The notes below the pieces were generated by a model that did no database searches, had not been told where the DNA came from, and saw nothing but the letters and a program-made list of their open reading frames with translations. A stretch of 64,000 nt of DNA. It comes from Candidatus Poribacteria bacterium. Its GTDB lineage: Bacteria; Poribacteria; WGA-4E; UBA9662. The position numbers and the translations under genes are program-made. Numbering within the stretch: position 1 is the stretch's first letter; each line of letters opens with the position of its first letter. The DNA lies in assembly GCA_036339735.1 (NCBI GenBank), contig JAYZAL010000100.1:35419-99418 (forward strand), written 5' to 3'. This document shows positions 1 to 64,000 of this stretch, piece by piece.

Positions 1-1
1 C

Positions 2-472
2 TCTGCTAGAATCGTTTCGGACAAGTTTGGTCTGGATAGTGATAGCCGTAGCACCGGTTTGGGTGGTCTTGATTTAGGTTTAGTTGGCAAACTATATTCT
101 AATACATTTTCGTATGGTTTGGCTTTTAGAAACTTAGGTGGTGCAACCACACCATCCTTGGACTTGGGGGCAGCCTTCCGATATGGTGGTAAGAATGCTG
201 TTACGATTGCATTAGACCTGAGTAACGAATTTTCCGCGCTAGAAGAACAAGCAACAGCTGTTAAGATTGGGGTTGAGTATGTTCTAGCTAATATGTTTGC
301 TGTTCGTGCTGGCTCTCAAAGAACCTCAGATCGAACTAGCTTGTATGGTGGATTTGGAGTTAGCGTTTCTGACTTTGGGATTAATTATGCCATTAAGTTA
401 GTTGACAACACTGACTATGATGTTGTCGGAGATAAAAATACGCACTATATCTCTTTATCTTACGGTAATTAA
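2..472 (+). CDS. PorV/PorQ-like outer-membrane beta-barrel protein, 5'-truncated by window edge
   Basis: Frame is open from position 2. Alternating beta-strand pattern with 'LDLG...GLAFRNLG...KIGVEY...AVRAG...GFGV...INYA...HYISLSY', the same layout as the C-terminal half of 3989-4945. Confidence 0.6.
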   Translation, partial: SARIVSDKFGLDSDSRSTGLGGLDLGLVGKLYSNTFSYGLAFRNLGGATTPSLDLGAAFRYGGKNAVTIALDLSNEFSALEEQATAVKIGVEYVLANMFAVRAGSQRTSDRTSLYGGFGVSVSDFGINYAIKLVDNTDYDVVGDKNTHYISLSYGN

Positions 473-503
473 GTTACGGATCGGCATCTAAGGAGTAAGC
501 CCA

Positions 504-1541
504 ATGAAAATTCAAATTAACTTCGCCATTATTCTTTCCTTATTATTCGTTTATGGCCCGGTCTCAATAGCAAATTCGGCTACTATCACACCTAAATCTC
601 TTAATGGTAACACGCTTCTTATTACAATTGAAGAAGGAGATACTTTATGGGAGTTAGCCAATAAGTATTTGGAAGATCCTGGTTTATGGAGGGAATTTAA
701 AAAATACAATAGCTTTACCGACCCAAACCTGATTTTCCCGGGTGAGAAGCTACGTGTACCTAAGAGCTTTGCAATGCCAGCTCAATCTGTGATTACTGCT
801 GTTCAAGAAAAGAAACTACTTGCCGAAGAAGAAATAAAAGCAATTAAGCTTCAATTGAATCAGGCAGTGAGCGAGAGAGCAGACAATCAAAAACGAATTG
901 ATAATTTAAAAACTGATGTGGCTAGCCTGCAAAATGGAAGCAATGAACTTCGACAAGAATTGGATCAGCTACGGCGGTCATTAGAAGATGTTAATGACTC
1001 AAGTGAACAGCGTTTAAGTGGGTTTGGTGAAAGATTGAAGCGAATGTACAAAGGTACAGAGAAAGAATCTGAACAGCTTGAATCCACAATTGCTTGGATA
1101 AAAGACGAATTAGGTCAAACCGAAAAGGTTGTTAATGACACAGTTGATAAAGTCTTCTCGCCAGATAATGATGACTCCGTGATAGGATTAATCGAATCTG
1201 TAAAAGAACAGATTGCTGATTTGGATAAAAAAATCCAAGTGGTCGAGGAACAGAATGCTGAGCTAGTTCTTTCAGATACTAATGAGACTCAAACAACCCA
1301 GAAACTGATTAGTGAGAGAGAAGAAGGATCAATCTCTGATGAGGAGTTTTTAGTCAGTCTTTCTGAAAACGGTTTAGACTCTGATGAGAAGTTAGAAGAG
1401 CTTCATCAGCAAGGTGTTATTTCCACAGAAGAAATGACAGCTAAGAAATCCGAAGTTAAGAAGAAAAGAACTACTATCCTGATTACTGCGGTTGCTGGTG
1501 GAATAGCTTGGCTGGCCGTTAGTGCATTAGGTGGTAATTAG
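504..1541 (+). CDS. LysM-domain protein with signal peptide, long coiled coil, SHOCT-like repeats and C-terminal membrane anchor
   Basis: AAGGAG RBS; N-terminal hydrophobic signal; LysM 'ITIEEGDTLWELANKYL...NSFTDPNLIFPGEKLRVP'; heptad-rich middle; 'KKKR' followed by a hydrophobic C-terminal helix. Confidence 0.75.
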   Translation: MKIQINFAIILSLLFVYGPVSIANSATITPKSLNGNTLLITIEEGDTLWELANKYLEDPGLWREFKKYNSFTDPNLIFPGEKLRVPKSFAMPAQSVITAVQEKKLLAEEEIKAIKLQLNQAVSERADNQKRIDNLKTDVASLQNGSNELRQELDQLRRSLEDVNDSSEQRLSGFGERLKRMYKGTEKESEQLESTIAWIKDELGQTEKVVNDTVDKVFSPDNDDSVIGLIESVKEQIADLDKKIQVVEEQNAELVLSDTNETQTTQKLISEREEGSISDEEFLVSLSENGLDSDEKLEELHQQGVISTEEMTAKKSEVKKKRTTILITAVAGGIAWLAVSALGGN

Positions 1542-1558
1542 CTTCATTTTCAGCTTTT

Positions 1559-1600
1559 AAAACAGGATGAGGCTACATAGGGAACCTCATCCTGTTTTTT
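1559..1600 (+). terminator. Rho-independent terminator
   Basis: AAAACAGGATGAGG (1559-1572) pairs perfectly with CCTCATCCTGTTTT (1585-1598), 12-nt loop, ends in a T6 run, just after the stop at 1541. Confidence 0.85.
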
Positions 1601-1640
1601 GCTTCTATATTTTGCGTTAGAGTAACAGTCAGGCTTTCAT

Positions 1641-2183
1641 TTGAGCGGTATGCAGTTCGAAAAAATTGTAGGTGAAGACCAGCTAATTGAACTATATGGG
1701 GATCGTGTTGAATCCAGTGGTAATGATTTTGTTGGTGGATTGGCTTGGATTGGCACAGAAAGGGTGATGTGGGCCGAATGGGAATCAGATCAAATTAGCA
1801 TAGGCAGCATCCGCAGGTTAGAACGGTTATTCAAGTTGGCGAGTCATTCAGGACGTCCTTTTTTTTTGACGACCGATTTGGTTCAACAACTACGTTATCA
1901 GGCAGAACAATCATCGTTATCGGTCAAGATTGCAATTCAGTCCTGGATGGAATGTGTCGTCGACTATTCTTCTGCGATAGTTGTTGTTACAAGAAATAAA
2001 AAAGAGCCACTTGCTCGGTACGCCGACATGATTGCAGACTACACAGTTTCGTCCACAGCTGAAAGTCTTGAGATTATAAAAAAGTTGGATAAGGTAACGA
2101 AGGACGTCCTAAAACGAGAACGCAAACAGCGAATTCTTGGCTTTTCCCTTAACCAGAAGAAAGACTATTCATCACAGGAATGA
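1641..2183 (+). CDS. Degenerate acetyl-CoA carboxylase carboxyltransferase alpha (AccA)-like protein
   Basis: 'IELYGDR...FVGGLAWIG..RVM' and 'RRLERLFKLA...RPFF..TD' follow the AccA pattern (ELxGDR..IVGGxAR; RKAxRLMxxA..FxxPIITFID). The C-terminal 'L..ERKQRILGF' also matches. Catalytic motifs are absent. True start may be ATG 1650. Confidence 0.55.
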   Translation: MSGMQFEKIVGEDQLIELYGDRVESSGNDFVGGLAWIGTERVMWAEWESDQISIGSIRRLERLFKLASHSGRPFFLTTDLVQQLRYQAEQSSLSVKIAIQSWMECVVDYSSAIVVVTRNKKEPLARYADMIADYTVSSTAESLEIIKKLDKVTKDVLKRERKQRILGFSLNQKKDYSSQE

Positions 2184-2757
2184 TTATTTGTAAAATGTTT
2201 GACAGAACTTCTGCCGGGCTGTCCATAGCGTTAACTTCTTCGATAAGATGCGGTGGGTAGTATTCTAAAGTCGGTCGTGTCTGCTTGCGGTAAACTTCCC
2301 ACCTACGGCTAATTATATCTTCTCTCGCGTCATCTATGCGGTTTTCCTTTAAGGCACGCTGTCGCATTCTTTGAATCATTGCGTTTTCGTTCTCACACTT
2401 TAAGTGTATTATTTTTTGAACCTCAATGTATTCGTCTAGTTGCTTTGCCTGCTTAGGATTTCGTGGTATACCATCTAAGATCAAAAGATCTGAAGCCGGT
2501 TTGTACAATCCTAAAACTGTATGTGCATGGATATTCTGCTGCCAAAACTGAACCGTAATATCATTAGGTACTAATTCACCTCTAGATGAGTACTCGTAGA
2601 ATATATGGCCTAATTCCGAATCAACATCTAACATACGAAACATATCACCACTTGAGAGATGGAAAAGGTTTGGTATAGAACCGAGAATATTACCCTGTGT
2701 GCCTTTTCCAACACCAGGAGCACCAAACAGAAGTACAGTCGAGTAACGATCAGCCAT
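2149..2757 (-). CDS. adk: Adenylate kinase (short-LID type)
   Basis: P-loop 'LFGAPGVGKGTQG', 'HLSSGDMFR', 'GELVP', 'LILDGIPRN', 'RIDD...RRWEVY'. Confidence 0.85.
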   Translation of the reverse strand: MADRYSTVLLFGAPGVGKGTQGNILGSIPNLFHLSSGDMFRMLDVDSELGHIFYEYSSRGELVPNDITVQFWQQNIHAHTVLGLYKPASDLLILDGIPRNPKQAKQLDEYIEVQKIIHLKCENENAMIQRMRQRALKENRIDDAREDIISRRWEVYRKQTRPTLEYYPPHLIEEVNAMDSPAEVLSNILQIIIPVMNSLSSG

Positions 2758-2819
2758 TTACATACGCTCACAATTTTGTAGGCTCCAATTATACCTAAAA
2801 CACCAGAACTAGACAACCA

Positions 2820-3968
2820 GTGAAAATACTAATTGCACCTGATTCATTTAAAGGTTCAGCAACTGCAGATGAAGTAGGCAATGCTTTAGCTAGGGGGTTT
2901 CGTCGGATTTTTTCTGACGCTGATATTCGAGTATTACCTATGGCAGATGGTGGAGAAGGAACGGTTGCGGCACTGGTATCAGCAACAGGTGGTGAAATCC
3001 GGTCTTCAATAGTAAAAAATCCAATTGGTTGCGAAATTAGTGCTAATTACGGGATTTTAGGTGACCAAAAGACAGCCGTTATTGAGATGTCAGCCGCTTC
3101 TGGTTTAACATTGATCAAACCAGAACAGCGAAACCCATTGTTAACAACAACTTATGGTACTGGTCAATTAATACTCTCTGCACTCGACGATGGATGTCGA
3201 CGATTGATAATTGGAATTGGTGGTAGTGCAACTAATGATGGTGGTGCGGGAATGGCACAAGCACTAGGAGCATTACTAAAAAAGACAGATGGAACGTCAA
3301 TTTCGGCTGGAGGACAAGGACTCACTGAACTATCCGACATTGATGTTAGTAACTTAGACTGCAGGCTTGGTGAAACTGAGATTATTGTTGCTTGCGATGT
3401 TGATAATCCGCTTACTGGTCCCAAAGGTGCAAGCTATGTATATGGTCAACAAAAAGGAGCAACATTAGAAATGATGGAGGTCTTAGATCGAAGTTTGGCT
3501 CGCTACGCCGAAATCATCGAGATCTGTTTAGGTAAAGATATTGACAATTTACCAGGTGCTGGTGCTGCTGGCGGTTTAGGAGCAGGCTTAATGGCCTTTG
3601 TTAATGCCCAGCTAGAGTCTGGAATAGACATTGTCATAAATACTGTCAAATTAGTGGAACAACTAAAAGGTATCGATTTGGTCATTACCGGTGAAGGTTA
3701 TTTGGATCAACAAACAATTCATGGCAAAACTCCAGTTGGTGTAGCAAGAATTGCACAAAAACAAAACATACCAGTAATCGCTGTTGCTGGTGGTATTCAG
3801 GGTAATCCAGTCGGGCTTTATCAACAAGGCATTACTTCAATGATGGATATTACACCTGCACCGATACCTCTTTGTCAGGCCATGAACCAAACCATTTTAT
3901 TCTTAGAACAATCGAGTGAACGTATCGCTCGACTACTAAAAATCGGTGGTAGCTTATTTGCAAAATAA
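2820..3968 (+). CDS. glxK: Glycerate kinase (GlxK/GarK family)
   Basis: 'KILIAPDSFKGS', 'PMADGGEGT', 'GIGGSATNDGGAG', 'DVDNPLTG', 'GAGAAGGLG', 'ITGEG..D.QT..GK'. Confidence 0.93.
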   Translation: MKILIAPDSFKGSATADEVGNALARGFRRIFSDADIRVLPMADGGEGTVAALVSATGGEIRSSIVKNPIGCEISANYGILGDQKTAVIEMSAASGLTLIKPEQRNPLLTTTYGTGQLILSALDDGCRRLIIGIGGSATNDGGAGMAQALGALLKKTDGTSISAGGQGLTELSDIDVSNLDCRLGETEIIVACDVDNPLTGPKGASYVYGQQKGATLEMMEVLDRSLARYAEIIEICLGKDIDNLPGAGAAGGLGAGLMAFVNAQLESGIDIVINTVKLVEQLKGIDLVITGEGYLDQQTIHGKTPVGVARIAQKQNIPVIAVAGGIQGNPVGLYQQGITSMMDITPAPIPLCQAMNQTILFLEQSSERIARLLKIGGSLFAK

Positions 3969-3988
3969 TTAATCGGATCAAAATTATT

Positions 3989-4945
3989 ATGTTGAAAAAA
4001 AAACATCTGTATTTTCCACTCATAGCGTTCTGGCTCACTCTACTTACCACCATACCTTGTCGCGCTGCGTTTGTGGACTTTGGTAGTGGCGCTCGTCCCA
4101 TAGGATTTGGCGGTGCGTTTACAGCAATAGCAAACGACGCAAACGCTCTACACTATAATTCTGCAGGTTTAGTCAAATCGAAGACTATACAGCTACATGC
4201 TACTAGAATTTCACACTTGGGAGCTTTAGTAAATTACGATTTTTTGGCTGTGATCTTACCAATCAGTCGGATTGGTACTGTTGGTATTAGTACCGATTCA
4301 CTTGGAGATAATGAGGATATTTACCAAGAACGCCAGATCAGGCTTGCTTATGCCAAATCATTGGGAAAGAAAGTATCATTTGGTATAAGCCTAAAGAATT
4401 TTCGAACTAGTTACGATACTGAAATAGAATCGGTTAAAGATAATCCATATTTTTCTGTCTATCAGACTAACAGTTTTTCTGCTGACTTGGGATTTTTGGT
4501 TTTACCGATTTCAGGCTTACAAATTGGTTTGGCTGTGGATAATTTGATTCCAGCAAATGTTAGTGTAGCAACTGGTGATACAGACCGAGTGCCTGCCAAT
4601 ATCCGTCTTGGTGTAGCCTATGCACTTAATTCAATAGCAGCTACTATTCAGCAGGAATCCTTACAAAATATTTTTAAATCAGCTCATGGTAGTGCAGAAG
4701 TTGGGTGGCGAAATGGTGCAACAATAATAAAAAGTGGAGTTGAAATTTGGATTAATCCAACTATTGCGTTACGTGGAGGCTATTCCTTTTATACTAGCCA
4801 AACTGGTGTATTTTCAATTGGTAATAGCTTACGCTTGCCACTTGGACCAACCCAATTACAACTTGACTATGCTTATCAACTCTTTTTAAACGACTTGGCT
4901 GACAACGGGAACTCCCAAATTTTTTCTTTAGGTATTTCCTTTTAA
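3989..4945 (+). CDS. PorV/PorQ-family outer-membrane beta-barrel protein
   Basis: Signal peptide; hallmark 'GARPIGFGGAFTAIANDANALHYNSAGL'; ends in an aromatic beta-signal 'FSLGISF'. Confidence 0.75.
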   Translation: MLKKKHLYFPLIAFWLTLLTTIPCRAAFVDFGSGARPIGFGGAFTAIANDANALHYNSAGLVKSKTIQLHATRISHLGALVNYDFLAVILPISRIGTVGISTDSLGDNEDIYQERQIRLAYAKSLGKKVSFGISLKNFRTSYDTEIESVKDNPYFSVYQTNSFSADLGFLVLPISGLQIGLAVDNLIPANVSVATGDTDRVPANIRLGVAYALNSIAATIQQESLQNIFKSAHGSAEVGWRNGATIIKSGVEIWINPTIALRGGYSFYTSQTGVFSIGNSLRLPLGPTQLQLDYAYQLFLNDLADNGNSQIFSLGISF

Positions 4946-4948
4946 ACC

Positions 4949-6349
4949 ATGGCAGGAAAAATGTTTATCAATTACCGTATTTTGAAGCTTATATTTTTTG
5001 TTATAATTGGCTGTTTATCTGAGTTGGCAATATGGGCAGCGGTCACATCGATGGGTGAAATCAACGCGATTGGGGACGATAGAGGTATTGTACCAGCTAG
5101 TTCAAATGTTGAATTAATCTTCACCCTGAATATTGATCGTTCTCGTGCTGAGCCGGGTGAAGAAATCAAAACGATTGAAATTACTATTCCAGCAGGCTTT
5201 ACTATAGGAGTCAATGATGTCATTTCAGTTATGCGTGAACAAACTGAATTAAATGTGCGCCCAGAGGTTGTTGGTCGTATCTTACGAATCGTTCTAGTTA
5301 AGGAAATTGGTGATTTTTCTTCTTCTTTGTATCAAGTGGTGCTGCGTAGTAAGACTCCAGATGTCATAACTCAAACAGCAAAATTTAAGGTTGTTTTGCG
5401 TAATCTTCAGGATATTGCCATTGGAGAATATATCAAACCTGGAAATGCGGATGGACGACCAAATAATAACGATTTTTCGTTGCAAATTATCCCAAATATT
5501 CCACCCGACCCAATAATTAATTTTGAAGCTAAAGTCGACGATAATGGAGAAAATGATGTTTATTTGAGCTGGCTACCCTCTGTGGATCAAGATGTTACTG
5601 GCTATTTTATTTATCGTGGAACAGAGGAAGAAATACTGATGACACTCAATGGTCGTGAGACAAAACAGACTACAGATATTAACGTACCCGTTGGGAGCTA
5701 TCGTTATTCTATTCGTGCTTTTAAATCACAACTATTGAAATCAATGGCGAGTCAGAGTCAAGTAATAACTGTCGGTGCTGATACTGCGCCGCCTCTTCCG
5801 ATCATGAATTTAACTATTCAGACCTTTGGTGAAACCGTCAAATTGATTTGGGTTCAAAGTCCCAGTCAAGATGTAAAAAAATATCAGATTTTGCGCGACG
5901 AAATTCTTGTACCAGATGGCGAAATTCTTGCTGATAGTAATAAGAAAGAATATGAATTTGACTATCAATATCGTTTGCCAAAAGGTGTTACTATTTATTC
6001 AGTCTCAGCACTTGATGAAGTTGGTAACAAATCAATATCAATAACACAGACCATTCGAATTTTTGACAAGCCCTATCCAAACCCATTTACACCGCTTTCT
6101 GATAATCCTGATTTTAATAAAATTTCGTTTCCTAAAAGAGTTTTAAAAGATATAGAAGGTCAGTTTTCAGTATCTATCTTCAACCTTAATGGTTCATTAA
6201 TTAGGACATTGACCGCTGATGCACTTGCAACCAAATTGGAATGGGATGGGAAAAATGAGTCTGGCACAATAGTTGAGAGTGGAATCTATATCTATCAAGT
6301 TACAGTTGGAGATGAATTCAGCACGGGTACAGTAATATTAGCGAAATGA
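4949..6349 (+). CDS. Secreted fibronectin-III repeat protein with FlgD-Ig / T9SS-like C-terminal domain
   Basis: Signal peptide; two FN3-like units ('VYLSW...DVTGYFIYR', 'VKLIW..SPSQDVKKYQILR...YSVSALDEVGNKS'); tail 'PYPNPFTP...IFNLNGSLIRTL...WDGKNESG..VESGIYIYQV'. Confidence 0.75.
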   Translation: MAGKMFINYRILKLIFFVIIGCLSELAIWAAVTSMGEINAIGDDRGIVPASSNVELIFTLNIDRSRAEPGEEIKTIEITIPAGFTIGVNDVISVMREQTELNVRPEVVGRILRIVLVKEIGDFSSSLYQVVLRSKTPDVITQTAKFKVVLRNLQDIAIGEYIKPGNADGRPNNNDFSLQIIPNIPPDPIINFEAKVDDNGENDVYLSWLPSVDQDVTGYFIYRGTEEEILMTLNGRETKQTTDINVPVGSYRYSIRAFKSQLLKSMASQSQVITVGADTAPPLPIMNLTIQTFGETVKLIWVQSPSQDVKKYQILRDEILVPDGEILADSNKKEYEFDYQYRLPKGVTIYSVSALDEVGNKSISITQTIRIFDKPYPNPFTPLSDNPDFNKISFPKRVLKDIEGQFSVSIFNLNGSLIRTLTADALATKLEWDGKNESGTIVESGIYIYQVTVGDEFSTGTVILAK

Positions 6350-6374
6350 CTTAGACAGTATTGGTTACATCGTT

Positions 6375-7064
6375 ATGAAAACAATAACAGATATCGAGAA
6401 CATTATATTTGATTTTGGTGGCACCTTAGATGGAAATGGTATACACTGGCGCGATCGTTTTTTTTATTTAATTAAAAAACAAATTCCAGCACTTACTTGG
6501 GAACAGTTCGAATATGCTGATCACCGATCTATTGCTGATTTCGTGGCTGATGAACGAACGAAAAGTCGCACTCTGAGACAATCAGCAGAAACTATTTTAA
6601 GTGGGATTAACCACTATCTTCCGATAGGTATAATAGATTTAGCCTTAACTACCGAGCAATTTTGTCAGCCAGCTGAGGAATTTCTCAAAAGAAACCGAGA
6701 TTTTCTTGAAAAACTGGCCAGTAGCTACCGCTTGGGAGTTATTAGTAATAATTTTGGCAACACTCAAGGGTGGTGCGACGAATATGAATTGACTCCTCTA
6801 CTTGACACTGTTATAGACTCGACCGTGGTAGGAATTGAAAAACCAGATCCCCAAATTTTCTATCTTGCACTAGACGAAATGGGGATAAGCTCAAAGAATT
6901 CAGTCTACGTTGGAGACACATTTAGTGACGATGTAGTAGGCTCTAATCAAGCCGGAATGTTTTCGGCTTGGTTGGTTGGAACAGAAGACAAAGCCTGTCC
7001 GAATCCTTCATTGGTCGATATATTTCTATCTCAATTGGATACTTTGACCGACTTCCTTGCTTAA
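6375..7064 (+). CDS. HAD-superfamily hydrolase (subfamily IA)
   Basis: Motif I 'IIFDFGGTL', 'GVISN', 'EKPDPQIF', 'YVGDTFSDDVVGS'. Confidence 0.88.
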   Translation: MKTITDIENIIFDFGGTLDGNGIHWRDRFFYLIKKQIPALTWEQFEYADHRSIADFVADERTKSRTLRQSAETILSGINHYLPIGIIDLALTTEQFCQPAEEFLKRNRDFLEKLASSYRLGVISNNFGNTQGWCDEYELTPLLDTVIDSTVVGIEKPDPQIFYLALDEMGISSKNSVYVGDTFSDDVVGSNQAGMFSAWLVGTEDKACPNPSLVDIFLSQLDTLTDFLA

Positions 7065-7094
7065 TCTTAATGATCAATTACGTTGTTTTAGAAC

Positions 7095-8696
7095 ATGAGC
7101 GAATTTTTTCCTCTTTTTCAAGATCCTAGTCTGAAACAGATTTTAAAACTGCTAAAAAACGGTAATCTAGATACCGCTAGGCGACAATGCTACTCTATTT
7201 TATTACAAGATAATCAAAATACTTCTGTTCTTTTCCTTCTCGGTGTAATTGCTGAAAAAAAAGGTGAGATTGAAAGTGCAGTAAAGTACCTAAAAAAATC
7301 AATTGTCGCCAATTCAAATAACCTGGAAAAACACAACTATCTAGGTCAAACTTTGGAAAAACAGGGGGCAATTTCAGAAGCGATCGCTGTCTATCGATAC
7401 TCTCTCAGCAAAAATCCTAGCCAAGTTCAGATTCTAGCCAAATTGGCTAATTTACTGCAATCAGGTGGATCTTTTGATTTGGCTATCTACTACTATCAAC
7501 GTGCCATCGAAATCGATCCAAGTTGTCACACGAATTACAATGGTTTAGGTTTAAGCTTACAAAAAAAAGGCATGCAAAACGAAGCGATCAAAGTTTTTCA
7601 ACGATCGATCGCTATCAATCCTCAGATCGCAGACAGCTACTATAATTTGTGTGGAGCTTTGCTTATCCAGGGAAGGGCTACTGACGCTGTAAAAGTTTAT
7701 CAAACTGCTGTTTCTATTATTCCGGATAGTGCGCAGCTTCGCTTTTTTTATGGTCAGTCGCTGCTCTTAATTGGTGATTTTGCAACTGGCTGGGTCCAAT
7801 ATGAAGCTCGTGTAGAATTAGAATCCTTCAAGTTATACAAAGACATACCACTTTTACCGAAAGTAGATGATTCAAGACAAAAGAAACAATCTATTTGTGT
7901 GTATGCTGACCAAGGAATTGGAGATGCTATTCAATTCCTACGTTTTTTACCACAAATTGCTCAACTTGGGGCTAGAATAGGCCTCGTCTGCCAAAAAGAA
8001 TTATTGCCCTTGATTGAGCAGAACCAAATTGAACTCAATATTAAGTCAGTGTATGCATTGGATTCTACACTTAACAAAAAAGAATTCGATTATTGCCTAC
8101 CCTTGTCTAGCTTGGCTTATTACTTGGGAATCAACGAAGAAAATCATTTTACACCTAGAATTCCTTATATTAGCTCTGCTAGATGTCACTCTCACTGTCA
8201 ATTAGAAATAAGTAAATTTAGAGTTGGCCTAGTTTGGGCAGGTAATCCTAAACACGTTAATGACCAATTTCGGTCAATCTCTCTGCAACACTTTGCGACT
8301 TTTTCTGACTTATCTGAATGTCAGTTTTATAGCCTGCAAGTAGGAGCTAAGGCTAATCAATTGAAAACACTCCAGCCAAATTTTCCCATTATCGATTTAA
8401 GCCAGTATTTACGAAATTTTGCAGATACTGCCAGTGTAATCGATCAGCTTGACCTCTTGATTAGCGTTGATACTTCTGTAGCTCACTTAGCGGGTGCAAT
8501 GGGTAAATCTGTGTGGGTACTAATTCCGTCCAAACCCGATTGGAGGTGGCAACTAGACCGTAGTGATAGCCCTTGGTATCCCAGCTTAAGGCTATTTCGA
8601 CAAAAAAAAATCGGTCTATGGTCTGATGTTTTGGACGAGATCAAAGCACAACTTTTGATTCTTATGCAGACTCATCAAGCCCAATTTAGGACTTGA
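7095..8696 (+). CDS. TPR-repeat protein with C-terminal GT-B (GT9-like) glycosyltransferase domain
   Basis: About six TPRs, then 'DQGIGDAIQFLRF', 'VGLVWAGNP', 'FADTASVIDQLDLLISVDTSVAHLAGAMG', 'WRW...SPWYPSLRLFRQ'. Confidence 0.85.
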   Translation: MSEFFPLFQDPSLKQILKLLKNGNLDTARRQCYSILLQDNQNTSVLFLLGVIAEKKGEIESAVKYLKKSIVANSNNLEKHNYLGQTLEKQGAISEAIAVYRYSLSKNPSQVQILAKLANLLQSGGSFDLAIYYYQRAIEIDPSCHTNYNGLGLSLQKKGMQNEAIKVFQRSIAINPQIADSYYNLCGALLIQGRATDAVKVYQTAVSIIPDSAQLRFFYGQSLLLIGDFATGWVQYEARVELESFKLYKDIPLLPKVDDSRQKKQSICVYADQGIGDAIQFLRFLPQIAQLGARIGLVCQKELLPLIEQNQIELNIKSVYALDSTLNKKEFDYCLPLSSLAYYLGINEENHFTPRIPYISSARCHSHCQLEISKFRVGLVWAGNPKHVNDQFRSISLQHFATFSDLSECQFYSLQVGAKANQLKTLQPNFPIIDLSQYLRNFADTASVIDQLDLLISVDTSVAHLAGAMGKSVWVLIPSKPDWRWQLDRSDSPWYPSLRLFRQKKIGLWSDVLDEIKAQLLILMQTHQAQFRT

Positions 8697-8730
8697 ATCA
8701 TTATCCATCATCAGCTCGTTGGAATATTTT

Positions 8731-9825
8731 ATGTTCTATCATCTATTTTTTGAAACATTGAAGGAATACTTTTCGCCCTTCAATATTTTTCGCTATATCA
8801 GTTTTCGAGCTATTTACGCTACTATTACAGCCTTGCTACTCTCGCTTTTTTTGGGACCAATGATGATTACCTACCTAAAGAAACTTAAAATTGGTCAATA
8901 TATACGAGAGGATGGACCACAAACACATCTTAGTAAAGCCGGAACTCCCACAATGGGTGGAGTCCTAATAATTGCGTCAGTGTTAATGTCTATAATAATG
9001 TGGGCTCGCTGGGATCAACCAATTTTATACATTATGATTTTCAGCCTAATTTGGTTTGCTGGATTGGGTTTTCTAGATGACTATCGTAAATTGACCCAAA
9101 GACAGTCTCTCGGCTTACGCGCTTGGCAAAAGCTTTGTCTTCAAGGGATTGGTGCAATAATTATTTCAGTCTATCTTTTCAAGTATGGATATAGCAGTTC
9201 TGAAGAAGGTGGAAAACTGATTATTCCATTTTTCAAACAGTACCGGCCTAATTTAGGCTACTTAATGATCCCATTTTCTGTTTTGGTGATTGTTGGTTCA
9301 TCCAATGCTGTCAACTTGACAGATGGCTTAGATGGTTTGGCGATTGGTTGTACGTTGTTTGTAGCTGTTGCGTTTGGAGTGACAGGTTATTTAACCAGTC
9401 ATCAAAATTTGTCAAACTATTTGGACATTATTCACTTACCTACTAATGGAGAAGTAGCCACGATCTTTTGCGCAGCTCTAATAGGAGCTGGTATTGGATT
9501 TTTGTGGTACAACTGTCATCCAGCTGAGGTTATAATGGGAGACACGGGATCACTTGCACTCGGTGCTTCACTTGGTACAGTTGCTCTTGTTATCAAAGCG
9601 GAAATTATGCTCGTTATTGTCGGAGGGATTTTTGTAGTCGAGGTACTGTCTGTAATTTTACAAGTATGGTCATTTCGTACCCGACAAAAACGGATTTTCA
9701 AAATGGCTCCTCTACATCATCATTTCGAACTAATCGGTTGGCACGAGACTAAGGTTGTCACTCGTTTCTGGATTATCGCACTGATCCTGATGCTGATTGG
9801 ACTGAGCACCTTAAAAATCCGATAA
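8731..9825 (+). CDS. mraY: Phospho-N-acetylmuramoyl-pentapeptide transferase
   Basis: 'HLSKAGTPTMGG', 'GFLDDY', 'NAVNLTDGLDGLA', 'MGDTGSLALG', 'MAPLHHHFE'. Start taken at ATG 8731 (ORF track starts at TTG 8719). Confidence 0.97.
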   Translation: MFYHLFFETLKEYFSPFNIFRYISFRAIYATITALLLSLFLGPMMITYLKKLKIGQYIREDGPQTHLSKAGTPTMGGVLIIASVLMSIIMWARWDQPILYIMIFSLIWFAGLGFLDDYRKLTQRQSLGLRAWQKLCLQGIGAIIISVYLFKYGYSSSEEGGKLIIPFFKQYRPNLGYLMIPFSVLVIVGSSNAVNLTDGLDGLAIGCTLFVAVAFGVTGYLTSHQNLSNYLDIIHLPTNGEVATIFCAALIGAGIGFLWYNCHPAEVIMGDTGSLALGASLGTVALVIKAEIMLVIVGGIFVVEVLSVILQVWSFRTRQKRIFKMAPLHHHFELIGWHETKVVTRFWIIALILMLIGLSTLKIR

Positions 9826-9850
9826 AAATACGTGATCATGGAGAAGAAAT

Positions 9851-10753
9851 ATGTCACCAACATTACCCGATCCTCGCAATGAAGATATTCTTATTTATAT
9901 TGACGGTCAACTATTCCCGAGGGAAGAGGCTAAAATTTCAGTTTTCGATAGCCTCGTACAAGGTGGAGATGGTGTTTGGGAAGGCTTACGAGTTTATAAC
10001 GGTCGTATTTTTGCCTTGCAACCCCACCTTGAACGCTTGAGGGATTCAGCTCACGCAATGGCTTTTGTCGATATTCCTAGTGACAAACAAATTAAACAAG
10101 CTATTTTTCAAACTTTAAAAGCCAATGACATGAGAGATGAAGTTCACATCCGCTTGACACTAAGTCGAGGAAAAAAGGTTACGTCTGGTATGAGCCCTCA
10201 CTTTAATCAGTATGGCTCTACTTTGATTGTCTTAGCTGAATGGAAAAAACCAGTTTATAATCCAGATGGTATACGTTTGATTACGTCAGCTATTCGTCGG
10301 AACAACCCACAGTGTATTGATTCCAAAATTCACCACAATAATTTGGTTAATAATATTATGGCTAAAATTGAGGCAAATGTTGCTGGGGTAGATGATGCAA
10401 TTATGCTAGATTTGAATGGCTTCGTTTCAGAAACTAATGCTACAAATCTCTTTCTGTTTAAGAATAGTTGTCTGATAACACCACACGCTGATAGTTGTTT
10501 AGCTGGTATTACCAGATCTATGGTTTTGAATATTGCCCGCTCCGCAGATATTGAGACCACTGAGCGTAACATTTCACTTAGTGAGGTCTATACAGCCGAT
10601 GAGGTTTTTACTACTGGAACCATGGGTGAACTTTCACCAGTGCTAGTCGTTGATGGGCGAATTATAGGGGACCAAGCAGGGACAATGACCCGGAAACTAC
10701 AACTGTTGTATAATCAAGCTACGACCACTCAAGGAGAAAAACTTCCTTTTTAA
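9851..10753 (+). CDS. PLP-dependent aminotransferase class IV (branched-chain / D-amino-acid transaminase family)
   Basis: 'ISVFDS...GDGVWEGLRVY', 'HLERL', catalytic Lys in 'DSKIHHNN', 'ETNATNLF', 'LAGITR', 'EVFTTGT'. Confidence 0.88.
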   Translation: MSPTLPDPRNEDILIYIDGQLFPREEAKISVFDSLVQGGDGVWEGLRVYNGRIFALQPHLERLRDSAHAMAFVDIPSDKQIKQAIFQTLKANDMRDEVHIRLTLSRGKKVTSGMSPHFNQYGSTLIVLAEWKKPVYNPDGIRLITSAIRRNNPQCIDSKIHHNNLVNNIMAKIEANVAGVDDAIMLDLNGFVSETNATNLFLFKNSCLITPHADSCLAGITRSMVLNIARSADIETTERNISLSEVYTADEVFTTGTMGELSPVLVVDGRIIGDQAGTMTRKLQLLYNQATTTQGEKLPF

Positions 10754-10779
10754 ACCTGAATTTGAATTGACATTGATTA

Positions 10780-11418
10780 ATGCTAGGTAAAATTAATGAG
10801 AAAATTTTAATTGGTCTTGAAATATTGGCTTCTCAGGACTCAAAGATGGCAAAACTAATCCAATTTTATGGGAATCCACAAATTGATCCTAAGCCAGAAA
10901 GTCATTTTAGCTCATTAGTCAGATCCATAGTTTATCAACAATTAAGTGGGAAGTCAGCTTCCGCAATATACAAAAGATTAAGACAGTTATATTTTGAAAA
11001 ACCCGATTTCGAACCTGAGGAGATTTTTCAAACAGATGATTCAGTTCTGAAGAGTGTCGGTTTATCAGCCCGAAAGGTTGCTTACATTAAAGAATTAGCT
11101 TGGCATTTTCTATCCGGTAAAATTAACATAGGTAATAATTCAAATGAGACCGAAATTAGAAATACATTGATCGCTATTAAGGGGATTGGTCCATGGACAA
11201 TCGATATGTTTTTAATTTTCAAAATGTCTAGATTGGACATTTTTCCTGACTCTGACCTCGGCGTCAAAAAGGGATTACAAATTTTATTACAGTTGAAATC
11301 TAGTCCGACCAAAGAACAAATAGCCAACATTTCAAACCAATGGCGCCCCTACCGCACACTGGCAACTTGGTACTTGTGGAAAATAGCCGACTATGGATTA
11401 CCCAAAGATTTGCATTAA
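10780..11418 (+). CDS. alkA: DNA-3-methyladenine glycosylase II (HhH-GPD)
   Basis: 'LVRSIVYQQLSGKSA', 'GLSARK..YI', HhH 'IKGIGPWT', 'PDSDLG', 'WRPYRT.A.WYLW'. Confidence 0.88.
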   Translation: MLGKINEKILIGLEILASQDSKMAKLIQFYGNPQIDPKPESHFSSLVRSIVYQQLSGKSASAIYKRLRQLYFEKPDFEPEEIFQTDDSVLKSVGLSARKVAYIKELAWHFLSGKINIGNNSNETEIRNTLIAIKGIGPWTIDMFLIFKMSRLDIFPDSDLGVKKGLQILLQLKSSPTKEQIANISNQWRPYRTLATWYLWKIADYGLPKDLH

Positions 11419-11628
11419 TTGACAAATCAGATAGCCATAATTTCTCAATTCTCAAAAGTATTTGATCAAAATTAAAGAAGGTCGATCTCAAGCCAGTTTA
11501 GAATTGGCACAACCCTCCAAGTGATCTGCCACCAAGTCGAGGAACCAGTTTGTGCTAGAATAAATTGCAGAGCTATACATAAATCATTGAAGAAGGATAT
11601 ACAAGTAAACAGAAATAGACTCAATAAA

Positions 11629-12708
11629 CTAAACTAGCTTGTCTACTACATCTGTATTCAATCGTTGTAAGAGCAAGAGTAATAGGGCCTTAGTGGAATT
11701 GTAATCATCAATGTTCATAATTGAGATGTGGCTGTGGATGTATCTTGTAGGTACACCGAGTACAATTGTAGGAATACCATAACGACTTTTGTGTATAGCT
11801 GCGGCGTTCGTTCCACCCGAATTCCGAACTGCAATTTGGTGGGGAATAGCGTGCTGAACAGCGATTTCAATAACCAAATCGGCTAGAATGGGATTCGCAA
11901 TGTGAGTGGGATCGAATAGCCGAATTTGGCATCCACCTCCTAATCTTCCTTGTGACGCGTCTTGCTCAAAACCAGGCAGGTCATCTGCAGGTGGAGCCTC
12001 CAATACAATCGCCACGTCAGGTCGAATCATTTCGGTCATTGTAATTGCCCCCCTCACTCCGACTTCTTCCTGTACGGACCCAACACCAATTATAGTATTA
12101 GGATGAGCAGAGGCTTTTGCTAGTTCTTTCAAAGTTTCGATTACTAAGGCGACAGCAATTCGGTTATCGAATGCTTTGGCGGAATACAGTTTGGGGTTCT
12201 TTAGGCTCTGAAAACTGGTAGCTGGTACTACCGGGCAACCAGGACGAATTCCATATTCTTCCTCGGCCTGTCTTTGATTTTCGGCACCGACATCAATATA
12301 AAGATCATTGATATCTAATACCTTGTTTTTAGCACTATCACCCAATAGATGAGGTGGGGTAGAGCCGATAATGCCAATAACTTTTTGTTGATTTATCTTC
12401 GATAAAATTCGTACCTTTTGGGCGAGTAGTGTGTGTGTCCACCAGCCACCCAAATTGATAAATTTCACAAAACCACTCGATGTTACCCTTTGAACCATGA
12501 ATCCAACTTCATCGACATGAGAATCAATTAACACACGTGGGCCAGCCGAACGACCTGGCACCATACAGGATATACCACCCATTTTGTCTTGCTTTAGTTC
12601 ACCTATACCTGTTAAGTGATCACGAAAGATATTTGTGACTTCTCGCTCGTAGCCGGGAACCGCATCGGCATTAGTTAAAGTTTTCAGTAAATCGACTGAT
12701 TGAGCCAT
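11629..12708 (-). CDS. M42-family metallo-aminopeptidase
   Basis: 'PGYEREV', 'SHVDEVGFMV', 'LGGWW', 'KAFDNR', 'QEEVGVRGA', 'GGTNA', 'RYIHS'. Confidence 0.9.
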   Translation of the reverse strand: MAQSVDLLKTLTNADAVPGYEREVTNIFRDHLTGIGELKQDKMGGISCMVPGRSAGPRVLIDSHVDEVGFMVQRVTSSGFVKFINLGGWWTHTLLAQKVRILSKINQQKVIGIIGSTPPHLLGDSAKNKVLDINDLYIDVGAENQRQAEEEYGIRPGCPVVPATSFQSLKNPKLYSAKAFDNRIAVALVIETLKELAKASAHPNTIIGVGSVQEEVGVRGAITMTEMIRPDVAIVLEAPPADDLPGFEQDASQGRLGGGCQIRLFDPTHIANPILADLVIEIAVQHAIPHQIAVRNSGGTNAAAIHKSRYGIPTIVLGVPTRYIHSHISIMNIDDYNSTKALLLLLLQRLNTDVVDKLV

Positions 12709-12731
12709 TTTTCAACTACCCTGTCATTAGA

Positions 12732-13541
12732 TTAATGTTGACTTTGATTGTCTACAGCTTGAGAAACTTTGTATTGCAAAAAACGCGGACAAACAGCGTT
12801 GAGCAGAGGAATCCATTTTAACTTGCTCGGTAGATACATTTTTTGTTTTCCTGTTTTGATCGCAGTCAAAATTGACTGAGCACATTCATCGACTTCAATT
12901 GATTCCTTATTGTGTGATCGTTTTTGCGTTCCCATCGGCAATCCTTCTAAGTTAAAGGCATTTTGCCTCAGGTTGGTACCACGAATCCAGCCCAAGTAAA
13001 TGTGTAAAAAGCGAACCATTCCTTTCATCTCAATTTCTAAGGATGCCAAGAACCCTTGAAGAGCATGTTTTGAGGCAGCGTAGCCAGTATGTTCAGGAAA
13101 TCCCATTAAAGCTTGGGCTGTGGACATTTGAGCGATTAAGCCCTGATTCTTTTTGAGATGGGGCAACGCAGACTTCACGCAGTGAACTGCCCCCATATAA
13201 TTTATATCAATCAAGGATTGAAAGAATTGTACATCTTTGATACTTTCGAAATCTGACCACATGCTGATTCCAGCATTCAAAACTAAAACATCAAGTTTCT
13301 CAAACGTGTCAATTGTTTCTTTAACTAAATTTTCGCACTGCTCAGAATCGGTAATATCAGTAGGAATAGCCAAAGCTGTACCACCACTGCTATTGATATC
13401 GGAGGCCAATTCCAACAGCTTGGATTCCGTTCTCGCGGCTAATACAACTGATGCTCCATTGAGGCTTGCTCTTTTCGCTAAAGTAGCTCCAATACCTGAA
13501 GATGCACCCGTGATAACAATTGTTTTCTTATTTAGTTGCAT
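12732..13541 (-). CDS. Classical SDR oxidoreductase (DHRS7-like); candidate acyl/alkyl-DHAP reductase
   Basis: 'ITGASSGIG', 'AAR' (NADPH-type), 'LNAG', 'YAASK'. The specific function is inferred from operon context. Confidence 0.85.
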   Translation of the reverse strand: MQLNKKTIVITGASSGIGATLAKRASLNGASVVLAARTESKLLELASDINSSGGTALAIPTDITDSEQCENLVKETIDTFEKLDVLVLNAGISMWSDFESIKDVQFFQSLIDINYMGAVHCVKSALPHLKKNQGLIAQMSTAQALMGFPEHTGYAASKHALQGFLASLEIEMKGMVRFLHIYLGWIRGTNLRQNAFNLEGLPMGTQKRSHNKESIEVDECAQSILTAIKTGKQKMYLPSKLKWIPLLNAVCPRFLQYKVSQAVDNQSQH

Positions 13542-13562
13542 GTGATATTTGCTTGATTCTAT

Positions 13563-15317
13563 TCAATCTGCTAATACATTATTGCGAATACCAAATACGT
13601 TATTAGGGTCGTGGGAAACTTTCAATTGTCTTATTAGTTCAATACTTGCAGGAGACATAGTGTCAGGTAAAAAATCTTTTCTGAGTTTACCAACACCGTG
13701 GTGATGAGAAATTGAGCCACCGTTCTTCATGATTTCTTCGCGCATAGCATGCTCTATAGAACCAAAAACTACTTCCGGGTCCTTGATTCCTTTCATATAC
13801 ATCCCAAACATGAAGTAAATACAAACACCAGTATGATAGATCTGCGGAATCCGATATGAGAGATACGGTTGTCCAGGAATATTGTGTTCTTCGTGTAGCT
13901 CGAATAATTTATCTTTGGTTTTTTGGCAGACTTGGCGAATTTTACTCCAAGGCACTGATGTCTCCATAGTTTCCCCAATGATATGGTAGTTGGAGAGAAA
14001 GTCTCTAATATAAGCAATCGCGAAAGTGAGCATATACCCTCTTTTACCATTTTCTGGCCCAGCTGGTAATCCCTGATGCTGCTTAGATAATTCGAGAATG
14101 TTCTGTTTTTGGTAAGCAACTTCCTTGGATGCACCTTCCATAACAAAAGTAACTGCACACATCTGGTAAGGATCAAATCCTTTTACCTGAGTGACAAAAA
14201 GCTTTTGCAGGCGTAACATCAATTTTTTAAATCCTTCTGGATGTGGTTTCAGGGCTTGGCCGAAACGGAACTGGATATTATCCACCAATCGAACACTGGC
14301 CGGAATGTAGTTGGTACGAGAAAGTGCCTGAAGGAAATCGACTCCTTTCTGCCAACTAGGAAAGACTGCAGAGGCGTACTCTTGTACTTCAGGTAGTTTG
14401 TGTATCTTGATTACAGCTCTAGTGATAAGTCCTAAATTGCCTTCACTTCCAAATAATAAGTTTTGTGGACGCATCCCCATCGAAACACGCGTGGTCGCTT
14501 GGTTTTGTTCCAATATACCTCTGGGCGTAATTACGGTAATATTTTCAACAATATCTTCAATGTTACCGTATCGGTTTTTTTTCATCCCACTAGCTTGAGT
14601 GGCAATCCAACCACCCAGGGTGGAAAATTCTATGCTATCTGGTTCATGTCCAACCATGTATCCTTGATTACGTAGTTCTTCCTCTAGCTTGGATCCAGTT
14701 ATGCCAGCTTGTACGCACGCACGACCATCTTCGGTATTCACCCACTCAATTTTGTCCATACGACGTGTGTCAATAGCTACGATCATCCTATTTTCAGATT
14801 TTGGTAGTTTGAGGGCACTACTGACACTAGTTCCGCCTCCAAAAGGAACTAGACAAATATCGTGATCTTCAGCAAGCCGAATGAGTTCTACTACTTCTTC
14901 GTCTGACTCGGCATAAAAGACCATGTCGATTGCTTTATCGATCTGACCATATAGGATTTTATAAACTTCTTCTGAAGTAGTTTGTCCATGACTATGGAGC
15001 AAACGATCGACAGAATCCACTGAATAACGATCAGGAGGGAACGTTGATTCTACGGCGGACAAGAAATCTGGATTAATTTGAGGCAGCGGGACGGGCTTAT
15101 GCTCAACTTCAGGTAAAACATCGTCAGGATCGACCTTGATTTGCAGAGATTCCTCGACATAAGGAATAAAGTCAGGCATTACCATCCCACACAGATCATA
15201 TCGGTCTCCTGACAATGTAATAGTTCTATCCTTATGCAAAATAAATTCGGAATCACGAAAGCCCCACTTGTGTCCCCAAGTTTCACCATTAGTGGCGACA
15301 AATTTTTGATCGGCCAT
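13563..15317 (-). CDS. agpS: Alkyl-dihydroxyacetonephosphate synthase (FAD-linked, AGPS/ADPS)
   Basis: 'KWGFRDSEF', 'PFGGGTSVS', 'GHEPDSIEFSTLGGWIATQASGMKKNRYGNIED', 'GSEGNLGLIT', 'PASVRLVDNIQF.FGQALKP', 'GYMLTFAIAYIRDF', 'GGSISHHHGVGKLRK'. Confidence 0.93.
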   Translation of the reverse strand: MADQKFVATNGETWGHKWGFRDSEFILHKDRTITLSGDRYDLCGMVMPDFIPYVEESLQIKVDPDDVLPEVEHKPVPLPQINPDFLSAVESTFPPDRYSVDSVDRLLHSHGQTTSEEVYKILYGQIDKAIDMVFYAESDEEVVELIRLAEDHDICLVPFGGGTSVSSALKLPKSENRMIVAIDTRRMDKIEWVNTEDGRACVQAGITGSKLEEELRNQGYMVGHEPDSIEFSTLGGWIATQASGMKKNRYGNIEDIVENITVITPRGILEQNQATTRVSMGMRPQNLLFGSEGNLGLITRAVIKIHKLPEVQEYASAVFPSWQKGVDFLQALSRTNYIPASVRLVDNIQFRFGQALKPHPEGFKKLMLRLQKLFVTQVKGFDPYQMCAVTFVMEGASKEVAYQKQNILELSKQHQGLPAGPENGKRGYMLTFAIAYIRDFLSNYHIIGETMETSVPWSKIRQVCQKTKDKLFELHEEHNIPGQPYLSYRIPQIYHTGVCIYFMFGMYMKGIKDPEVVFGSIEHAMREEIMKNGGSISHHHGVGKLRKDFLPDTMSPASIELIRQLKVSHDPNNVFGIRNNVLAD

Positions 15318-15333
15318 AATAATACTTTACCTC

Positions 15334-18300
15334 TTATTGGTTATTACTTAAGTCCATTTTGGCTTGGGACTGCAAGTTTATAATTGCATCTCTAACATGG
15401 TTCGCAATTTGCCTGTATTTTTGGTGAGTATTGCCCGCTTTTAAAATATAGTCTGCTGTTGGTCTGATTGGTGAGCCAAAACTAACACTGATATTATTAG
15501 GCTGCGGGAAATTTTGCCCCTTTGGTAAGGCTTGATAACTGCCCTTAATGTAGGCTGGAATAATCGGTACTTTTGCTTCATAAGATAAGAGACCCAAACC
15601 TGACCGGAACTCTTGCACTTCACCTGTGATGGATCGTGTGCCTTCTGGATAAATTAGCAATGCGTAACCATTACTTAACGCTTCTTGAGCAATTCGTACG
15701 CCTTGCAGAAAATTGTCTGTTCGATCCAAAGGTAACACGTTCATTAGTTGACCAAAGAACCATGATTTGAATGAGGTGTTAAAAAAGTAGTCTCGGGCAC
15801 CAAGAACCTTCAGACGTTCAGACTCATTGCCCAAAGCTGTTATAATAGCGCCTGTATCCAAGTGGCTAGAGTGATTAGGTGCGATTATGTATGGCTCATT
15901 TTGAGGGATATAATTGAGACCTTCTGCCCGGAAGGAAAAGACTTGCTTATAGATAATACCCATCCCCAAACGAAAAATTTTGGCCTGAGTGTTATTCTGG
16001 AGATCGGCTTGATGAGAATTCACCTTAGTTAGTGATGGTAAAGGCTCTTTTGAAGATTGTAATGTATTTATAACAGCAACAACATCACCTACAGTTTTTA
16101 TATTTGTGACCAGATTATCAGGTAATATTCGACCCAGTTCGCCTTCTAGTATCAGCAAAAGTTCTACTTGCATTAAAGAATCTAGGCCAAGATCTCCTTC
16201 TAAGTCGGTGCCTTCATTAATCTGATGGCTTGGGACACGGGCAATTCGGGATAACTCGGCAACAATTCGACTGAGTGGTGTATCGGTGGGTTTTATCCCC
16301 GTTTGATTGTCCTTTGTTTTCTGGCTATAATAATCCTCTATTAATTCTTTTATAATTTGGCGATCGACTTGACCTGATTGGTTTTTTGGCAAATTCCGTG
16401 CACGGTCAGTTACCCCGGTCCCTACAGGATTAATCGGCCAGAAGTGAGTTTTATGCACACGTTGATAGCTTGGTAATTCGCTCGCACAAGACCGCACATG
16501 TTCAAGAATTGTAGGTTCATCAGCGTCTTCGGAAGGAACTATAACAGCATAAACCTCCTCCCCAATTTCATCATTGGCTAAACGGCCAACAATGCAAATC
16601 TCTTTTATGTAGTCATGCTTTCCGTAAAGTATTTCTAGTTCGCTGGGATAAATGTTTTTACCCGCTCCTGACACAATGACATCTTTTGTTCGACCTGTTA
16701 GAAATAAATAACCGTCATCATTAAGATAGCCTAGATCTCCGCTGTAGAGTTTGCTAGATTTTAGTACCTTTTCGGTCGCGGTTGGATTATTGAAATAACC
16801 TAACATTAAGCTTGGAGATTCGATGATGATTTCTCCGATACCATTTGAATCAGGCTGATCGATTTTAAGTTGCACACCATCTAGCAAAACTCCAACGGAA
16901 GAACGTAAGCTTTTTTGGTAAGGATTTACGCTAACAACAGGTGCAGTTTCTGTCAAACCATAACCTTGATATAGAACAACACCTAGCTCTAGATAGTTGT
17001 CGTAGACACTGTCTGGGAGTGTCGACCCTCCACTAACCAAGACTCTGAGGCTCTGTCCTACAGATAGGTGAATTTGTTTAATTTGTTCTTGTGTTAACCG
17101 TGGATTCCCTTCATCTGCACGAATTTTTAAGACATATCTTTGTAAACTATCATAAATCATCTTAAATAAACGCGGAACACCAATCATAACTGTTGTCTTG
17201 GTCTCTTTCATCGTTTCTAAAATGATATTGGGGCGTAAAGAATTTAGATATGTTATTGTTGAACCGCTATAAATTGACATTAAAAAGCCACAGGTAAACT
17301 CCAAGGCATGATAAAGTGGCAAAACTGACAGAAAACGATCTTCGGATTGAGGAGGCAACTGTTGTGCTACCGCTAAAACATTGGTAATAAAGCTCCGATG
17401 TGATAGTATCACGCCTTTCGGATCATAGGCAGTACCAGAAGTGAATATGATCGAAGTAATGTCATCAGGTTTAATTTCAACCACTGGCAACTCAATAGAG
17501 GACCCTATCACATCTTCCATTCTTTCACATTCAGCTTGGATATCGCGAATCTCAATTATCTGATTGATCCCACTAGTTAACTCATCTTTGGCCTGTTCAA
17601 GTCGTTCGATCAAATCTGAAGTTGTGAAGATAGCTCTTGCTGAAGTGAAACGCAATAGTGCGTAAACTTCATTGACCGGCGTTTGGCGATCAATGGGTAC
17701 AATTACCATCCCTAATTTAGCGCAAGCTAAATATATAATCCCCCATTCAGGCTGATTATCAGCGAATAGTAAAATTCGATCGGATGGGCGGTATCCATTT
17801 TGCCATAGGCTCCCTGTGATTCTATTCGATAACTCCTCGAATTGACGATAAGTGTAGGTGACCCATTGTTCATTGCGCTTGATTTGTAGCGCGACTTTAT
17901 CAGGTACTTTTTCAGCTTGATAACTGAGCAGTTCCGGAATGGTTTCGAATTGTTGATGTTCACTTACTCTGTTTTTGATTTTTGATTTTTCACTGACACT
18001 ATCTTTATCTTGGATATCTTTCGATTCGGAATCATTGTCATTTGCTCCAGTTGATTCCATATTCAATACGAAACGTTTAATTCCTGGAATATGGACTCGC
18101 TGTAGGTAATCATCCCAATTGAAACTAGAAGCATCAAAGTTGAAGAGGCCTTGTTCTTCAACGGATAATGATCGATGCAAAGCTAATGTCCTGCTAGCTT
18201 CGAATTGATAGTCAAGCCGTACATATGCCCCGTAGATTTTGACGTAATAGAGTAAGCGTTCCAGAGATTTTTGGATTATTGAAAGCTGTCTGCTTTTGCG

Positions 18301-19557
18301 CTTTGACCAGCTAAAAGGTAATTTCTGCAACCACTTTTTGCTATTATCAATTTGTGTATACTTGCCCTCAAAATATCGATTAAAAGAAGTTAAGTCCCTA
18401 AATTTCCATTCTTTTGGTACAATGGATTTGCCATTTCGATCTACCATTGGGTTATTATGAAAATAGGTTTTAGTAGCTCTGTAGAAGGATTGAAACTGGA
18501 TAGGATTAATCGTTCCACTTGCAACTTGGTACACAGCTATCTCTGATACATCGAAAGCTTTTGCCGAGGCCGCTAAGATTGCGTTTACGACTAGGTCGAC
18601 CGGAATCACATCTATCACAATGTCTGGCTTCGCTGGAAAATCAGGCAATCTGCCCTTACCAAAACCTATGATAAGTGGGTCAGCCATTCGTAAGCCATCG
18701 AGCCAGCCAGGAACAGGCTCTTGCCAACTACTTTCAATTATGGAGGGACGCACAATTGCGACGGAGAGATTTTCACATGTTTTCGCAACTATTTGTTCAC
18801 CTAAGTATTTAGTGTAGGTATAAATATCGTTCCACCCGCGAGCCTTGGCATGTTCCAGCCCCGCTTCAATTAGTTCATTCTTCAAATCATTAGCAGGCAA
18901 TTTCGAATCACGGCGAATGTTGGCTCCAATAGCCAACATGTGTTCAAGTTCTTCTTGAATGGTTAGTGGAATATCAACCCCGTTTGACTGTAGTCGGTTG
19001 GCAATTTCTTCGTAGGTTGGATGAAGTTCTTCTGCTACTTCGCCAGGCTTGCTACCACAAGAGTAGGCTGTCGAAATATGGACAAACACGGCGTTGGGGC
19101 AGACACTTGCCAACTCAACCGATCGTTGAGCAGAAATGACGTTCATTAGGACAGCGTCATCAATTGGTGAGTCGAACTCAACAATCGCAGCACTATTAAT
19201 GAAAATTTGCACTTCAGCTGCGAGCTGCTGATAGTCAGAATCAGACAAACCTAGTTTTTCTCTGCTTAGATCCCCCTCGACAGCAAAGACTTTTTCTCGT
19301 ATCCATGCATGAAAATTAGATCCATGAATACTTTTCAGTTGATCAAATACGTGTGACTCGAAGAACTTTGAGAGCCTTTCTTCGGCCGAGACCGTCACAC
19401 CATTTACATTAGTTCGACTACGAATTAATAAGTAGACTTTTTTAACTTGGGGTATGGTCGTTAAAATTTTCGCGACTAGTGGTTGACCGACAAATCCGGT
19501 TGCTCCTGTGATTAGAACGATTTTATCCTGAAATGTCTGACTGATGCTCGTTTTCAT
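15334..19557 (-). CDS. ElbD-like multidomain enzyme: fatty acyl reductase + adenylation (acyl-CoA synthetase-like) + carrier protein + PlsC-type acyltransferase
   Basis: FAR: 'ITGATGFVG', 'HISTAY', 'YTYTKYLGE', 'IVRPSIIES', 'DVIPVDLVVN', 'FDASSFNWDDY'. Adenylation: 'FTSGT..PKG', 'GYGLTE', 'SGDLG'. Carrier: 'DLGLDSL'. Acyltransferase: 'NHSSHLD', 'YPEGTRS'. Confidence 0.9.
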   Translation of the reverse strand: MKTSISQTFQDKIVLITGATGFVGQPLVAKILTTIPQVKKVYLLIRSRTNVNGVTVSAEERLSKFFESHVFDQLKSIHGSNFHAWIREKVFAVEGDLSREKLGLSDSDYQQLAAEVQIFINSAAIVEFDSPIDDAVLMNVISAQRSVELASVCPNAVFVHISTAYSCGSKPGEVAEELHPTYEEIANRLQSNGVDIPLTIQEELEHMLAIGANIRRDSKLPANDLKNELIEAGLEHAKARGWNDIYTYTKYLGEQIVAKTCENLSVAIVRPSIIESSWQEPVPGWLDGLRMADPLIIGFGKGRLPDFPAKPDIVIDVIPVDLVVNAILAASAKAFDVSEIAVYQVASGTINPIQFQSFYRATKTYFHNNPMVDRNGKSIVPKEWKFRDLTSFNRYFEGKYTQIDNSKKWLQKLPFSWSKRKSRQLSIIQKSLERLLYYVKIYGAYVRLDYQFEASRTLALHRSLSVEEQGLFNFDASSFNWDDYLQRVHIPGIKRFVLNMESTGANDNDSESKDIQDKDSVSEKSKIKNRVSEHQQFETIPELLSYQAEKVPDKVALQIKRNEQWVTYTYRQFEELSNRITGSLWQNGYRPSDRILLFADNQPEWGIIYLACAKLGMVIVPIDRQTPVNEVYALLRFTSARAIFTTSDLIERLEQAKDELTSGINQIIEIRDIQAECERMEDVIGSSIELPVVEIKPDDITSIIFTSGTAYDPKGVILSHRSFITNVLAVAQQLPPQSEDRFLSVLPLYHALEFTCGFLMSIYSGSTITYLNSLRPNIILETMKETKTTVMIGVPRLFKMIYDSLQRYVLKIRADEGNPRLTQEQIKQIHLSVGQSLRVLVSGGSTLPDSVYDNYLELGVVLYQGYGLTETAPVVSVNPYQKSLRSSVGVLLDGVQLKIDQPDSNGIGEIIIESPSLMLGYFNNPTATEKVLKSSKLYSGDLGYLNDDGYLFLTGRTKDVIVSGAGKNIYPSELEILYGKHDYIKEICIVGRLANDEIGEEVYAVIVPSEDADEPTILEHVRSCASELPSYQRVHKTHFWPINPVGTGVTDRARNLPKNQSGQVDRQIIKELIEDYYSQKTKDNQTGIKPTDTPLSRIVAELSRIARVPSHQINEGTDLEGDLGLDSLMQVELLLILEGELGRILPDNLVTNIKTVGDVVAVINTLQSSKEPLPSLTKVNSHQADLQNNTQAKIFRLGMGIIYKQVFSFRAEGLNYIPQNEPYIIAPNHSSHLDTGAIITALGNESERLKVLGARDYFFNTSFKSWFFGQLMNVLPLDRTDNFLQGVRIAQEALSNGYALLIYPEGTRSITGEVQEFRSGLGLLSYEAKVPIIPAYIKGSYQALPKGQNFPQPNNISVSFGSPIRPTADYILKAGNTHQKYRQIANHVRDAIINLQSQAKMDLSNNQ

Positions 19558-19684
19558 GAGAGAAGAAAATCACCTTCTGCTTTTTGTGTCGTATCAAGTC
19601 GACTTAAACTAATACTAAAATGGGCTATGGTATTCTTTGAATGGGCTTGCGCTTGCGGATACGTCCGAAGGGTTGCAGACTGCA

Positions 19685-19714
19685 AGTATAAGAAAATACT
19701 GATCGAGATGTCAA
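19685..19714 (-). promoter_or_regulatory. Candidate sigma70 promoter of the ether-lipid operon
   Basis: Minus-strand TTGACA (19714-19709), 18-nt spacer, TATACT (19690-19685); implies a leader of about 120 nt before ATG 19557. Confidence 0.55.
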
Positions 19715-19773
19715 TGACAAAACATTTTATCATATTTTATCTAGTTTCATGCGAAAAGAATAAACACTAAGAC

Positions 19774-21090
19774 TTATGGAAAAATATCTGTTAAAGCTAA
19801 AAAAAGCGAATTTATCAATTGATCTATCTCGTCAGTTGTTATAGATAGAGGAGGCATCAGTACAATAGTATTAACCAATGGTCGTAAAATCAGTCCATGT
19901 TTTAAGGCTGCTTGGCATACCCTTATACCTGCCTTTTCTTCAAATTCGAACTCTATCTTGTTTTTTTTGTCTTTTAGAAGTTCAAAAGCGCCAATTAGCC
20001 CAATCGAACGGAGATTACCTACATTTTTATGAGCTGCAAAAATGTTAAGGCGCTCTTTAAAATAGGTAATTTTTTCATCTAATATCAGAAAGAAATTTGG
20101 ATCTTTAAGTAGTCTCAAATTTGCTAATGCAACAGATGCTCCTAGCTGGTTGCCGGTGTAAGTATGACCATGGAAAAAAGTTTTGAGTTGCGTATAATCC
20201 CCCAAAAAAGCCTCGTAAATTCTTTCTGTTGTTAGGGTTGCAGCTAAAGGCAGATAACCACCTGTCAAACCTTTTGCAGTACACAAGATGTCAGGAGATA
20301 CCTCCTCATGCTGACAGGCCCACATACGGCCGGTTCGTCCTAATCCCGTCATCACCTCGTCAACAATAAACAGGATGTCATACTTTAATGCTAACTGCTC
20401 TATCCCTTTTAAAAAACCTCTAGGATGCATAATCATGCCACCTGCACCTTGGACCAAAGGCTCAACAATGATACCTGCTAACAACCCTCGATGTTCATCG
20501 AATATTTGCTCCATTGAATCTAAGCAGACCTCAAGATTACCTTCTTGGCTATGATAGGGAACGGGCGCAGAAATCGAAGGAAAAGTCAAAGGCAAAAAAG
20601 TTTGGTGAAAGAGTGAAATCCCCCCGACACTTACGGCACCTAGTGTGTCTCCATGATAAGCTTGATCTAAGTGTACAAATTGAGTACGTTTTGGTTGACC
20701 CACATGTTGCCAATACTGACAGGCGATTTTCAATGCAACTTCTACAGAAGTAGAGCCATTATCTGAAAAAAAAGTGCGGGTTAAGTTTGGTGGAGCTAAC
20801 GCAACTAACTCCTTAGCTAACTTAATCGCTGGTACATTAGAAAATCCTAGGAGCGTCGAGTGGGCTATTTTTTCAATTTGTTCTATTAGAACCTGATTCA
20901 ATTTTGGGTGATTATGTCCGTGGATATTCGTCCACATAGACGAAATCCCATCAATATAACGATTACCCTCGACGTCAAATAAAAATATTCCTTCTCCTCT
21001 TTCGATTATGCAAACTGACTCTTTTTCCAAGTCAGCCATCTGGGTGAAAGGGTGCCATAAAAATAACTTGTCCCACTGTTCGAGTGTCAT
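19774..21090 (-). CDS. bioA: Adenosylmethionine-8-amino-7-oxononanoate aminotransferase
   Basis: 'WHPFTQM', 'YIDGISSMW..IHGH', 'SDNGSTSVEVALKIA', 'YHGDT.GA', 'DEVMTG.GRTG', 'AKGLTGGYLPL', 'FFHGHTYTGN'. Confidence 0.93.
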   Translation of the reverse strand: MTLEQWDKLFLWHPFTQMADLEKESVCIIERGEGIFLFDVEGNRYIDGISSMWTNIHGHNHPKLNQVLIEQIEKIAHSTLLGFSNVPAIKLAKELVALAPPNLTRTFFSDNGSTSVEVALKIACQYWQHVGQPKRTQFVHLDQAYHGDTLGAVSVGGISLFHQTFLPLTFPSISAPVPYHSQEGNLEVCLDSMEQIFDEHRGLLAGIIVEPLVQGAGGMIMHPRGFLKGIEQLALKYDILFIVDEVMTGLGRTGRMWACQHEEVSPDILCTAKGLTGGYLPLAATLTTERIYEAFLGDYTQLKTFFHGHTYTGNQLGASVALANLRLLKDPNFFLILDEKITYFKERLNIFAAHKNVGNLRSIGLIGAFELLKDKKNKIEFEFEEKAGIRVCQAALKHGLILRPLVNTIVLMPPLSITTDEIDQLINSLFLALTDIFP

Positions 21091-21193
21091 TGGTTCCTTA
21101 TCCTTAAATTGACTGGTAAACTTTCGCTGTGTTTTTCATGTTTACAGTAGGTAGAATATAATCTATCTAAACACGTAATTATATCATTTCTAT

Positions 21194-23443
21194 GTGGACT
21201 CAAGGTACATGCGAAAAATGAAATGCACTCGTTTAGTCCTGTTACTTGTTTCTTTTATCCTTCTGTGTTCGACAGATTTGGTTCTTGGTCAAAGAATTTC
21301 AAAAAAAATCCTCACTGAAGGTGAAGGTAATTTCACTGCACCTATTACTGTCGGAAAAGGCATGCCTTTTTCTATCACTTTTAACGAAATTGAAATCATT
21401 ACAGAAGTGAATATTTCTAGTACGGACTTTAGTAGTACGGTCAAATCGAGTAGCGGGACAATCGACGGGGAACCCCTCACCATTACTTTAGCTCCGGGAA
21501 CCTACACAATTAAAGAAACATACTACGGCTCTGTGGGAGCAGCAAAAACGTTGATTCCTATTCCAACTCTTGAGATACCTGAGATTGTTATCGAGCGGAA
21601 ACTTTCAGTGGGAGCCTTAAGCGAATATACCATTGAGCTCGCGACTACTATTTACAATTTGAGAGTGAAATTGGATGGTGATTTTGAAGGTAGCATGCGT
21701 ATTCGAGAAACAGTTGGAAACCAAGTAGTAGTTCCATTCAAAAGTGTTAAGAAATTGAATAAAGGAACGGAAATTACCTATCAGGCCGAGTTCTCCGCCT
21801 TTGCCGCATCAGAAACCAAGATTAGTAGCCGAGAAATTGTGACACCGGAAGTCTCTCTTAGCTTAAATTCAGATAATCAGATAAAAATCAATTGGTATCA
21901 AATACCAGGTGCGGAAAGCTACCAAGTCTACCGTTCTCTTACACCAACACCTGATTTGGGTAGTATCGATCCAATAGCGAGAGGAGTTACAGAAACCACG
22001 TTTGTTGATGCAAGCGCCGACCTGAATACAGTTTATTACTACAGTGTTTCGGCTATTGGCTTGAATGGTGGTATTCCACAAATAGCAGCAGATGTACCCA
22101 ATGCTACGTTGTGGATTAATGAGAATGGTAGTACATGTGAATACATCGACGGTACAAAAATTGTTTTTCCAGCGAACTTAGCTGGTACTTCCGAGAATCT
22201 TTATTTGGCTTCAGTATCCACGATATCCAACGACTCGGTCATAAAGCTTGAATCTGCTATCGATGAAAAATCTTATGTCGTGTCGATTTTTGGGCAAAAC
22301 CCAGTTTTTAACTTTGATTCGTCAGCTCGTTTAACACTGAAATACTCTGATGGAATAGATAATGAGGTTACAACCCCCCAAATTTTTGCCTTGCGAGGTA
22401 ATAAATGGATACGATTAGTCAACCAAACAACTGACTTAGATAATAACACTGTAACTGCTGACATCAAATCACCAGGTATATATAGTTTAGCCTCATTTGA
22501 GATTAACAAAACTACAGAAAACCCTTGGGACATCAATAGAGACAGCAACGTTAACATATTTGACTTAGTACTAGTTGCAGGTCAGTTTGGTGAGAATGGA
22601 AAAAACTTGAAAGGTGATATTAACGGAGACAATAGTGTTAACATATTCGATTTAGTCTTGGTTGCGAGTCATTTTGGCGAAACTTACGATTCTGCTGCTC
22701 CTACTGTTTTTACTTCCAATTTAGCACCTAGTTTTGAGGTTAGTTTGAGGAGTATTTCAGCTGACAAACGTGATACAACGACTTTTCAGATTCTAATTGA
22801 TGGACTTGACTCTTTAGAACAATTAGCCGGATATCAAGTAACTATCTGCGGATTGGAAAACGATTTAAGGGTTATTGATGCAGGGTCAGTCTTTTTACCC
22901 AGATCGACGTATTCAGTTCCGAACCAACGCAGAGGAGACCAAGTAACAATTAGTGCAGTTGCTTATGGTAAAAAAAATAATAAATCTAAAATTTATACGA
23001 AAGAGCAAGCTGTTTTGACTACATTTCAGTTGAGTAGCGAAGAGAAGGGTATTAGGCTACAGAATGTTCTTCTTTCCAATGTAGATGGTAATTCCATTCC
23101 ATTGGTTATCAATACAGATATTCAGACAACATTGAATGAACATTTGCCAATCAAAACGGAGGTCAAACAGAATTACCCTAATCCGTTCAATCCTGAAACC
23201 TGGATTCCTTTTTCTGTCGATTCAGATACTGTTGTTCGATTAATCGTTTACAACTACGGTGGAGCAGTAATAAGAGAAATCGATTTAGGTGTGGTCAGTC
23301 AAGGCCGTTATATAAATAAAGACGAAGCAATACATTGGGATGGCCGAAATCAGTATGGTGAAGAGGTTGCTAGTGGGGTTTATTTCTACCGTTTGCATAC
23401 CACAAATACTACTTCAGCTAAAAAAATGACCATAATGAAATAA
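21194..23443 (+). CDS. Secreted modular protein: FN3, ZU5-like, dockerin pair, cohesin-like, FlgD-Ig / T9SS-like C-terminal domain
   Basis: Signal peptide; FN3 'INWYQIPGAESYQVYRS...YYYSVSA'; duplicated 'DINRDSNVNIFDLVLVA' / 'GDINGDNSVNIFDLVLVA'; tail 'QNYPNPFNPETWIPF...WDGRNQYGEEVASGVYFYRL'. Start is uncertain (GTG 21194 or a downstream ATG). Confidence 0.8.
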   Translation: MDSRYMRKMKCTRLVLLLVSFILLCSTDLVLGQRISKKILTEGEGNFTAPITVGKGMPFSITFNEIEIITEVNISSTDFSSTVKSSSGTIDGEPLTITLAPGTYTIKETYYGSVGAAKTLIPIPTLEIPEIVIERKLSVGALSEYTIELATTIYNLRVKLDGDFEGSMRIRETVGNQVVVPFKSVKKLNKGTEITYQAEFSAFAASETKISSREIVTPEVSLSLNSDNQIKINWYQIPGAESYQVYRSLTPTPDLGSIDPIARGVTETTFVDASADLNTVYYYSVSAIGLNGGIPQIAADVPNATLWINENGSTCEYIDGTKIVFPANLAGTSENLYLASVSTISNDSVIKLESAIDEKSYVVSIFGQNPVFNFDSSARLTLKYSDGIDNEVTTPQIFALRGNKWIRLVNQTTDLDNNTVTADIKSPGIYSLASFEINKTTENPWDINRDSNVNIFDLVLVAGQFGENGKNLKGDINGDNSVNIFDLVLVASHFGETYDSAAPTVFTSNLAPSFEVSLRSISADKRDTTTFQILIDGLDSLEQLAGYQVTICGLENDLRVIDAGSVFLPRSTYSVPNQRRGDQVTISAVAYGKKNNKSKIYTKEQAVLTTFQLSSEEKGIRLQNVLLSNVDGNSIPLVINTDIQTTLNEHLPIKTEVKQNYPNPFNPETWIPFSVDSDTVVRLIVYNYGGAVIREIDLGVVSQGRYINKDEAIHWDGRNQYGEEVASGVYFYRLHTTNTTSAKKMTIMK

Positions 23444-23474
23444 TGAGACCAAATAGGGGTAAAAGAAAATCCTT

Positions 23475-24104
23475 ATGGACAAAAGACAATTACTCGCTTG
23501 GCGTAGAGACCAAAATGATGATTTAACCCAGACTTCGAAATCTGCCGAATTACCTCTCAGAAGAAGGCGTGCCGCAATTCAGCATCGGGCAGCAGGTGGA
23601 CTTAAACAGATGCGTGCCGAAGGATTCGGTCCGGCCTATGTCAAAAAACAAATTCAGCTCAAGACTCCAATGATATTCGGTTTGTATGGGTTAGAAGATT
23701 ATCCTGTACGAATTGTGGAAGGTCGTATTCTTCGCGGTTACACATATATTCTAGATCTTCTGTTGGCTGGCGAGCGGTTTCGGGTGGAAAAGATCAATTT
23801 AATGTATATTTATAAAGTTGCTGACCAAGTTGAAATTGCACCCAATATTTCCTGTGACAAATCGATTCAGAGATTATCACTAGGTCCAGCTCGGCAAAAA
23901 GAAGAACGATACGAAATTGATGAAGAAATGTTGATCCGGTGTTTTAAGGAGAAAAGGATGATGACATTAGTTATTCGCACCGGAGAGAGTTTCACTGGCT
24001 ACATTGACTGGTTCAGTAACTACGAAATTAAAATTCGTTTAGACGTTGTAAGAAAAGCTGTAGTTATTTTTCGACATGCTCTTTATCGTGCATCTGTGAC
24101 CTAA
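23475..24104 (+). CDS. Hypothetical protein with two Hfq/Sm-like domains
   Basis: C-terminal 'LIRCFKEKRMMTLVIRTGESFTGYIDWFSNYEIKI...VVIFRHAL' parallels Hfq Sm1/Sm2 ('[36 protein letters not shown]...MVYKHAI'). A more diverged copy lies upstream. Confidence 0.55.
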   Translation: MDKRQLLAWRRDQNDDLTQTSKSAELPLRRRRAAIQHRAAGGLKQMRAEGFGPAYVKKQIQLKTPMIFGLYGLEDYPVRIVEGRILRGYTYILDLLLAGERFRVEKINLMYIYKVADQVEIAPNISCDKSIQRLSLGPARQKEERYEIDEEMLIRCFKEKRMMTLVIRTGESFTGYIDWFSNYEIKIRLDVVRKAVVIFRHALYRASVT

Positions 24105-24200
24105 CTACAATTGCTCCAATGAATCGTGTCATGAAGCCAACTCGATCAATGAGCCTGATTAGGGCTTTTATCTCTGTATAATTTTGTTTTCCCAAGAGAT

Positions 24201-25454
24201 ATGAAGCGAGTCGTTTCTCTCATATTCTTTTCTTTTTTCTTTTCTATGCTCTGGGCGGATGAGTTGAATCTTAAAAATTCGCCAAAAACGTCTGAATTAT
24301 TTTTGCAAGCAGAAACAGCTTTTCAGTCGAATCAATGGGAAACTTCGTTATCTCTTTTTAATCAAGTTATAGAAATAAACCCCGAATCGGTTGCAGCTTG
24401 GGTTGGAATAGGTTTGTCTCTGAACCATTTAGGCCTATATTGGAGAGCAATTGAGCCAATTCAGCAAGCTGTTCGATTAGAACCAAACGACGCAACCATT
24501 CATGCTATCCTTGCCCAGACCTATCTTAAAAACCGGCAGTATGTACAGGCAGATACGTGGTACCAAAAAGCTATCAAGATGCATTTAGAAAACGCACCAG
24601 TGAAGTGGTACTTAGATCTTGGTTTTATCGAAACTCAACTTGGCAACTTAGAAAAAGCTCGTCGGTATTATCTTGTTGCTGCGCAATTATATCCAAGGTC
24701 AGTAGCTGCTTACCAGAATCTTGGTATCTTGCTATTGAATCAAAACCGGTTAGATGAAGCTGATGCTTGCTTCTATACAGTTTTGTCAATACAAAAAGAT
24801 ATTGGGGCTGCACTTTTTGGAAAAGGCGAAGTTGCCTTCAAGCGAACTGATTATACTCAAGCGATCGTTTTTTATCAACAAGCTATTGAAAGAGAACCAA
24901 CGGTACCACAGTACCATCGAGCAATGGGCCAAACATTGTTAAGATTAGGTAAAGCCTCAGAAGCCTATCAGTACTTGGCCAAGTCAAAACGTTTGCGCGC
25001 CGAGCAATTTCGGCACGAGGCACACCGAGCTGCTCGTCAAAAGGATTGGCCTCAAGTTATTTCGAAGCTAAAACGCGCAATGGAGCGCGATCCTACATAT
25101 TTATCCGTTGTAGAAGATTTAGCTTATGTCTATGTACAGCAGGAAAAATTATCATTGGCTGAATCAGTTTTGAGCACTGGATTAATGCAAGTTAAAGACT
25201 GGGCTCCCGGATACTGGCAACGCGGCGAAGTTAGGTTTCAGCTGCGAAATTATGACTTAGCAGAAATTGATCTTAGAAAAGCTATTGAACTTGCACCTTC
25301 AGCAGCCCCTCCCAAGTTTGCCTTAGCTCAATTGTTATTCGAACAAAAAAAGTCATTGGCAGAGGCTTTAGAATTAGCTGAAACGGTTAATCGATTGACA
25401 CCCAAAGCCAAATATCATCAGCTGTGGCTGGATGTAAAAAATTATATCGACTAA
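24201..25454 (+). CDS. Secreted TPR-repeat protein
   Basis: Signal peptide followed by about ten 34-aa TPR units (A/G/A/P spacing). Confidence 0.85.
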   Translation: MKRVVSLIFFSFFFSMLWADELNLKNSPKTSELFLQAETAFQSNQWETSLSLFNQVIEINPESVAAWVGIGLSLNHLGLYWRAIEPIQQAVRLEPNDATIHAILAQTYLKNRQYVQADTWYQKAIKMHLENAPVKWYLDLGFIETQLGNLEKARRYYLVAAQLYPRSVAAYQNLGILLLNQNRLDEADACFYTVLSIQKDIGAALFGKGEVAFKRTDYTQAIVFYQQAIEREPTVPQYHRAMGQTLLRLGKASEAYQYLAKSKRLRAEQFRHEAHRAARQKDWPQVISKLKRAMERDPTYLSVVEDLAYVYVQQEKLSLAESVLSTGLMQVKDWAPGYWQRGEVRFQLRNYDLAEIDLRKAIELAPSAAPPKFALAQLLFEQKKSLAEALELAETVNRLTPKAKYHQLWLDVKNYID

Positions 25455-25673
25455 GCTAATATTCTCTTCCTTACAAAAAAGATTTACTCCCCCTGAGTTT
25501 GTTGCAAGCTGTTGAGAAAGCAACTAAATTCGTCTTCTCTATTGAACAGTATGTGTATCCGTGTCAGACAATTTAATAACATTTGTACAACAAACTAACA
25601 TGGCTATTTTATTTGTCGTAAACGACCTGATATAATTCCCATTGAACAAAACATGACTTTGTATTGATGTTAT

Positions 25674-26870
25674 TTGAATAGGAGTAAAAACATCCTAAAA
25701 AAACTTTCAAATGGTCCTAAAAACCATTTCTTTGGCTATTACGGAATTAATCCTTGGGATTTTTCTCAAACATATCATTTGGCGTTAGAAACTGACTTTC
25801 ACGATTACGTACCCAAGCCGAATGATGTAGCCAAGATTGGTCTAATTGATCGCCGAACTGGTGATTTTACTACCATTTCGACTACTTCAGCTTTCAATTT
25901 ACAGCAAGGCAGTATGACTCATTGGATCAATAGCGATTGGGGGGAAGAGTTAACTCATAACGATTGGGAGGGTGATCAACTTGTTTCCCGAGCTATTAGC
26001 TTGGAAACGAAAAAGTGCCGTACTATCCAAGCTGCAATCGCAGCGGTTTCACCTTGTATGTCTTACGCTATTGGCCTTAACTTTGCTCGTATGTCAGTTT
26101 GTCGACCAGTAATCGGCTATGCTAATTTGATCGCACCCGAAAGCTGGGAAAAAATACCAGATAATGATGGCCTTTTGTTTATTAACTTGAAAGATGGCTC
26201 GGCAAACCTAATAATTTCAATCAAGGAAGTCGTTAATCAATCAAATTTAGCTATTTCTCAATGTGGATTGACATGGATTAACCATGTCATGGTTAATCCA
26301 TCAGGTACTCGTATTTTTTTCTTTTGTCGTTCTCGTCTGGTCAAACAAACCAAAGGATCAGGCTTCGTGACTTCGCTCTGGACTATTAACCCCGACGGTT
26401 CTGATTTACAGTGTCAAATCCCTTTTGGGAATAAGGTTTCTCATTTTGCTTGGCGTGATGAAAAAAGAATGTTGATGTCAACGGATGTGCTTGGTCAAAT
26501 GCAATTCGTGGAGTTTACCGATAATCAGGGAGATTTCACTCCTGTTGGGTTTGACAAGCTACCTTCGGACGGGCATGCTTGTTATTCGCCAGATGGCAAA
26601 TGGTTGATAACAGATACATACCCTGACCAACGCACCAGACTTTCAAAGCTTTTACTTTATCATTTAGAAAGTGGGCAGCTGATTCAATTGGGTGATTTGT
26701 ATGCCGCACCACAGTTTACAGGGACCATTCGTTGTGACCTACACCCTCGTTGGTCCTTGGATAGTCAGTTCGTAACTATCGACTCGGTCCATCAAGGAGA
26801 TCGCCAAGTTTATATTGCTGAATTATGTGAATACGATCAATTTGTCGCGCTAAGCTCGTCGAACCAATGA
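25674..26870 (+). CDS. TolB-like / oligogalacturonate-lyase-like beta-propeller protein
   Basis: 'HFFGYY...PW', 'FNLQQG', 'WINH...NPSG', 'DGHACYSPDGKWLITDTYPD', 'RCDLHPRWS'. Confidence 0.65.
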   Translation: MNRSKNILKKLSNGPKNHFFGYYGINPWDFSQTYHLALETDFHDYVPKPNDVAKIGLIDRRTGDFTTISTTSAFNLQQGSMTHWINSDWGEELTHNDWEGDQLVSRAISLETKKCRTIQAAIAAVSPCMSYAIGLNFARMSVCRPVIGYANLIAPESWEKIPDNDGLLFINLKDGSANLIISIKEVVNQSNLAISQCGLTWINHVMVNPSGTRIFFFCRSRLVKQTKGSGFVTSLWTINPDGSDLQCQIPFGNKVSHFAWRDEKRMLMSTDVLGQMQFVEFTDNQGDFTPVGFDKLPSDGHACYSPDGKWLITDTYPDQRTRLSKLLLYHLESGQLIQLGDLYAAPQFTGTIRCDLHPRWSLDSQFVTIDSVHQGDRQVYIAELCEYDQFVALSSSNQ

Positions 26871-27157
26871 TATTACTGATACCGGAAAAGCGAATAAGGA
26901 ACAAATTTTCAGAGAGTCCTATTTTTGTCCACAAAACTGAGACATAAACAAAGCACTAAAAAACTGACCCCCTAGAACTTATTTTTGCCGAAATACTGAA
27001 AAGACGAGAATTTGTGTTAACCTTTCAACGTTGTCCGTTATCATTGGAAGTGATTGCAAATTCGAGCAAGCCCTCCAGTGTCTTTTTTCGGACTAGCTTT
27101 ATCCCATAAATCAACACAGGTATTGTATATTTTCGGTTAATTTTTCATGAGATTTGT

Positions 27158-27868
27158 CTAGGCCCTACCATAGACAGGAACAGTTGCCCCATTAATTATA
27201 CTTGCCTGCTCAGAAATCAAGAAACCAACTACCTGGGCAATCTGGTGAGGTTTAACCCAAAGACTGTGGTCCTCATTGGGCATTGCTTGTCGGTTTGTTG
27301 GGGTATCAATAATCGATGGCATAATAGCATTAACGTTGATTTTCTTATCTTTCACCTCTTCAGCAATAGATTCAGTCAATATGCGAACTCCAGCTTTAGC
27401 TGTCGAATAAGCACTCATTCCAGCTGTTCCCTTCAAACCAGCCCTTGCTGAAACATTGATGATTTTCCCATACTGGCGTTCCATCATATGAAATAATACA
27501 GACCGACAGCAGAGAAATACCGACTTGAGGTTCAAATTCATCATAAATTCCCATTCATCCAACGTCATTTCTGCTGTTAGGTTTCCGCCGACAAATCCTC
27601 CAGCTATATTGGCTAACAAATCTATTTTTCCGAATTTTTCCAAAGCCGTTTCTGTCAGTTTATCAACTTCATCAGCTTTGGTAAGGTCGGTTGAGACTAA
27701 TGATACGTCCATCATTTTGTTGCCAATCTTACGCTCAAATAGTTCAATTTCATCCTCAATAAAGGAGGGAACTATTAGACGGTATTGATTTGACAACAGG
27801 TATTGGCAAATGGCGGTTCCCAATGCCCCTGTTCCTCCAGTTACAATTGCTGACTTGTAGTTAGCCAT
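27158..27868 (-). CDS. SDR oxidoreductase (FabG-like)
   Basis: 'VTGGTGALG', 'NIAGG', 'YSTAKAG', 'NAIMPSIIDTP.NR'. Confidence 0.88.
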   Translation of the reverse strand: MANYKSAIVTGGTGALGTAICQYLLSNQYRLIVPSFIEDEIELFERKIGNKMMDVSLVSTDLTKADEVDKLTETALEKFGKIDLLANIAGGFVGGNLTAEMTLDEWEFMMNLNLKSVFLCCRSVLFHMMERQYGKIINVSARAGLKGTAGMSAYSTAKAGVRILTESIAEEVKDKKINVNAIMPSIIDTPTNRQAMPNEDHSLWVKPHQIAQVVGFLISEQASIINGATVPVYGRA

Positions 27869-29162
27869 GAAATTCCTCTTTTGACTTCGTCAAGTTTGTC
27901 TCATTAGATATTGTTTGATCCACTGTCACGCGGTAAATTCGTCTATTATCTGCTTCTAAAACTGAAAGTTTCAATCTATCAATTTGGAAGGTTTCTCCTT
28001 TTTCCGGTACTCGTCCAAAATGATCAATCATTACACCACCAATTGTATCGACACTAACTACTTCTAAATTACTGTTAAAAAAATCGTTAAAATCATCAAT
28101 GTTCATTCGAGCATCAACGGAATAAATATCTGACGATATTTGAATGCACTCAACTTGTTCTTCTGTGTCGTATTCATCCTGAATCTCGCCAACTATTTCT
28201 TCAATAATATCCTCTATTGTTACTAAACCTGCAGTGCCACCATACTCATCAACAATAATTGCTAAGTGTAATCGACTACTCTGCAAGTCTTGAAATAGGT
28301 CCCATATTTTACGGCTTTCTGGCGTAAAATATGGAGGACGACTTGACACAAGCTGTTCTAAATCGACCGTTTCCCCTTTAGACCAACAATCTAACAATTC
28401 TTTGACATGCAAAATACCAATTATATTGTGGCTATGGTCTACTCGATCACGGTACACTGGAATACGAGAGTGCCTAGATTGAATAGCTGCGCGTAAGATT
28501 TCGTCGATACCTGATTTAGCTTCTAGATGAACTATGTCGGTTCGAGGTATCATGATTTCGCGGACTACTTTATCTGGCAGGCCGAGAATTCGAGAAATCA
28601 TCTCGTGTTCTTCGACGTCAAAATCTCCCTGTCTATTTCCCACAGATACGAAGGTTTCCAACAATTCTGGCGAAACAATACTATCTATTTTGATATTCTT
28701 ACCTCCCAAAAGACGTATTGAAAAGCGAGATAGATAAGTCATTGGTAAAATAATTGGAAAAAGTAACCAGCAAACCGGTCGCAGTATATATAGTAACTTA
28801 ATCAATACATTAGTATTGATTGGATAGCTATAGTTCCGTGGAATCAGTTCCACTAGCAAAACGAAAACTAAAATGACAACTAAAGATGGAGCAATTTTTG
28901 GCAGAGAAATGAGAAGTGGAAAAGATAGAGTAAACGCACTCACAATTGACAACCACTTTAGGAGAGCTAAAGCTACGTGATACTTCTGCGGTTGACTGAG
29001 TAAGGTATAGAGGACCTCGTAGTTGCCCCCCCCATCCTCGGCTACTTCTATAACTTGATTCTTATCAAGTCCTTTTAGGAAAGATTCAGCCATCGAAACT
29101 AGAAAAGAAAAAACAACAGATACGAAAATGCCGAAAAAAGTTATACTTTCTATGTCATCCAA
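27861..29162 (-). CDS. corC: HlyC/CorC (hemolysin-family) CNNM-CBS-CorC protein
   Basis: N-terminal TM helices, 'VREIMIPR', 'HSRIPVY', 'AIIVDEYGGTAGLVTIEDIIEEIVGEIQDEYD'; follows phoH-ybeY. Confidence 0.88.
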   Translation of the reverse strand: MDDIESITFFGIFVSVVFSFLVSMAESFLKGLDKNQVIEVAEDGGGNYEVLYTLLSQPQKYHVALALLKWLSIVSAFTLSFPLLISLPKIAPSLVVILVFVLLVELIPRNYSYPINTNVLIKLLYILRPVCWLLFPIILPMTYLSRFSIRLLGGKNIKIDSIVSPELLETFVSVGNRQGDFDVEEHEMISRILGLPDKVVREIMIPRTDIVHLEAKSGIDEILRAAIQSRHSRIPVYRDRVDHSHNIIGILHVKELLDCWSKGETVDLEQLVSSRPPYFTPESRKIWDLFQDLQSSRLHLAIIVDEYGGTAGLVTIEDIIEEIVGEIQDEYDTEEQVECIQISSDIYSVDARMNIDDFNDFFNSNLEVVSVDTIGGVMIDHFGRVPEKGETFQIDRLKLSVLEADNRRIYRVTVDQTISNETNLTKSKEEFHG

Positions 29163-29196
29163 GTCTAAGCAAATACTCCTTTCCTAGTCATAGGAT

Positions 29197-29712
29197 TTAT
29201 AGATTGAAACTTGATGTAGATGGCCAACCAAGCATGTTCGAAATTTGGTCTGAAATCCGTTGCTGCTCTTTAAACATACACTCAGCATCTTTTTCATTTA
29301 GATGATCGAAACCAAGAAGATGTAAAGTGCCATGAATCGTTAAGGCCACCAGTTCCATTTCTAATGAGTGAGATTGATTAACAGCTTGGCGCCTAGCAGT
29401 TGAAATGGAGATTGCAATATCCCCAAGTATCAATGGCTGACTCATGGGACCATAGTTGACATCTTTTTCGTGAATCACTGGAAACGCCAAAACATCAGTC
29501 GGTTTATTGACTGCGCGGTATCGTTGATTCAAGGTTTTCAATTCTTCGTCGTTTGTCATAAGAATACAAACCTCATAAATTTCTGCTTGATGAGCAATGA
29601 GTGTTCTTTCTGCAGCAAGTCGGGCTAAAGAAAAAGCTGACTCAATTTCATTTTCAAGAAGTACTGTCCTCTCAGATTCAACATTGGACCAGTTATCAAT
29701 TAGATGAACCAT
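29197..29712 (-). CDS. ybeY: rRNA maturation RNase YbeY
   Basis: 'LNQRYR..NKPTDVLAF', 'LGDIAIS', 'HGTLHLLGFDH'. Confidence 0.95.
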   Translation of the reverse strand: MVHLIDNWSNVESERTVLLENEIESAFSLARLAAERTLIAHQAEIYEVCILMTNDEELKTLNQRYRAVNKPTDVLAFPVIHEKDVNYGPMSQPLILGDIAISISTARRQAVNQSHSLEMELVALTIHGTLHLLGFDHLNEKDAECMFKEQQRISDQISNMLGWPSTSSFNL

Positions 29713-30682
29713 TTGTTTCTTCTAAAGTAGTTTTTTCGTAGGCTTCGATAATTCGCTGAACTAGCTCATGTCGAACGACATCTTCTTTGGAAAAATACAC
29801 AAAGCCAATTCCTTCTACACCGTTTAGTACTTTTTCAGCATTAACTAAACCAGATGATTTTCCTACTGGTAAATCAGTTTGTGTTACATCTCCAGTGATA
29901 ACAGCTTTGGAGTTAAATCCTAATCTAGTTAAAAACATTTTCATCTGTTCAATAGTTGCATTTTGTGCCTCGTCTAACACTACAAAAGAGTTATTCAGGG
30001 TTCGACCTCGCATAAACGCCATCGGTGCAACTTCAATGACATTACGATCTATATAACTTTCTAAGCTTTCGGCAGGCATCATATCGTGCAAGGCATCATA
30101 AAGAGGCCGTAGGTAAGGATCAATTTTAGCGGCTAGGTCCCCAGGTAAAAAACCAAGTCTTTCACCAGCTTCCACAGCAGGACGAGTAAGAATAATTCGA
30201 CCTAACTCACCTTTTTTGAGTGCTGCGACTGCCATCGCCATTGCCAAGTAAGTTTTTCCTGTACCAGCTGGACCAATCCCAAATACTAAATCGTGCTTTT
30301 TAATTGACTCAATATAACTTCGTTGGCCCAAGGTTTTTGGACGAATCACCCCTCGCTTAGAAAAGACCGGAATTGATTCGCTAAGTATTTCTTTCGGATC
30401 TTCTTTTGTATTACCTTTGGCCAACCGGGTAGCGTAACGCACATCTCCTAACTGAATTTTCTGACCTTTCCTGGTTAAATGAAGCAAGAACTCGAAGGAG
30501 CGGGCGGCGCAACGTACACTGTTAAAATCATCACCAACGACCTGTAACCCATCGCTTCTAATCTGAACCCGAACATTAAAGGTTTCTTCGATTGATTTCA
30601 GATGTATATCTGCTTCTCCAAATACGGATTGGATTTCTTTATTATTCTGAACAGATATGTTCAGAGATTCTTGGTTCTGCAA
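29696..30682 (-). CDS. phoH: PhoH-family ATPase (YbeZ)
   Basis: 'GPAGTGKTYLA', 'RPAVEAGERLGFLPG', 'MRGRT', 'DEAQN'. Start moved to TTG 30682 behind a GGAG RBS. Confidence 0.95.
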   Translation of the reverse strand: MQNQESLNISVQNNKEIQSVFGEADIHLKSIEETFNVRVQIRSDGLQVVGDDFNSVRCAARSFEFLLHLTRKGQKIQLGDVRYATRLAKGNTKEDPKEILSESIPVFSKRGVIRPKTLGQRSYIESIKKHDLVFGIGPAGTGKTYLAMAMAVAALKKGELGRIILTRPAVEAGERLGFLPGDLAAKIDPYLRPLYDALHDMMPAESLESYIDRNVIEVAPMAFMRGRTLNNSFVVLDEAQNATIEQMKMFLTRLGFNSKAVITGDVTQTDLPVGKSSGLVNAEKVLNGVEGIGFVYFSKEDVVRHELVQRIIEAYEKTTLEETNGSSN

Positions 30683-30819
30683 TACTTGACTGACTCCACA
30701 GATGAAAAAAATTAATATTAGTACGAAGGAAAGAACAAGGGACAAGAGAAAAACAGCAGAAACGCTATGATACGATAAAAACTCCCTTAATGCAAGTTTA
30801 GCGAGCTGAGAAGAGCATC

Positions 30820-32550
30820 CTACTTGAGTCGATCGATCTGAGTTAAAAATTGCTGAGTTTGAATTCTAATATGTTCTATGGTTGCTTGTTTATCCGTTAT
30901 GGAAAACTGCTCTAAATCACATTGCCGCAAAATGGAAATAAGTGCACTAACTAATTTTACTGGGATTGATCTATTGACTAGATGTTGTCTTACCATTTCC
31001 GGATTCCAGCCTCTAGCTGATTTATCGTGGATTTCTCCCACGTAATTATAAACAATCGTTGAGAGCTCGCCGAAAGTTTCTGCTCTTTTAATGGATTGAA
31101 TCGCTTTTTGTAAAGGATCAGTGTTGATTTGTTTTTTCCTTTTATTATTTTTATAATCTTGTAACCATTTGACACTAAAATATACACCACAACTTATAAG
31201 TAATATAAAGAAAAATGCGAATGCTGTGTAGATCAGATTCATTTTCTTTTTCATTTCTGTATTAGCAATAATATCTGCTGAAGCACTTAGGCTTCTGACA
31301 TTAATAGATTTAGGTAGTACTGCTAAGGATAACGCCCCCGTAGAAATTTCATTGTACTGCTCTGCAATCGGGTCAAAATAAGAGTAAGGTATCGGAGGTA
31401 CTGAAGTTACTCCAATCTGGACTGGAACTAGTACATATTTGTACATCCGTTTCCCGTAGATCTTCCCTTGGTGAATTTCGCTTTTGTCCTGAATTTCTGG
31501 TATGTGAGTGATGAACTGTGTCATTAAGGGTAATTGCAAATTAGGATGTGTTTCGAAATTGCCATATCCGAAAACCTTGACGGTCAAAATAACGGCTTCA
31601 TTCAGTTGAACTGATTTTTTGTCTAGGCTTGCTCGAATTTGGTATTGTCCAACAATATTGCCAAAGTTAACTGGTTTACCCTTAGTTGGTAAGGATTGAA
31701 TATTCAACCCAACAGAATTAGTTATGAGTTCAGGAGGGGGAGAATTGTCTGTCAGACTCGGAGAAATAGGGAAACGCAGCTTTGCTGGTTCAATGACCAC
31801 TCGACCTGTTTTTAAAGGGAAAAGTGCTACTTTAATCTCCTCCATCCGAAACTGTTGTCCGTTGATGGCTTTTGTTTGATTGTCGTCCGAACCCAATCTC
31901 TTTTCCCGAAAATGAGAAAATGAAGGCGAAATATAATTGGGAGAGTCAGGGGTTGGTAATCGAGCGGTATAAAAATAACGAAAAGTATAGGTGACCTGTT
32001 GATTCAGATAAGGATTAGCTCTATCAACAGTTGCTTCTATTCGTTGTCTGCCTCCATAAAAAGGGTTCTCATAACTATTTTCTCCATTTTCGTTGAATGA
32101 ACTCGAAGTAATTTGCAGATTATGTGGCAGGGTACTCAGTATCTCATTATTGTATTCAATTTCGAATGGCGGAATAGTTGTAATACCAATTTTCTTTGGC
32201 TTCAGACTATAAGACCATGTCATTATCACAGGAATTTTCCCGTTTGAAAACTGGTATTGGTTAGACAAACCGATATAAGAAATAGACAGTGTTTGCCACA
32301 TGTCTGAGTCTACTGCTGGCAGTTCTGGAGGACTAATTTTACTTAGTTGAGTTTCACCAAAAAGAGTTATTTTTAAAATGGCGGATTGTTCAAGAGTAAT
32401 CGTTTTCGGTGAAAGGTTTGATTGAACTTGTATTGACTCTGCTGCAGAAGAAATCGATAAACAGCAGGCAATAATAATCAAGCCGAACATAAGATCGGAG
32501 AAATCTAGGAGAGTAAATCGAAGATAACTTAGTAGACGATAGGAGAGCAT
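30820..32550 (-). CDS. BatD-family protein
   Basis: Repeated Ig-like BatD segments, 'VGQYQI', 'GYGN', 'YSYFDP..EQY', C-terminal TM helix; next to a Bat-type TPR gene. Confidence 0.75.
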   Translation of the reverse strand: MLSYRLLSYLRFTLLDFSDLMFGLIIIACCLSISSAAESIQVQSNLSPKTITLEQSAILKITLFGETQLSKISPPELPAVDSDMWQTLSISYIGLSNQYQFSNGKIPVIMTWSYSLKPKKIGITTIPPFEIEYNNEILSTLPHNLQITSSSFNENGENSYENPFYGGRQRIEATVDRANPYLNQQVTYTFRYFYTARLPTPDSPNYISPSFSHFREKRLGSDDNQTKAINGQQFRMEEIKVALFPLKTGRVVIEPAKLRFPISPSLTDNSPPPELITNSVGLNIQSLPTKGKPVNFGNIVGQYQIRASLDKKSVQLNEAVILTVKVFGYGNFETHPNLQLPLMTQFITHIPEIQDKSEIHQGKIYGKRMYKYVLVPVQIGVTSVPPIPYSYFDPIAEQYNEISTGALSLAVLPKSINVRSLSASADIIANTEMKKKMNLIYTAFAFFFILLISCGVYFSVKWLQDYKNNKRKKQINTDPLQKAIQSIKRAETFGELSTIVYNYVGEIHDKSARGWNPEMVRQHLVNRSIPVKLVSALISILRQCDLEQFSITDKQATIEHIRIQTQQFLTQIDRLK

Positions 32551-33180
32551 CTACCAATCTTTATCTGAATCCCTTTGATTGGTAAGTTTACGTCGTAGAA
32601 ACTGTCTATGAACCACTTGTTCACTCGTTAGAAATGATTCTAGAAGCCGAATTGCACCTTGTTTGGATATTAAGATGTCCCCGTCCCCAACATTATTAGC
32701 AGAAAGGAGACTATTCGTCTTTTTTTGCAGTTTCTGGGTTTGCAGTTTCTGGGTTTGCAGTTTCTGGGTTTGCAGTGCAAGTAGGGCCAATTCTAAATTG
32801 TGTTTTGCTGATTTATCACTCGAGTTTAAGCGGAGACAAGACTTATAAGACTGAATTGCCTTCTCAGTTTTTCCATTTTTCAACTGTGAGTTGCCCAGAT
32901 TATAGTAAACGTCTGACGGCTTTAGTCGATCAACTTGGTCAAGTAGAGATTTCTGAAAGTGGATTTCGGCCAAGTCGAATTCCTTCTGCTTGTAGTAAGT
33001 AGCACCTAGGTTAAAATCAGCTATGGCAGGTACTTGATCTCTTGATATTTGAAAAGATAACTCAGCTGATTGGTAATCAGCTGCTGAATAAAGCTGATAG
33101 CCTTGTCGCATTGTACTCGTTTTACGATCAATCCACCCAACTAAGCACACTAGTATGCTAACGAATATCAGAACTCTCAC
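32551..33180 (-). CDS. BatC/BatE-like TPR protein
   Basis: 'FNLGATYYKQ', 'YYNLGNS', 'AIQSYK..LRLN..D..AKHNLELAL', C-terminal 'KDW'. Confidence 0.75.
   Translation of the reverse strand: MRVLIFVSILVCLVGWIDRKTSTMRQGYQLYSAADYQSAELSFQISRDQVPAIADFNLGATYYKQKEFDLAEIHFQKSLLDQVDRLKPSDVYYNLGNSQLKNGKTEKAIQSYKSCLRLNSSDKSAKHNLELALLALQTQKLQTQKLQTQKLQKKTNSLLSANNVGDGDILISKQGAIRLLESFLTSEQVVHRQFLRRKLTNQRDSDKDW
32724..32776. repeat. 15-bp perfect tandem repeat (TTTGCAGTTTCTGGG) x3.5, encoding (LQTQK)n
   Basis: Copies start at 32724, 32739, 32754 and 32769 (partial); in frame in the TPR gene. Confidence 0.95.
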
Positions 33181-33206
33181 TACAAACCAAACCTATACGT
33201 CTTGAT

Positions 33207-36200
33207 TTATTTATCTTCTTGGGTCAGTTTTAGAATCATCTGCGCTAAAACTGATCGGTGTGCGTAAATTGAATCAGGATTTTGAGAGTAACTGACTAAG
33301 CTTGTTAATACGGTTTCGGGAACTACGAGATAACCTTCTGCTTCGCGAACGGAAGCTTTCTCAGGATCCGTCGCATTTTTAACTAAGTCTTGTAAAAGCC
33401 AAAAATATTCGTAATCTTCAATTCCCTCGCGTAACAACTCCATCCGAATAGAGTTGATAGGACCTTCTAGTGAATGGCTGATTTGCCCATCATTATAATT
33501 GGCTAATGCCATAGGCGGTGGGTAGATCAAGCGACCGTCTCCATTCCCCCAATTGCGAGTGTTGCCAATCTGAGGTGGATTCTCTGGCGGGTAACTCATT
33601 GGGTCTTGGTAAGGATTTTGCGGCAGCGTTTGCCCAATAGACCCCGAAGACTGATCTTGGTCGTTCCAATAATTACTCTGCCAGATTCGAATTCCATTGA
33701 CTTTATAATGCCATGTCTGCCACAACCACATTCGAAGATCAATTGCATTATGATCAATGAAAGACCCTACATAGGGGGCTATTGGCTGATTACGTAAGTA
33801 CCACCATACTTGCTCACCCTTGGCCTTTCTTTCTTCTGCTAAGGCTGGATTAAAATTTGGAACAATCGGACACCATAATTCCACACTTTCGATCAGTTCA
33901 GGCTCAATTTGCTCCGTCAAAAAACGATTCATTTTCGGAGCAAACCGATGAATCCGGTCCATACCGGCTTTAACAAACTGATAATCTTGCTCAGTCGGCT
34001 CATCAAACCAGTAAACATAAGCTCTGTCTAGCCAACCTTTTTCCTCTAAATAGTTTTGAAGTTGATTAAGATAGCCGCTAAACAGAATGTTGTATTCCTC
34101 TGTACCAACTGGATATCCCTCTATAACACCTTGTTCGTTACCAGTAAGATGTTTCGTGCCCATCCCTTCTAGTGGCAACTGAAAGGCATTAAAATGCAGT
34201 TCATCCAAGTAGCGTGTTGCAGTAAGTTCGAATGGGTTAGTATCAAGAGTAATATTCCAATCAGCAACGGTTCGCTCAAAGTCAGGGTCAGGAATCAGGT
34301 TTTCACCAGTAGGCATAAGGTTTAATGATAATTGATCAAACCAAGCTACTCCAGTTTTTTCCTCAGCCGAATTTGGAGCTATGGGGAAGAAAGCCAGACG
34401 GATTGACACAGTCTTTGAAGGAAATGAACCAATCTGCGTCCAAAAACGTTCCCACTGCCCATTTCCAACGAATGGAAAATCAATCCGTTGAAAAGTTTCA
34501 TTATTTTGGTCTAAACAAAGAATAGACAATTGGTAAGATTGCGAAGAGCGCTCAGTTCGGGCATGCCAACTCAATTCATAGGATTTATCCTTACTGATTC
34601 TGATGTTATACCGACTGATTGCAGCCATGTCAGAAGCGTTATCACTATCTACAACCTTCAAGCTGTGTTGCCCTTCTACTTTTACAGCAGAATCTTGCTC
34701 CCCACCTAACCACCAATTCCCTTCAAAATCAGTAATGATAGGAGACATTTCCATTGGGTTCTCTGGAGAAATGCGATGATTAGCAAAATTCTCATAGTAT
34801 TTTTCTAATACTTGGTTAAGTTCAGATTCATCTTCCAATTGGTGGTATTTTTTGACTCTCTCAGGATCAAAGCCAAAACTTGAACGGATGTGGGTTTCAT
34901 CCGACAGGGCAAAATCCCAAACCTTAAGTTCGACCTCAATCGTTTCCTGCCAAATACTTCCTTCCTTTCTCGTTTTGATGTTAGTTGTTTTCTCGGCAGA
35001 CACACCGGAGATTTGTTCTTCCACTGTTTCTTCTATAGTAACCATCAATGGCTGATGGCCTGAAGCATCTATACAATTCTCATGAAGTCCGGATAAGGCT
35101 GCTCGTTTCTTGATTGAGCTGGTCTGTTGACTAATAGATACTGGAGAAACAGGAAACTCTCTGGACAAACTTATATCTTCACTTAGCACACCACTCACAA
35201 TTATAGTACCTCGATAGGTTCCTGCAGGTAAGTCTGGTAACGTCCGGAACGTTAACCAGAAAGGATAGTTTTGACCCGGATAAAGCTCCATTGGTAGGTT
35301 ATGAGGTAAGAGTGGATCTGGCCAATACCCTCTAGATCCTGTGTGGTCGGATGGGTGTCGGACTAACAAGTAGCCGACGTTGTTGACTTGGATTTGATCT
35401 GCTGGTATTAAATTATTTTGCTCAGAGAGAAAATTACTAGAAGCAACTGTAACTTGACTCAAGCGGTGTTTGGGGCGTACTACGATTTGGAATGGTTCAT
35501 ATTCATTTTTGGCAGCGCTAAGACGAACTAAAGAAGATCTTTGCGTTGGAGGTACTTGCTGTCGGCTAATCTTTCGTGTGGCATCAGCCCACCATATGCT
35601 TGCTATATCATCGTCCTTGGATACGGTTTCACCATAGTCGGCTTGATATAAGATAGACATATGGAAAGGTATGGTTGCAAAAAACACCGATTCTCCGTAG
35701 AAGCGGTCAATCAGCTCTATCTCCATTTCGTAGATACCAGCCTGTTCTAATCGGTAATCAGTCCACAGAATTTCCCAAGTTTCCGCGACGCCAACCGTTA
35801 ATACTCGACGGCTATTGGTGGATGAAGCATCACTACTGTACAAACCCCCAGAAGCTATCGGATTGATTCGCATCACAGCTTCGACCTCCATGCTGTAATC
35901 GATCAAGTTGGTGATATCAATTGCAACTTGGTTGTTGTCTCCACTATTCAAGTCCCCTATTGTTTTGAACTCAACTTCAAGTGCTCCCGTGTTTCCTATT
36001 ACTTCAACGTAGTTAGTATCTCCGATAAACTGAATCGCGTTATCTTCAATTGTTGCCCAGTATTGATAGTCAGTGATTTGGCAATCACCCGTCGTTTTAA
36101 ACCGTATAAAAATCGAATTAGCTGGTAACAACGTATTCGGAACTTGCACCGTATGTTCTCCACTATTCTCAATGGTCTGTGCCACTGTGGATATTGAATC

Positions 36201-36986
36201 AAAGCTGGGGTCGGTTGCACATTCAACTAATAGTTTCGTCCCATCTTGTATTTGGAGCTGAAGTTTGATCTCTGAGTACATCTGATTCTGGTTAACCAGA
36301 CTATGTTGATAGATGATCTGATCTTGAGCTGTTAACACCCAGCGGTCCGTATTGAAACTTGCTGTGTGTTGAAACAAGCACCGAGAGGAATTCCCATCTG
36401 TGTCAGTAAAGTCAGAGTAGAAAGTATATTTCCCATCGTGAATCAGTTCACCTTTGCCTAATTCTAAACCGTTCAGGTGTCGGTGTACGGGCGTGACCTT
36501 AACCAGAGATACATCGTCAAATTGGACTTTACCCTCAAACCGCCAGTGGCCAAAACGCAAAAACGCATTTCGAACTTGCTGTGGCGTTTTGAAGATGAAC
36601 TCCTTATTTTGCCAGTCAATTGAAGCTGGTAGATCAATATTAGCTAGGTGAGAGCCCGCGATTACTGTCCCAGTTCCATCTGCAAAAACAGAGAAACGTA
36701 ACCGATAAAAGGTATCCGAAGAAAAAGGATTCTGCTCAGATCGCCAGTAACTTGAGTCATTACCTTGACCAGAGACACTAATGCTTCGACCTGTCTTTCC
36801 TGTAAATTCCCACTTACCTTCATTTCCAGATGGCAAGATCCATCCATTTGGAAATTCACCATCCAATCCCTCAAAAGCACCATTGGTAATGTTTATCAAT
36901 TGGTCCCGTGTAGAAGACGTCTGTGCCTGTGATAAGTGAGAGAAAAAAAACAAAAACAGAAACGGCAAGCCTGAGAGGATTCTCAA
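33207..36986 (-). CDS. Large secreted glycoside hydrolase-like protein (DUF4091 / GH123-like) with carbohydrate-binding modules
   Basis: Signal peptide after AAGGAG and TTG 36986; CBM-like units ('NGAFEG...GW', 'FDDVSL', 'NLIPDPDFE'); 'AKNEYEPFQ', 'WPDPL', 'YVYWFDEP', 'GDGRLIYPP', 'SIRMELLREGIEDYEY'. Confidence 0.72.
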   Translation of the reverse strand: MRILSGLPFLFLFFFSHLSQAQTSSTRDQLINITNGAFEGLDGEFPNGWILPSGNEGKWEFTGKTGRSISVSGQGNDSSYWRSEQNPFSSDTFYRLRFSVFADGTGTVIAGSHLANIDLPASIDWQNKEFIFKTPQQVRNAFLRFGHWRFEGKVQFDDVSLVKVTPVHRHLNGLELGKGELIHDGKYTFYSDFTDTDGNSSRCLFQHTASFNTDRWVLTAQDQIIYQHSLVNQNQMYSEIKLQLQIQDGTKLLVECATDPSFDSISTVAQTIENSGEHTVQVPNTLLPANSIFIRFKTTGDCQITDYQYWATIEDNAIQFIGDTNYVEVIGNTGALEVEFKTIGDLNSGDNNQVAIDITNLIDYSMEVEAVMRINPIASGGLYSSDASSTNSRRVLTVGVAETWEILWTDYRLEQAGIYEMEIELIDRFYGESVFFATIPFHMSILYQADYGETVSKDDDIASIWWADATRKISRQQVPPTQRSSLVRLSAAKNEYEPFQIVVRPKHRLSQVTVASSNFLSEQNNLIPADQIQVNNVGYLLVRHPSDHTGSRGYWPDPLLPHNLPMELYPGQNYPFWLTFRTLPDLPAGTYRGTIIVSGVLSEDISLSREFPVSPVSISQQTSSIKKRAALSGLHENCIDASGHQPLMVTIEETVEEQISGVSAEKTTNIKTRKEGSIWQETIEVELKVWDFALSDETHIRSSFGFDPERVKKYHQLEDESELNQVLEKYYENFANHRISPENPMEMSPIITDFEGNWWLGGEQDSAVKVEGQHSLKVVDSDNASDMAAISRYNIRISKDKSYELSWHARTERSSQSYQLSILCLDQNNETFQRIDFPFVGNGQWERFWTQIGSFPSKTVSIRLAFFPIAPNSAEEKTGVAWFDQLSLNLMPTGENLIPDPDFERTVADWNITLDTNPFELTATRYLDELHFNAFQLPLEGMGTKHLTGNEQGVIEGYPVGTEEYNILFSGYLNQLQNYLEEKGWLDRAYVYWFDEPTEQDYQFVKAGMDRIHRFAPKMNRFLTEQIEPELIESVELWCPIVPNFNPALAEERKAKGEQVWWYLRNQPIAPYVGSFIDHNAIDLRMWLWQTWHYKVNGIRIWQSNYWNDQDQSSGSIGQTLPQNPYQDPMSYPPENPPQIGNTRNWGNGDGRLIYPPPMALANYNDGQISHSLEGPINSIRMELLREGIEDYEYFWLLQDLVKNATDPEKASVREAEGYLVVPETVLTSLVSYSQNPDSIYAHRSVLAQMILKLTQEDK

Positions 36987-37105
36987 CTTCTTAACTCCTT
37001 CCGGTATGAAATCATATCTGACAATCAAACGATCGAGTAAAATCGGCAACTTCTAATTGTGCGGATATCGGTTGAATTTGTCAATACAAAAACATGCGTA
37101 CATAC

Positions 37106-39163
37106 TTACCAATTCTTAAAGGTATAGGTACGTTCGCTTGTAATTAACCCTATAATCCCCCAGACACTTCCACAAATAAACTCACCCAGTACTAGACCTA
37201 GAAAAAAGGGTAATAACCGTCGGTAACTTTTTATACCACCTTGTTTGATACAAACCCACTTGATCAGCCAAGAAAGAAAAAAGGGGAACCAAAGCTTTTC
37301 GAAATGATAATAACCGGCTAACGGATAACCAAGTGGGTGTAGTTGCCACCAAATGAAACGTAAACGTAGAACCGTATTGAATAAAACTACTACAAAACCT
37401 ACCAAAGTGGCCAATAAAAAAGGAATATCGGTTTCTTGAGGTTTATTCAGCCAACGTTCAATGATAGTGTAAGCAGTTCGCCCTCGACCTGCTCCAATTG
37501 CCCCATATTGATAACTCAATTGAAGGAAAACGAAAAAAGTTAAGAATGCACTGACACATACTGCAAACATCATTGCCCAACATAATTTTCGGGTATTGAT
37601 TCCAACACTTTCGGCCAATTTGAAATTTTCGAGCAAAAATGGCATTGGATTATTCCTGATCTCTTTGGTGAAAGTCCAGTACGGTGCAGAAGCCGTTAAA
37701 GTTGATCGGGACAGACGACGACTACCTAGCACTGCTACGATTAGTTGAAGCGGCCCAGAATAGTGAATACCTTGTAGTGGAGGCCCTAATTCCGCTCTCA
37801 TACGGGTAAATCCAAAAGCTATGAAAAAATAGATAACAAAAAAGCTGATACTAAAGGCCATCGACATTCCTGCTTGATATGAGAAAAGAACCAAAAAAAT
37901 GAAGCCTAAAAGGAGTCCTATAGCAGCTGTTTGGTAAGACATTGGTTCATCTTGGCGTACATTTTTCCCTTTAATTATGCCATAAGAAATTCGAGCAAGC
38001 GGCTTACGGGCTAACCAAAGAGCTACCAAAGCAATTCCCAGATATGCTCCTAGAATTTGTTGATCAGGGAAAGGATAGTTAGGAGTGTTAATACCTAGTA
38101 TAGATCCAAATAGCCTTTCCACTTTCCAAACTAAAAACAGGACCCAACATGAGAAAAGAAGATCAAGAGGAATGGGAAAAGCCAAGCCTATTACATAAGG
38201 GTTCCATTGAATTGGTATTTTCCCCATAGCATTAAGTGGACGGCTAGTAAAATGGGTGTGTAGATCATAGCTCATGGGAATACTAGGAATATGTGGTAGT
38301 AAATATGAAAGCCCATTCAGGAGATCGATGGTTGAAGCTAAACCAACCCCAGTCCAGAGTAATCGATTACTCAAAAAACCTCTATCTTCCTTAGGTGTTG
38401 ATAACGCCATTTGTTGTGGAAGGTGTACGAGAGGATAGCCCAGCTTCTCTTTTTCGATCCATTGTCGGCGAATTATCACAGTCAAACAAAGCATGGTGAA
38501 AACAGTTACGGTTAAGAAGGTTGACCACCAGATCATTGGTTGTAGCCACCCCAATACGTAGTTTTTTTGTAAAAAGTGAGACTCACCTCTGAAAAAGCCG
38601 TTTAACAAATCAAAATCGTTTACACTCAGCCAATCAGGAACATAATGCCAGAATAAATTAGCCCACTCATTTTCGGGAGTAGCGTACCAGCGTGAAATAG
38701 CAACGGTACAGAAAATAGTTTGGCTAAAATCGTGGCCACTGACGGTAATCGCCATGGATAACATGGCATAGATTGTTAGTAGTTCCGCTGGCACCAGCAC
38801 CTGATTTGGTGCTACAAAATGAATGAGTCGGTTAATTCCAATAAGTACTAGCAAGCAGAAAATGGCACTGAAAAAAATTCCCATAGTAGTGGGGTACTGT
38901 GTTCCCCACACAGTTTCCCACTGCACAACCAAATAAACGTTAATCGGAGTTAATGCAGTCGAAAGTAAAACTGCACGCCAAGTAACACCTTCGGTATGTT
39001 TATTATGAAATTTTGGAAAAATTGACCGTTCGGAAAAATTTTGTTTCAAATTGAGTTTGCTCAGAAAGATCAACACAAGTTTAGCAAACTCGGTAATAGT
39101 CGTGCAAAAGTGAATTTGAACAGATGTGGCTCTTTCCTGAAACCTACTTAAAATGCTGGGCAC
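37106..39163 (-). CDS. Multi-pass membrane protein (DUF6785/DUF6784-like, putative transporter)
   Basis: Many TM helices; 'ELLTIY', 'W..PM.WW', 'RRQWIEKEKLGYPL', 'RMRAELG', 'WWQLHPLGY', 'PFFLGLVLGEF'. True start probably near TTG 39049. Confidence 0.65.
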   Translation of the reverse strand: MPSILSRFQERATSVQIHFCTTITEFAKLVLIFLSKLNLKQNFSERSIFPKFHNKHTEGVTWRAVLLSTALTPINVYLVVQWETVWGTQYPTTMGIFFSAIFCLLVLIGINRLIHFVAPNQVLVPAELLTIYAMLSMAITVSGHDFSQTIFCTVAISRWYATPENEWANLFWHYVPDWLSVNDFDLLNGFFRGESHFLQKNYVLGWLQPMIWWSTFLTVTVFTMLCLTVIIRRQWIEKEKLGYPLVHLPQQMALSTPKEDRGFLSNRLLWTGVGLASTIDLLNGLSYLLPHIPSIPMSYDLHTHFTSRPLNAMGKIPIQWNPYVIGLAFPIPLDLLFSCWVLFLVWKVERLFGSILGINTPNYPFPDQQILGAYLGIALVALWLARKPLARISYGIIKGKNVRQDEPMSYQTAAIGLLLGFIFLVLFSYQAGMSMAFSISFFVIYFFIAFGFTRMRAELGPPLQGIHYSGPLQLIVAVLGSRRLSRSTLTASAPYWTFTKEIRNNPMPFLLENFKLAESVGINTRKLCWAMMFAVCVSAFLTFFVFLQLSYQYGAIGAGRGRTAYTIIERWLNKPQETDIPFLLATLVGFVVVLFNTVLRLRFIWWQLHPLGYPLAGYYHFEKLWFPFFLSWLIKWVCIKQGGIKSYRRLLPFFLGLVLGEFICGSVWGIIGLITSERTYTFKNW

Positions 39164-39352
39164 AGAATGACGTGATTAGTCATTGATGTTTCCAATGTAA
39201 TGTACAGGTTTTTGGGTCTGAAGAATTCAAATCTATATATCAGGCCGAAGTTCTCCAAATGTGTCGAAACCTGATTTAATTATCCCCTAATTTGAGTTCA
39301 CATATTCTCACGATCCTCCTACTATATGTAGCTGGATGGACTACTTGTGATC

Positions 39353-39381
39353 TTGACTTTATACCCCAACTCTGATACAAT
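39353..39381 (+). promoter_or_regulatory. Candidate sigma70 promoter (extended -10)
   Basis: TTGACT (39353-39358), 17-nt spacer ending TGA, TACAAT (39376-39381). Confidence 0.55.
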
Positions 39382-39406
39382 GACATCTGTAGATTGGAGC
39401 ACTGAA

Positions 39407-40708
39407 GTGCAAACAGATTTAGCTCATCTTATCCAACAGATCCGAATGGTTGATACACATGAGCACTTGCAAAGTGAAAGTGAGTGGCTGGGTGCCAAGC
39501 CTGATATTTTGCAAGATTTGTTTGGCAACTATGTCCCAGCTGATTTGCATACTGCGGGGGCAACCCCTTCGTCTATACAACAGCTAATGGATAAATCAAA
39601 TGCTGACCTAGAACAGCGTTTTAACTCGATTCGATCATCTTGGGAAGCGACGCAGTTCACAGGGTACGGGGAGGCCGTCCGCCTCATTGCTAAGTCCGTA
39701 TATGGTATCGACGAAATAACGACCGATAGCCTCATCGAAAATCAACACAAAGCATCTGATTTTTGTCAATCTGGTGAAAGGCTCCGATTACTTTCAGAAG
39801 TAGCTAATCTTGATCATGTGCAGATAGACAACTTCTGTTGGCCTTGCTTACCAGATTTATCGGGAATCGATTTCTTCCTATACGACTTGTCGTGGGCTAG
39901 TTTCTGTAATGGCCAAGTAGATTTATCGGCTATTCGTTCAACAGTGGGAATCGAAGTGTCAGATCTTAATAGTCTAGAGCGTGCAATGTCAGCAATATTC
40001 GACAAATACGCACCAGCAGCAATTGCGGTTAAGTCCCAACACGCCTACAATCGAACTTTGCATTGGTCCCCACGAACAGACAATGACGCTAGCCAAGCGT
40101 TGGATGTGATATTGACAAACCCTTCTGACCAAATCGAAGTTCAAACACGACTGTGTCTAGGAGACTGGGCCTGGTCTAAAGGGTTGGAACTTGCGGCTGA
40201 ACATCGATTGCCGTTCAAGATCCATACGGGTTATTACGCCGGTAACGACCGTATGCCGGTTTCTCGTATTTCAGCAGGTAATATGTGTGAGCTATTAGCG
40301 TCTTTCCCCGAAACCCAATTCGTCCTAATGCATACCGCATATCCGTACAGTCAGGAATTAATTGCTCTGGCTAAGCATTATCGAAATGTGTGGGTAGATT
40401 TGTGTTGGGCCTGGAGTATTGACCCTTTTAGCTCGATTGACTTCTTACGTCGCTTTATCCATGCGGTACCAATTAACAAGCTATTTGCTTTTGGTGGAGA
40501 TACTCGTTGGCCAACCAGTGCTGTAGCATATTCCATACAAGCACGTCAGTGTATTGAAAAAGCTTTGACCGCTGAAATCGACGAGGGATACATGACTGAG
40601 AAACAAGCACTTTTTGTTGCTGAAAAAGTCATGCGTGACAACCAATATGAGTGTTTTGATATCATTGAAACTCGATCCAACATTCAAGGAATAGTTGCTA
40701 GCGATTGA
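39407..40708 (+). CDS. Amidohydrolase-superfamily protein (uronate isomerase-like)
   Basis: 'VDTHEH', 'KIHTG', 'FVLMH..YPY', 'DLCWAW', 'FGGD'. Start set at GTG 39407 behind GGAG. Confidence 0.8.
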   Translation: MQTDLAHLIQQIRMVDTHEHLQSESEWLGAKPDILQDLFGNYVPADLHTAGATPSSIQQLMDKSNADLEQRFNSIRSSWEATQFTGYGEAVRLIAKSVYGIDEITTDSLIENQHKASDFCQSGERLRLLSEVANLDHVQIDNFCWPCLPDLSGIDFFLYDLSWASFCNGQVDLSAIRSTVGIEVSDLNSLERAMSAIFDKYAPAAIAVKSQHAYNRTLHWSPRTDNDASQALDVILTNPSDQIEVQTRLCLGDWAWSKGLELAAEHRLPFKIHTGYYAGNDRMPVSRISAGNMCELLASFPETQFVLMHTAYPYSQELIALAKHYRNVWVDLCWAWSIDPFSSIDFLRRFIHAVPINKLFAFGGDTRWPTSAVAYSIQARQCIEKALTAEIDEGYMTEKQALFVAEKVMRDNQYECFDIIETRSNIQGIVASD

Positions 40709-40950
40709 GGAACTTGAAATGAGCAAACCGTTAACCAAAGTCAACCGTCTCGAAATGCTCGACTTGCAAAAAACTAGGACACGGGCTAACCAGTTATCTC
40801 GAGGCAACAACGCTGAGACCAAAATACATAAGCGATCCTTTGCTGTTAGCACAAGCCGTTCATCAATCGGCCGAGATACGAGTGGCCGATTGATGGGTAC
40901 AGGCTTAATTGTTAACCGTGCCATCTGAAGTACATTCATTATCTCGAAGG

Positions 40951-43551
40951 ATGACGAAATGGCAACTCAAACGTCACGATAGCCTAGCTGCTGACCAGTT
41001 GGCCATTGAGACTGGCGTTTCGGCCATATTAGCCAAGGCACTAGTCGGACGAGGTGTTGCGACGGCGGAGGCTGTAAAGACCTACTTACACCCAACATAC
41101 GAAGATCTTCATTCACCCTTTCTACTCAACGATATGGAGAAAGCTGTAGAACGAGTTGGGGCGGCAATTCGAAATGGAGAACGTATTTGGGTTTATGGGG
41201 ATTACGATACAGACGGAACGACCTCAACGGCTCTGCTCATGTGTCTGTTCCATCAAGAATTGAGCATTTCTGCTCATTATCACATTCCTAATCGGTTCAC
41301 TGAAGGTTATGGGTTGAATATTGACACGATTCAACAGATTGCCGATGCAGGTTGTGATCTGCTAATTACGGTTGACTGTGGCATTACCTCTGTTGCCGAG
41401 GTTGTTTATGCTAACACTTTGGGTATAGACGTCATTGTCACTGACCACCACCAACCACCTCCACAAGAAGTTCCGCCAGCATTTGCGCTTATTAATCCCA
41501 AAATGCCGGATTCTCTTTATCCTTTCGATGGACTGGCTGGAATTGGATTGGCCTTTAAATTCGCACAAGCTATTTTAATTCGACAGAACAAATTAGATGA
41601 TAGCGCTTTGCCGCCCTTTATAATTTCACAGCTTGATTTGGTCGCATTAGGCACGGTTGTTGATATGGCACCATTAGTGGGTGAAAATCGCACCTTAACT
41701 CGAATTGGTCTATCTGTTCTTAATCAGCGAGAAAGACCGGGAATTAGGGCTTTGTGCCAAATATCAAATCTCGACCAAGACGAAGAGCTAGATGGTTATG
41801 CTCTCGGATTTAAGCTTGGGCCTCGAATTAACGCTGCAGGACGGATGGATACAGCACAAAAAGTGATTGAATTGATGACTACTAAATCTGATGAAACGGC
41901 TTTATTGCTTGCGAAAAATCTGGACATACTTAATACCGAGCGCCGTCAAGTTCAGAACCAAATTGAGCAACAAGCTATTGAACAGGTTGAAAAAAAAGAT
42001 TTGGCTAAAATGAAATCTCTAGTCGTTGCCCATCATGAATGGCACAAAGGTATCATTGGAATTGTTGCTTCTCGTATCAAGGATACCTACCATCGCCCAG
42101 TCTTTTTGCTGGCAATCGATGGTGATGTGGCTAGTGCTTCTGGAAGAGGAATCGATGGAATCAATATCGCTGATGGTCTTAATGCCTGTACTGATTTGTT
42201 AATCAAACATGGTGGACACCGAGCTGCAGCAGGGTTTTCGATTAAGACAGAAAATATAGGAAAGTTTGAAAAGCGGTTTAATGAGTTTGCTCAAAAGCAT
42301 TTGACTGATTCAGATTTACAGCCTCGTTTGTCCGTAGATTTTGAGGTGAGCCTCGATGAAGTTAGTCTTGATTCACTGAATCAACTAAAGCTGTTGGAAC
42401 CAACCGGCATGCAAAATGATAGACTCCGTGTTGTGACTCGGAACTTGAAAATTAAAAATCAACCCAAAATTGTCGGACAAGATAAAAAACATTTAAGTTT
42501 CTCGGTAACAGATGGACTACGCACAATCAGAGCTATTGCTTTTGGAATGGCGGAGTACTGTATTGCTATGCAGGGCCGAAATACACGTGTAAATTTAGCT
42601 TTCTCCCCGGATACCAATAAGTGGCAAGGTGAGGTGAAACCACAATTAAAAGTTGATGGCATTCAGATTGAAAAGGCAAAAAGAAACGATCGACTAGACA
42701 TATATCCTGAAAAAACTGAAGCAAGCCCAGCTAAATTGATTGATCGCCGTAATGTCCGAGGTGGTAAAGCTAATTATATGATGAAGCTACTCAAAAACAA
42801 CCAAATGAGTATTTTTTATGTTCGCGATGATTCTGCTTTAGACGAGTGCTTTAATCTGTTACAAGGACATGACAACCCTCAACTAAAACGTTGTCGCTCA
42901 GATACCACCGAATCAGAAAGACAAGCATTGATTAAAATGATGAAGGATGGAAACATTTGTTCAATTCTTTCTAGCCAGACGTTATCTCATTTGCCAGCAG
43001 CAGTCAGAAATATTATATTTTGCCACCCGACAAAGAATTTAGAACAATTTTACCAACGCTGTCAGCCAGCTTTTTCTGAGAGCTTAACTATATCTTACTT
43101 GCATCTGCTATATAGCAGTCAAGATTTTGATTACGCTGAGCAATTGCTTGATCAACATCATCCCGAACGAGATCTACTTGTACAACTTTACCGTAAATTA
43201 ATCGATCTAGCTAAAAAGGAGCAGAAGCCGTTAGTCAATAATAAAAATCAAATTGACCTTAGCCGATTCCTAAAATCAACGTCTCAACTGGCAATACCTC
43301 CAAAGACAATAGCTATAGCATTGGATATTTTTGAAGAATTGGAATTTATTAGCGTGCTACCCTCGCATTCAAATACTTCGATTCAATTATTACCATCTTC
43401 GCATCGTCCACTCGATGAGTCACGTACCTTCCGTCAAGAACGCCATTTTAAAAATTCAGCTCGAGAATGCTTTTCCTTTCTGAAGCAAGGTCTAGAAGTA
43501 ATTTGGAGTCGCCTTCAGCATGAGTGTAGAACAGCTAATTCAATCGATTAA
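40951..43551 (+). CDS. recJ: ssDNA exonuclease RecJ with long C-terminal extension
   Basis: 'YGDYDTDG', 'EGYGL', 'TVDCG', 'TDHH', 'GPRINAAGR', 'GGHRAAAG', OB fold, then about 290 extra residues. Confidence 0.93.
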   Translation: MTKWQLKRHDSLAADQLAIETGVSAILAKALVGRGVATAEAVKTYLHPTYEDLHSPFLLNDMEKAVERVGAAIRNGERIWVYGDYDTDGTTSTALLMCLFHQELSISAHYHIPNRFTEGYGLNIDTIQQIADAGCDLLITVDCGITSVAEVVYANTLGIDVIVTDHHQPPPQEVPPAFALINPKMPDSLYPFDGLAGIGLAFKFAQAILIRQNKLDDSALPPFIISQLDLVALGTVVDMAPLVGENRTLTRIGLSVLNQRERPGIRALCQISNLDQDEELDGYALGFKLGPRINAAGRMDTAQKVIELMTTKSDETALLLAKNLDILNTERRQVQNQIEQQAIEQVEKKDLAKMKSLVVAHHEWHKGIIGIVASRIKDTYHRPVFLLAIDGDVASASGRGIDGINIADGLNACTDLLIKHGGHRAAAGFSIKTENIGKFEKRFNEFAQKHLTDSDLQPRLSVDFEVSLDEVSLDSLNQLKLLEPTGMQNDRLRVVTRNLKIKNQPKIVGQDKKHLSFSVTDGLRTIRAIAFGMAEYCIAMQGRNTRVNLAFSPDTNKWQGEVKPQLKVDGIQIEKAKRNDRLDIYPEKTEASPAKLIDRRNVRGGKANYMMKLLKNNQMSIFYVRDDSALDECFNLLQGHDNPQLKRCRSDTTESERQALIKMMKDGNICSILSSQTLSHLPAAVRNIIFCHPTKNLEQFYQRCQPAFSESLTISYLHLLYSSQDFDYAEQLLDQHHPERDLLVQLYRKLIDLAKKEQKPLVNNKNQIDLSRFLKSTSQLAIPPKTIAIALDIFEELEFISVLPSHSNTSIQLLPSSHRPLDESRTFRQERHFKNSARECFSFLKQGLEVIWSRLQHECRTANSID

Positions 43552-45730
43552 ATACTATAACCCGCAGGCTGAGTTCGATTTGCTCCGTCGTTGTTATGCC
43601 TATGGCGAAAGTTGCCATCAGGGACAACTTCGTAAGTCAGGCGATCCTTACTTCAGCCATTGCATCGAGACAGCGAAAGTATTGATCAGCCTTAAGCTTG
43701 ATTTAGAAACGATTTGTGCGGGGTTACTTCACGATACAATTGAAGATGTCGATGGAACGACTGAGGCTAAATTAGCCACTCTATTTGGTGCCACGATAGC
43801 TGCTTTGGTTCAAGGTGTAACCAATATTAGTCAATACCCTTTACAACCACATCGTCGTACTGAACAGCGTCAAGCAGAAAATTACCTGAAATTATTATTA
43901 GCTACAGCTAAGGATGTTAGGGTTATCTTGATTAAGCTGGCAGATCGTCTCCACAATATGGAGACTCTAAATTTTCAACCAGATGAAAAACGTCGCCAAA
44001 TAGCTAAAGAAACGCTCGAAATTTATGCTCCAATTGCACATAGGCTTGGTATCTCGAAAATTAAAAATCGATTGGAAGATTTAGCCTTTAAGCATATTTG
44101 GCCCCAAGAATACAAACGGATTGCACGATTTCTTAACCAAAAACTAGCCTCACGTGAGGCTTATACAGACCAGATGGTTAACCACATCCGAGCTGTTTTG
44201 CAGCAGGCTACTACGGATGCCACAGTTTATGGACGCCCCAAAAATATTTATAGTATTTACCAAAAGATTAACGAGAAGGGAACGCCTTTTGAAGAAATTG
44301 ACGACCTCATCGGTGTGAGAGTTTTAGTCAATCGGGATATTGATTGTTATACTGCTATTGGTGCTATTCATACTCGATGGAGGCATGTGCCAGAACGTTT
44401 CAAAGATTTTGTTAGTTTACCTAAAGGAAACGGATATCAGTCAATTCATTCAACAATTTTGGATCATGGGCGGCGTGTTGAAATTCAGGTTAGAACTCAC
44501 CAAATGCAGAGTGTCGCTGAAGTCGGCATCGCGGCACACTGGCTCTATAAGGAAGGCACTCCATCGGGAAAACGTAGCCGAGCAATCTTTCAATGGTTGA
44601 AACAGGCATTGGAAGACATCCAAGAATTGAAAGGTGAAGGTGCAGGTCAATTTCTTCGCTCTATTAAGTCAGAATTATTTGGTCATGAAGTCTATGTATT
44701 TACTCCTAAAGGAGATGTGGTAGCACTGCCTGCAGGTTCCACTCCTATAGATTTTGCGTACAAAATCCACACTCAAATTGGTAATACCTGTATTGGGGTC
44801 GAAGTAAATGGCATGGTCGTTTCTCTTCGATATAGATTACAAAACGGTGATCAAGTTAAAATTAATACTAATACTAATAGTCATCCAGGGCGTGACTGGT
44901 TACGATGGGTTAAAACTGCACGTGCCAGAAATAAATTGAAACATTGGTTTAAAGAAAAACACCGCTCTGAATCTATAGAATTAGGAAAACGTTTGTTACA
45001 AATAGAGTTACGAAGATCTGATCTAGAATTAGTTCCTTTTATACGTTCGGAAAGTTTGTTGACTGCCGCTAATCAGTTAGGTTACGAGGAACCAGAGAAC
45101 ATGTTGCAACATATTGGTGAAGGTGAACTTCTTGCTAGTGAAATTGTCAATTCGGTATGCCAAGTTGATGGTCTCACGGAAATGGGTCGTAGTTTGGATC
45201 AAAACGCAACAGACAATACGACGCTAAACTCAGGAAAATTGGTTTTTCAATCTACACCATTGATCGAGCTTAGCCAAGAAGACTTGGTTGATTCCACACG
45301 AATTATGAAATGTTGTCGACCGATTCCAGGCGATGAAATCATTGGTTATATCCGACGTGGGAAGGGAGTTTCAATCCACCGAGCAGGCTGTAACCGACTG
45401 GTCAATGAACCTAATCGTTTAGTAGATATCGAGTGGAAATCTACTAATCAGATGACATTTCCCGTGGATATTGTAATTGAATGCTATGACCGACCGGGGA
45501 TTTTGGGAGAAATTACAACAACAATAGCTCAAAAAAACATTAATATAAGAGAAGGGAAGTTTGGCCCACTACTCAACGACAGAAGTAAAGAAACTCCCAG
45601 CTATCGGTTTGATGGTGGAGAAATCGGGTTTGAACGCCTCAGGATCGAGGTCTCAGAATTGAGCCAACTCAATCAGATTATGGAACGAATACGAGACGTA
45701 GAGGGCGTGACAAAGGTAGATCGCCAATGA
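43520..45730 (+). CDS. relA: Bifunctional (p)ppGpp synthetase/hydrolase (Rel)
   Basis: 'RKSGDPY..H', HD 'LHDTIED', 'KLADRLHNM', 'RPK', 'YQSIH', 'EIQVRT', TGS 'FTPKG...DFAY.IHT', ZFD 'CC.PIPGD', ACT domain. Confidence 0.95.
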   Translation: MSVEQLIQSIKYYNPQAEFDLLRRCYAYGESCHQGQLRKSGDPYFSHCIETAKVLISLKLDLETICAGLLHDTIEDVDGTTEAKLATLFGATIAALVQGVTNISQYPLQPHRRTEQRQAENYLKLLLATAKDVRVILIKLADRLHNMETLNFQPDEKRRQIAKETLEIYAPIAHRLGISKIKNRLEDLAFKHIWPQEYKRIARFLNQKLASREAYTDQMVNHIRAVLQQATTDATVYGRPKNIYSIYQKINEKGTPFEEIDDLIGVRVLVNRDIDCYTAIGAIHTRWRHVPERFKDFVSLPKGNGYQSIHSTILDHGRRVEIQVRTHQMQSVAEVGIAAHWLYKEGTPSGKRSRAIFQWLKQALEDIQELKGEGAGQFLRSIKSELFGHEVYVFTPKGDVVALPAGSTPIDFAYKIHTQIGNTCIGVEVNGMVVSLRYRLQNGDQVKINTNTNSHPGRDWLRWVKTARARNKLKHWFKEKHRSESIELGKRLLQIELRRSDLELVPFIRSESLLTAANQLGYEEPENMLQHIGEGELLASEIVNSVCQVDGLTEMGRSLDQNATDNTTLNSGKLVFQSTPLIELSQEDLVDSTRIMKCCRPIPGDEIIGYIRRGKGVSIHRAGCNRLVNEPNRLVDIEWKSTNQMTFPVDIVIECYDRPGILGEITTTIAQKNINIREGKFGPLLNDRSKETPSYRFDGGEIGFERLRIEVSELSQLNQIMERIRDVEGVTKVDRQ

Positions 45731-45755
45731 ACGATAAAATCGTTTCTGATGGCAG

Positions 45756-45962
45756 TCAGGCTTTCATACGTGAAACGGCCTTAGTAACCCTTCCCGACCG
45801 AATACAACGGGTACAGACCTTCATTCTGCGGACACCGCCGTCTAACTGCACACGGACTTTTTGCAAATTGGGTAGCCACCTTCGTTTGGTGTGGACGCGT
45901 GATCCGCTGATATTGTTACCCGTCATTGGTTTTTTACCACAAACTTCGCATACTCTCGCCAT
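45756..45962 (-). CDS. rpmB: 50S ribosomal protein L28
   Basis: '[19 protein letters not shown]...[13 protein letters not shown]...VCTRCIRSG'. Confidence 0.97.
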
Positions 45963-46031
45963 TTTTGACCTCTGTTCTTCGATTTTCTTTGTTTGGCAAA
46001 CCGGGTTAATCTATCATAGAGATTAGAGCCA

Positions 46032-46841
46032 ATGCAACTTTTTTTCTTCTTTAAAGCTAGCCGAACACTTATTAGCCATGGATTTACGCTGGCCTTGACT
46101 GTCTTGGTCTTCCTTGGATACATAGGTTGTCAATCTCAAACGAGTGAAAGTCTAGTAGTTGAAGCTGAAACTTCAGCTTTTGGTATCGTTTCTGGGACAG
46201 TTTTCGACCAAATAAGTAATCAGCCGGTCCCTAACAGTAATGTGACCTTTTCAGACCAAACAGTAACAACAGACCCACTGGGGCGTTATGTTTTACGTCA
46301 GGTTCCATATGGCAAACACCATTCGATATCTGTAGTATCAGATGATTACCACACTATCAATCTAGGATTTGATTTAGTTCAAGATTATTTATCTCTTGAT
46401 ATTTCTCTGGTGAGAACAAATAATGTAGAACAAGAAATCAGGCACTATTTTGACCGATTGTCTAATTTGGTGGCTAATATGAAGAAGGTAGAGGAAATCG
46501 AAGGCCACTTTTCGCCAAACTACGTTGCTTCTGAAGATGTCGTAACACAATTTGGAGTTGGTGCAGGTGTAATCCCTGCCGATTTCACAAGTGTAAAACC
46601 AACATTCAAAAAACTTTTTACCAACTATGATAAGATACAGTTCCAATTTGACCATATCAAGATTCAGGCTTACCACGCTCGCAAAGCATCTTCTGTATTA
46701 CAGCTCGTTATTGTTACTGAAAAAGGACCCAGACGAAAAAAAATGTTAATTCAGACCAATGCCAAAATTAATTTCGAAAAGTGGGACGGTATTTGGCAAA
46801 CTCATTTTTTGCAATTACTTGAGGTCCACCTAAACCCATGA
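46032..46841 (+). CDS. Putative lipoprotein with carboxypeptidase-regulatory-like domain and NTF2-like C-terminus
   Basis: Lipobox-like 'YIGC'; 'VSGTVFD..NQPVPN.NV....VTTD..GRY.L..VPYG'. Start uncertain. Confidence 0.55.
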   Translation: MQLFFFFKASRTLISHGFTLALTVLVFLGYIGCQSQTSESLVVEAETSAFGIVSGTVFDQISNQPVPNSNVTFSDQTVTTDPLGRYVLRQVPYGKHHSISVVSDDYHTINLGFDLVQDYLSLDISLVRTNNVEQEIRHYFDRLSNLVANMKKVEEIEGHFSPNYVASEDVVTQFGVGAGVIPADFTSVKPTFKKLFTNYDKIQFQFDHIKIQAYHARKASSVLQLVIVTEKGPRRKKMLIQTNAKINFEKWDGIWQTHFLQLLEVHLNP

Positions 46842-48907
46842 TTTACCCAGTTCAATCTATCTTAGAGTCACTTTCTATTGACGAATTGCGTCAGTTGATC
46901 CGTGAACATGAACATAAATACTATGTCCAAAATCAACCTGAGTTGCCCGATTATGTTTTTGATCAATTGATGGCTAGATTGGTTGAAGTCGAAACTGAAT
47001 CAATAGAACGCGTCCCTCCAGACTCACCAACCCAAAGAGTTGGCAGTTCTATTACTGATAACCAGATTGGTACGCGTATTCGCCACCAGATACCAATGCT
47101 TTCCTTAGAGAATACCTACAAACCGGAAGATTTATTAGATTTTGACAAACGCATACGAAAAGCTCTACCAAACGAAGAGATCTCTTATGTTTGTGAACTC
47201 AAGATTGACGGTTTAGGTGTGGCTCTGTTTTATGAACAGGGATCATTGACCTATGGTGTTACACGTGGAGATGGAAAGTTTGGTGAAGACGTAACCGCTA
47301 ACATACGAACGATAAAGTCTATTCCACTCCGTTTATCTACTGAAGGACAAAGTTCACTACCGGAACGAATGGAAGTCCGCGGCGAAGTATTTATGCCAGT
47401 ATCTGCGCTAGATCAGATTAACCAAATGCGTGTTGATCAATCAAAGCCTAAATTTGCAAACCCAAGGAATGCGGCAGCTGGTAGTTTACGTTTACTCGAT
47501 GTAAATATGACTGCTCAGAGGCCTCTCGACATCTTTCTGTACCACATAAGTTCTGGTTGGGATCTAGCTACTCATCAGGAAGCCCTTTTACATTTAGAAC
47601 AATTGGGGTTTAAATTAAACCCTTATAACGAAGTCCATAGTAACATTAACGATGTGATAGACTATTACCATCGGTTGAGGAAAATCCGACACACTTTCAA
47701 CTACGACGTAGATGGTATTGTAATTAAGATAAATAAGCTATCGCAGCAGCAATTGTTGGGAGCAAATGCGAAATTTCCTCGCTGGGCAATCTGTTGTAAG
47801 TTTCCTGCCCAAAATGCAACTACTCGTATCGAAAAAATCGTCGTTCAGGTTAGTAGGATGGGTGTTTTAACACCAGTTGCTCATCTTCAGCCAGTTTCGG
47901 TGGGAGGTGCGACCATTACCCATGCAACGCTACACAACGAACAGGAGATTAATCGAAAAGATATTCGAGTTGGGGACTTTGTAGTATTAGAGCGATCCGG
48001 AGACGTAATTCCAAAGATTATTCAGGTGTTAACTGATAGAAGAACAGAGGTGTTAAGAGTATTTTCCCTTCCAGATTTCTGTCCTTCTTGTCAGTCTCCT
48101 ATTGACCGAACAGAAACTCAGGTTGCAGTTCGTTGTCTTAATACCGCATGTCCCGCTCAAACGAAACAACGCATTATACATTTTGCTTCGCGACCAGCTA
48201 TGGAAATTGAGGGACTTGGACCACGAATTGTAGATCAATTAGTAGATGCTGGTCTTTTGAGAACTGCGGCTGATTTATATAAGCTGCACAAGGACACACT
48301 TTTAGAATTAGAAGGGTTCGCTAGTAAGAAAGCCACTAATCTATTACAATCCATCGAAATAAGCAAATTGATAAGACCTGACCGACTACTATTCGGCTTA
48401 GGTATCCCATACGTAGGACAAACGGTAGCTAATTCTCTAATAGACTCATTTAAGTCAATTGATCAGATCATGGAAGCAACTATAGAGGATCTAAAATCAG
48501 TTGAAGGAGTCGGTGAGAAAATTGCACACAGCGTACTCGATTTTTTTTCACTCAAATCTAACCAAAACCTAATTACACAGTTACGGCTGGCTAGCCTACA
48601 GTTTTCTGCTAATGATATATTGCCGAGCAAACAAAACGAAAACAGAGGCTTTTTTGAAGGTAAAACGTTTGTATTCACAGGCACATTGGACTCTATGTCC
48701 CGCAGTCAAGCATCACAAAAAATTATAAATTTTGGAGGTAGCGTCAGCAAAAGCGTTAGTCAAAAAACTGACGCCGTGATCTTGGGATCTTTTCCAGGTA
48801 AGAAATACGAAAAAGCAATTGCATTGCAGATTATGGTTATGACGGAAGTTGAATTCCAAAAATTCATTACTCGTGAGATCACAGAAGGGCCTCAAACCAC
48901 GGGATAA
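46838..48907 (+). CDS. ligA: NAD-dependent DNA ligase
   Basis: 'ELKIDG', 'TRGDG', 'EVRGEV', 'NPRNAAAGSLR', Zn finger 'CPSC...C...C', HhH motifs, BRCT 'GKTFVFTG'. Confidence 0.97.
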   Translation: MIYPVQSILESLSIDELRQLIREHEHKYYVQNQPELPDYVFDQLMARLVEVETESIERVPPDSPTQRVGSSITDNQIGTRIRHQIPMLSLENTYKPEDLLDFDKRIRKALPNEEISYVCELKIDGLGVALFYEQGSLTYGVTRGDGKFGEDVTANIRTIKSIPLRLSTEGQSSLPERMEVRGEVFMPVSALDQINQMRVDQSKPKFANPRNAAAGSLRLLDVNMTAQRPLDIFLYHISSGWDLATHQEALLHLEQLGFKLNPYNEVHSNINDVIDYYHRLRKIRHTFNYDVDGIVIKINKLSQQQLLGANAKFPRWAICCKFPAQNATTRIEKIVVQVSRMGVLTPVAHLQPVSVGGATITHATLHNEQEINRKDIRVGDFVVLERSGDVIPKIIQVLTDRRTEVLRVFSLPDFCPSCQSPIDRTETQVAVRCLNTACPAQTKQRIIHFASRPAMEIEGLGPRIVDQLVDAGLLRTAADLYKLHKDTLLELEGFASKKATNLLQSIEISKLIRPDRLLFGLGIPYVGQTVANSLIDSFKSIDQIMEATIEDLKSVEGVGEKIAHSVLDFFSLKSNQNLITQLRLASLQFSANDILPSKQNENRGFFEGKTFVFTGTLDSMSRSQASQKIINFGGSVSKSVSQKTDAVILGSFPGKKYEKAIALQIMVMTEVEFQKFITREITEGPQTTG

Positions 48908-49839
48908 TGTGGAGATTCACCTTTTAAAACTAATGCTACATCTTGGCAAACACAAGCCAAAACTCGTTCCCTTGCTTCCTTAGTTAAACCTGCTATATGC
49001 GGTGTTAAAATCACTCGACCTGTCTTTTCTAACTTACCCGTCGTTGGCGGTTCTATTGCTCGAACGTCGAGAGCCACACCTGCAATCAGTTCTTCTTGCA
49101 ATGCTTTTATTAGATCCGTTTCATCCACTAATCCACCTCTTGCCAAATTGATAAAATAAGCATTTTTTTTCATACGAGAAAATGCTTGATAATTGAACAT
49201 CTTTTCAGTTTTTTGGGTTAGTGGAAGGTGACAAGTCACAAAATCAGATTCGGTCAATAGGTCTTCTAAACTAACGAGATCGGCTCTTATTTCTGTTATA
49301 TTCAAACTGTCAGAGGATATAAGTGTATCATGTGCAAGAATGGACATTCCGAACGCTCTGGCTCGTGTGCCTACCCGATAACCAATTTTTCCTAAACCAA
49401 CAATTCCCAGTTTTTTGCCAAAAATTTCGCTACCTTCAAATCTTTGTCGTTCCCAGTTTCCATTTTTAGTGACCTGATTAGCTTCGGGTATTTTTCGAGC
49501 TAAAGACAGCATTAGACCTAATGCCAATTCAGCAACTGAAACAGCATTTTGCTCTGGAGCAAAGGTGACTATCAATTCAGCTGATTTAGTAGCTCTTAAG
49601 TCTATGTTATCTAGACCAACACCATGTCTACCAATTACCCTTAGCCTACCAGCAGCTGATACCAACTTCTGATCAATGATTGTTTGGTTCCTAATAATTA
49701 ACCCATCATAGTTTCCGATGATTTGTCTCAACTGCTCTGATTTCTTCCATAAGCTAGGATTAACCGTAACAGAAAACTCATGTTTAAGGTGTTCTAGCGC
49801 TTGCCCATGAATTGCTTCTGTAACTAGTATCTTTTTCAT
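48892..49839 (-). CDS. D-isomer-specific 2-hydroxyacid dehydrogenase (PGDH-like, no ACT domain)
   Basis: 'GRHGVGLDNID', 'GIVGLGKIG', 'HLPLT', 'INLARG', 'LTPHIAG.T.E'. Confidence 0.88.
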   Translation of the reverse strand: MKKILVTEAIHGQALEHLKHEFSVTVNPSLWKKSEQLRQIIGNYDGLIIRNQTIIDQKLVSAAGRLRVIGRHGVGLDNIDLRATKSAELIVTFAPEQNAVSVAELALGLMLSLARKIPEANQVTKNGNWERQRFEGSEIFGKKLGIVGLGKIGYRVGTRARAFGMSILAHDTLISSDSLNITEIRADLVSLEDLLTESDFVTCHLPLTQKTEKMFNYQAFSRMKKNAYFINLARGGLVDETDLIKALQEELIAGVALDVRAIEPPTTGKLEKTGRVILTPHIAGLTKEARERVLACVCQDVALVLKGESPHYPVV

Positions 49840-49916
49840 AGTCTCGTTATACAGGGGAAATTCAATGAATGATTAATGTTGTGATTGAAACCAAAGTAGA
49901 CGAGAGGGTCGGAAAA

Positions 49917-50438
49917 CTATTTTTCTTCTTTCTTATTTGATTCCATTTCTTTCAGTTTGGACAGTGTCTCCACTGTGTTACGTAGTTCCTTACGAAAAGT
50001 CCGGTCGAAAACCATAAACCTAATTTGTTGGTCAGGATTCAACGAATCAAGAAGTTCTCGATAGAGAAGATCTCTTTTTTGTGCATACTTTTCCCTATTT
50101 CCCAGATATTCGTTTAAGATTTCCTTTTTCTCTTGTATTTTACCTTCTTCAGTAGCAAGCTGCTGGATAAGATCAAAGTTAGAGCGATCACGAGTTCTAA
50201 ATTCGCTCCTTAAATGTTCAATCTGGTTAAAATTAGACATCAAAGCTATAGCTTGATCTTCATCTGATGGAATTACTGCTTCGATTAGCTTCCATCCTTT
50301 CAGAATAGATTTCAACTGGCGTTCAGGCTCTTGGTCCGCAAAACGTTGACCTACTTGAGCAACAAGATGAGGTAAAAACGCCAGTGACAAAACAGAAAAA
50401 AACACAATCGAAATAGCGATTAGGATTCGATGTTTCAT
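49917..50438 (-). CDS. Secreted helical protein (Spy/CpxP-like), third gene of ECF locus
   Basis: Signal peptide, all-helical, 'LNPDQQIRF' resembles the LTxxQ motif. Confidence 0.5.
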   Translation of the reverse strand: MKHRILIAISIVFFSVLSLAFLPHLVAQVGQRFADQEPERQLKSILKGWKLIEAVIPSDEDQAIALMSNFNQIEHLRSEFRTRDRSNFDLIQQLATEEGKIQEKKEILNEYLGNREKYAQKRDLLYRELLDSLNPDQQIRFMVFDRTFRKELRNTVETLSKLKEMESNKKEEK

Positions 50439-50465
50439 TGTTGGTTATTAATTTGATATTTAATT

Positions 50466-51164
50466 TTAATAAAGGCTAGCAAGATCATTAATGGAAAAGT
50501 CCGTATCTTCTTCATCAACGCGAGATTCATCCGACAAGGTAGCAATAATATGGTCAATCGAATCTATCGTAGTCTCAGACAAAGTGTTTGAGATCTGGAC
50601 ACTATTTGTCGATTCCAAGTAATCTGGATGCTCAGACAACATATCGTCGTATGATTCGTCTTGAACCAGTACATTTTCAATCTCTTGAATAACGATATTA
50701 ATTTCAGGGATTAGAGGTGATGTAGTCTCGCGAGGTAACCTGAGCATTTTTCTTGGCCCATCGACTTGCGCGATAATATTTCTTTTTGATTTACTATCTT
50801 GATTTATAGTGTAATAAATAAGCGTACCAATAGCGAGTAGCAGGCAAGCTGCTACTTGCCAACCAACACTCGAAATTTTGGCCCAAGGGATCGTAACATT
50901 TTGGTCTTGTTTGATCATACTGGTTTCGATTTGACTGAAAATATCAGCAGAGAAACTATTCCATCTATCAGCGCTAGGGTACGAAACGGATGGAGGTGTT
51001 ACTAGGCCTAGTAGTGATCGAAATTCGTCTGTTTGCTTCGAGCAATGGGAACAATGATCAAGATGATTTTCAAATTGCTGAACTTGTTCGTCTTTCAACT
51101 CATTATCAATATACTCTAAAATTAGTGGCTTGAAAAAATCACATCTCATCTCTTCTCCTATCAA
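50466..51164 (-). CDS. Zinc-binding anti-sigma factor (zf-HC2) with TM helix
   Basis: 'C......EYID.EL......FENHLDHCSHC'; TM 'VAACLLLAIGTLIYY'. Confidence 0.85.
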   Translation of the reverse strand: MIGEEMRCDFFKPLILEYIDNELKDEQVQQFENHLDHCSHCSKQTDEFRSLLGLVTPPSVSYPSADRWNSFSADIFSQIETSMIKQDQNVTIPWAKISSVGWQVAACLLLAIGTLIYYTINQDSKSKRNIIAQVDGPRKMLRLPRETTSPLIPEINIVIQEIENVLVQDESYDDMLSEHPDYLESTNSVQISNTLSETTIDSIDHIIATLSDESRVDEEDTDFSINDLASLY

Positions 51165-51221
51165 TCAAAAACTTAGTACAAGTCTCTCTAGTTTGTCAGC
51201 AGTTGAGTCCTACTAAAAATA

Positions 51222-51794
51222 TTAGTCGGCTACGTAATGCTCAAGGTGCTTACGCAAGTTACGGATGGCATTAAATAGGTGAGCTTTAATGCTTCCCACT
51301 CTTAAATCTAATATGTCTGCTATTTCACTCAGAGGTAGATCCTCATAATAACGTAGGACAAAAACTTGTTGCTGCCGAGTCGAAAGCTCAGAGATTGCCC
51401 TTTTGATTTCCTTGTCAATTTCAGCTGCCTCAACGGGATGAACCACTGAATCATTAGACACTCGGGGATGGAGTAAGGACTCATCCGCGGGAAAATCATC
51501 CGGAAAAAGATACTCAGGGCGATTATTCTTTCTTCGTGTATAGTCCACACCAGCATTACGGGCGATACGATAAAGCCAAGTGTAAAAAGTGGCTTTACTC
51601 TCAAACCCCCCCAACGCCCGAAACGCTTTTAGAAAAATTTCCTGTGAAAGATCGTACGCCTCTTCGGTATTTCGAGTGAAATTATAAGCTATATCGTAGA
51701 CTCGCCTCTTATACCTATCAGCTAATAAACCAAAGGCCTCAAGATCTCCAGCTTGTGATTTTTCTACTAGATCTTGATCTGAGTCTTCTGACAT
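51222..51794 (-). CDS. ECF RNA polymerase sigma factor
   Basis: 'DLSQEIFLKAF', 'FYTWLYRIARN', region 4 'L..RQQQVFVLRYYEDL.LSEIADIL'. Confidence 0.93.
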   Translation of the reverse strand: MSEDSDQDLVEKSQAGDLEAFGLLADRYKRRVYDIAYNFTRNTEEAYDLSQEIFLKAFRALGGFESKATFYTWLYRIARNAGVDYTRRKNNRPEYLFPDDFPADESLLHPRVSNDSVVHPVEAAEIDKEIKRAISELSTRQQQVFVLRYYEDLPLSEIADILDLRVGSIKAHLFNAIRNLRKHLEHYVAD

Positions 51795-51814
51795 TTCACC
51801 CGCCTGTCCCCGAC

Positions 51815-51841
51815 TAGACGCTTAAGTCGAGCATAAAGTTT
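51815..51841 (-). promoter_or_regulatory. Candidate autoregulatory ECF promoter
   Basis: Minus-strand AAAC (51841-51838), 17 nt, CGTCTA (51820-51815), about 20 nt upstream of the sigma start. Confidence 0.55.
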
Positions 51842-51898
51842 ATGTTTTTAGAGATTTAAATTGTCAAAACAGAACGACGATCAAAACATGGAAGGAAA

Positions 51899-51971
51899 AG
51901 CCGATGGGCGGATTTGAACCGCCGACCTACTGATTACGAATCAGTTGCTCTAGCCACTGAGCTACACCGGC
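51899..51971 (-). tRNA. tRNA-Thr(CGT)
   Basis: GCCGGTGTAGCTCAGTGGCTAGAGCAACTGATTCGTAATCAGTAGGTCGGCGGTTCAAATCCGCCCATCGGCT; full cloverleaf; CCA not encoded. Confidence 0.96.
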
Positions 51972-51976
51972 GAAAA

Positions 51977-52049
<73 letters not shown>

Positions 52050-52095
52050 ACAATAAACCCCCTCTTCGTCAAAAAAAGAAGAAGCCGGCTTGGAG

Positions 52096-52125
52096 ATAAT
52101 AACAAAATAAATAAAATAATGTCAA
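52096..52125 (-). promoter_or_regulatory. Candidate sigma70 promoter for the tRNA pair
   Basis: Minus-strand TTGACA (52125-52120), 18-nt spacer ending TGT, TATTAT (52101-52096). Confidence 0.55.
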
Positions 52126-52172
52126 GTCATTATGAGTACAGGAAATAGTGCTCAATGTCTTTACTTGGGCAA

Positions 52173-52201
52173 TTGAATTCCTTTCTCTTCTGCGGTATAA
52201 T
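52173..52201 (+). promoter_or_regulatory. Candidate sigma70 promoter for the 52267-56448 gene run
   Basis: TTGAAT, 17 nt, TATAAT; AAGGAG RBS downstream. Confidence 0.5.
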
Positions 52202-52266
52202 TCCGGAGTCTTTGGACCTGCTTAATTTCGGCCGTGCTACCAGCCCAGTGAAGGAGAAGCCACTTG

Positions 52267-53079
52267 ATGTTCTTTCGACAATTAACGGTTTGGTTGACCG
52301 TTGCTTTTATGTTGTTAATTTCAACCACTGTACTAATAGCTCACGAAGATGTGTCACCAGGTAAGAGTAAAGTTGATGTAACTCACGAGCAAGGTGTCGA
52401 AAGCATAGAAGTTCTACTTTCTGGGAATATCAGTTTCCATGACACCACTCAAATCCGCAGATTACTACGACCTTGGGTAGAACCTAGTAATATTCGCTTT
52501 CGAGACTATATCGACGAGCATGGCAGACGGGGCTTTTTTACAACTGTTGTACAAATTCAGGTAGAACGAAAAAATTCTCCACGACTGTACAAAATCATCC
52601 AACAACTACGCGACCAAAGATTTCGAGGAACAAATGCGGCGAGTAAAACACGAGTTTTAAAAACAGAGGTCACTGTCTCCGGTGAGATGCCGACCTATGC
52701 TAATTGGAACAGAAGTTCATTACGTAATGTCCCCTATTGGCGAAATTGGCGTGGCGATACTTCTTCAGTGAACCACGTTTTGGTGACAGAATCAGATCAG
52801 AAATTTGTATTTCATCGCAATAAAAATTTCGACTCACTAAGGCTGGAATTAGGAAAATCAGATAATGATGTTGCTGAAGAAAAAAACAGCCTAGAAACTA
52901 AGAAAGTAGTCAAAATGAAAGCAAAATTAATAAGCTTCGATGGCCCATACCCCGTGATGTCAGTACAAAAATTTCAGATTGATCGTGTTAATACTACCCT
53001 AACTGAGAAACAAGAAGCTACGAATAGAATTATTGAAAAAAAGACTGAAAATAAAGCTCTGCTTCGTGAAAGCGATTAG
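52267..53079 (+). CDS. Secreted hypothetical protein
   Basis: RBS and N-terminal signal peptide; no family recognised. Confidence 0.6.
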   Translation: MFFRQLTVWLTVAFMLLISTTVLIAHEDVSPGKSKVDVTHEQGVESIEVLLSGNISFHDTTQIRRLLRPWVEPSNIRFRDYIDEHGRRGFFTTVVQIQVERKNSPRLYKIIQQLRDQRFRGTNAASKTRVLKTEVTVSGEMPTYANWNRSSLRNVPYWRNWRGDTSSVNHVLVTESDQKFVFHRNKNFDSLRLELGKSDNDVAEEKNSLETKKVVKMKAKLISFDGPYPVMSVQKFQIDRVNTTLTEKQEATNRIIEKKTENKALLRESD

Positions 53080-53118
53080 GCTAACTTCGACTATATAGGT
53101 TTTTGACACTCCATTCCC

Positions 53119-54273
53119 ATGCCACAGATTTTTATTAAGGACCTCTACTACCGTCGGACTCGTGCTGTGATGACCACGGTGGGTATAGTAGTCTTGATTA
53201 CCTTGATCTTGTTATTAGGTGGGATTATGAATGGAATGAAGATTCAGGTACAGCAATATATCCTTTCTACTGGAGCTAATCTCTGGATCTCTGCCGAAGG
53301 ATCTGGAGGTGCATTCACTGGTTTTTCTTTATTAGTGCCTGAATATCTTGTTTTTATTGACCACACCCCGGGTATAAAACGTGATTCGGTTTCGCCCCTC
53401 ATTTTTGCCCAGTCCCGTCCCGTAATTGACGGTAAAGCAACCAAAGCGATTGTGGTTGGTTATCAGCTAGAGAAATTGGGTGGGCCAAGGCGGACTTTAC
53501 CTAACGAAGGGCGGATGTTTTTACCAAGCCAATATGCAGATTATCGTCCTGAAGATCTCCCTCCAGCGGAAGTCGTCATTGATGAGAAAATGAGGGCTCC
53601 AAATGGGAAAAAAATACCTATAGGTGGTAAAATTTATATAGGTGGAAAAGAGCTAAGGGTGGTTGGTCGGACACAGAGTTTAATGTTCGTCCTTGACACC
53701 CCCTTATTGTTTATGGATTGGCGAACAGCCCAAGATGTATTACTGAAAAATAGCCTTCATGTCAACATGATGATTGCATCTACTGAGACTAATCAACCAG
53801 CCGAACCACTAGTTGACTTGTTAGACCAAAATGGGATGATAGAAGCCAAAACGCTAGCCCAAACATTAGATAGTATCACCGAAACTTATGTTGATGAACC
53901 AATGAAAGCCGTACAGTTTTTGCGGGTGATGCTCTGGCTTTCGGCGGGCCTAATTGTGACTATGATTACTTACGTTACAACATTGGAGAAAACTAGAGAA
54001 ATTGGAACACTTAAGGCCATTGGTGCGTCTAACAGCTATGTGGTTATGCTAATTTTGAAGCAGGTGATATTGATATCATTCTTTGGCGTCTTTTTGGGCG
54101 TGTCCCTAGCCTTTTTAGCTGCTGCTGTGGCTCCAATATTCGTCAAGGTGAACTTGCTAGAAGCAATCATTGTTGCTGCTATCAGCTTTGTTGTTTGTTG
54201 TAGTGGTGGATACTTGGCTGCTCGTAAGGCATTAGAAGTAGATCCAATGATAGCCTTCCGAGGTGAGTTATAA
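53119..54273 (+). CDS. ABC transporter permease (MacB/FtsX family)
   Basis: N-terminal TM, periplasmic domain, 'EKTREIGTLKAIGA', C-terminal TMs, 'VDPM.AFR'. Confidence 0.9.
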   Translation: MPQIFIKDLYYRRTRAVMTTVGIVVLITLILLLGGIMNGMKIQVQQYILSTGANLWISAEGSGGAFTGFSLLVPEYLVFIDHTPGIKRDSVSPLIFAQSRPVIDGKATKAIVVGYQLEKLGGPRRTLPNEGRMFLPSQYADYRPEDLPPAEVVIDEKMRAPNGKKIPIGGKIYIGGKELRVVGRTQSLMFVLDTPLLFMDWRTAQDVLLKNSLHVNMMIASTETNQPAEPLVDLLDQNGMIEAKTLAQTLDSITETYVDEPMKAVQFLRVMLWLSAGLIVTMITYVTTLEKTREIGTLKAIGASNSYVVMLILKQVILISFFGVFLGVSLAFLAAAVAPIFVKVNLLEAIIVAAISFVVCCSGGYLAARKALEVDPMIAFRGEL

Positions 54274-54935
54274 TGATTGTTCAAGCTAAGGGACTAACCA
54301 AAGTTTTTGGGCAGGATCAAGCCCGAATTGTAGCTGTTGATAATGTTGATTTGACCATCGAGATTGGCGAGCTTGTAATGTTTATGGGCAATAGCGGTTG
54401 TGGGAAAACCACTTTGGTTAGCTTACTCGGTTGTATTCTAACACCGGACGAAGGACAAATTATATTAGATGGTAAAACTATTGACTACATGAGCCACGAT
54501 TTATCTCAAATACGACGGGAAAAGATTGGTTTCGTTTTCCAATTATTTAACTTAATCCCGTATCTAACGGCTTTAGAAAACGTGATGATTGCAATGAAAA
54601 TTAATGGAATTGAGTCTTCAGAAGCACGAGGGCGAGCCAAAGATTTACTCCTACAAGTTGGCCTAGAAAATCGATTAGACCATCGTCCGGCTCAATTGTC
54701 AGGAGGAGAAAAACAACGAGTTTCATTTGCGCGCGCGTTATCGAATGAACCTAAAATCATTTTTGCAGATGAGCCGACGGCTAATTTGGATAGTCGCCAA
54801 ACTGATAATTTGATGGATTTGATTCGTCAATTACGTCAGGATCAACAGACAACGATCGCCATTGTGACCCATCATGAAACACTACAAAAGGATGCCGATC
54901 GAGTTATTTATATGCAAGATGGTAAGATAATGTGA
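54273..54935 (+). CDS. ABC transporter ATP-binding protein (LolD/MacB-type)
   Basis: Walker A 'GNSGCGKTT', 'GFVFQ.FNL', 'LSGGEKQRV', 'ADEPT.NLD'. Confidence 0.93.
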   Translation: MIVQAKGLTKVFGQDQARIVAVDNVDLTIEIGELVMFMGNSGCGKTTLVSLLGCILTPDEGQIILDGKTIDYMSHDLSQIRREKIGFVFQLFNLIPYLTALENVMIAMKINGIESSEARGRAKDLLLQVGLENRLDHRPAQLSGGEKQRVSFARALSNEPKIIFADEPTANLDSRQTDNLMDLIRQLRQDQQTTIAIVTHHETLQKDADRVIYMQDGKIM

Positions 54936-54969
54936 ATGTAGGTCAGGTAGGATAATAGGAGTTACACAA

Positions 54970-56448
54970 ATGTCAAAAAAAAATTCGGAGCTAAAGCAAT
55001 ACAACTTGACATCCATAAATCGGGGGTGGTTATTGTTTTTGCTTTGCGTATCGGTTACTTTTTCAAGCCAACTTGTGTCTCAAGAAGCTAACGAACAAGA
55101 TCTATTCGAGCAGGTTGCTTTGCAACAAGCTGGCCTCAGCGGTTTGGGTTTAAGCGTAATTGATGGATTACCTTACTTTCGAACACAAGCTCAACCTGAT
55201 ATTGCCCTGCCAGGCAAATTAGGTTTTGGGCTAGATTTAGTAGTACTGATTGGAGAGAAAGATGGGAAAGTCTCGGTATTAGCTGAAGATGGAGAAGCTT
55301 GGAATAGTGTTAGTACTTATATGCGAGCAATTCGTTATGTGAGATATGGTTTACCCAGTGACCCATTATACCTTCGATATGGTGAACTCGATTTGGTCAC
55401 AATTGGCCATGGCTTCATTATGTCGGGATATTCTAACCATGATCGACGTGGATTAAGACTCAACTTGGCACTACCGAGTAATAAAATAGGTATGGAAGCA
55501 GTGGTTAATAATTTGGCCATGCCGTCCATTTTTGGTGGACGTCTTTTCGCCCAACCACTAAAGAGAGAAAATGGGCCTTTTTGGCGCAGCTTGGAATTCG
55601 GAATTACTTACTTAACGGATATTGAACCAATAACTCTACAGGAAGATGCTAATCTTGACGAAAATAAGAAAAGAATTGTAGGTGAAGGAACTACAAAACC
55701 ATTACAAGCGATTGGAGTTGACATCGGAATTCCAATTTTCAAGAATGGCTTGATCCGTTCAGATATCTATAGCGACTTAGCCTTACTAAATATGAAACAA
55801 TCGAGTTCCGGTGAAAGAGACTTTGAAACCACAACTAATGGTATTGCTAGCGGAATTCGATTTCTGTTACCCAAGACTATTTTCAAGACTGAGTACAGAA
55901 TATTTATGGAAGGGTTTACTCCTACTATTTTTGACTATACTTATGAGGTAAACAAGGGGTTGGTATCTGATGCTACCAACAGTAACCTGCCTAATTTCGA
56001 AGGGAAAGAAGAAGAATCGAATGGGTTATCATTACGAGGCTTTTATTCAATGCTTTTGGTTCAACCACTAAAGAACGTCAGCTTTCTAGGTACTTTGGAA
56101 AATTATAGTCATACCGAGCCCAAAATGTATTTAGGGTTAACAGAAGATGGATTAATTCCCAAGTTATCATTTAGGGCTTTTTATACTAAAGCTAATATTG
56201 GTGGCTCTTATCAAGATGAAGAAGGAAAAATGGTAAATCCTTCTTTTTTCACTGATTTATTTCGGTTAAAAGATGAAAAATCGGCTTTAACCTTACGTAT
56301 AGGATATGAGATACTGGAAGTACCAGGTGGTTATCCTATCGAAGTCTCAGTTCTCCGACAGTTTAGCTTCCGTCCCAACGAAGATGGAATTTATCAGTCG
56401 ATTAAAAAAACCTCCTTCGAGATTGGGCTTAAGCACACCATTGACTAA
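54970..56448 (+). CDS. Putative outer-membrane beta-barrel protein
   Basis: Signal peptide, amphipathic beta-strands, 'IRYVRYG...YLRYGEL..VTIGHGFIM.GYSN'. Confidence 0.55.
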   Translation: MSKKNSELKQYNLTSINRGWLLFLLCVSVTFSSQLVSQEANEQDLFEQVALQQAGLSGLGLSVIDGLPYFRTQAQPDIALPGKLGFGLDLVVLIGEKDGKVSVLAEDGEAWNSVSTYMRAIRYVRYGLPSDPLYLRYGELDLVTIGHGFIMSGYSNHDRRGLRLNLALPSNKIGMEAVVNNLAMPSIFGGRLFAQPLKRENGPFWRSLEFGITYLTDIEPITLQEDANLDENKKRIVGEGTTKPLQAIGVDIGIPIFKNGLIRSDIYSDLALLNMKQSSSGERDFETTTNGIASGIRFLLPKTIFKTEYRIFMEGFTPTIFDYTYEVNKGLVSDATNSNLPNFEGKEEESNGLSLRGFYSMLLVQPLKNVSFLGTLENYSHTEPKMYLGLTEDGLIPKLSFRAFYTKANIGGSYQDEEGKMVNPSFFTDLFRLKDEKSALTLRIGYEILEVPGGYPIEVSVLRQFSFRPNEDGIYQSIKKTSFEIGLKHTID

Positions 56449-56472
56449 TATTTTAGATGTGTAAACATTTAA

Positions 56473-57207
56473 CTAGTTAGAGTTGAGCCGCTTTATGGTA
56501 GCCCAGGTAGTAGCCAATTTACGTTTTATGCTAATTTGTTGCGCTTTACCTGGTCCACCGTTAGGGATTTTTTCACCAGTTATAGCTACATCATCAAATT
56601 GAACACGTGCGTTTGAAACCACTAATCCAGCCTGACCCGATTTAAGTGGCTCAGTGTCTTGGGCGGCTCCGACAATCTCTCCGTTGATTTTGAATTCCAG
56701 CAAATTTTCTTTAACTGTTGCTTTTATGTCATACCAAATATCTTCTTCGGCAACAAAAGGGAAAGGGACTGGTGCACCACCTTCGGGAGTGGATTTGACA
56801 ATTGCGACCATCCCATTAAAATAGACAAAGAATAAGTAACGAGTATTTTTTTGTCCGCTGTCGTATAAAGTCAAGCCCAAATATGGATCAGCGTTGTTTT
56901 TCTGCTTGATTAACTTCGCACGGCAAGAAAGTGAGTAATTATTCCAATCCTCGTTTCCCGTCAGCCAAAGGCTCATAAAACCATCCATAAAAATTTCACC
57001 AATAGCAGTTCCTCTTTCAATCCACCATTTTTCGACAGCTCGGTCTTCATTGTAGATTTTCCACTCATTGGTTCTTTTATCTTCAAAATCATCTCGCCAA
57101 ACTCCTGCTTCAGCTTGAAATAGACTAAAACCGATTGCCAAAATTGAAATAATAGATATTTTTCTCATAAAATGATTCAAACTATATTGCACTATATCGT
57201 TCTTCAT
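56473..57207 (-). CDS. Secreted jelly-roll (DUF1080/LamG-like) protein with C-terminal KLATTW motif
   Basis: Signal peptide, 'WRDDFED', 'W.NYS', 'WYDIK', 'G.AGL...VQFDDV', tail 'KRKLATTWATIKR'. Confidence 0.65.
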   Translation of the reverse strand: MKNDIVQYSLNHFMRKISIISILAIGFSLFQAEAGVWRDDFEDKRTNEWKIYNEDRAVEKWWIERGTAIGEIFMDGFMSLWLTGNEDWNNYSLSCRAKLIKQKNNADPYLGLTLYDSGQKNTRYLFFVYFNGMVAIVKSTPEGGAPVPFPFVAEEDIWYDIKATVKENLLEFKINGEIVGAAQDTEPLKSGQAGLVVSNARVQFDDVAITGEKIPNGGPGKAQQISIKRKLATTWATIKRLNSN

Positions 57208-57228
57208 AAAATAGATTCTTGCATCTTC

Positions 57229-57912
57229 TTAAACAAAAGCAAAAACACGAGTTGGTGCGCCAGAACTCCGAGACAGCTTAAGTGGAGCAATAGTGACGAA
57301 AAAAGTTTGTGGTAGTTGATTTAGGTTTCTGAGGTCTTCAATTTGAGGAATCCCCGCACCCAAAAATACAAGATGGGCTGGCGGTAGAACCTCTGGCGCC
57401 AATTCATGGCCAGCAGGAGAATCAATACTGCATGCATCCGTACCAATAGTCTTAATACCTTTTTCTGTTAAAAAGCTCGCGCCATCTTGGCTAAATCCAA
57501 TCCATTTTCTGTTAAAAATATCCTGATTGACTCTTTCATCCATACCTGTCCGAAGAAAAACAATATCGTTAGTCTTAATCTCTATATTGTTTTGTTCCCA
57601 TTTTTGAAGATCTTCTGCAGTTACTGCATCCCCTGGCTTCTTGTTTTCGGACAAATCAATTAAAATAGAGCCACCAAAAAGCTTATCGATAGGTATATCT
57701 GCCACAGTAAACCCATTTTCGTACATCAGACAAGGTGCATCGATGTGAGTAGAGCAATGACCTGACAAGTCGACTCTGCTTTCGAAGTATCCATCTTTCT
57801 CAAGAGTAGCTGTATGATATATATTGACTGGGTCGATTGGTAACTCTCGTGGACTGTTTTCGTCTACGTTGTACGATAGGTCAATGATCTTATCAAAACT
57901 TATCTTCTGCAT
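57229..57912 (-). CDS. Cyclase-family metal-dependent hydrolase (KynB-like)
   Basis: 'IIDLS', 'HCSTHIDAP', 'RTG', 'GTD..SID', 'H..FL...I..IE.L.NL', 'APLK...SGAPTRVFA'. Confidence 0.85.
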   Translation of the reverse strand: MQKISFDKIIDLSYNVDENSPRELPIDPVNIYHTATLEKDGYFESRVDLSGHCSTHIDAPCLMYENGFTVADIPIDKLFGGSILIDLSENKKPGDAVTAEDLQKWEQNNIEIKTNDIVFLRTGMDERVNQDIFNRKWIGFSQDGASFLTEKGIKTIGTDACSIDSPAGHELAPEVLPPAHLVFLGAGIPQIEDLRNLNQLPQTFFVTIAPLKLSRSSGAPTRVFAFV

Positions 57913-57957
57913 TAGTTATTCCTATTACCCTATTTAAAAAGTTTTGGTTGGTGTAGG

Positions 57958-59343
57958 CTAATTTCCTATTTGGTAAGTCTCCAGTTTTCGGTATAACGTC
58001 CGAACCCCAATACCTAATAAATCAGCAGCTTGATCTCTATTACCATTGGTTTTTTGTAAGGCTCGGATAATGGCTTCTTTTTCTAGTTCTTTCATAGTCA
58101 TTCCAACATGACCAAAAAAATTCCCTGTTTTTGATTCAGTAATTGACTCATTCATCAACGGCGAATTAGTAGACTGGAAGAAATCTGTCGATAGATCTGC
58201 CAGTGTAATAGTTTCAGATGTAGCTAAAATGACAGCAGTCTCCATGACATTTCTTAGTTCTCGTACGTTACCAGACCATTCCTGTTGCATCAGGTAATCT
58301 AGGGCCTGAGCCTCAATCTTCGTGGCAATTTTTTTATGGCGTCGCGACATCTGCTCCATAAAGTGATTAACCAACAAAGGAATATCTTCAACTCGCTCAC
58401 GTAATGGTGGCACACGCAGACGAAAGACATTAATCCGATGAAACAGATCAGCCCGAAACTCATTGTTTTTAACTGCTTCTTCTAAATTTTTATTCGTGGC
58501 TGCGAGTACACGTACGTCAACTTTAACAGTTTGACTACTGCCTATACGGTTGAATTCCCCTTCCTCTAAAACTCGCAGTAGGCGAACCTGTGCTTCCAAA
58601 GCCATTTCACCGATTTCATCTAAGAACAGTGTGCCTCCATCAGCTTGTTCAAAAATGCCAGTTTTTCTCGCAGTAGCTCCAGTAAATGCCCCCCTTTCGT
58701 GGCCGAACAATTCACTTTCTAGGAGTGTTTGCGTGATGGCGCCGCAGTTAACGGGTTTAAACTGTTTGTCGTTCCTTTGACTATGGTTGTGGATTGCTTG
58801 AGCAATGTACTCTTTGCCAACACCATTTTCACCTGTGATTAAAACTATAGCATCAGTGGGAGCAACACGGCGAATTAATTGAAATAGATCCGCCATCGGT
58901 TTGGAACGACCAATCATATTCGCAAAACCAAACTTCTCGTCCAACTGCTGACGAAGATTGACATTTTGCAAAAGTAGCGCTTGTCGTTCTAACGCACTTG
59001 TTACTGTTGCACGAAGTACTTTCAGATCAATTGGTTTTTGTAAGAAATTGAACGCTCCTGCATTCATGGCTTCAATCGCACTATCGACTGTACCGTAACC
59101 AGTTAAAATAACTACTTGAGTATGTGGATGTTGACGAGTGATATATTTTAGTAGTGTAATACCATCCATGTCGGGCATTTGTAAATCTGTAATAACTAGG
59201 TTTATCCGTTCTTGTTCTAGAATTTTTGTTGCTGATTGCCCACCGTTGGCTACAAACAGTTGATATTCTTCACGCTCTAAAACCTCTGTTATAACACTCA
59301 CACTCGAATGATCATCATCAACTACTAAAATTGGGGCTTTCAT
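57958..59343 (-). CDS. Sigma54-dependent response regulator (NtrC/AtoC/ZraR family)
   Basis: Receiver 'LVVDDD...TDLQMP...KP'; AAA 'GENGVGKE', 'ESELFGHERGAFTGA', 'LFLDEIGE'; Fis-type HTH. Confidence 0.95.
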   Translation of the reverse strand: MKAPILVVDDDHSSVSVITEVLEREEYQLFVANGGQSATKILEQERINLVITDLQMPDMDGITLLKYITRQHPHTQVVILTGYGTVDSAIEAMNAGAFNFLQKPIDLKVLRATVTSALERQALLLQNVNLRQQLDEKFGFANMIGRSKPMADLFQLIRRVAPTDAIVLITGENGVGKEYIAQAIHNHSQRNDKQFKPVNCGAITQTLLESELFGHERGAFTGATARKTGIFEQADGGTLFLDEIGEMALEAQVRLLRVLEEGEFNRIGSSQTVKVDVRVLAATNKNLEEAVKNNEFRADLFHRINVFRLRVPPLRERVEDIPLLVNHFMEQMSRRHKKIATKIEAQALDYLMQQEWSGNVRELRNVMETAVILATSETITLADLSTDFFQSTNSPLMNESITESKTGNFFGHVGMTMKELEKEAIIRALQKTNGNRDQAADLLGIGVRTLYRKLETYQIGN

Positions 59344-60134
59344 TAGTTAACCTCTAAATCAGTTGGAAGGTGAAGGATAACCTTTGTGCCCTGATGCTGT
59401 TGACTCTCAACTTGGACTTTCCCTCCATGCCCTTCGATAATTTCTTTTACAAGAACCAAGCCTATGCCTGTTCCATCATGTTTTGTGGAAAAAAAAAGGT
59501 CGAAAATTTTGTCTTGGTAACAAGGAGCAATCCCCACACCCGTATCCTCAATTTCGATTTGAACTTGTGCATCCAATAATTTTGCTCGAATATAGAGTTT
59601 TCCTCCTTTATCCATTGACTGATTGGCATTCAAGATTAAATTTAATATTGCTTGCTTAATTTGATCTACATCCAACGAAATGGGTGGTAAATCTTCAATC
59701 TGGCAATTGACCTCAATTCCTTGCTGGATAGTTTCAGGTGCATTAAAGTCAATAACATCTTCTATCACACGTTTTAAATCAACCACCTCAAATTGAAGGT
59801 GTGGTAGATTAGCATACCTCTGGAAACTAGATAGTAACTGCTCCAATCGTTGAATTTCGTTTTGTATTCGTTGTACTCGTTCTAGGTCATTAGTATAATC
59901 CGAAGGGACTTCGATTTCTAAATCTTCAGTTAGGAGTTGTAAATGCAATGACATACTGTTGAGTGGATTTCTAATTTCGTGTATTAGTTTCCGAATCATT
60001 GTGCCAGTTGAACGATCAACAGAACAAGATGGGGACTTACTTTTTTCACGAGATCGGCGAATCAACCAGAAACGAGTCGTTATAAATGAAATTATCGATA
60101 CGACGATTATCGAAAAAAGAAAGAACCAATTCAT
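59343..60134 (-). CDS. Histidine kinase with a single N-terminal TM and no sensor domain
   Basis: 'HEIRNPL', 'NLILNA', 'DTGVGI', 'FFSTK..GTGIGL'. Confidence 0.92.
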   Translation of the reverse strand: MNWFFLFSIIVVSIISFITTRFWLIRRSREKSKSPSCSVDRSTGTMIRKLIHEIRNPLNSMSLHLQLLTEDLEIEVPSDYTNDLERVQRIQNEIQRLEQLLSSFQRYANLPHLQFEVVDLKRVIEDVIDFNAPETIQQGIEVNCQIEDLPPISLDVDQIKQAILNLILNANQSMDKGGKLYIRAKLLDAQVQIEIEDTGVGIAPCYQDKIFDLFFSTKHDGTGIGLVLVKEIIEGHGGKVQVESQQHQGTKVILHLPTDLEVN

Positions 60135-60154
60135 AAGTTTGTTGAAACAAATTA

Positions 60155-60895
60155 TTAAGGCTTCAATAACGATAAAATATATGGTCTGTCCTGATTTATG
60201 GCTGGGTGGTTGGCCAATAATTGTTTCAAAGCAATACTAGCTTCAGATGACGTTTGGTAACCTACTAGATGAATTTCATGCCATAATTTTTTACGCTGAA
60301 TAGACTGTATGGTCACATTATGATCATGTTCACGTGTTTGAACCAGTCTTTCTTTGACTGACTTGGCTCGTTCTAGAGATAAAAACGCTCCAACAACCAA
60401 TGAATAACTCTGTGTTACGTCATTATCTTTGCTTTTATGGACTTTACTCAACTCGGTGATTTGATCAAAAAAAACAGAGGATTCTTCAACTCTTACTTTT
60501 TTTTGTATTTCTTGACTATTTATATCAACGTTATTGATTTTGCTAGTAATCTGTTTTTTTTCTATTAATCGTTCGGTTTTATGAGTATTTTGAGTAAAAA
60601 GCCAAATACTCAACTCCCCAATTATCAATAAACCGACGAGGATAAACTGTAGTTTTCGACGTACGTTTAACGGTTGTGGTTCACAGCAAACCATTTCCCA
60701 GATATTGTATCCCCACAGAAGTGGAGACACAAATAGCGCGAAGTCGGATAGTGGAAAGATATCTGTAAAAATAGCTATTAGCAAGATGGCCAATAACAAC
60801 AGGAGATCGATACCCTTGGAAAATCTTCCTCCCAAAAATTGACCAACACCGGGTATCGCAATTGCAAAAGCCCTCTTGACTGTGAACTGCATCAC
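60155..60895 (-). CDS. Membrane protein with C-terminal SPOR domain
   Basis: 'IPGVGQF..G' and about three TMs; SPOR-like 'YSLVVGAF.S.ERA....RL...WHEI.L..Y....EA....KQL'. Confidence 0.65.
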   Translation of the reverse strand: MMQFTVKRAFAIAIPGVGQFLGGRFSKGIDLLLLLAILLIAIFTDIFPLSDFALFVSPLLWGYNIWEMVCCEPQPLNVRRKLQFILVGLLIIGELSIWLFTQNTHKTERLIEKKQITSKINNVDINSQEIQKKVRVEESSVFFDQITELSKVHKSKDNDVTQSYSLVVGAFLSLERAKSVKERLVQTREHDHNVTIQSIQRKKLWHEIHLVGYQTSSEASIALKQLLANHPAINQDRPYILSLLKP

Positions 60896-61012
60896 ACCTC
60901 TTTAGTGCAAAACATACAAGACGTAAGAGACCAATCTGGAATCAATTACTCCCAAACTAACGTAACAGCAGAAAAATCAAACCCAGATAATATAGGGAAG
61001 AGATCAGTAGGC

Positions 61013-61909
61013 TTATGTGGACATTGCTCTTCTTTCGTGTAACAGATAAACAATTGGGGTTGCAATGAAAATTGAAGAATAGGTGCCAACCAGTACCCCC
61101 ACTATTAGAGCTAGTGCAAAGGTGTTAATTTCTTCTCCAGTACTGGAAAGAACAAAAATCGTTATCACTACTGCTAAGGTCGTCAATGAAGTAATAACCG
61201 TTCGGCTAAGAGACTGGTTAATACTACGGTTCAATATCTCGATAAAGGTTGACTTTTTGAGTACATCTTGATTTTCTCGAATCCGGTCGAAAACAACAAT
61301 GGTATCATTTAAAGAGTAACCGATGATTGTTAAAAAAGCAGCTACAGTGGGAAGATTAATTTCTTTCGCTAATAACGAGAATATACCGAGAGTAACTAAA
61401 ACGTCGTGAACAATAGCCACTATTGCACCTAGAGCAAAACGTAGATGAAAACGAAAAGAAATATAAATCAATAGAATAATAATAGACCACAAAACAGATA
61501 ATAGGGCCGTCCACTTCAAATCTTGCCCCACACTGGGGCCTACCTCGTTGATTTCGATGTCAGCGGCACTAATGGTGAATTTTCTCTGTAACATTTGGGC
61601 AATTTTTTGACCGCTACCCACATCTTGCTTGCCGCTGACAGCGATGGTAACACTGCCACCTTCCACTAAAATATTGGGGGTAGAATAGCCAAGCTCTTCT
61701 AATTGGCTTTTGATATTCTTTTCTTGGATTGAACTATTGGTCGGTAGTTCGGCTCTAATTTTGACGCCTCCACTAAAATCGATACCAAAATCGGGCCCTT
61801 GGCGCCAAAACAAAGAAAAAATACCTGTCAAGATGATTATTGCCGACAAGAAATAGCCAATCTTTCTTTGACTAATAAAATCAATGTTCGTATCTTGTAA
61901 AAGTTGCAA
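61013..61909 (-). CDS. secF: Protein translocase subunit SecF
   Basis: 'GIDFSGG', 'VGPSVG', 'HD', 'GYSLNDTIVVFDRIREN', 'RT..TS.TT', 'GTYSS'. Confidence 0.97.
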   Translation of the reverse strand: MQLLQDTNIDFISQRKIGYFLSAIIILTGIFSLFWRQGPDFGIDFSGGVKIRAELPTNSSIQEKNIKSQLEELGYSTPNILVEGGSVTIAVSGKQDVGSGQKIAQMLQRKFTISAADIEINEVGPSVGQDLKWTALLSVLWSIIILLIYISFRFHLRFALGAIVAIVHDVLVTLGIFSLLAKEINLPTVAAFLTIIGYSLNDTIVVFDRIRENQDVLKKSTFIEILNRSINQSLSRTVITSLTTLAVVITIFVLSSTGEEINTFALALIVGVLVGTYSSIFIATPIVYLLHERRAMST

Positions 61910-61938
61910 CCAATTTACTCCTTACTGATTGAAATAGG

Positions 61939-63912
61939 CTAGATACTCAGTTTGCTTATTTGCCGATTGCCGATAAACCAACCATACAATTCCTTAGTTA
62001 CTACAATAGCAGTGAAAAAACTAGCCAGAATACCAATGCTCAATGTTACTGCAAACCCACGAATCGGCCCTGTGCCAAAATTATATAGTACCAAGGCCAC
62101 AGCGAAGGTGGTCAGATTCGCATCCAAGATGGTCCAAAAAGCTCGGCTATAACCATTTTCAATAGCTGCCCACACGCGTCGACCATTTCGAAGTTCTTCT
62201 CGAATTCGTTCAAAAATGAGTACATTAGCGTCAACGGCCATCCCGATTGTCAAAACCAAACCTGCAATGCCTGGTAAAGTTAGTGTAGCACCAAAGCCAG
62301 CCAGACCGCCTAAGACAATCAACATATTGAAAGCTAACGCGACAATGGCAACTAAACCTGAACCGCGATAGTAGATCAACATAAACAATAGTACTAGCCC
62401 CATTCCAATCAGGCCTGCATTCATACCATTTTTAATTGATTGTTGACCCAGAGTAGGGCTTGCCGTCCGTTCCTCTGCAATCTGAACTTGTACAGGGTAA
62501 GCTCCTGACTTCAGGATGTTAGCCAAATAAGTGGCTTCATCGAAGCTAAAGCTACCAGAAATCTGTGCATTACCACTTGGAATAGGTTCATTAATACGAG
62601 GTGCGGACTGGATCTTATTATCCAGAATAATTGCCAGTAACTCACCAGTATGTTGAGTCGTTACTTCAGCGAAACTACGGGTTCCTTCAGCATCCAACTC
62701 TAATGACACAACAATATCTAGTCCAGTTTGGCCACCACGGCTCGGGTAAGCATTTCGAATTCGATCCCCCGATACCGACGCTAACTTCTCAACCACGAAC
62801 CAGCTATCATCCTCGTAATGTTGAATAACTTCTGTACCTTCTGGTAGCTCATCAGGTTTCGGTTTGTTTCCTTTGGGTAAAATCCACGGCCGACTGTTTG
62901 CCGGATTGCTTTTGACCACCTTAAATTCCAGTTGCCCCATGGTTTTCACTATGTCTAGTGATTTGGAAGAATCTTTTGCTCCAGGCAACTCAATTATGAT
63001 TCGTGGTTTGCCTTCTTCCCGTCGAATAGATGGCTCGGAAACACCAAAAGCGTCAATCCGATTACGAAGCACAGTTAATACTCGATCAATGGCTTGATCG
63101 CTATATTTTTCGGCTTCTGTAATTCCTATTTGGTAAGTGACTATTTTGCTTCCAACCGTTTCGATTTGAACTGGTTGTGTGAAAAAGTCGATCGAATTCA
63201 GAATCTCTTCAGCCTTGCTGAGGTACGCCTGCTTTTCGTCCATATTGTTTTGTATTCGGCTTGGAATCCCAACTTTGACCAAGAGTGTTTCGCCTTTCTC
63301 CTCAACAGTGCGACACAGAATCCTTGGCGTGGCTGATTTCATTTGGTTAGGAATAGATATTTTGGTCTCTTCCAGCAAGTCTTTTTTTGATTCCTCAATG
63401 TTGACTTCAAGTACCAGATATACACCGCCTCTCAAGTCTAGACCTAATTGTAATCGTTCGGCTGGCACTAGGCGGCGAACGATCTCTGGCATGCTCCCCC
63501 ACAGGTGTAGTTGACTGAGTATTCGTTGTAATTCGTTTTGGCTTTTGTCCATCAAAAAAAGGACTTTCAACCGTTCGTTAGCTTCGTCAACTTCAAATTG
63601 ATAATCGCCATTTATCCCATCACTCAAAGAAAAACCAGCTTTATCTAACCGATTCTTCAAAATTAGCTTTAATGTTTCCGTTGTGTCTACAAAGTCAGTA
63701 CCTTTAGGAAACTGAACATCTTTCAAGTTAACCTCAATAGAATTTTTTTGGATAGTTTCAAACTGAGACTGAGGTAACTTTTTCTGCATCCATAAAGGCA
63801 TGTGCCCATAAAGAGGATCAAAAAACCGATCCGGTGTTGGCAGGATATACAGCACACTAAATATGAGAACCAGCAGAATTAGAATTAGCTTTCCTGCACT
63901 AAACTGATACAT
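61939..63912 (-). CDS. secD: Protein translocase subunit SecD
   Basis: 'LGLDLRGG', 'RNRID.FGVSEP', 'IELPG', 'LTLPGIAG.VLTIGMAVDANVLIFERIREE', 'GPIRGFA'. Confidence 0.97.
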   Translation of the reverse strand: MYQFSAGKLILILLVLIFSVLYILPTPDRFFDPLYGHMPLWMQKKLPQSQFETIQKNSIEVNLKDVQFPKGTDFVDTTETLKLILKNRLDKAGFSLSDGINGDYQFEVDEANERLKVLFLMDKSQNELQRILSQLHLWGSMPEIVRRLVPAERLQLGLDLRGGVYLVLEVNIEESKKDLLEETKISIPNQMKSATPRILCRTVEEKGETLLVKVGIPSRIQNNMDEKQAYLSKAEEILNSIDFFTQPVQIETVGSKIVTYQIGITEAEKYSDQAIDRVLTVLRNRIDAFGVSEPSIRREEGKPRIIIELPGAKDSSKSLDIVKTMGQLEFKVVKSNPANSRPWILPKGNKPKPDELPEGTEVIQHYEDDSWFVVEKLASVSGDRIRNAYPSRGGQTGLDIVVSLELDAEGTRSFAEVTTQHTGELLAIILDNKIQSAPRINEPIPSGNAQISGSFSFDEATYLANILKSGAYPVQVQIAEERTASPTLGQQSIKNGMNAGLIGMGLVLLFMLIYYRGSGLVAIVALAFNMLIVLGGLAGFGATLTLPGIAGLVLTIGMAVDANVLIFERIREELRNGRRVWAAIENGYSRAFWTILDANLTTFAVALVLYNFGTGPIRGFAVTLSIGILASFFTAIVVTKELYGWFIGNRQISKLSI

Positions 63913-63934
63913 TCACCAACCTCTCCTAGAGGAT

Positions 63935-64000
63935 TACGCCTGGGAGGAATCGAACCCCCGACACGAGGCTTAGGAAGCCCCTGCTCTATCCTCTGAGCTA
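63935..64000 (-). tRNA. tRNA-Arg(CCT), 5' end beyond window
   Basis: ...TAGCTCAGAGGATAGAGCAGGGGCTTCCTAAGCCTCGTGTCGGGGGTTCGATTCCTCCCAGGCGTA; anticodon loop TTCCTAA. Confidence 0.93.

Follow-up and report, generated by a model that had tools for sequence, protein, structure and literature searches.

Three adjacent genes in the window, by which we mean the whole 64,000-nucleotide stretch of poribacterial DNA analysed here, probably encode an oxygen-tolerant pathway of the AGPS (alkyl-dihydroxyacetone-phosphate synthase) type leading to 1-O-alkyl glycerolipids. From comparison of sequences and gene neighbourhoods, we put the probability of this reading at roughly two in three. The new element is the placing of an elbD-type supply gene directly before an AGPS-SDR gene pair, an arrangement found, among 176 genomes of the phylum, in a single family only, here called f1. 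Phylogenetic analysis points to two different histories for the parts: the elbD gene of the window is placed as the vertical orthologue of the poribacterial elbD that stands beside an elbB-like HAD gene in related families, and AGPS-SDR is indicated to have entered family f1 twice, from different outside sources. Bacterial alkyl glycerol ethers serve as environmental and geological markers, and their aerobic biosynthesis is poorly understood. Free-living marine Poribacteria, like Marinimicrobia, would be candidate seawater sources of 1-O-alkyl glycerolipids.

The gene cluster and its encoded proteins

The open reading frames and the gaps between them were read directly from the minus strand (Table 1) and agree with the initial annotation of three co-directional genes, the elbD-like gene and agps being 16 bases apart and agps and the SDR gene 21 bases apart; the 16-base gap holds an SD-like GAGG. 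That annotation had correctly identified all three genes but overlooked a fourth one in the same direction, encoding an M42 aminopeptidase. The elbD-like gene is flanked by genes for BioA, AGPS, SDR and M42. We rejected the peptidase as a member of the pathway because its gene follows that of the SDR only within genus g1 (three genomes) and is absent from this position in g3 and g2; it is probably a passenger.

Table 1. Features of the proposed ether-lipid locus, with positions counted from the first nucleotide of the window
Feature	Position (nt)	Strand	Basis and remarks
Sigma-70-like promoter match, TTGACA-18-TATACT	19714..19685	minus	11/12; about 128 bases upstream of the elbD-like gene
elbD-like gene	19557..15334	minus	ORF, 1407 aa; first of the cluster
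FAR domain	18061-19512	minus	NAD_binding_4 residues 16-327 and Sterile residues 426-499 (Pfam)
Acyl-AMP/ACP ligase domain	16438-17922	minus	AMP-binding residues 546-922 and AMP-binding_C (Pfam)
ACP domain	16069-16269	minus	PP-binding residues 1097-1163 (Pfam)
HX4D acyltransferase (AT) domain	15544-15930	minus	Acyltransferase PF01553 residues 1210-1338 (Pfam)
agps, alkyl-dihydroxyacetone-phosphate synthase	15317..13563	minus	ORF, 584 aa
SDR gene, classical; proposed acyl/alkyl-DHAP reductase	13541..12732	minus	ORF, 269 aa
M42 aminopeptidase gene	12708..11629	minus	Co-directional, 23 bases after the SDR gene

The promoter that had been called good is indeed the top-scoring match across positions 11300-21400. 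However, promoter-like sites in this region number 20 against 24.6 expected from shuffles, which is no excess, and the site is therefore to be read as a consensus match only; moreover, because a contig from an RNA library runs across it, it is not established as a transcript start. A terminator scan of the locus gave no convincing candidate, either in the gaps separating the cluster genes or beyond them. Four marine metatranscriptome libraries, drawn from four studies, contain fragments of all three genes, and contigs span the AGPS-SDR and SDR-M42 junctions, although these contigs may originate from carried-over DNA. Stretches of the locus that such contigs do not cover, among them 17980-18303 in three runs, are uninformative.

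The 584-aa protein contains FAD_binding_4 and FAD-oxidase_C domains (Pfam) and, as expected from its annotation as an alkyl-DHAP synthase, matches guinea-pig AGPS (4bby) over its full length (E 2.6e-153, query residues 16-579, about 50% identity over 564 residues) and Dictyostelium AGPS (2uuu) at E 5.9e-92, whereas other families such as D-lactate dehydrogenase come in at 1e-26 or weaker. In an alignment of 33 bacterial AGPS sequences four residues, R343, Y501, H539 and H540, never vary, and H538 hardly does. These residues align with R419, Y578 and the His-His-His loop H615-617 of 4bby, which we take to be the catalytic residues of the guinea-pig enzyme. The protein is a true AGPS (EC 2.5.1.26), with predicted exchange activity.

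The 1407-aa product of the elbD-like gene had been described as a fusion of FAR, adenylation, carrier and acyltransferase parts, and Pfam recovers all four in one chain, with every domain passing its cut-off except AMP-binding_C (21.2 bits against 24.5). The FAR part has a match at E 2.7e-79 to 7eoz, a fatty acyl-CoA reductase of known structure, and shows the expected GxxGxxG and YxxxK motifs in the form of TGATGFVG and YTYTK. The carrier serine motif GLDSL is present in the ACP domain, and an AcpS-type PPTase is encoded once in the genome. Across 34 aligned AT sequences, the HX4D motif (NHSSHLD), EGTR and the arginine of IPxDR are invariant. The likening to ElbD agrees with the layout given in the available sections of PMC9131029, namely FAR1-like, ACS, ACP and AGPAT-like AT.

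The 269-aa protein is an SDR of the classical kind (adh_short PF00106, 160 bits) and exceeds the NCBIfam PRK06181 cut-off. It contains TGASSGIG (TGxxxGxG), YAASK (YxxxK) and VLAAR, the last with a basic residue after strand beta-2, which in classical SDRs is the rule for NADPH, in keeping with its designation as an NADPH-type enzyme. Its best PDB matches are generic ketoreductases (E 1e-24 to 1e-17), none of the enzymes of known structure being notably close to it, and its protein-atlas neighbours comprise only bacterial SDR clusters that carry no function names. The putative role as an acyl/alkyl-DHAP reductase is read from the conserved linkage of this gene to AGPS.

Distribution, history and gene neighbourhoods

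Among 176 genomes of the Poribacteria phylum, AGPS occurs in all seven of family f1 and in none of the 169 others; within the order of the window the corresponding counts are 7/7 in f1 and 0/34 in the other families. An ElbD orthologue is found in 40 of the 41 genomes of this order, one per genome. All 34 genomes of the other families carry an ElbB-like HAD gene beside elbD, of which no orthologue was found in the seven f1 genomes, where there is only a paralogue of 33-36%. This complementarity of ElbB and AGPS sets one clade against the rest and represents one or two evolutionary events, and therefore does not amount to statistical support. The 34 genomes with ElbD and ElbB but no AGPS also imply that ElbD does not generally need AGPS and, since it works without an AGPS partner both in these families and in M. 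xanthus, that it has some AGPS-independent role. The expectation that the three genes would be co-located in related genomes is borne out in part: all are adjacent in three of the six other f1 genomes, but in two the AGPS-SDR pair is adjacent with ElbD on a different contig, and in one, of 85% completeness, no ElbD was found. The pair immediately follows the acyltransferase end of elbD in genera g1 and g3, occupying the position that elbB has in the other families, and is separate from elbD in g2.

The ElbD tree follows genome taxonomy, and ElbD would thus be an old gene of the phylum that was inherited vertically. The SDR tree mirrors that of AGPS, and in both the f1 sequences are divided between Marinimicrobia-type and Latescibacterota-type clades, a single clade for f1 being rejected by AU tests for AGPS and SDR (p 5.8e-7 and 8.7e-7). 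The pair may accordingly be pictured as a mobile two-gene module that arrived in f1 from outside, and its landing behind the AT end of elbD in g1 and g3 would have recreated the AT-AGPS-SDR order of other phyla.

A survey of gene neighbourhoods had been proposed in the initial annotation, and we carried this out for the best 80 of 221 AGPS loci, counting as SDR orthologues those with at least 150 bits to the SDR of the window. In 60 loci of this set the gene immediately after AGPS is an SDR orthologue (3 had no room for one and 17 have none); in 40 the gene immediately before AGPS encodes a stand-alone AT, and a further 5 leave no space for such a gene. The alcohol-making partner of AGPS differs between phyla; in those cassettes that were inspected for it, a reductase of the alcohol-forming kind was close by. 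An HMG-CoA-reductase-like gene is near AGPS in both Marinimicrobia loci examined, and in the available part of PMC11948995 such enzymes are presented as fatty acyl-CoA reductases (FcrA), with their link to AGPS also noted; a stand-alone FAR occurs in six of the 80 loci, five of them titled Latescibacterota; and one Nostoc locus, with the order FAAL, desaturase, ACP, R domain, AT, AGPS, SDR-like and CdsA, presents the ElbD modules in split form. In some Acidobacteriota, genes for an ElbD-like protein, AGPS and the SDR are clustered independently: in three loci AGPS-SDR is convergent with a gene for a four-domain ElbD-like protein of 1454-1471 aa at a distance of 0.1 to 2.3 kb. The division of labour first proposed for ElbD, AGPS and SDR fits these neighbourhoods, although we regard the interpretation as a whole as partly supported.

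These data bear directly on whether the three genes work together at all. The AGPS-SDR pair might have landed by elbD through chance, with ElbD running its own AGPS-independent ether-lipid route, as it does in M. xanthus and the sister families, and AGPS being fed by other enzymes, as could be argued from the foreign origin and double acquisition of the pair, its separation from elbD in g2 and the 34 genomes in which ElbD manages without AGPS. We nevertheless consider this unlikely. The AGPS-bearing family has no ElbB-like partner in any of its seven genomes, the 16-base gap contains the SD-like GAGG, and the Acidobacteriota have brought the same gene kinds together on their own. An NAD_binding_4 profile search revealed no second strong FAR in the genome of the window, the next match scoring 28 bits against 232 for the ElbD-type protein. 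Likewise, no alternative cassette-type AT was found in the five family genomes searched, including two in which ElbD is unlinked (G003 and G005): in all five, the Marinimicrobia cassette AT matched the ElbD AT domain best (77-100 bits), with a PlsC-like gene second at 35-44 bits in three genomes and nothing further in the two from g2.

Proposed pathway and its meaning

In the pathway that we favour, the ligase domain would activate a free fatty acid and load it onto the protein's own carrier domain. Judging by the domain families, the N-terminal FAR would then turn part of this acyl pool into fatty alcohol, and the C-terminal HX4D AT would acylate dihydroxyacetone phosphate (DHAP) to give 1-acyl-DHAP. 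The third step, in which AGPS would replace the acyl group with the alcohol and thereby create the ether bond, is the best supported, since the protein shares roughly 50% identity with the animal enzyme of known structure and its catalytic residues are conserved. Finally, the conserved gene linkage suggests that the SDR would use NADPH to reduce the 2-keto group of alkyl-DHAP, and the resulting 1-alkyl-glycerol-3-phosphate would pass to the ordinary phospholipid enzymes. A search for the anaerobic route (PlsA/Ger, PF09989) found nothing in this 92%-complete genome; as a control, the profile matched four genomes including Thermotoga.

That the ElbD AT acts as a GNPAT-like acyltransferase with DHAP as acceptor is suggested solely by the gene linkage to AGPS. 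PF01553 spans both this activity and acylation at sn-2, the domain is annotated as AGPAT-like in the available text of PMC9131029, and a PlsC-like gene is also present in the genome. ElbD might then provide the alcohol only, its AT acylating sn-2 of 1-alkyl-glycerol-3-phosphate and a housekeeping enzyme making acyl-DHAP. We think this improbable, given that ordinary bacterial lipid synthesis involves no DHAP acylation, that sn-2 could fall to PlsC, and that the dedicated AT directly upstream of AGPS in half of the 80 best loci is what would be expected of an enzyme making the AGPS substrate. As to the end product, the sections of PMC9131029 on M. xanthus report that neutral and vinyl ether lipids are produced from these routes, and the cluster could similarly yield neutral alkyl-diacylglycerols, or plasmalogens after desaturation, rather than membrane alkyl-glycerophospholipids. 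The locus contains no pointers to head-group or neutral-lipid enzymes, and we rate such a product as very unlikely. A CarF/PEDS1 profile (PF10520) had no match in the genome of the window, and its control likewise matched no genome.

The adjacency of a vertically inherited ElbD and a borrowed AGPS-SDR in operon order yields a testable hypothesis, in which ElbD would provide AGPS with its two substrates, the alcohol and acyl-DHAP, and the SDR would fill the place of the alkyl-DHAP reductase that has been missing in bacteria. More tentatively, and with the odds in our view against it, ElbD may be a general front end making these two substrates from free fatty acids, to which the elb ether step and AGPS-SDR are interchangeable back ends, pelagic Poribacteria having swapped elbB for AGPS-SDR at one and the same place in the chromosome. 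If this were true, sister lineages with the same ElbD and different back ends would constitute a natural experiment on AGPS-free ether bond formation, and the ElbD-ElbB genes of these lineages would provide matched gene sets for reconstitution.

Comparison with known systems

The closest published parallel is in M. xanthus, where, according to the available sections of the reports, the AGPS gene forms a separate operon of three genes together with those for a FAR+GNPAT fusion and an NAD-dependent reductase-type protein (PMC9131029; 10.1101/2025.10.10.681575 / PMC13012113). With MXAN_1676-1675-1674, a bacterial operon predicted to hold the complete AGPS pathway has thus already been published; the initial annotation was right that AGPS of myxobacteria is encoded away from the elb cluster but overlooked this operon. 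Both systems consist of three genes, with AGPS, a fusion of FAR and HX4D AT, and an NAD(P)-type reductase, and share the same predicted peroxisome-like logic. They differ in that the protein of the window has acyl-activating and carrier domains between FAR and AT, compared with two domains in the fusion of the MXAN_1676-type operon, in that its reductase is a classical SDR (PF00106, PRK06181) as opposed to an extended epimerase/dehydratase SDR, and in gene order, which is here supply protein, AGPS, SDR.

ElbD of M. xanthus (MXAN_1528), from the elbA-E cluster (Lorenzen et al. 2014, according to PMC9131029), shares the four-domain layout and is likened to the protein of the window by this layout only. 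Sponge Poribacteria have elbD-elbB clusters, as described in the accessible part of bioRxiv 10.64898/2026.06.23.733905. Unlike the elb clusters, the elbD of the window has no neighbour that resembles elbB, elbC or elbE, the last of these encoding an NAD-dependent epimerase/dehydratase; AGPS-SDR is found where elbB would otherwise be. In the sections available, the literature regards ElbD and AGPS as routes independent of each other and sees no apparent candidate for an AGPS in the ElbD route. The suggestion that the window joins the two bacterial routes therefore stands as a local hybrid, but does not extend to the rest of the order.

The AT-AGPS-SDR cassettes of Marinimicrobia and other phyla contain AGPS and SDR genes that are orthologous to those of the window and in the same order, and among the best 80 of 221 loci both are the closest relatives of those of the window (61-71% identity for AGPS). 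Their AT differs in being a stand-alone protein of about 248 aa that is 25-29% identical to the AT domain of the window, and in the Marinimicrobia cassettes the alcohol probably comes from the HMG-CoA-reductase-like, FcrA-type enzyme. Finally, the animal peroxisomal pathway (FAR1/2, GNPAT, AGPS and DHRS7B/PexRAP) comprises the same four predicted chemical steps, of which the window would hold a bacterial version that has no organelle and in which acyl chains are probably carried on a built-in carrier domain and not as CoA esters.

Genes and proteins of the locus

The initial annotation described three co-directional genes with 16- and 21-base gaps, and the open reading frames and intergenic bases show this arrangement to be real: genes for an ElbD-like protein, an alkyl-dihydroxyacetone-phosphate synthase (AGPS) and a short-chain dehydrogenase/reductase (SDR) follow one another, the first gap carrying a Shine-Dalgarno-like GAGG. 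It did not mention the co-directional M42 glutamyl-aminopeptidase-family gene that follows (see table). The remaining flanking genes encode BioA, an MraY-like transferase, a class IV aminotransferase, an HhH-GPD protein and a dockerin/FlgD_ig protein, and have no lipid connection. Among public sequences, the one closest to the locus (AGPS 97% identical) carries the title Candidatus Poribacteria bacterium. The proposed sigma70 promoter fared less well: a TTGACA-18-TATACT match does lie 128 bases 5' of the ElbD-like gene, but such matches are not commoner in the region than in shuffled sequence, and RNA contigs lend the site no support. These contigs, from four marine metatranscriptome libraries of four studies, are 95-100% identical to pieces of every gene in the region; compatible with carried-over DNA and lacking strand or start, they hint at most at expression.

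Coordinates of features in the window and in loci from other genomes (L-numbers, own coordinates)
Feature	Sequence	Position	Strand	Remark
ElbD-like gene	window	19557..15334	-	ORF, 1407 aa
AGPS gene	window	15317..13563	-	ORF, 584 aa
SDR gene	window	13541..12732	-	ORF, 269 aa
M42 glutamyl-aminopeptidase-family gene	window	11629-12708	-	co-directional, 23 bases past SDR
Dockerin type I + FlgD Ig-like protein	window	21194-23443	+	749 aa, divergent from bioA
RNA contig, SDR-M42 junction	window	12591-12902		
RNA contig, AGPS-SDR junction	window	13412-13604		
RNA contig, elbD into AGPS	window	15292-15832		enters AGPS by 26 bases
RNA contig, promoter-like site	window	19452-19768		spans site
Formyltransferase + squalene-hopene-cyclase-like gene	L028	6564-8842		follow ElbD
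Formyltransferase + squalene-hopene-cyclase-like gene	L029	6681-8965		follow ElbD
Enoyl-ACP-reductase-type SDR	L126	6207-7058		
DAG-kinase/YegS-like and ElbD-like genes	L085	13964-19178		Acidobacteriota
DAG-kinase/YegS-like and ElbD-like genes	L097	14955-20343		Acidobacteriota
DAG-kinase/YegS-like and ElbD-like genes	L099	4373-9647		Acidobacteriota
HMG-CoA-reductase-like + AT-AGPS-SDR	L033	8080-12567		titled 'uncultured bacterium'
HMG-CoA-reductase-like + AT-AGPS-SDR	L036	8104-12574		titled Marinimicrobia
FAAL-to-CdsA run	L084	4491-13457		Nostoc sp. MAG
645-aa ORF	L104	7952-9889		Latescibacterota

Pfam confirmed the earlier domain calls on all three proteins. The ElbD-like protein combines a eukaryote-type fatty acyl reductase (FAR; NAD_binding_4 16-327 and Sterile 426-499), AMP-binding (546-922, with a weak AMP-binding_C), PP-binding (1097-1163) and an acyltransferase (AT; PF01553, 1210-1338), and its FAR part matches 7eoz, a fatty acyl-CoA reductase of known structure (E 2.7e-79). 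The 584-aa protein matches guinea-pig AGPS (4bby) over residues 16-579 at E 2.6e-153 and Dictyostelium AGPS at 5.9e-92, with other flavoenzymes no better than 1e-26. Its R343, Y501 and H538-540 align with R419, Y578 and H615-617 of 4bby, which we take to be the catalytic residues; across 33 bacterial sequences H538 is nearly invariant and the other four do not vary. Judged by sequence, its assignment as an alkyl-DHAP synthase is nearly established. The third protein belongs to the classical SDRs (PF00106, 160 bits; above the NCBIfam PRK06181 cut-off) with TGASSGIG and YAASK motifs and an arginine past strand beta-2, which by a general rule presumably suggests NADPH preference. The window's assembly (4.32 Mb, 92% complete) has one AcpS-type PPTase and no second strong FAR, and a search of it for the anaerobic PlsA/Ger family found none.

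Distribution and gene history

The order-level comparison covered 41 genomes, seven from the window's family and 34 from three other families. AGPS (E at most 1e-50) occurs in all seven and in none of the 34, nor in any of the 169 genomes outside the family in the phylum-wide set searched. ElbD-like proteins occur in six of the seven, absent only from an 85%-complete genome, and in all 34. An ElbB-like HAD orthologue (PF12710, E at most 1e-45) is distributed 0/7 and 34/34: it lies immediately 3' of elbD in four loci opened from the other families, and in the remaining ones the two genes adjoin by coordinates. The window's family has only a 33-36% HAD paralogue, which the other families carry as a second copy. 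One genome of these families (f4) has an enoyl-ACP-reductase-type SDR immediately 5' of elbD-elbB.

Co-location of the three genes extends to some relatives. The window's genus (three genomes) has BioA followed by ElbD-AGPS-SDR-M42, the M42 arrangement being confined to these three, and a second genus (one genome) has ElbD-AGPS-SDR followed by a sigma-54 regulator. A third genus (three genomes) has AGPS-SDR without adjoining ElbD, which lies on a separate contig in two and was not found in the third; in both former genomes a formyltransferase and a squalene-hopene-cyclase-like gene follow it.

The ElbD tree (13 rows, rooted on Acidobacteriota) matches genome taxonomy, with the window's family a clade (SH-aLRT 98) sister to the other three, and we read ElbD as vertically inherited. 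The AGPS tree (85 rows) splits the family in two: the window's genus and the ElbD-AGPS-SDR-sigma-54 genus fall in a fully supported 32-row clade otherwise mostly titled Marinimicrobia, the third genus in another, also fully supported, that it shares with Latescibacterota and others. AU tests on the family as set by genome taxonomy, not by tree, rejected a single clade for AGPS (p 5.8e-7) and for the SDR, whose tree splits likewise (p 8.7e-7); both trees are quick-mode LG+G4 without outgroup. We read AGPS-SDR as a two-gene module that entered the family at least twice and that, in the two genera with adjoining ElbD, occupies elbB's position in the other families. Two AGPS sequences sit on very short branches, one titled Rhizobium sp. 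(L051) beside Pseudanabaena and one titled Anaerolineae (L079) beside Marinimicrobia; these bins are probably mislabelled or contaminated.

AGPS cassettes across bacteria

We scanned the flanks of the best 80 of 221 AGPS relatives, one genome per species, with the window's domains. In 60 of these 80 a same-strand SDR with 150 bits or more to the window's own lies immediately 3'; 17 lack one (mostly titled Cyanobacteria or Chloroflexota, some with a weaker SDR there) and three are too near a contig end. A stand-alone AT of about 250 aa lies immediately 5' in 40 of the 80, with no room in five. Queried with a Marinimicrobia AT, the five genomes searched from the window's family gave the ElbD AT domain as best match, a PlsC-like gene being a distant second in three. 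Across 34 aligned ATs the HX4D histidine and aspartate, the EGTR block and one arginine are invariant; the window's domain shares 45-53% identity with the ElbD ATs of other Poribacteria, 40-42% with acidobacterial and cyanobacterial ATs and 25-29% with those of Marinimicrobia. That ElbD supplies alcohol only, its AT acting at sn-2, is a reading we consider unlikely.

A four-domain ElbD-like gene lies near AGPS in five of these best 80 of 221 loci, two from the window's genus and three from Acidobacteriota. The acidobacterial genes (1454-1471 aa) are convergent to AGPS-SDR, 0.1 to 2.3 kb off, and preceded by a DAG-kinase/YegS-like gene; a fourth acidobacterial AGPS locus is cut by a contig end. 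A DUF3943 protein intervenes in L097. That ElbD stands next to AGPS-SDR by accident fits the separated genes of the third poribacterial genus, but with the clustering in Acidobacteriota it seems improbable.

The alcohol source differs between the AGPS cassettes opened. An HMG-CoA-reductase-like gene lies immediately 5' of AT-AGPS-SDR in both Marinimicrobia-type loci opened, and fits the fatty acyl-CoA reductases FcrA, characterised HMG-CoA-reductase-like enzymes of which some have AGPS nearby (PMC11948995). A stand-alone FAR lies about 2 kb 5' in six of the best 80 of 221 loci, five titled Latescibacterota; in one of the latter a 645-aa ORF without Pfam match, between FAR and AGPS, may encode an acyltransferase or carrier not recognised as such. 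A Nostoc locus encodes, in an eight-gene run, FAAL, a fatty-acid desaturase, ACP, an NAD_binding_4 reductase bearing a TubC_N docking domain, AT, AGPS, an SDR-like protein and CdsA (CDP-diglyceride synthase), and looks like ElbD's modules spread over separate genes and linked to AGPS and a head-group step.

Proposed pathway and comparison with known systems

The ether-lipid reading of the initial annotation remains reasonable. ElbD would load its own carrier domain with an activated fatty acid, and the loaded chain would pass to the FAR domain, giving alcohol, or to the AT domain, giving acyl-DHAP; this internal routing is our inference. AGPS would then form the ether bond and the SDR reduce alkyl-DHAP to 1-alkyl-glycerol-3-phosphate, the SDR and AT roles being predicted from conserved gene linkage. 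We give the scheme as a whole a probability of about two-thirds.

The headline of the initial annotation, that a single bacterial operon holds the complete pathway, is not new. According to two reports (PMC9131029; 10.1101/2025.10.10.681575 = PMC13012113), M. xanthus has two operons: elbABCDE, encoding ElbD (FAR/ACS/ACP/AGPAT-like), the HAD-type hydrolase ElbB and the NAD-dependent epimerase/dehydratase-type ElbA and ElbE, without an apparent AGPS candidate; and MXAN_1676-1675-1674, encoding AGPS, a FAR+GNPAT protein of two domains and a further protein of the NAD-dependent epimerase/dehydratase type. The latter already puts such a predicted pathway in print, and the earlier placement of myxobacterial AGPS outside the elb cluster, though right, had missed this three-gene operon. 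ElbD and AGPS are treated elsewhere as independent routes and screened separately (PMC11868695; PMC13159169; 10.64898/2026.06.23.733905; PMC13012113). One of these sources reports elbD and agps matches within the same MAGs of sponge-symbiont Poribacteria, Acidobacteriota and Latescibacterota, its text, supplementary tables aside, not describing adjacency (10.64898/2026.06.23.733905); our literature searches found no description of an elbD-agps-SDR cluster. Set against these systems, four features appear new as far as our searches reach: an ElbD-type protein inherited vertically is physically coupled to an AGPS-SDR module of horizontal origin, ElbB and AGPS-SDR exclude each other within one phylum, Acidobacteriota have clustered ElbD-like, AGPS and SDR genes independently, and the AGPS-SDR pair is general, with supply enzymes that are swappable.

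Follow-up and report, generated by a model that had tools for sequence, protein, structure and literature searches.

Does a bacterial protein that looks like a eukaryotic alkyl-dihydroxyacetonephosphate synthase (AGPS) along its whole length owe this look to a kinship with eukaryotes, and what would its gene do in a bacterium? The question is raised by an open reading frame, agps, found in a stretch of 64,000 nucleotides (hereafter the window) from a Candidatus Poribacteria genome. Our analysis indicates that agps very probably encodes a working bacterial alkyl-DHAP synthase, predicted to belong to a three-gene ether-lipid operon of free-living marine Poribacteria. The features discussed below are collected in Table 1.

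Table 1. Features of the agps locus (positions in the window)
Feature	Position	Strand	Basis
agps (alkyl-dihydroxyacetonephosphate = alkylglycerone-phosphate synthase, FAD enzyme), 584 aa	13563..15317	minus	open reading frame, Pfam, match to 4bby
elbD-like gene (P0002), 1407 aa	15334..19557	minus	Pfam, motifs
short-chain dehydrogenase/reductase (SDR), candidate acyl/alkyl-DHAP reductase, 269 aa	12732..13541	minus	Pfam, NCBIfam, position
M42 aminopeptidase, 359 aa	11629..12708	minus	Pfam Peptidase_M42, E 5.4e-88
promoter-like site (TTGACA, 18 nt, TATACT)	19685..19714	minus	best scan match, 11/12

The agps gene and its product

In the open-reading-frame listing, agps is a single frame with an ATG start; it is devoid of introns, and the sequence AAGAGG lies 8–13 nt upstream of the ATG. 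Its translation contains all the AGPS motifs listed in a preliminary description of this DNA, namely HKWGFRDSEF...LSGDRYDLCGMVMPDF, the segments HEPDSIEFSTLGGWIATQASGMKKNRYGNIED, PASVRLVDNIQFRFGQALKP and GYMLTFAIAYIRD, and both CIYF and SHHHGVGKLRK. Pfam recognizes a PCMH-type FAD_binding_4 domain (PF01565, residues 131–268, E 9.9e-36) followed by a FAD-oxidase C-terminal cap domain (FAD-oxidase_C, PF02913, residues 308–575, E 1.9e-37), as expected of an AGPS.

The alignment with guinea-pig AGPS (PDB 4bby; E 2.6e-153, 515 bits) extends from residue 16 to residue 579 of the window protein, i.e. from residue 94 to residue 656 of the chain, and thus includes the AGPS-specific N-terminal domain, in which W18 and G19 are invariant across 26 aligned homologues. 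By contrast, other FAD oxidases from the PDB match the window protein only from residue about 113–139 on, and the GlcD and D-lactate dehydrogenase relatives match it only at about 130–350, with 58–148 bits. The protein is therefore recognized as an AGPS rather than a distant FAD-linked oxidase, in agreement with the preliminary description. Residues P158, G160, G161 and T163 of the GGGT motif are invariant across the 26 homologues as well, and so are R343, Y501 and H538–540. The last three align with guinea-pig Arg419, Tyr578 and His615–617, which we take to be the substrate-binding arginine, the catalytic tyrosine and the HHH loop, respectively; in the printed alignment, the 4bca chain has a phenylalanine where AGPS has the tyrosine (the position of Y501). 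Note that the first conserved block, aligned from guinea-pig residue 94 on, is preceded by only 15 residues; the protein thus lacks the extended N-terminal presequence of its animal counterpart, and the earlier remark that the protein has no peroxisomal presequence is borne out. The gene also shows the genomic link expected of an AGPS, since its upstream neighbour encodes both a fatty acyl reductase (FAR) and a DHAP acyltransferase domain; links of this type are also seen in other phyla and as gene fusions. Judged by its sequence, the window protein is a full-length, true AGPS.

Genomic context and a proposed ether-lipid route

The elbD-like gene, which terminates 16 nt upstream of the agps start codon, encodes in one chain a fatty acyl reductase (NAD_binding_4 and Sterile), an AMP-binding, AMP-forming acyl ligase, a PP-binding carrier and an acyltransferase of the PlsC/GNPAT (AGPAT/GNPAT-like) type, in that order, which is the composition of an ElbD-type protein (Pfam domain spans 16–327, 426–499, 546–922, 1097–1163 and 1210–1338). 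From the Pfam matches and the translation, which contains the motifs GATGFVG, GLDSL (with the carrier serine) and NHSSHLD (HX4D), the four domains look intact. Of 81 genomes searched in the Poribacteria phylum, 76 have ElbD homologues, whose 45–52% identity fits the published poribacterial elbD; a search of one fragmented Cystobacter MAG gave partial matches only.

Downstream, the SDR gene starts 21 nt past the agps stop. Its product is recognized by Pfam (adh_short, E 4.4e-47) and by NCBIfam NF004825 (249.6 bits, cut-off 215), and a PDB search returned generic short-chain reductases only, with no match that singles out a known acyl/alkyl-DHAP reductase; it is the conserved position of the gene, and this solely, that makes the SDR a candidate for that function. 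We surveyed the neighbourhood of 80 agps loci from GTDB: an SDR homologue immediately follows agps on the same strand in 16, and a FAR-like gene immediately follows it in 20, of the 75 loci with enough downstream DNA, while an acyltransferase gene lies directly upstream in 6 of the 72 loci included in the upstream count. Loci L010 and L004–L006, which come from the window's own genus and from genus g3, repeat the order elbD–agps–SDR. The short gaps between the three genes suggest a single transcript. The M42 aminopeptidase gene follows on the same strand, 23 nt past the SDR gene, with which it may be co-transcribed; only the window's own genus (L010, L004 and L005) retains it at this place, and we know of no link between this peptidase and lipid synthesis. 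With BioA encoded upstream of the elbD-like gene, and the SDR and M42 peptidase downstream of agps, the remaining elb genes are not adjacent in the window.

A promoter-like site lies within the 216 nt that precede the elbD-like gene. It is a weak pointer only, because the scan for promoters and terminators found sites to be no commoner than in shuffled sequences (20 versus 24.6). Parts of the elbD-like gene, agps and the SDR gene are represented in contigs from two RNA libraries, one contig (15292–15832) crossing the elbD/agps junction, and two RNA-library runs cover 27/30 and 21/30 bins of the stretch; such libraries can hold DNA, so that these contigs are no proof of transcription.

In the route that we propose, the ligase domain of the ElbD-like protein would activate a fatty acid and load it onto the protein's own carrier domain. 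The N-terminal reductase domain would convert part of the acyl pool into fatty alcohol, and the C-terminal acyltransferase domain would place an acyl group onto DHAP. AGPS, via its FAD, would then put the fatty alcohol in place of the acyl group on acyl-DHAP, and the keto group of the resulting 1-O-alkyl-DHAP would be reduced by the SDR, giving 1-O-alkyl-glycerol-3-phosphate for ordinary phospholipid synthesis. The expected products are alkyl (plasmanyl) lipids rather than plasmalogens, since a search for the PEDS1/CarF desaturase (PF10520) found none in the genome itself (92% complete), which is weak evidence as the control genomes likewise gave no signal.

More tentatively, ElbD might supply AGPS with both fatty alcohol and acyl-DHAP on a carrier-linked line completed by the SDR, and agps–SDR might travel among marine bacteria (Marinimicrobia, pelagic Poribacteria) as a mobile module that is plugged into resident lipid genes; this fuller scheme is possible, if rather doubtful. 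If true, the operon would explain the workings of the poorly understood ElbD route. Being intact, recovered in independent seawater assemblies and represented in RNA libraries, the elbD–agps–reductase operon would be well suited to a test of whether ElbD supplies AGPS.

The adjacency of elbD and agps need not mean a single pathway, since the ElbD and AGPS of Myxococcus xanthus are read as two separate routes, the loss of elbD cutting ether lipids strongly and that of MXAN_1676, the AGPS gene, slightly, according to the account in PMC9131029. The poribacterial proteins could similarly act in parallel, independent ether-lipid routes, their genes being neighbours through co-regulation or a chance landing of agps–SDR. 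Such independence would suit genus g2, of the same family, in which elbD and agps lie on different contigs. It would also suit the distribution of the two proteins: AGPS was found in 3/3 sampled genomes of the window's family (f1) and in 0/147 genomes of eight other families of the phylum, whereas ElbD is so widespread that it works without AGPS in most relatives. However, this reading accords poorly with gaps as short as 16 and 21 nt, with the recurrence of the elbD/agps juxtaposition in an Acidobacteriota MAG (L027) and with the fusion of FAR, acyltransferase and AGPS in a single eukaryotic chain, as seen in a Pfam analysis of 31 long homologues. Moreover, AGPS requires acyl-DHAP and fatty alcohol, the very products predicted for the acyltransferase and FAR domains next door. 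We regard parallel routes as unlikely, and favour the reading in which the three genes form one ether-lipid operon.

Kinship with eukaryotic and bacterial AGPS

The window AGPS might nevertheless be specifically related to the eukaryotic enzymes, either through a recent eukaryote-to-bacterium transfer or as the bacterial lineage that is sister to the animal-type enzyme or gave rise to it. The preliminary description had stressed a eukaryotic look along the whole length, and this stands insofar as the animal-type motifs are present and the alignment with guinea-pig AGPS runs end to end, N-terminal domain included. With 42.7–43.3% identity, the window protein is also closer to animal AGPS (bird, lancelet, oyster and sea anemone) than are the dictyostelid (33%), fungal (36%) and diatom (38%) proteins. 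But no special closeness accompanies this look, since other bacterial copies are equally close: with pigeon AGPS as the query, the compared bacterial copies range from 41 to 45% identity and the window protein takes a middle place (window 42.7%, own genus 43.1%, Poribacteria g2 44.4%, Acidobacteriota 44.7%, Cystobacter 45.2%). The window AGPS thus resembles the animal enzyme no more than hundreds of other bacterial AGPS do. Its identity to those of Cystobacter and Archangium (43–44%) equals that to animal AGPS, and is far higher to AGPS from Marinimicrobia (65–68%, the nearest taxon-named copies), Cyanobacteria and Acidobacteriota (56–60%) and Chloroflexota (57–59%). On these comparisons, the eukaryotic look is a property of the whole AGPS family.

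Trees were built under LG+G4 on 114 rows, and under both LG+G4 and a PMSF mixture on 65 rows hand-picked from the 114; those dropped were mostly unnamed representatives and duplicate taxa, and phylum counts therefore refer to the 65 rows kept. In the LG+G4 tree of 65 rows, the window AGPS falls inside a 49-row clade (UFBoot 100, SH-aLRT 99) that includes 35/35 taxon-named bacterial rows and excludes the animals, Heterolobosea, one oomycete, alveolates and one fungus. It is nested further within this clade at 100/99, 99/96 and 100/100, i.e. four well-supported branches deep in bacteria of about 17 differently labelled groups. The Marinimicrobia AGPS are joined to the window clade at 100/100, while those of Cystobacter and Archangium (Myxococcota) belong to a different subclade; the PMSF tree agrees with this placement. 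An AU test rejects the union of the window subclade with the animal/heterolobosean clade (delta lnL 296.5, p 7.7e-10). Note that the AU tests were run under LG+G4, which rejected 5/71 true clades in the tool's own trials, and that the groups tested were chosen after the first tree had been viewed, family f1 having however been defined earlier.

The window AGPS thus lies neither within nor beside a eukaryotic clade from which other bacteria are excluded. The preliminary description, which held that it may branch with or next to eukaryotic AGPS, had called for a maximum-likelihood tree and had itself named nesting inside a broad bacterial clade as the outcome that would speak against it; this is the outcome obtained. 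Together with the lack of introns, the bacterial housekeeping flanks and the absence of any GC anomaly, these results make a specific eukaryotic kinship highly improbable. In its favour, a root placed on the Dictyostelium-type group turns the classic eukaryotic AGPS into a grade beneath the bacterial clade, so that both the root and the direction of the relation between bacterial and eukaryotic AGPS may be read either way. Inside the bacterial clade sits a second eukaryotic lineage, a diatom-containing clade of megaproteins whose AGPS domain groups with bacteria and not with animal AGPS, a placement relevant to the published statement that AGPS carried too little signal to be placed. Considered with the grade, this lineage leaves room for more than one passage of AGPS between bacteria and eukaryotes. 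As for agps, the trees make it one tip of a very large radiation of bacterial AGPS, which earlier work on marine and sponge metagenomes has documented, and the window gene itself does not have the bearing on the origin of eukaryotic ether lipids that had been proposed for it.

The AGPS of family f1 come in two unrelated versions, their monophyly being rejected by the AU test (delta lnL 358.7, p 1.9e-94), and their restriction to this family of the phylum points to transfer between bacteria. Most likely, the window agps and its reductase, which are nearest to the Marinimicrobia version, were exchanged between marine bacteria and set beside a native elbD. The family would then clearly illustrate how lipid genes pass between phyla of marine bacteria.

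The contig, whose integrity the preliminary description had advised checking, is sound. The GC content is 0.41–0.42 around agps and 0.38–0.45 elsewhere in the window. Contigs from seawater assemblies span all gene junctions and bridge both ends of agps: those of one study (X2) cover 11596–14810 and 14896–15748, and one from a separate study (X4) covers 12565–15948, with 0–2 mismatches each. In fourteen DNA runs, which come from at least eight seawater studies, the share of the sampled words that is present is 0.76 or more. The flanking housekeeping genes (MraY, RecJ, LigA and SecD) are bacterial, the LigA matches with taxon names are Candidatus Poribacteria in 7/7 cases, and the AGPS of one genome of the same family is identical to a protein that NCBI names Poribacteria. 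These two results led us to discard a Marinimicrobia origin of the genome, which the best taxon-named AGPS matches had suggested. The host is a free-living, pelagic marine member of Candidatus Poribacteria. That the frame is an assembly chimera or a eukaryotic contaminant in a bacterial bin, a suspicion that a 107-contig draft with 2.4% estimated contamination might invite, is hardly credible for a gene embedded in a contig at least 99 kb long, with even GC, with both junctions bridged by independent assemblies, and with the same locus in two other genomes of the genus (97% and 88% identity).

Comparison with known systems

Mammalian peroxisomal AGPS (PDB 4BBY; mutants 4BC7 and 4BCA) and the window AGPS share a three-part build, with N-terminal, FAD-binding and cap domains. 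Unlike the guinea-pig enzyme, the window protein is without the N-terminal presequence of roughly 90 residues, is operon-encoded and belongs to a separate bacterial clade.

In M. xanthus, MXAN_1676 forms an operon with MXAN_1675 (FAR-acyltransferase) and MXAN_1674, and its role in ether lipids has been shown genetically, as described in PMC9131029 and PMC13012113. By description, that operon and the window are alike in having a bacterial agps beside FAR and GNPAT-like acyltransferase genes. However, the partner in the window is of the four-domain ElbD type, which adds a ligase and a carrier, and lies upstream, and the third gene encodes a classical SDR instead of a NAD-epimerase-family protein. 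The Myxococcota AGPS of Cystobacter and Archangium, less than half identical to the window protein, have a FAR-like gene downstream. The M. xanthus ElbD, encoded in the elbA–E cluster, is described as comprising FAR1-like, acyl-CoA synthetase, ACP and AGPAT-like acyltransferase parts (PMC9131029), the domain order of the window's ElbD-like protein, the likeness being one of described domain order; in the window, however, elbD is directly followed by agps, away from the other elb genes. A poribacterial elbD homologue, and the presence of elbD and agps in the same Poribacteria MAGs, have been reported (10.64898/2026.06.23.733905).

Two Marinimicrobia (Marinisomatota) loci (L011 and L040) have the arrangement acyltransferase–AGPS–SDR. 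They share with the window the SDR (49–53% identity), but have a small, separate acyltransferase (open frames of 244–248 aa) in the place of ElbD, and the two nearest Marinimicrobia genomes gave no FAR match when searched with residues 1–500 of the ElbD-like protein. As stated in PMC11868695, agps homologues occur in 49/134 Marinisomatota MAGs.

Among eukaryotes, FARAT (Tetrahymena, Dictyostelium and others), as described in PMC13012113, is without the ligase and carrier domains of the window's ElbD-like protein, and the FAR–acyltransferase–AGPS megaproteins, found on eukaryotic contigs, have extra ACBP and aminotransferase-like domains. The joining of catalytic parts in one chain, in both FARAT and the megaproteins, supports a single pathway. 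With bacterial AGPS, those of Poribacteria and Marinisomatota included, already in print (10.64898/2026.06.23.733905; PMC11868695), the window agps is a new AGPS member of a kind already known in bacteria.

The alkyl-DHAP synthase and its likeness to eukaryotic enzymes

The alkyl-DHAP synthase (AGPS) gene was correctly called, and the evolutionary reading attached to it in the preliminary description is overstated. The translation contains all the sequence segments quoted there, and Pfam recognizes FAD_binding_4 and FAD-oxidase_C in it. Among solved structures, the top match is guinea-pig AGPS (4bby; 515 bits, E 2.6e-153, query residues 16-579 against chain residues 94-656); Dictyostelium AGPS (2uuu) scored 312 bits, and other FAD oxidases aligned through the FAD domain alone. 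As had been noted, the presequence is absent: nothing in the window protein corresponds to the ~90 residues with which the animal enzyme begins. Residues R343, Y501 and H538-540 align with guinea-pig Arg419, Tyr578 and His615-617, which we take to be the substrate-binding residue, the catalytic residue and the HHH loop, respectively, and are unchanged across an alignment of 26 diverse homologues.

Cluster look-ups together with a profile search supplied named eukaryotic sequences, among them those of animals, Pharyngomonas, oomycetes, Chromera, apicomplexans, a glomeromycete, a diatom and a dictyostelid; the last was recognized by its 1092 bits to 2uuu. The window AGPS is 42.7-43.3% identical to animal AGPS, 43-44% to the Cystobacter and Archangium proteins, 65-68% to those of Marinimicrobia and 32% to the dictyostelid one. 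The special likeness to eukaryotes that had been proposed thus dissolves, and the motifs quoted for it are family-wide. Measured from pigeon AGPS, identity is 41-45% for the bacterial copies that were compared, 42-46% for alveolates, 38% for the diatom, 36% for the fungus and 33% for the dictyostelid.

Three trees were computed (LG+G4, 114 rows; LG+C20 PMSF, 65 rows; and, for those 65 rows again, a careful LG+G4 search supported by ultrafast bootstraps), and all three agree. The careful tree contains a 49-row clade (UFBoot/SH-aLRT 100/99) that takes in each of the 35 taxon-named bacterial rows and one eukaryotic fusion clade; animals, Heterolobosea, an oomycete, alveolates and a fungus lie outside it. 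The window sequence is nested within this clade in successive groups of 27 rows (100/99), 19 rows (99/96) and 7 rows, the last with Marinimicrobia (100/100). Union of the 7-row clade with the animal/heterolobosean clade is rejected by the AU test (delta lnL 296.5, p 7.7e-10). Nesting of this kind, inside a broad bacterial clade set apart from eukaryotic AGPS, was the outcome named beforehand as refuting the proposal that the sequence branches with or next to eukaryotic AGPS, and that proposal is contradicted. The classic eukaryotes form a grade when the Dictyostelium-type group is taken as outgroup, and the root itself is not inferred from the trees; hence no direction of between-domain transfer can be read from them, which matches a remark in section 11 of PMC13012113 that AGPS carries too little signal.

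Distribution of AGPS and its probable exchange between bacterial phyla

AGPS is widespread. The first protein search gave at least 5884 matches among 8000 candidates scored, the top ones being metagenome proteins (60-99% identity) assigned, where named, to Marinimicrobia or Acidobacteriota. At an E cut-off of 0.001, an exhaustive search of 50%-identity representatives returned 13147 proteins, and at 1e-30 it returned 833. In GTDB contigs (one genome per species), at least 597 relatives are encoded among the 600 pattern matches listed; the best 80 of these loci come from Neomarinimicrobiota, Cyanobacteria, Chloroflexota, Acidobacteriota, Latescibacterota, Myxococcota, Gemmatimonadota, Deinococcota, Spirochaetota, Actinomycetota, Pseudomonadota, Binatia and others. 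For Black Sea MAGs, PMC11868695 lists Agps homologues in 49/134 Marinisomatota, 67/92 Latescibacterota and 120/347 Myxococcota.

Within the phylum, AGPS is confined in our samples to the window's family: it was found in 3/3 and 6/6 genomes of this family (phylum and relatives samples, respectively), and in 0/147 genomes of eight other families and 0/34 genomes of three other families. The gene upstream of agps, which is ElbD-like, is nearly universal in the phylum: 76 of the 81 genomes sampled carry it (45-52% identity; e.g. G064, G069, G085). In some genomes of genus g9, it is split between reductase and ligase into open frames of ~536 and ~881 aa, as is a variant described in a sponge-symbiont preprint (10.64898/2026.06.23.733905).

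The family also holds a second, unrelated AGPS version, in genus g2 (G003, G005 and G006; loci L007-L009), which has a hydrophobic N-terminal extension (in P0127, a stretch of I, L, V and A at the very start). By the genome search, this version is only 42-51% identical to the window AGPS, and it groups with Latescibacterota (100/97); the copies of the window's genus and of genus g3 group with Marinimicrobia. Constraining the family's AGPS sequences to form one group lowers the log-likelihood by 358.7 units (p 1.9e-94). The elbD and agps genes lie on separate contigs in g2 and adjoin in the window's genus and g3. On the simplest reading, elbD would be native to the lineage, and agps with the downstream short-chain reductase (SDR) gene would have been gained by transfer at least twice, a Marinimicrobia-like lineage being the source or the recipient in one case. 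GC is even across the window and gives no sign of a recent transfer event.

The assembly is sound at this locus: contigs from two different studies span the junctions around the SDR gene, agps and elbD at 0-2 mismatches, and two more genomes of the genus carry the same locus (97% and 88% identity). The genome (4.32 Mb, 107 contigs) is 92% complete. All seven taxon-named matches of the window LigA are Candidatus Poribacteria (61% and ~54% identity), one more being labelled 'bacterium' only, and the AGPS of G003 is identical, at every alignment column retained for the tree, to a protein to which NCBI gives the name Poribacteria. Since 14 DNA runs from at least eight sea water studies hold the stretch 11500-21200 almost whole, the organism is pelagic.

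Fusion proteins and other AGPS groups

Among the representatives are proteins of 1300-2700 aa that combine ACBP, a DegT-like aminotransferase domain, FAR (fatty acyl reductase), acyltransferase and AGPS in one chain (P0135, P0138, P0140, P0144 and others; metagenome loci L093:6923-13890 and L092:551-7763). Two contigs encoding them are eukaryotic, as judged from the neighbours Rad1, BCAS2, TMEM144 and trypsin and from an intron-looking gap of 269-318 nt that splits the gene. In all three trees, their AGPS domains group with the diatom transcript P0167 inside an otherwise bacterial clade, away from animal AGPS. One full-text literature search and a term search of PMC13012113 yielded no description of a FAR-acyltransferase-AGPS triple fusion.

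Acyltransferase-AGPS fusions also exist (P0128, 810 aa; P0224, 801 aa), and P0128 groups with bacterial rows in all three trees. Very long open frames run into AGPS at several GTDB loci (among L057, L066, L031, L023 and L032), reaching 1265 aa in a Trueperaceae MAG and 1040 aa in a Leptospirales MAG, which could reflect additional fusions or simply upstream DNA that lacks stop codons. The Dictyostelium-type enzyme falls in a separate group (P0217, P0225, P0227, P0241, P0242 and P0257; ~30% identity) together with other proteins, one of which is encoded on a 604,724-base contig, so that eukaryotic AGPS occupies at least three separate places in the family tree.

Gene neighbourhood and proposed pathway

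Features of the AGPS locus and of the surrounding window
Feature	Position	Strand	Remarks
agps (AGPS)	13563-15317	-	ORF, 584 residues
ElbD-like gene (P0002)	upstream of agps, 16-nt gap	-	1407 aa; FAR, AMP-binding ligase, carrier, acyltransferase domains
SDR	downstream of agps, 21-nt gap	-	269 aa; short-chain reductase
M42 aminopeptidase	23 nt after SDR		
BioA	216 nt upstream of ElbD-like gene		
PorV/PorQ-family protein	3989-4945	+	91.9 bits, cut-off 90
GldE-like CNNM protein	27861-29162	-	
Large ORF	33207-37049	-	1280 aa
Large ORF	37106-39163	-	685 aa
Large ORF	30820-32550	-	576 aa
Large ORF	21194-23443	+	749 aa

The ElbD-like gene, agps and the SDR gene are tightly packed on one strand. The region's best promoter-like site sits in the gap between BioA and the ElbD-like gene, the overall count of such sites being no higher than in shuffled sequences. 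Two RNA libraries yielded contigs covering parts of all three genes, and one such contig spans the elbD/agps junction; they hint at expression and fall short of proof because such libraries can carry DNA. Elsewhere, the window has the genes of an ordinary bacterial chromosome (MraY, RecJ, RelA/SpoT, LigA, SecD, sigma-54 regulators). Its PorV/PorQ-family and GldE-like proteins suggest that this poribacterial genome encodes parts related to type IX secretion or gliding, and the four large ORFs have no NCBIfam match at E 1e-10.

In the best 80 GTDB loci, the gene directly downstream of agps is an SDR gene in 16 of 75 cases and FAR-like in 20 of 75, the latter being the arrangement of myxobacteria and gemmatimonads; the gene directly upstream encodes an acyltransferase in 6 of 72, and a full ElbD-like gene is present in 2/80, in the window's own genus and in an Acidobacteriota MAG. 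This synteny supports the view that the ElbD-like protein, AGPS and SDR act in one pathway. MAGs that carry both elbD and agps have already been reported from Poribacteria, Acidobacteriota and Latescibacterota (preprint 10.64898/2026.06.23.733905). The modest interest of the locus lies in how its operon is laid out and in the signs that bacterial phyla have exchanged such genes. The ether-lipid mechanism that we propose would be patterned on the eukaryotic peroxisomal route. The main caution comes from M. xanthus genetics, in which, according to PMC9131029, ElbD works largely without AGPS; the same source gives M. xanthus ElbD the four-domain order found in the window's ElbD-like protein.
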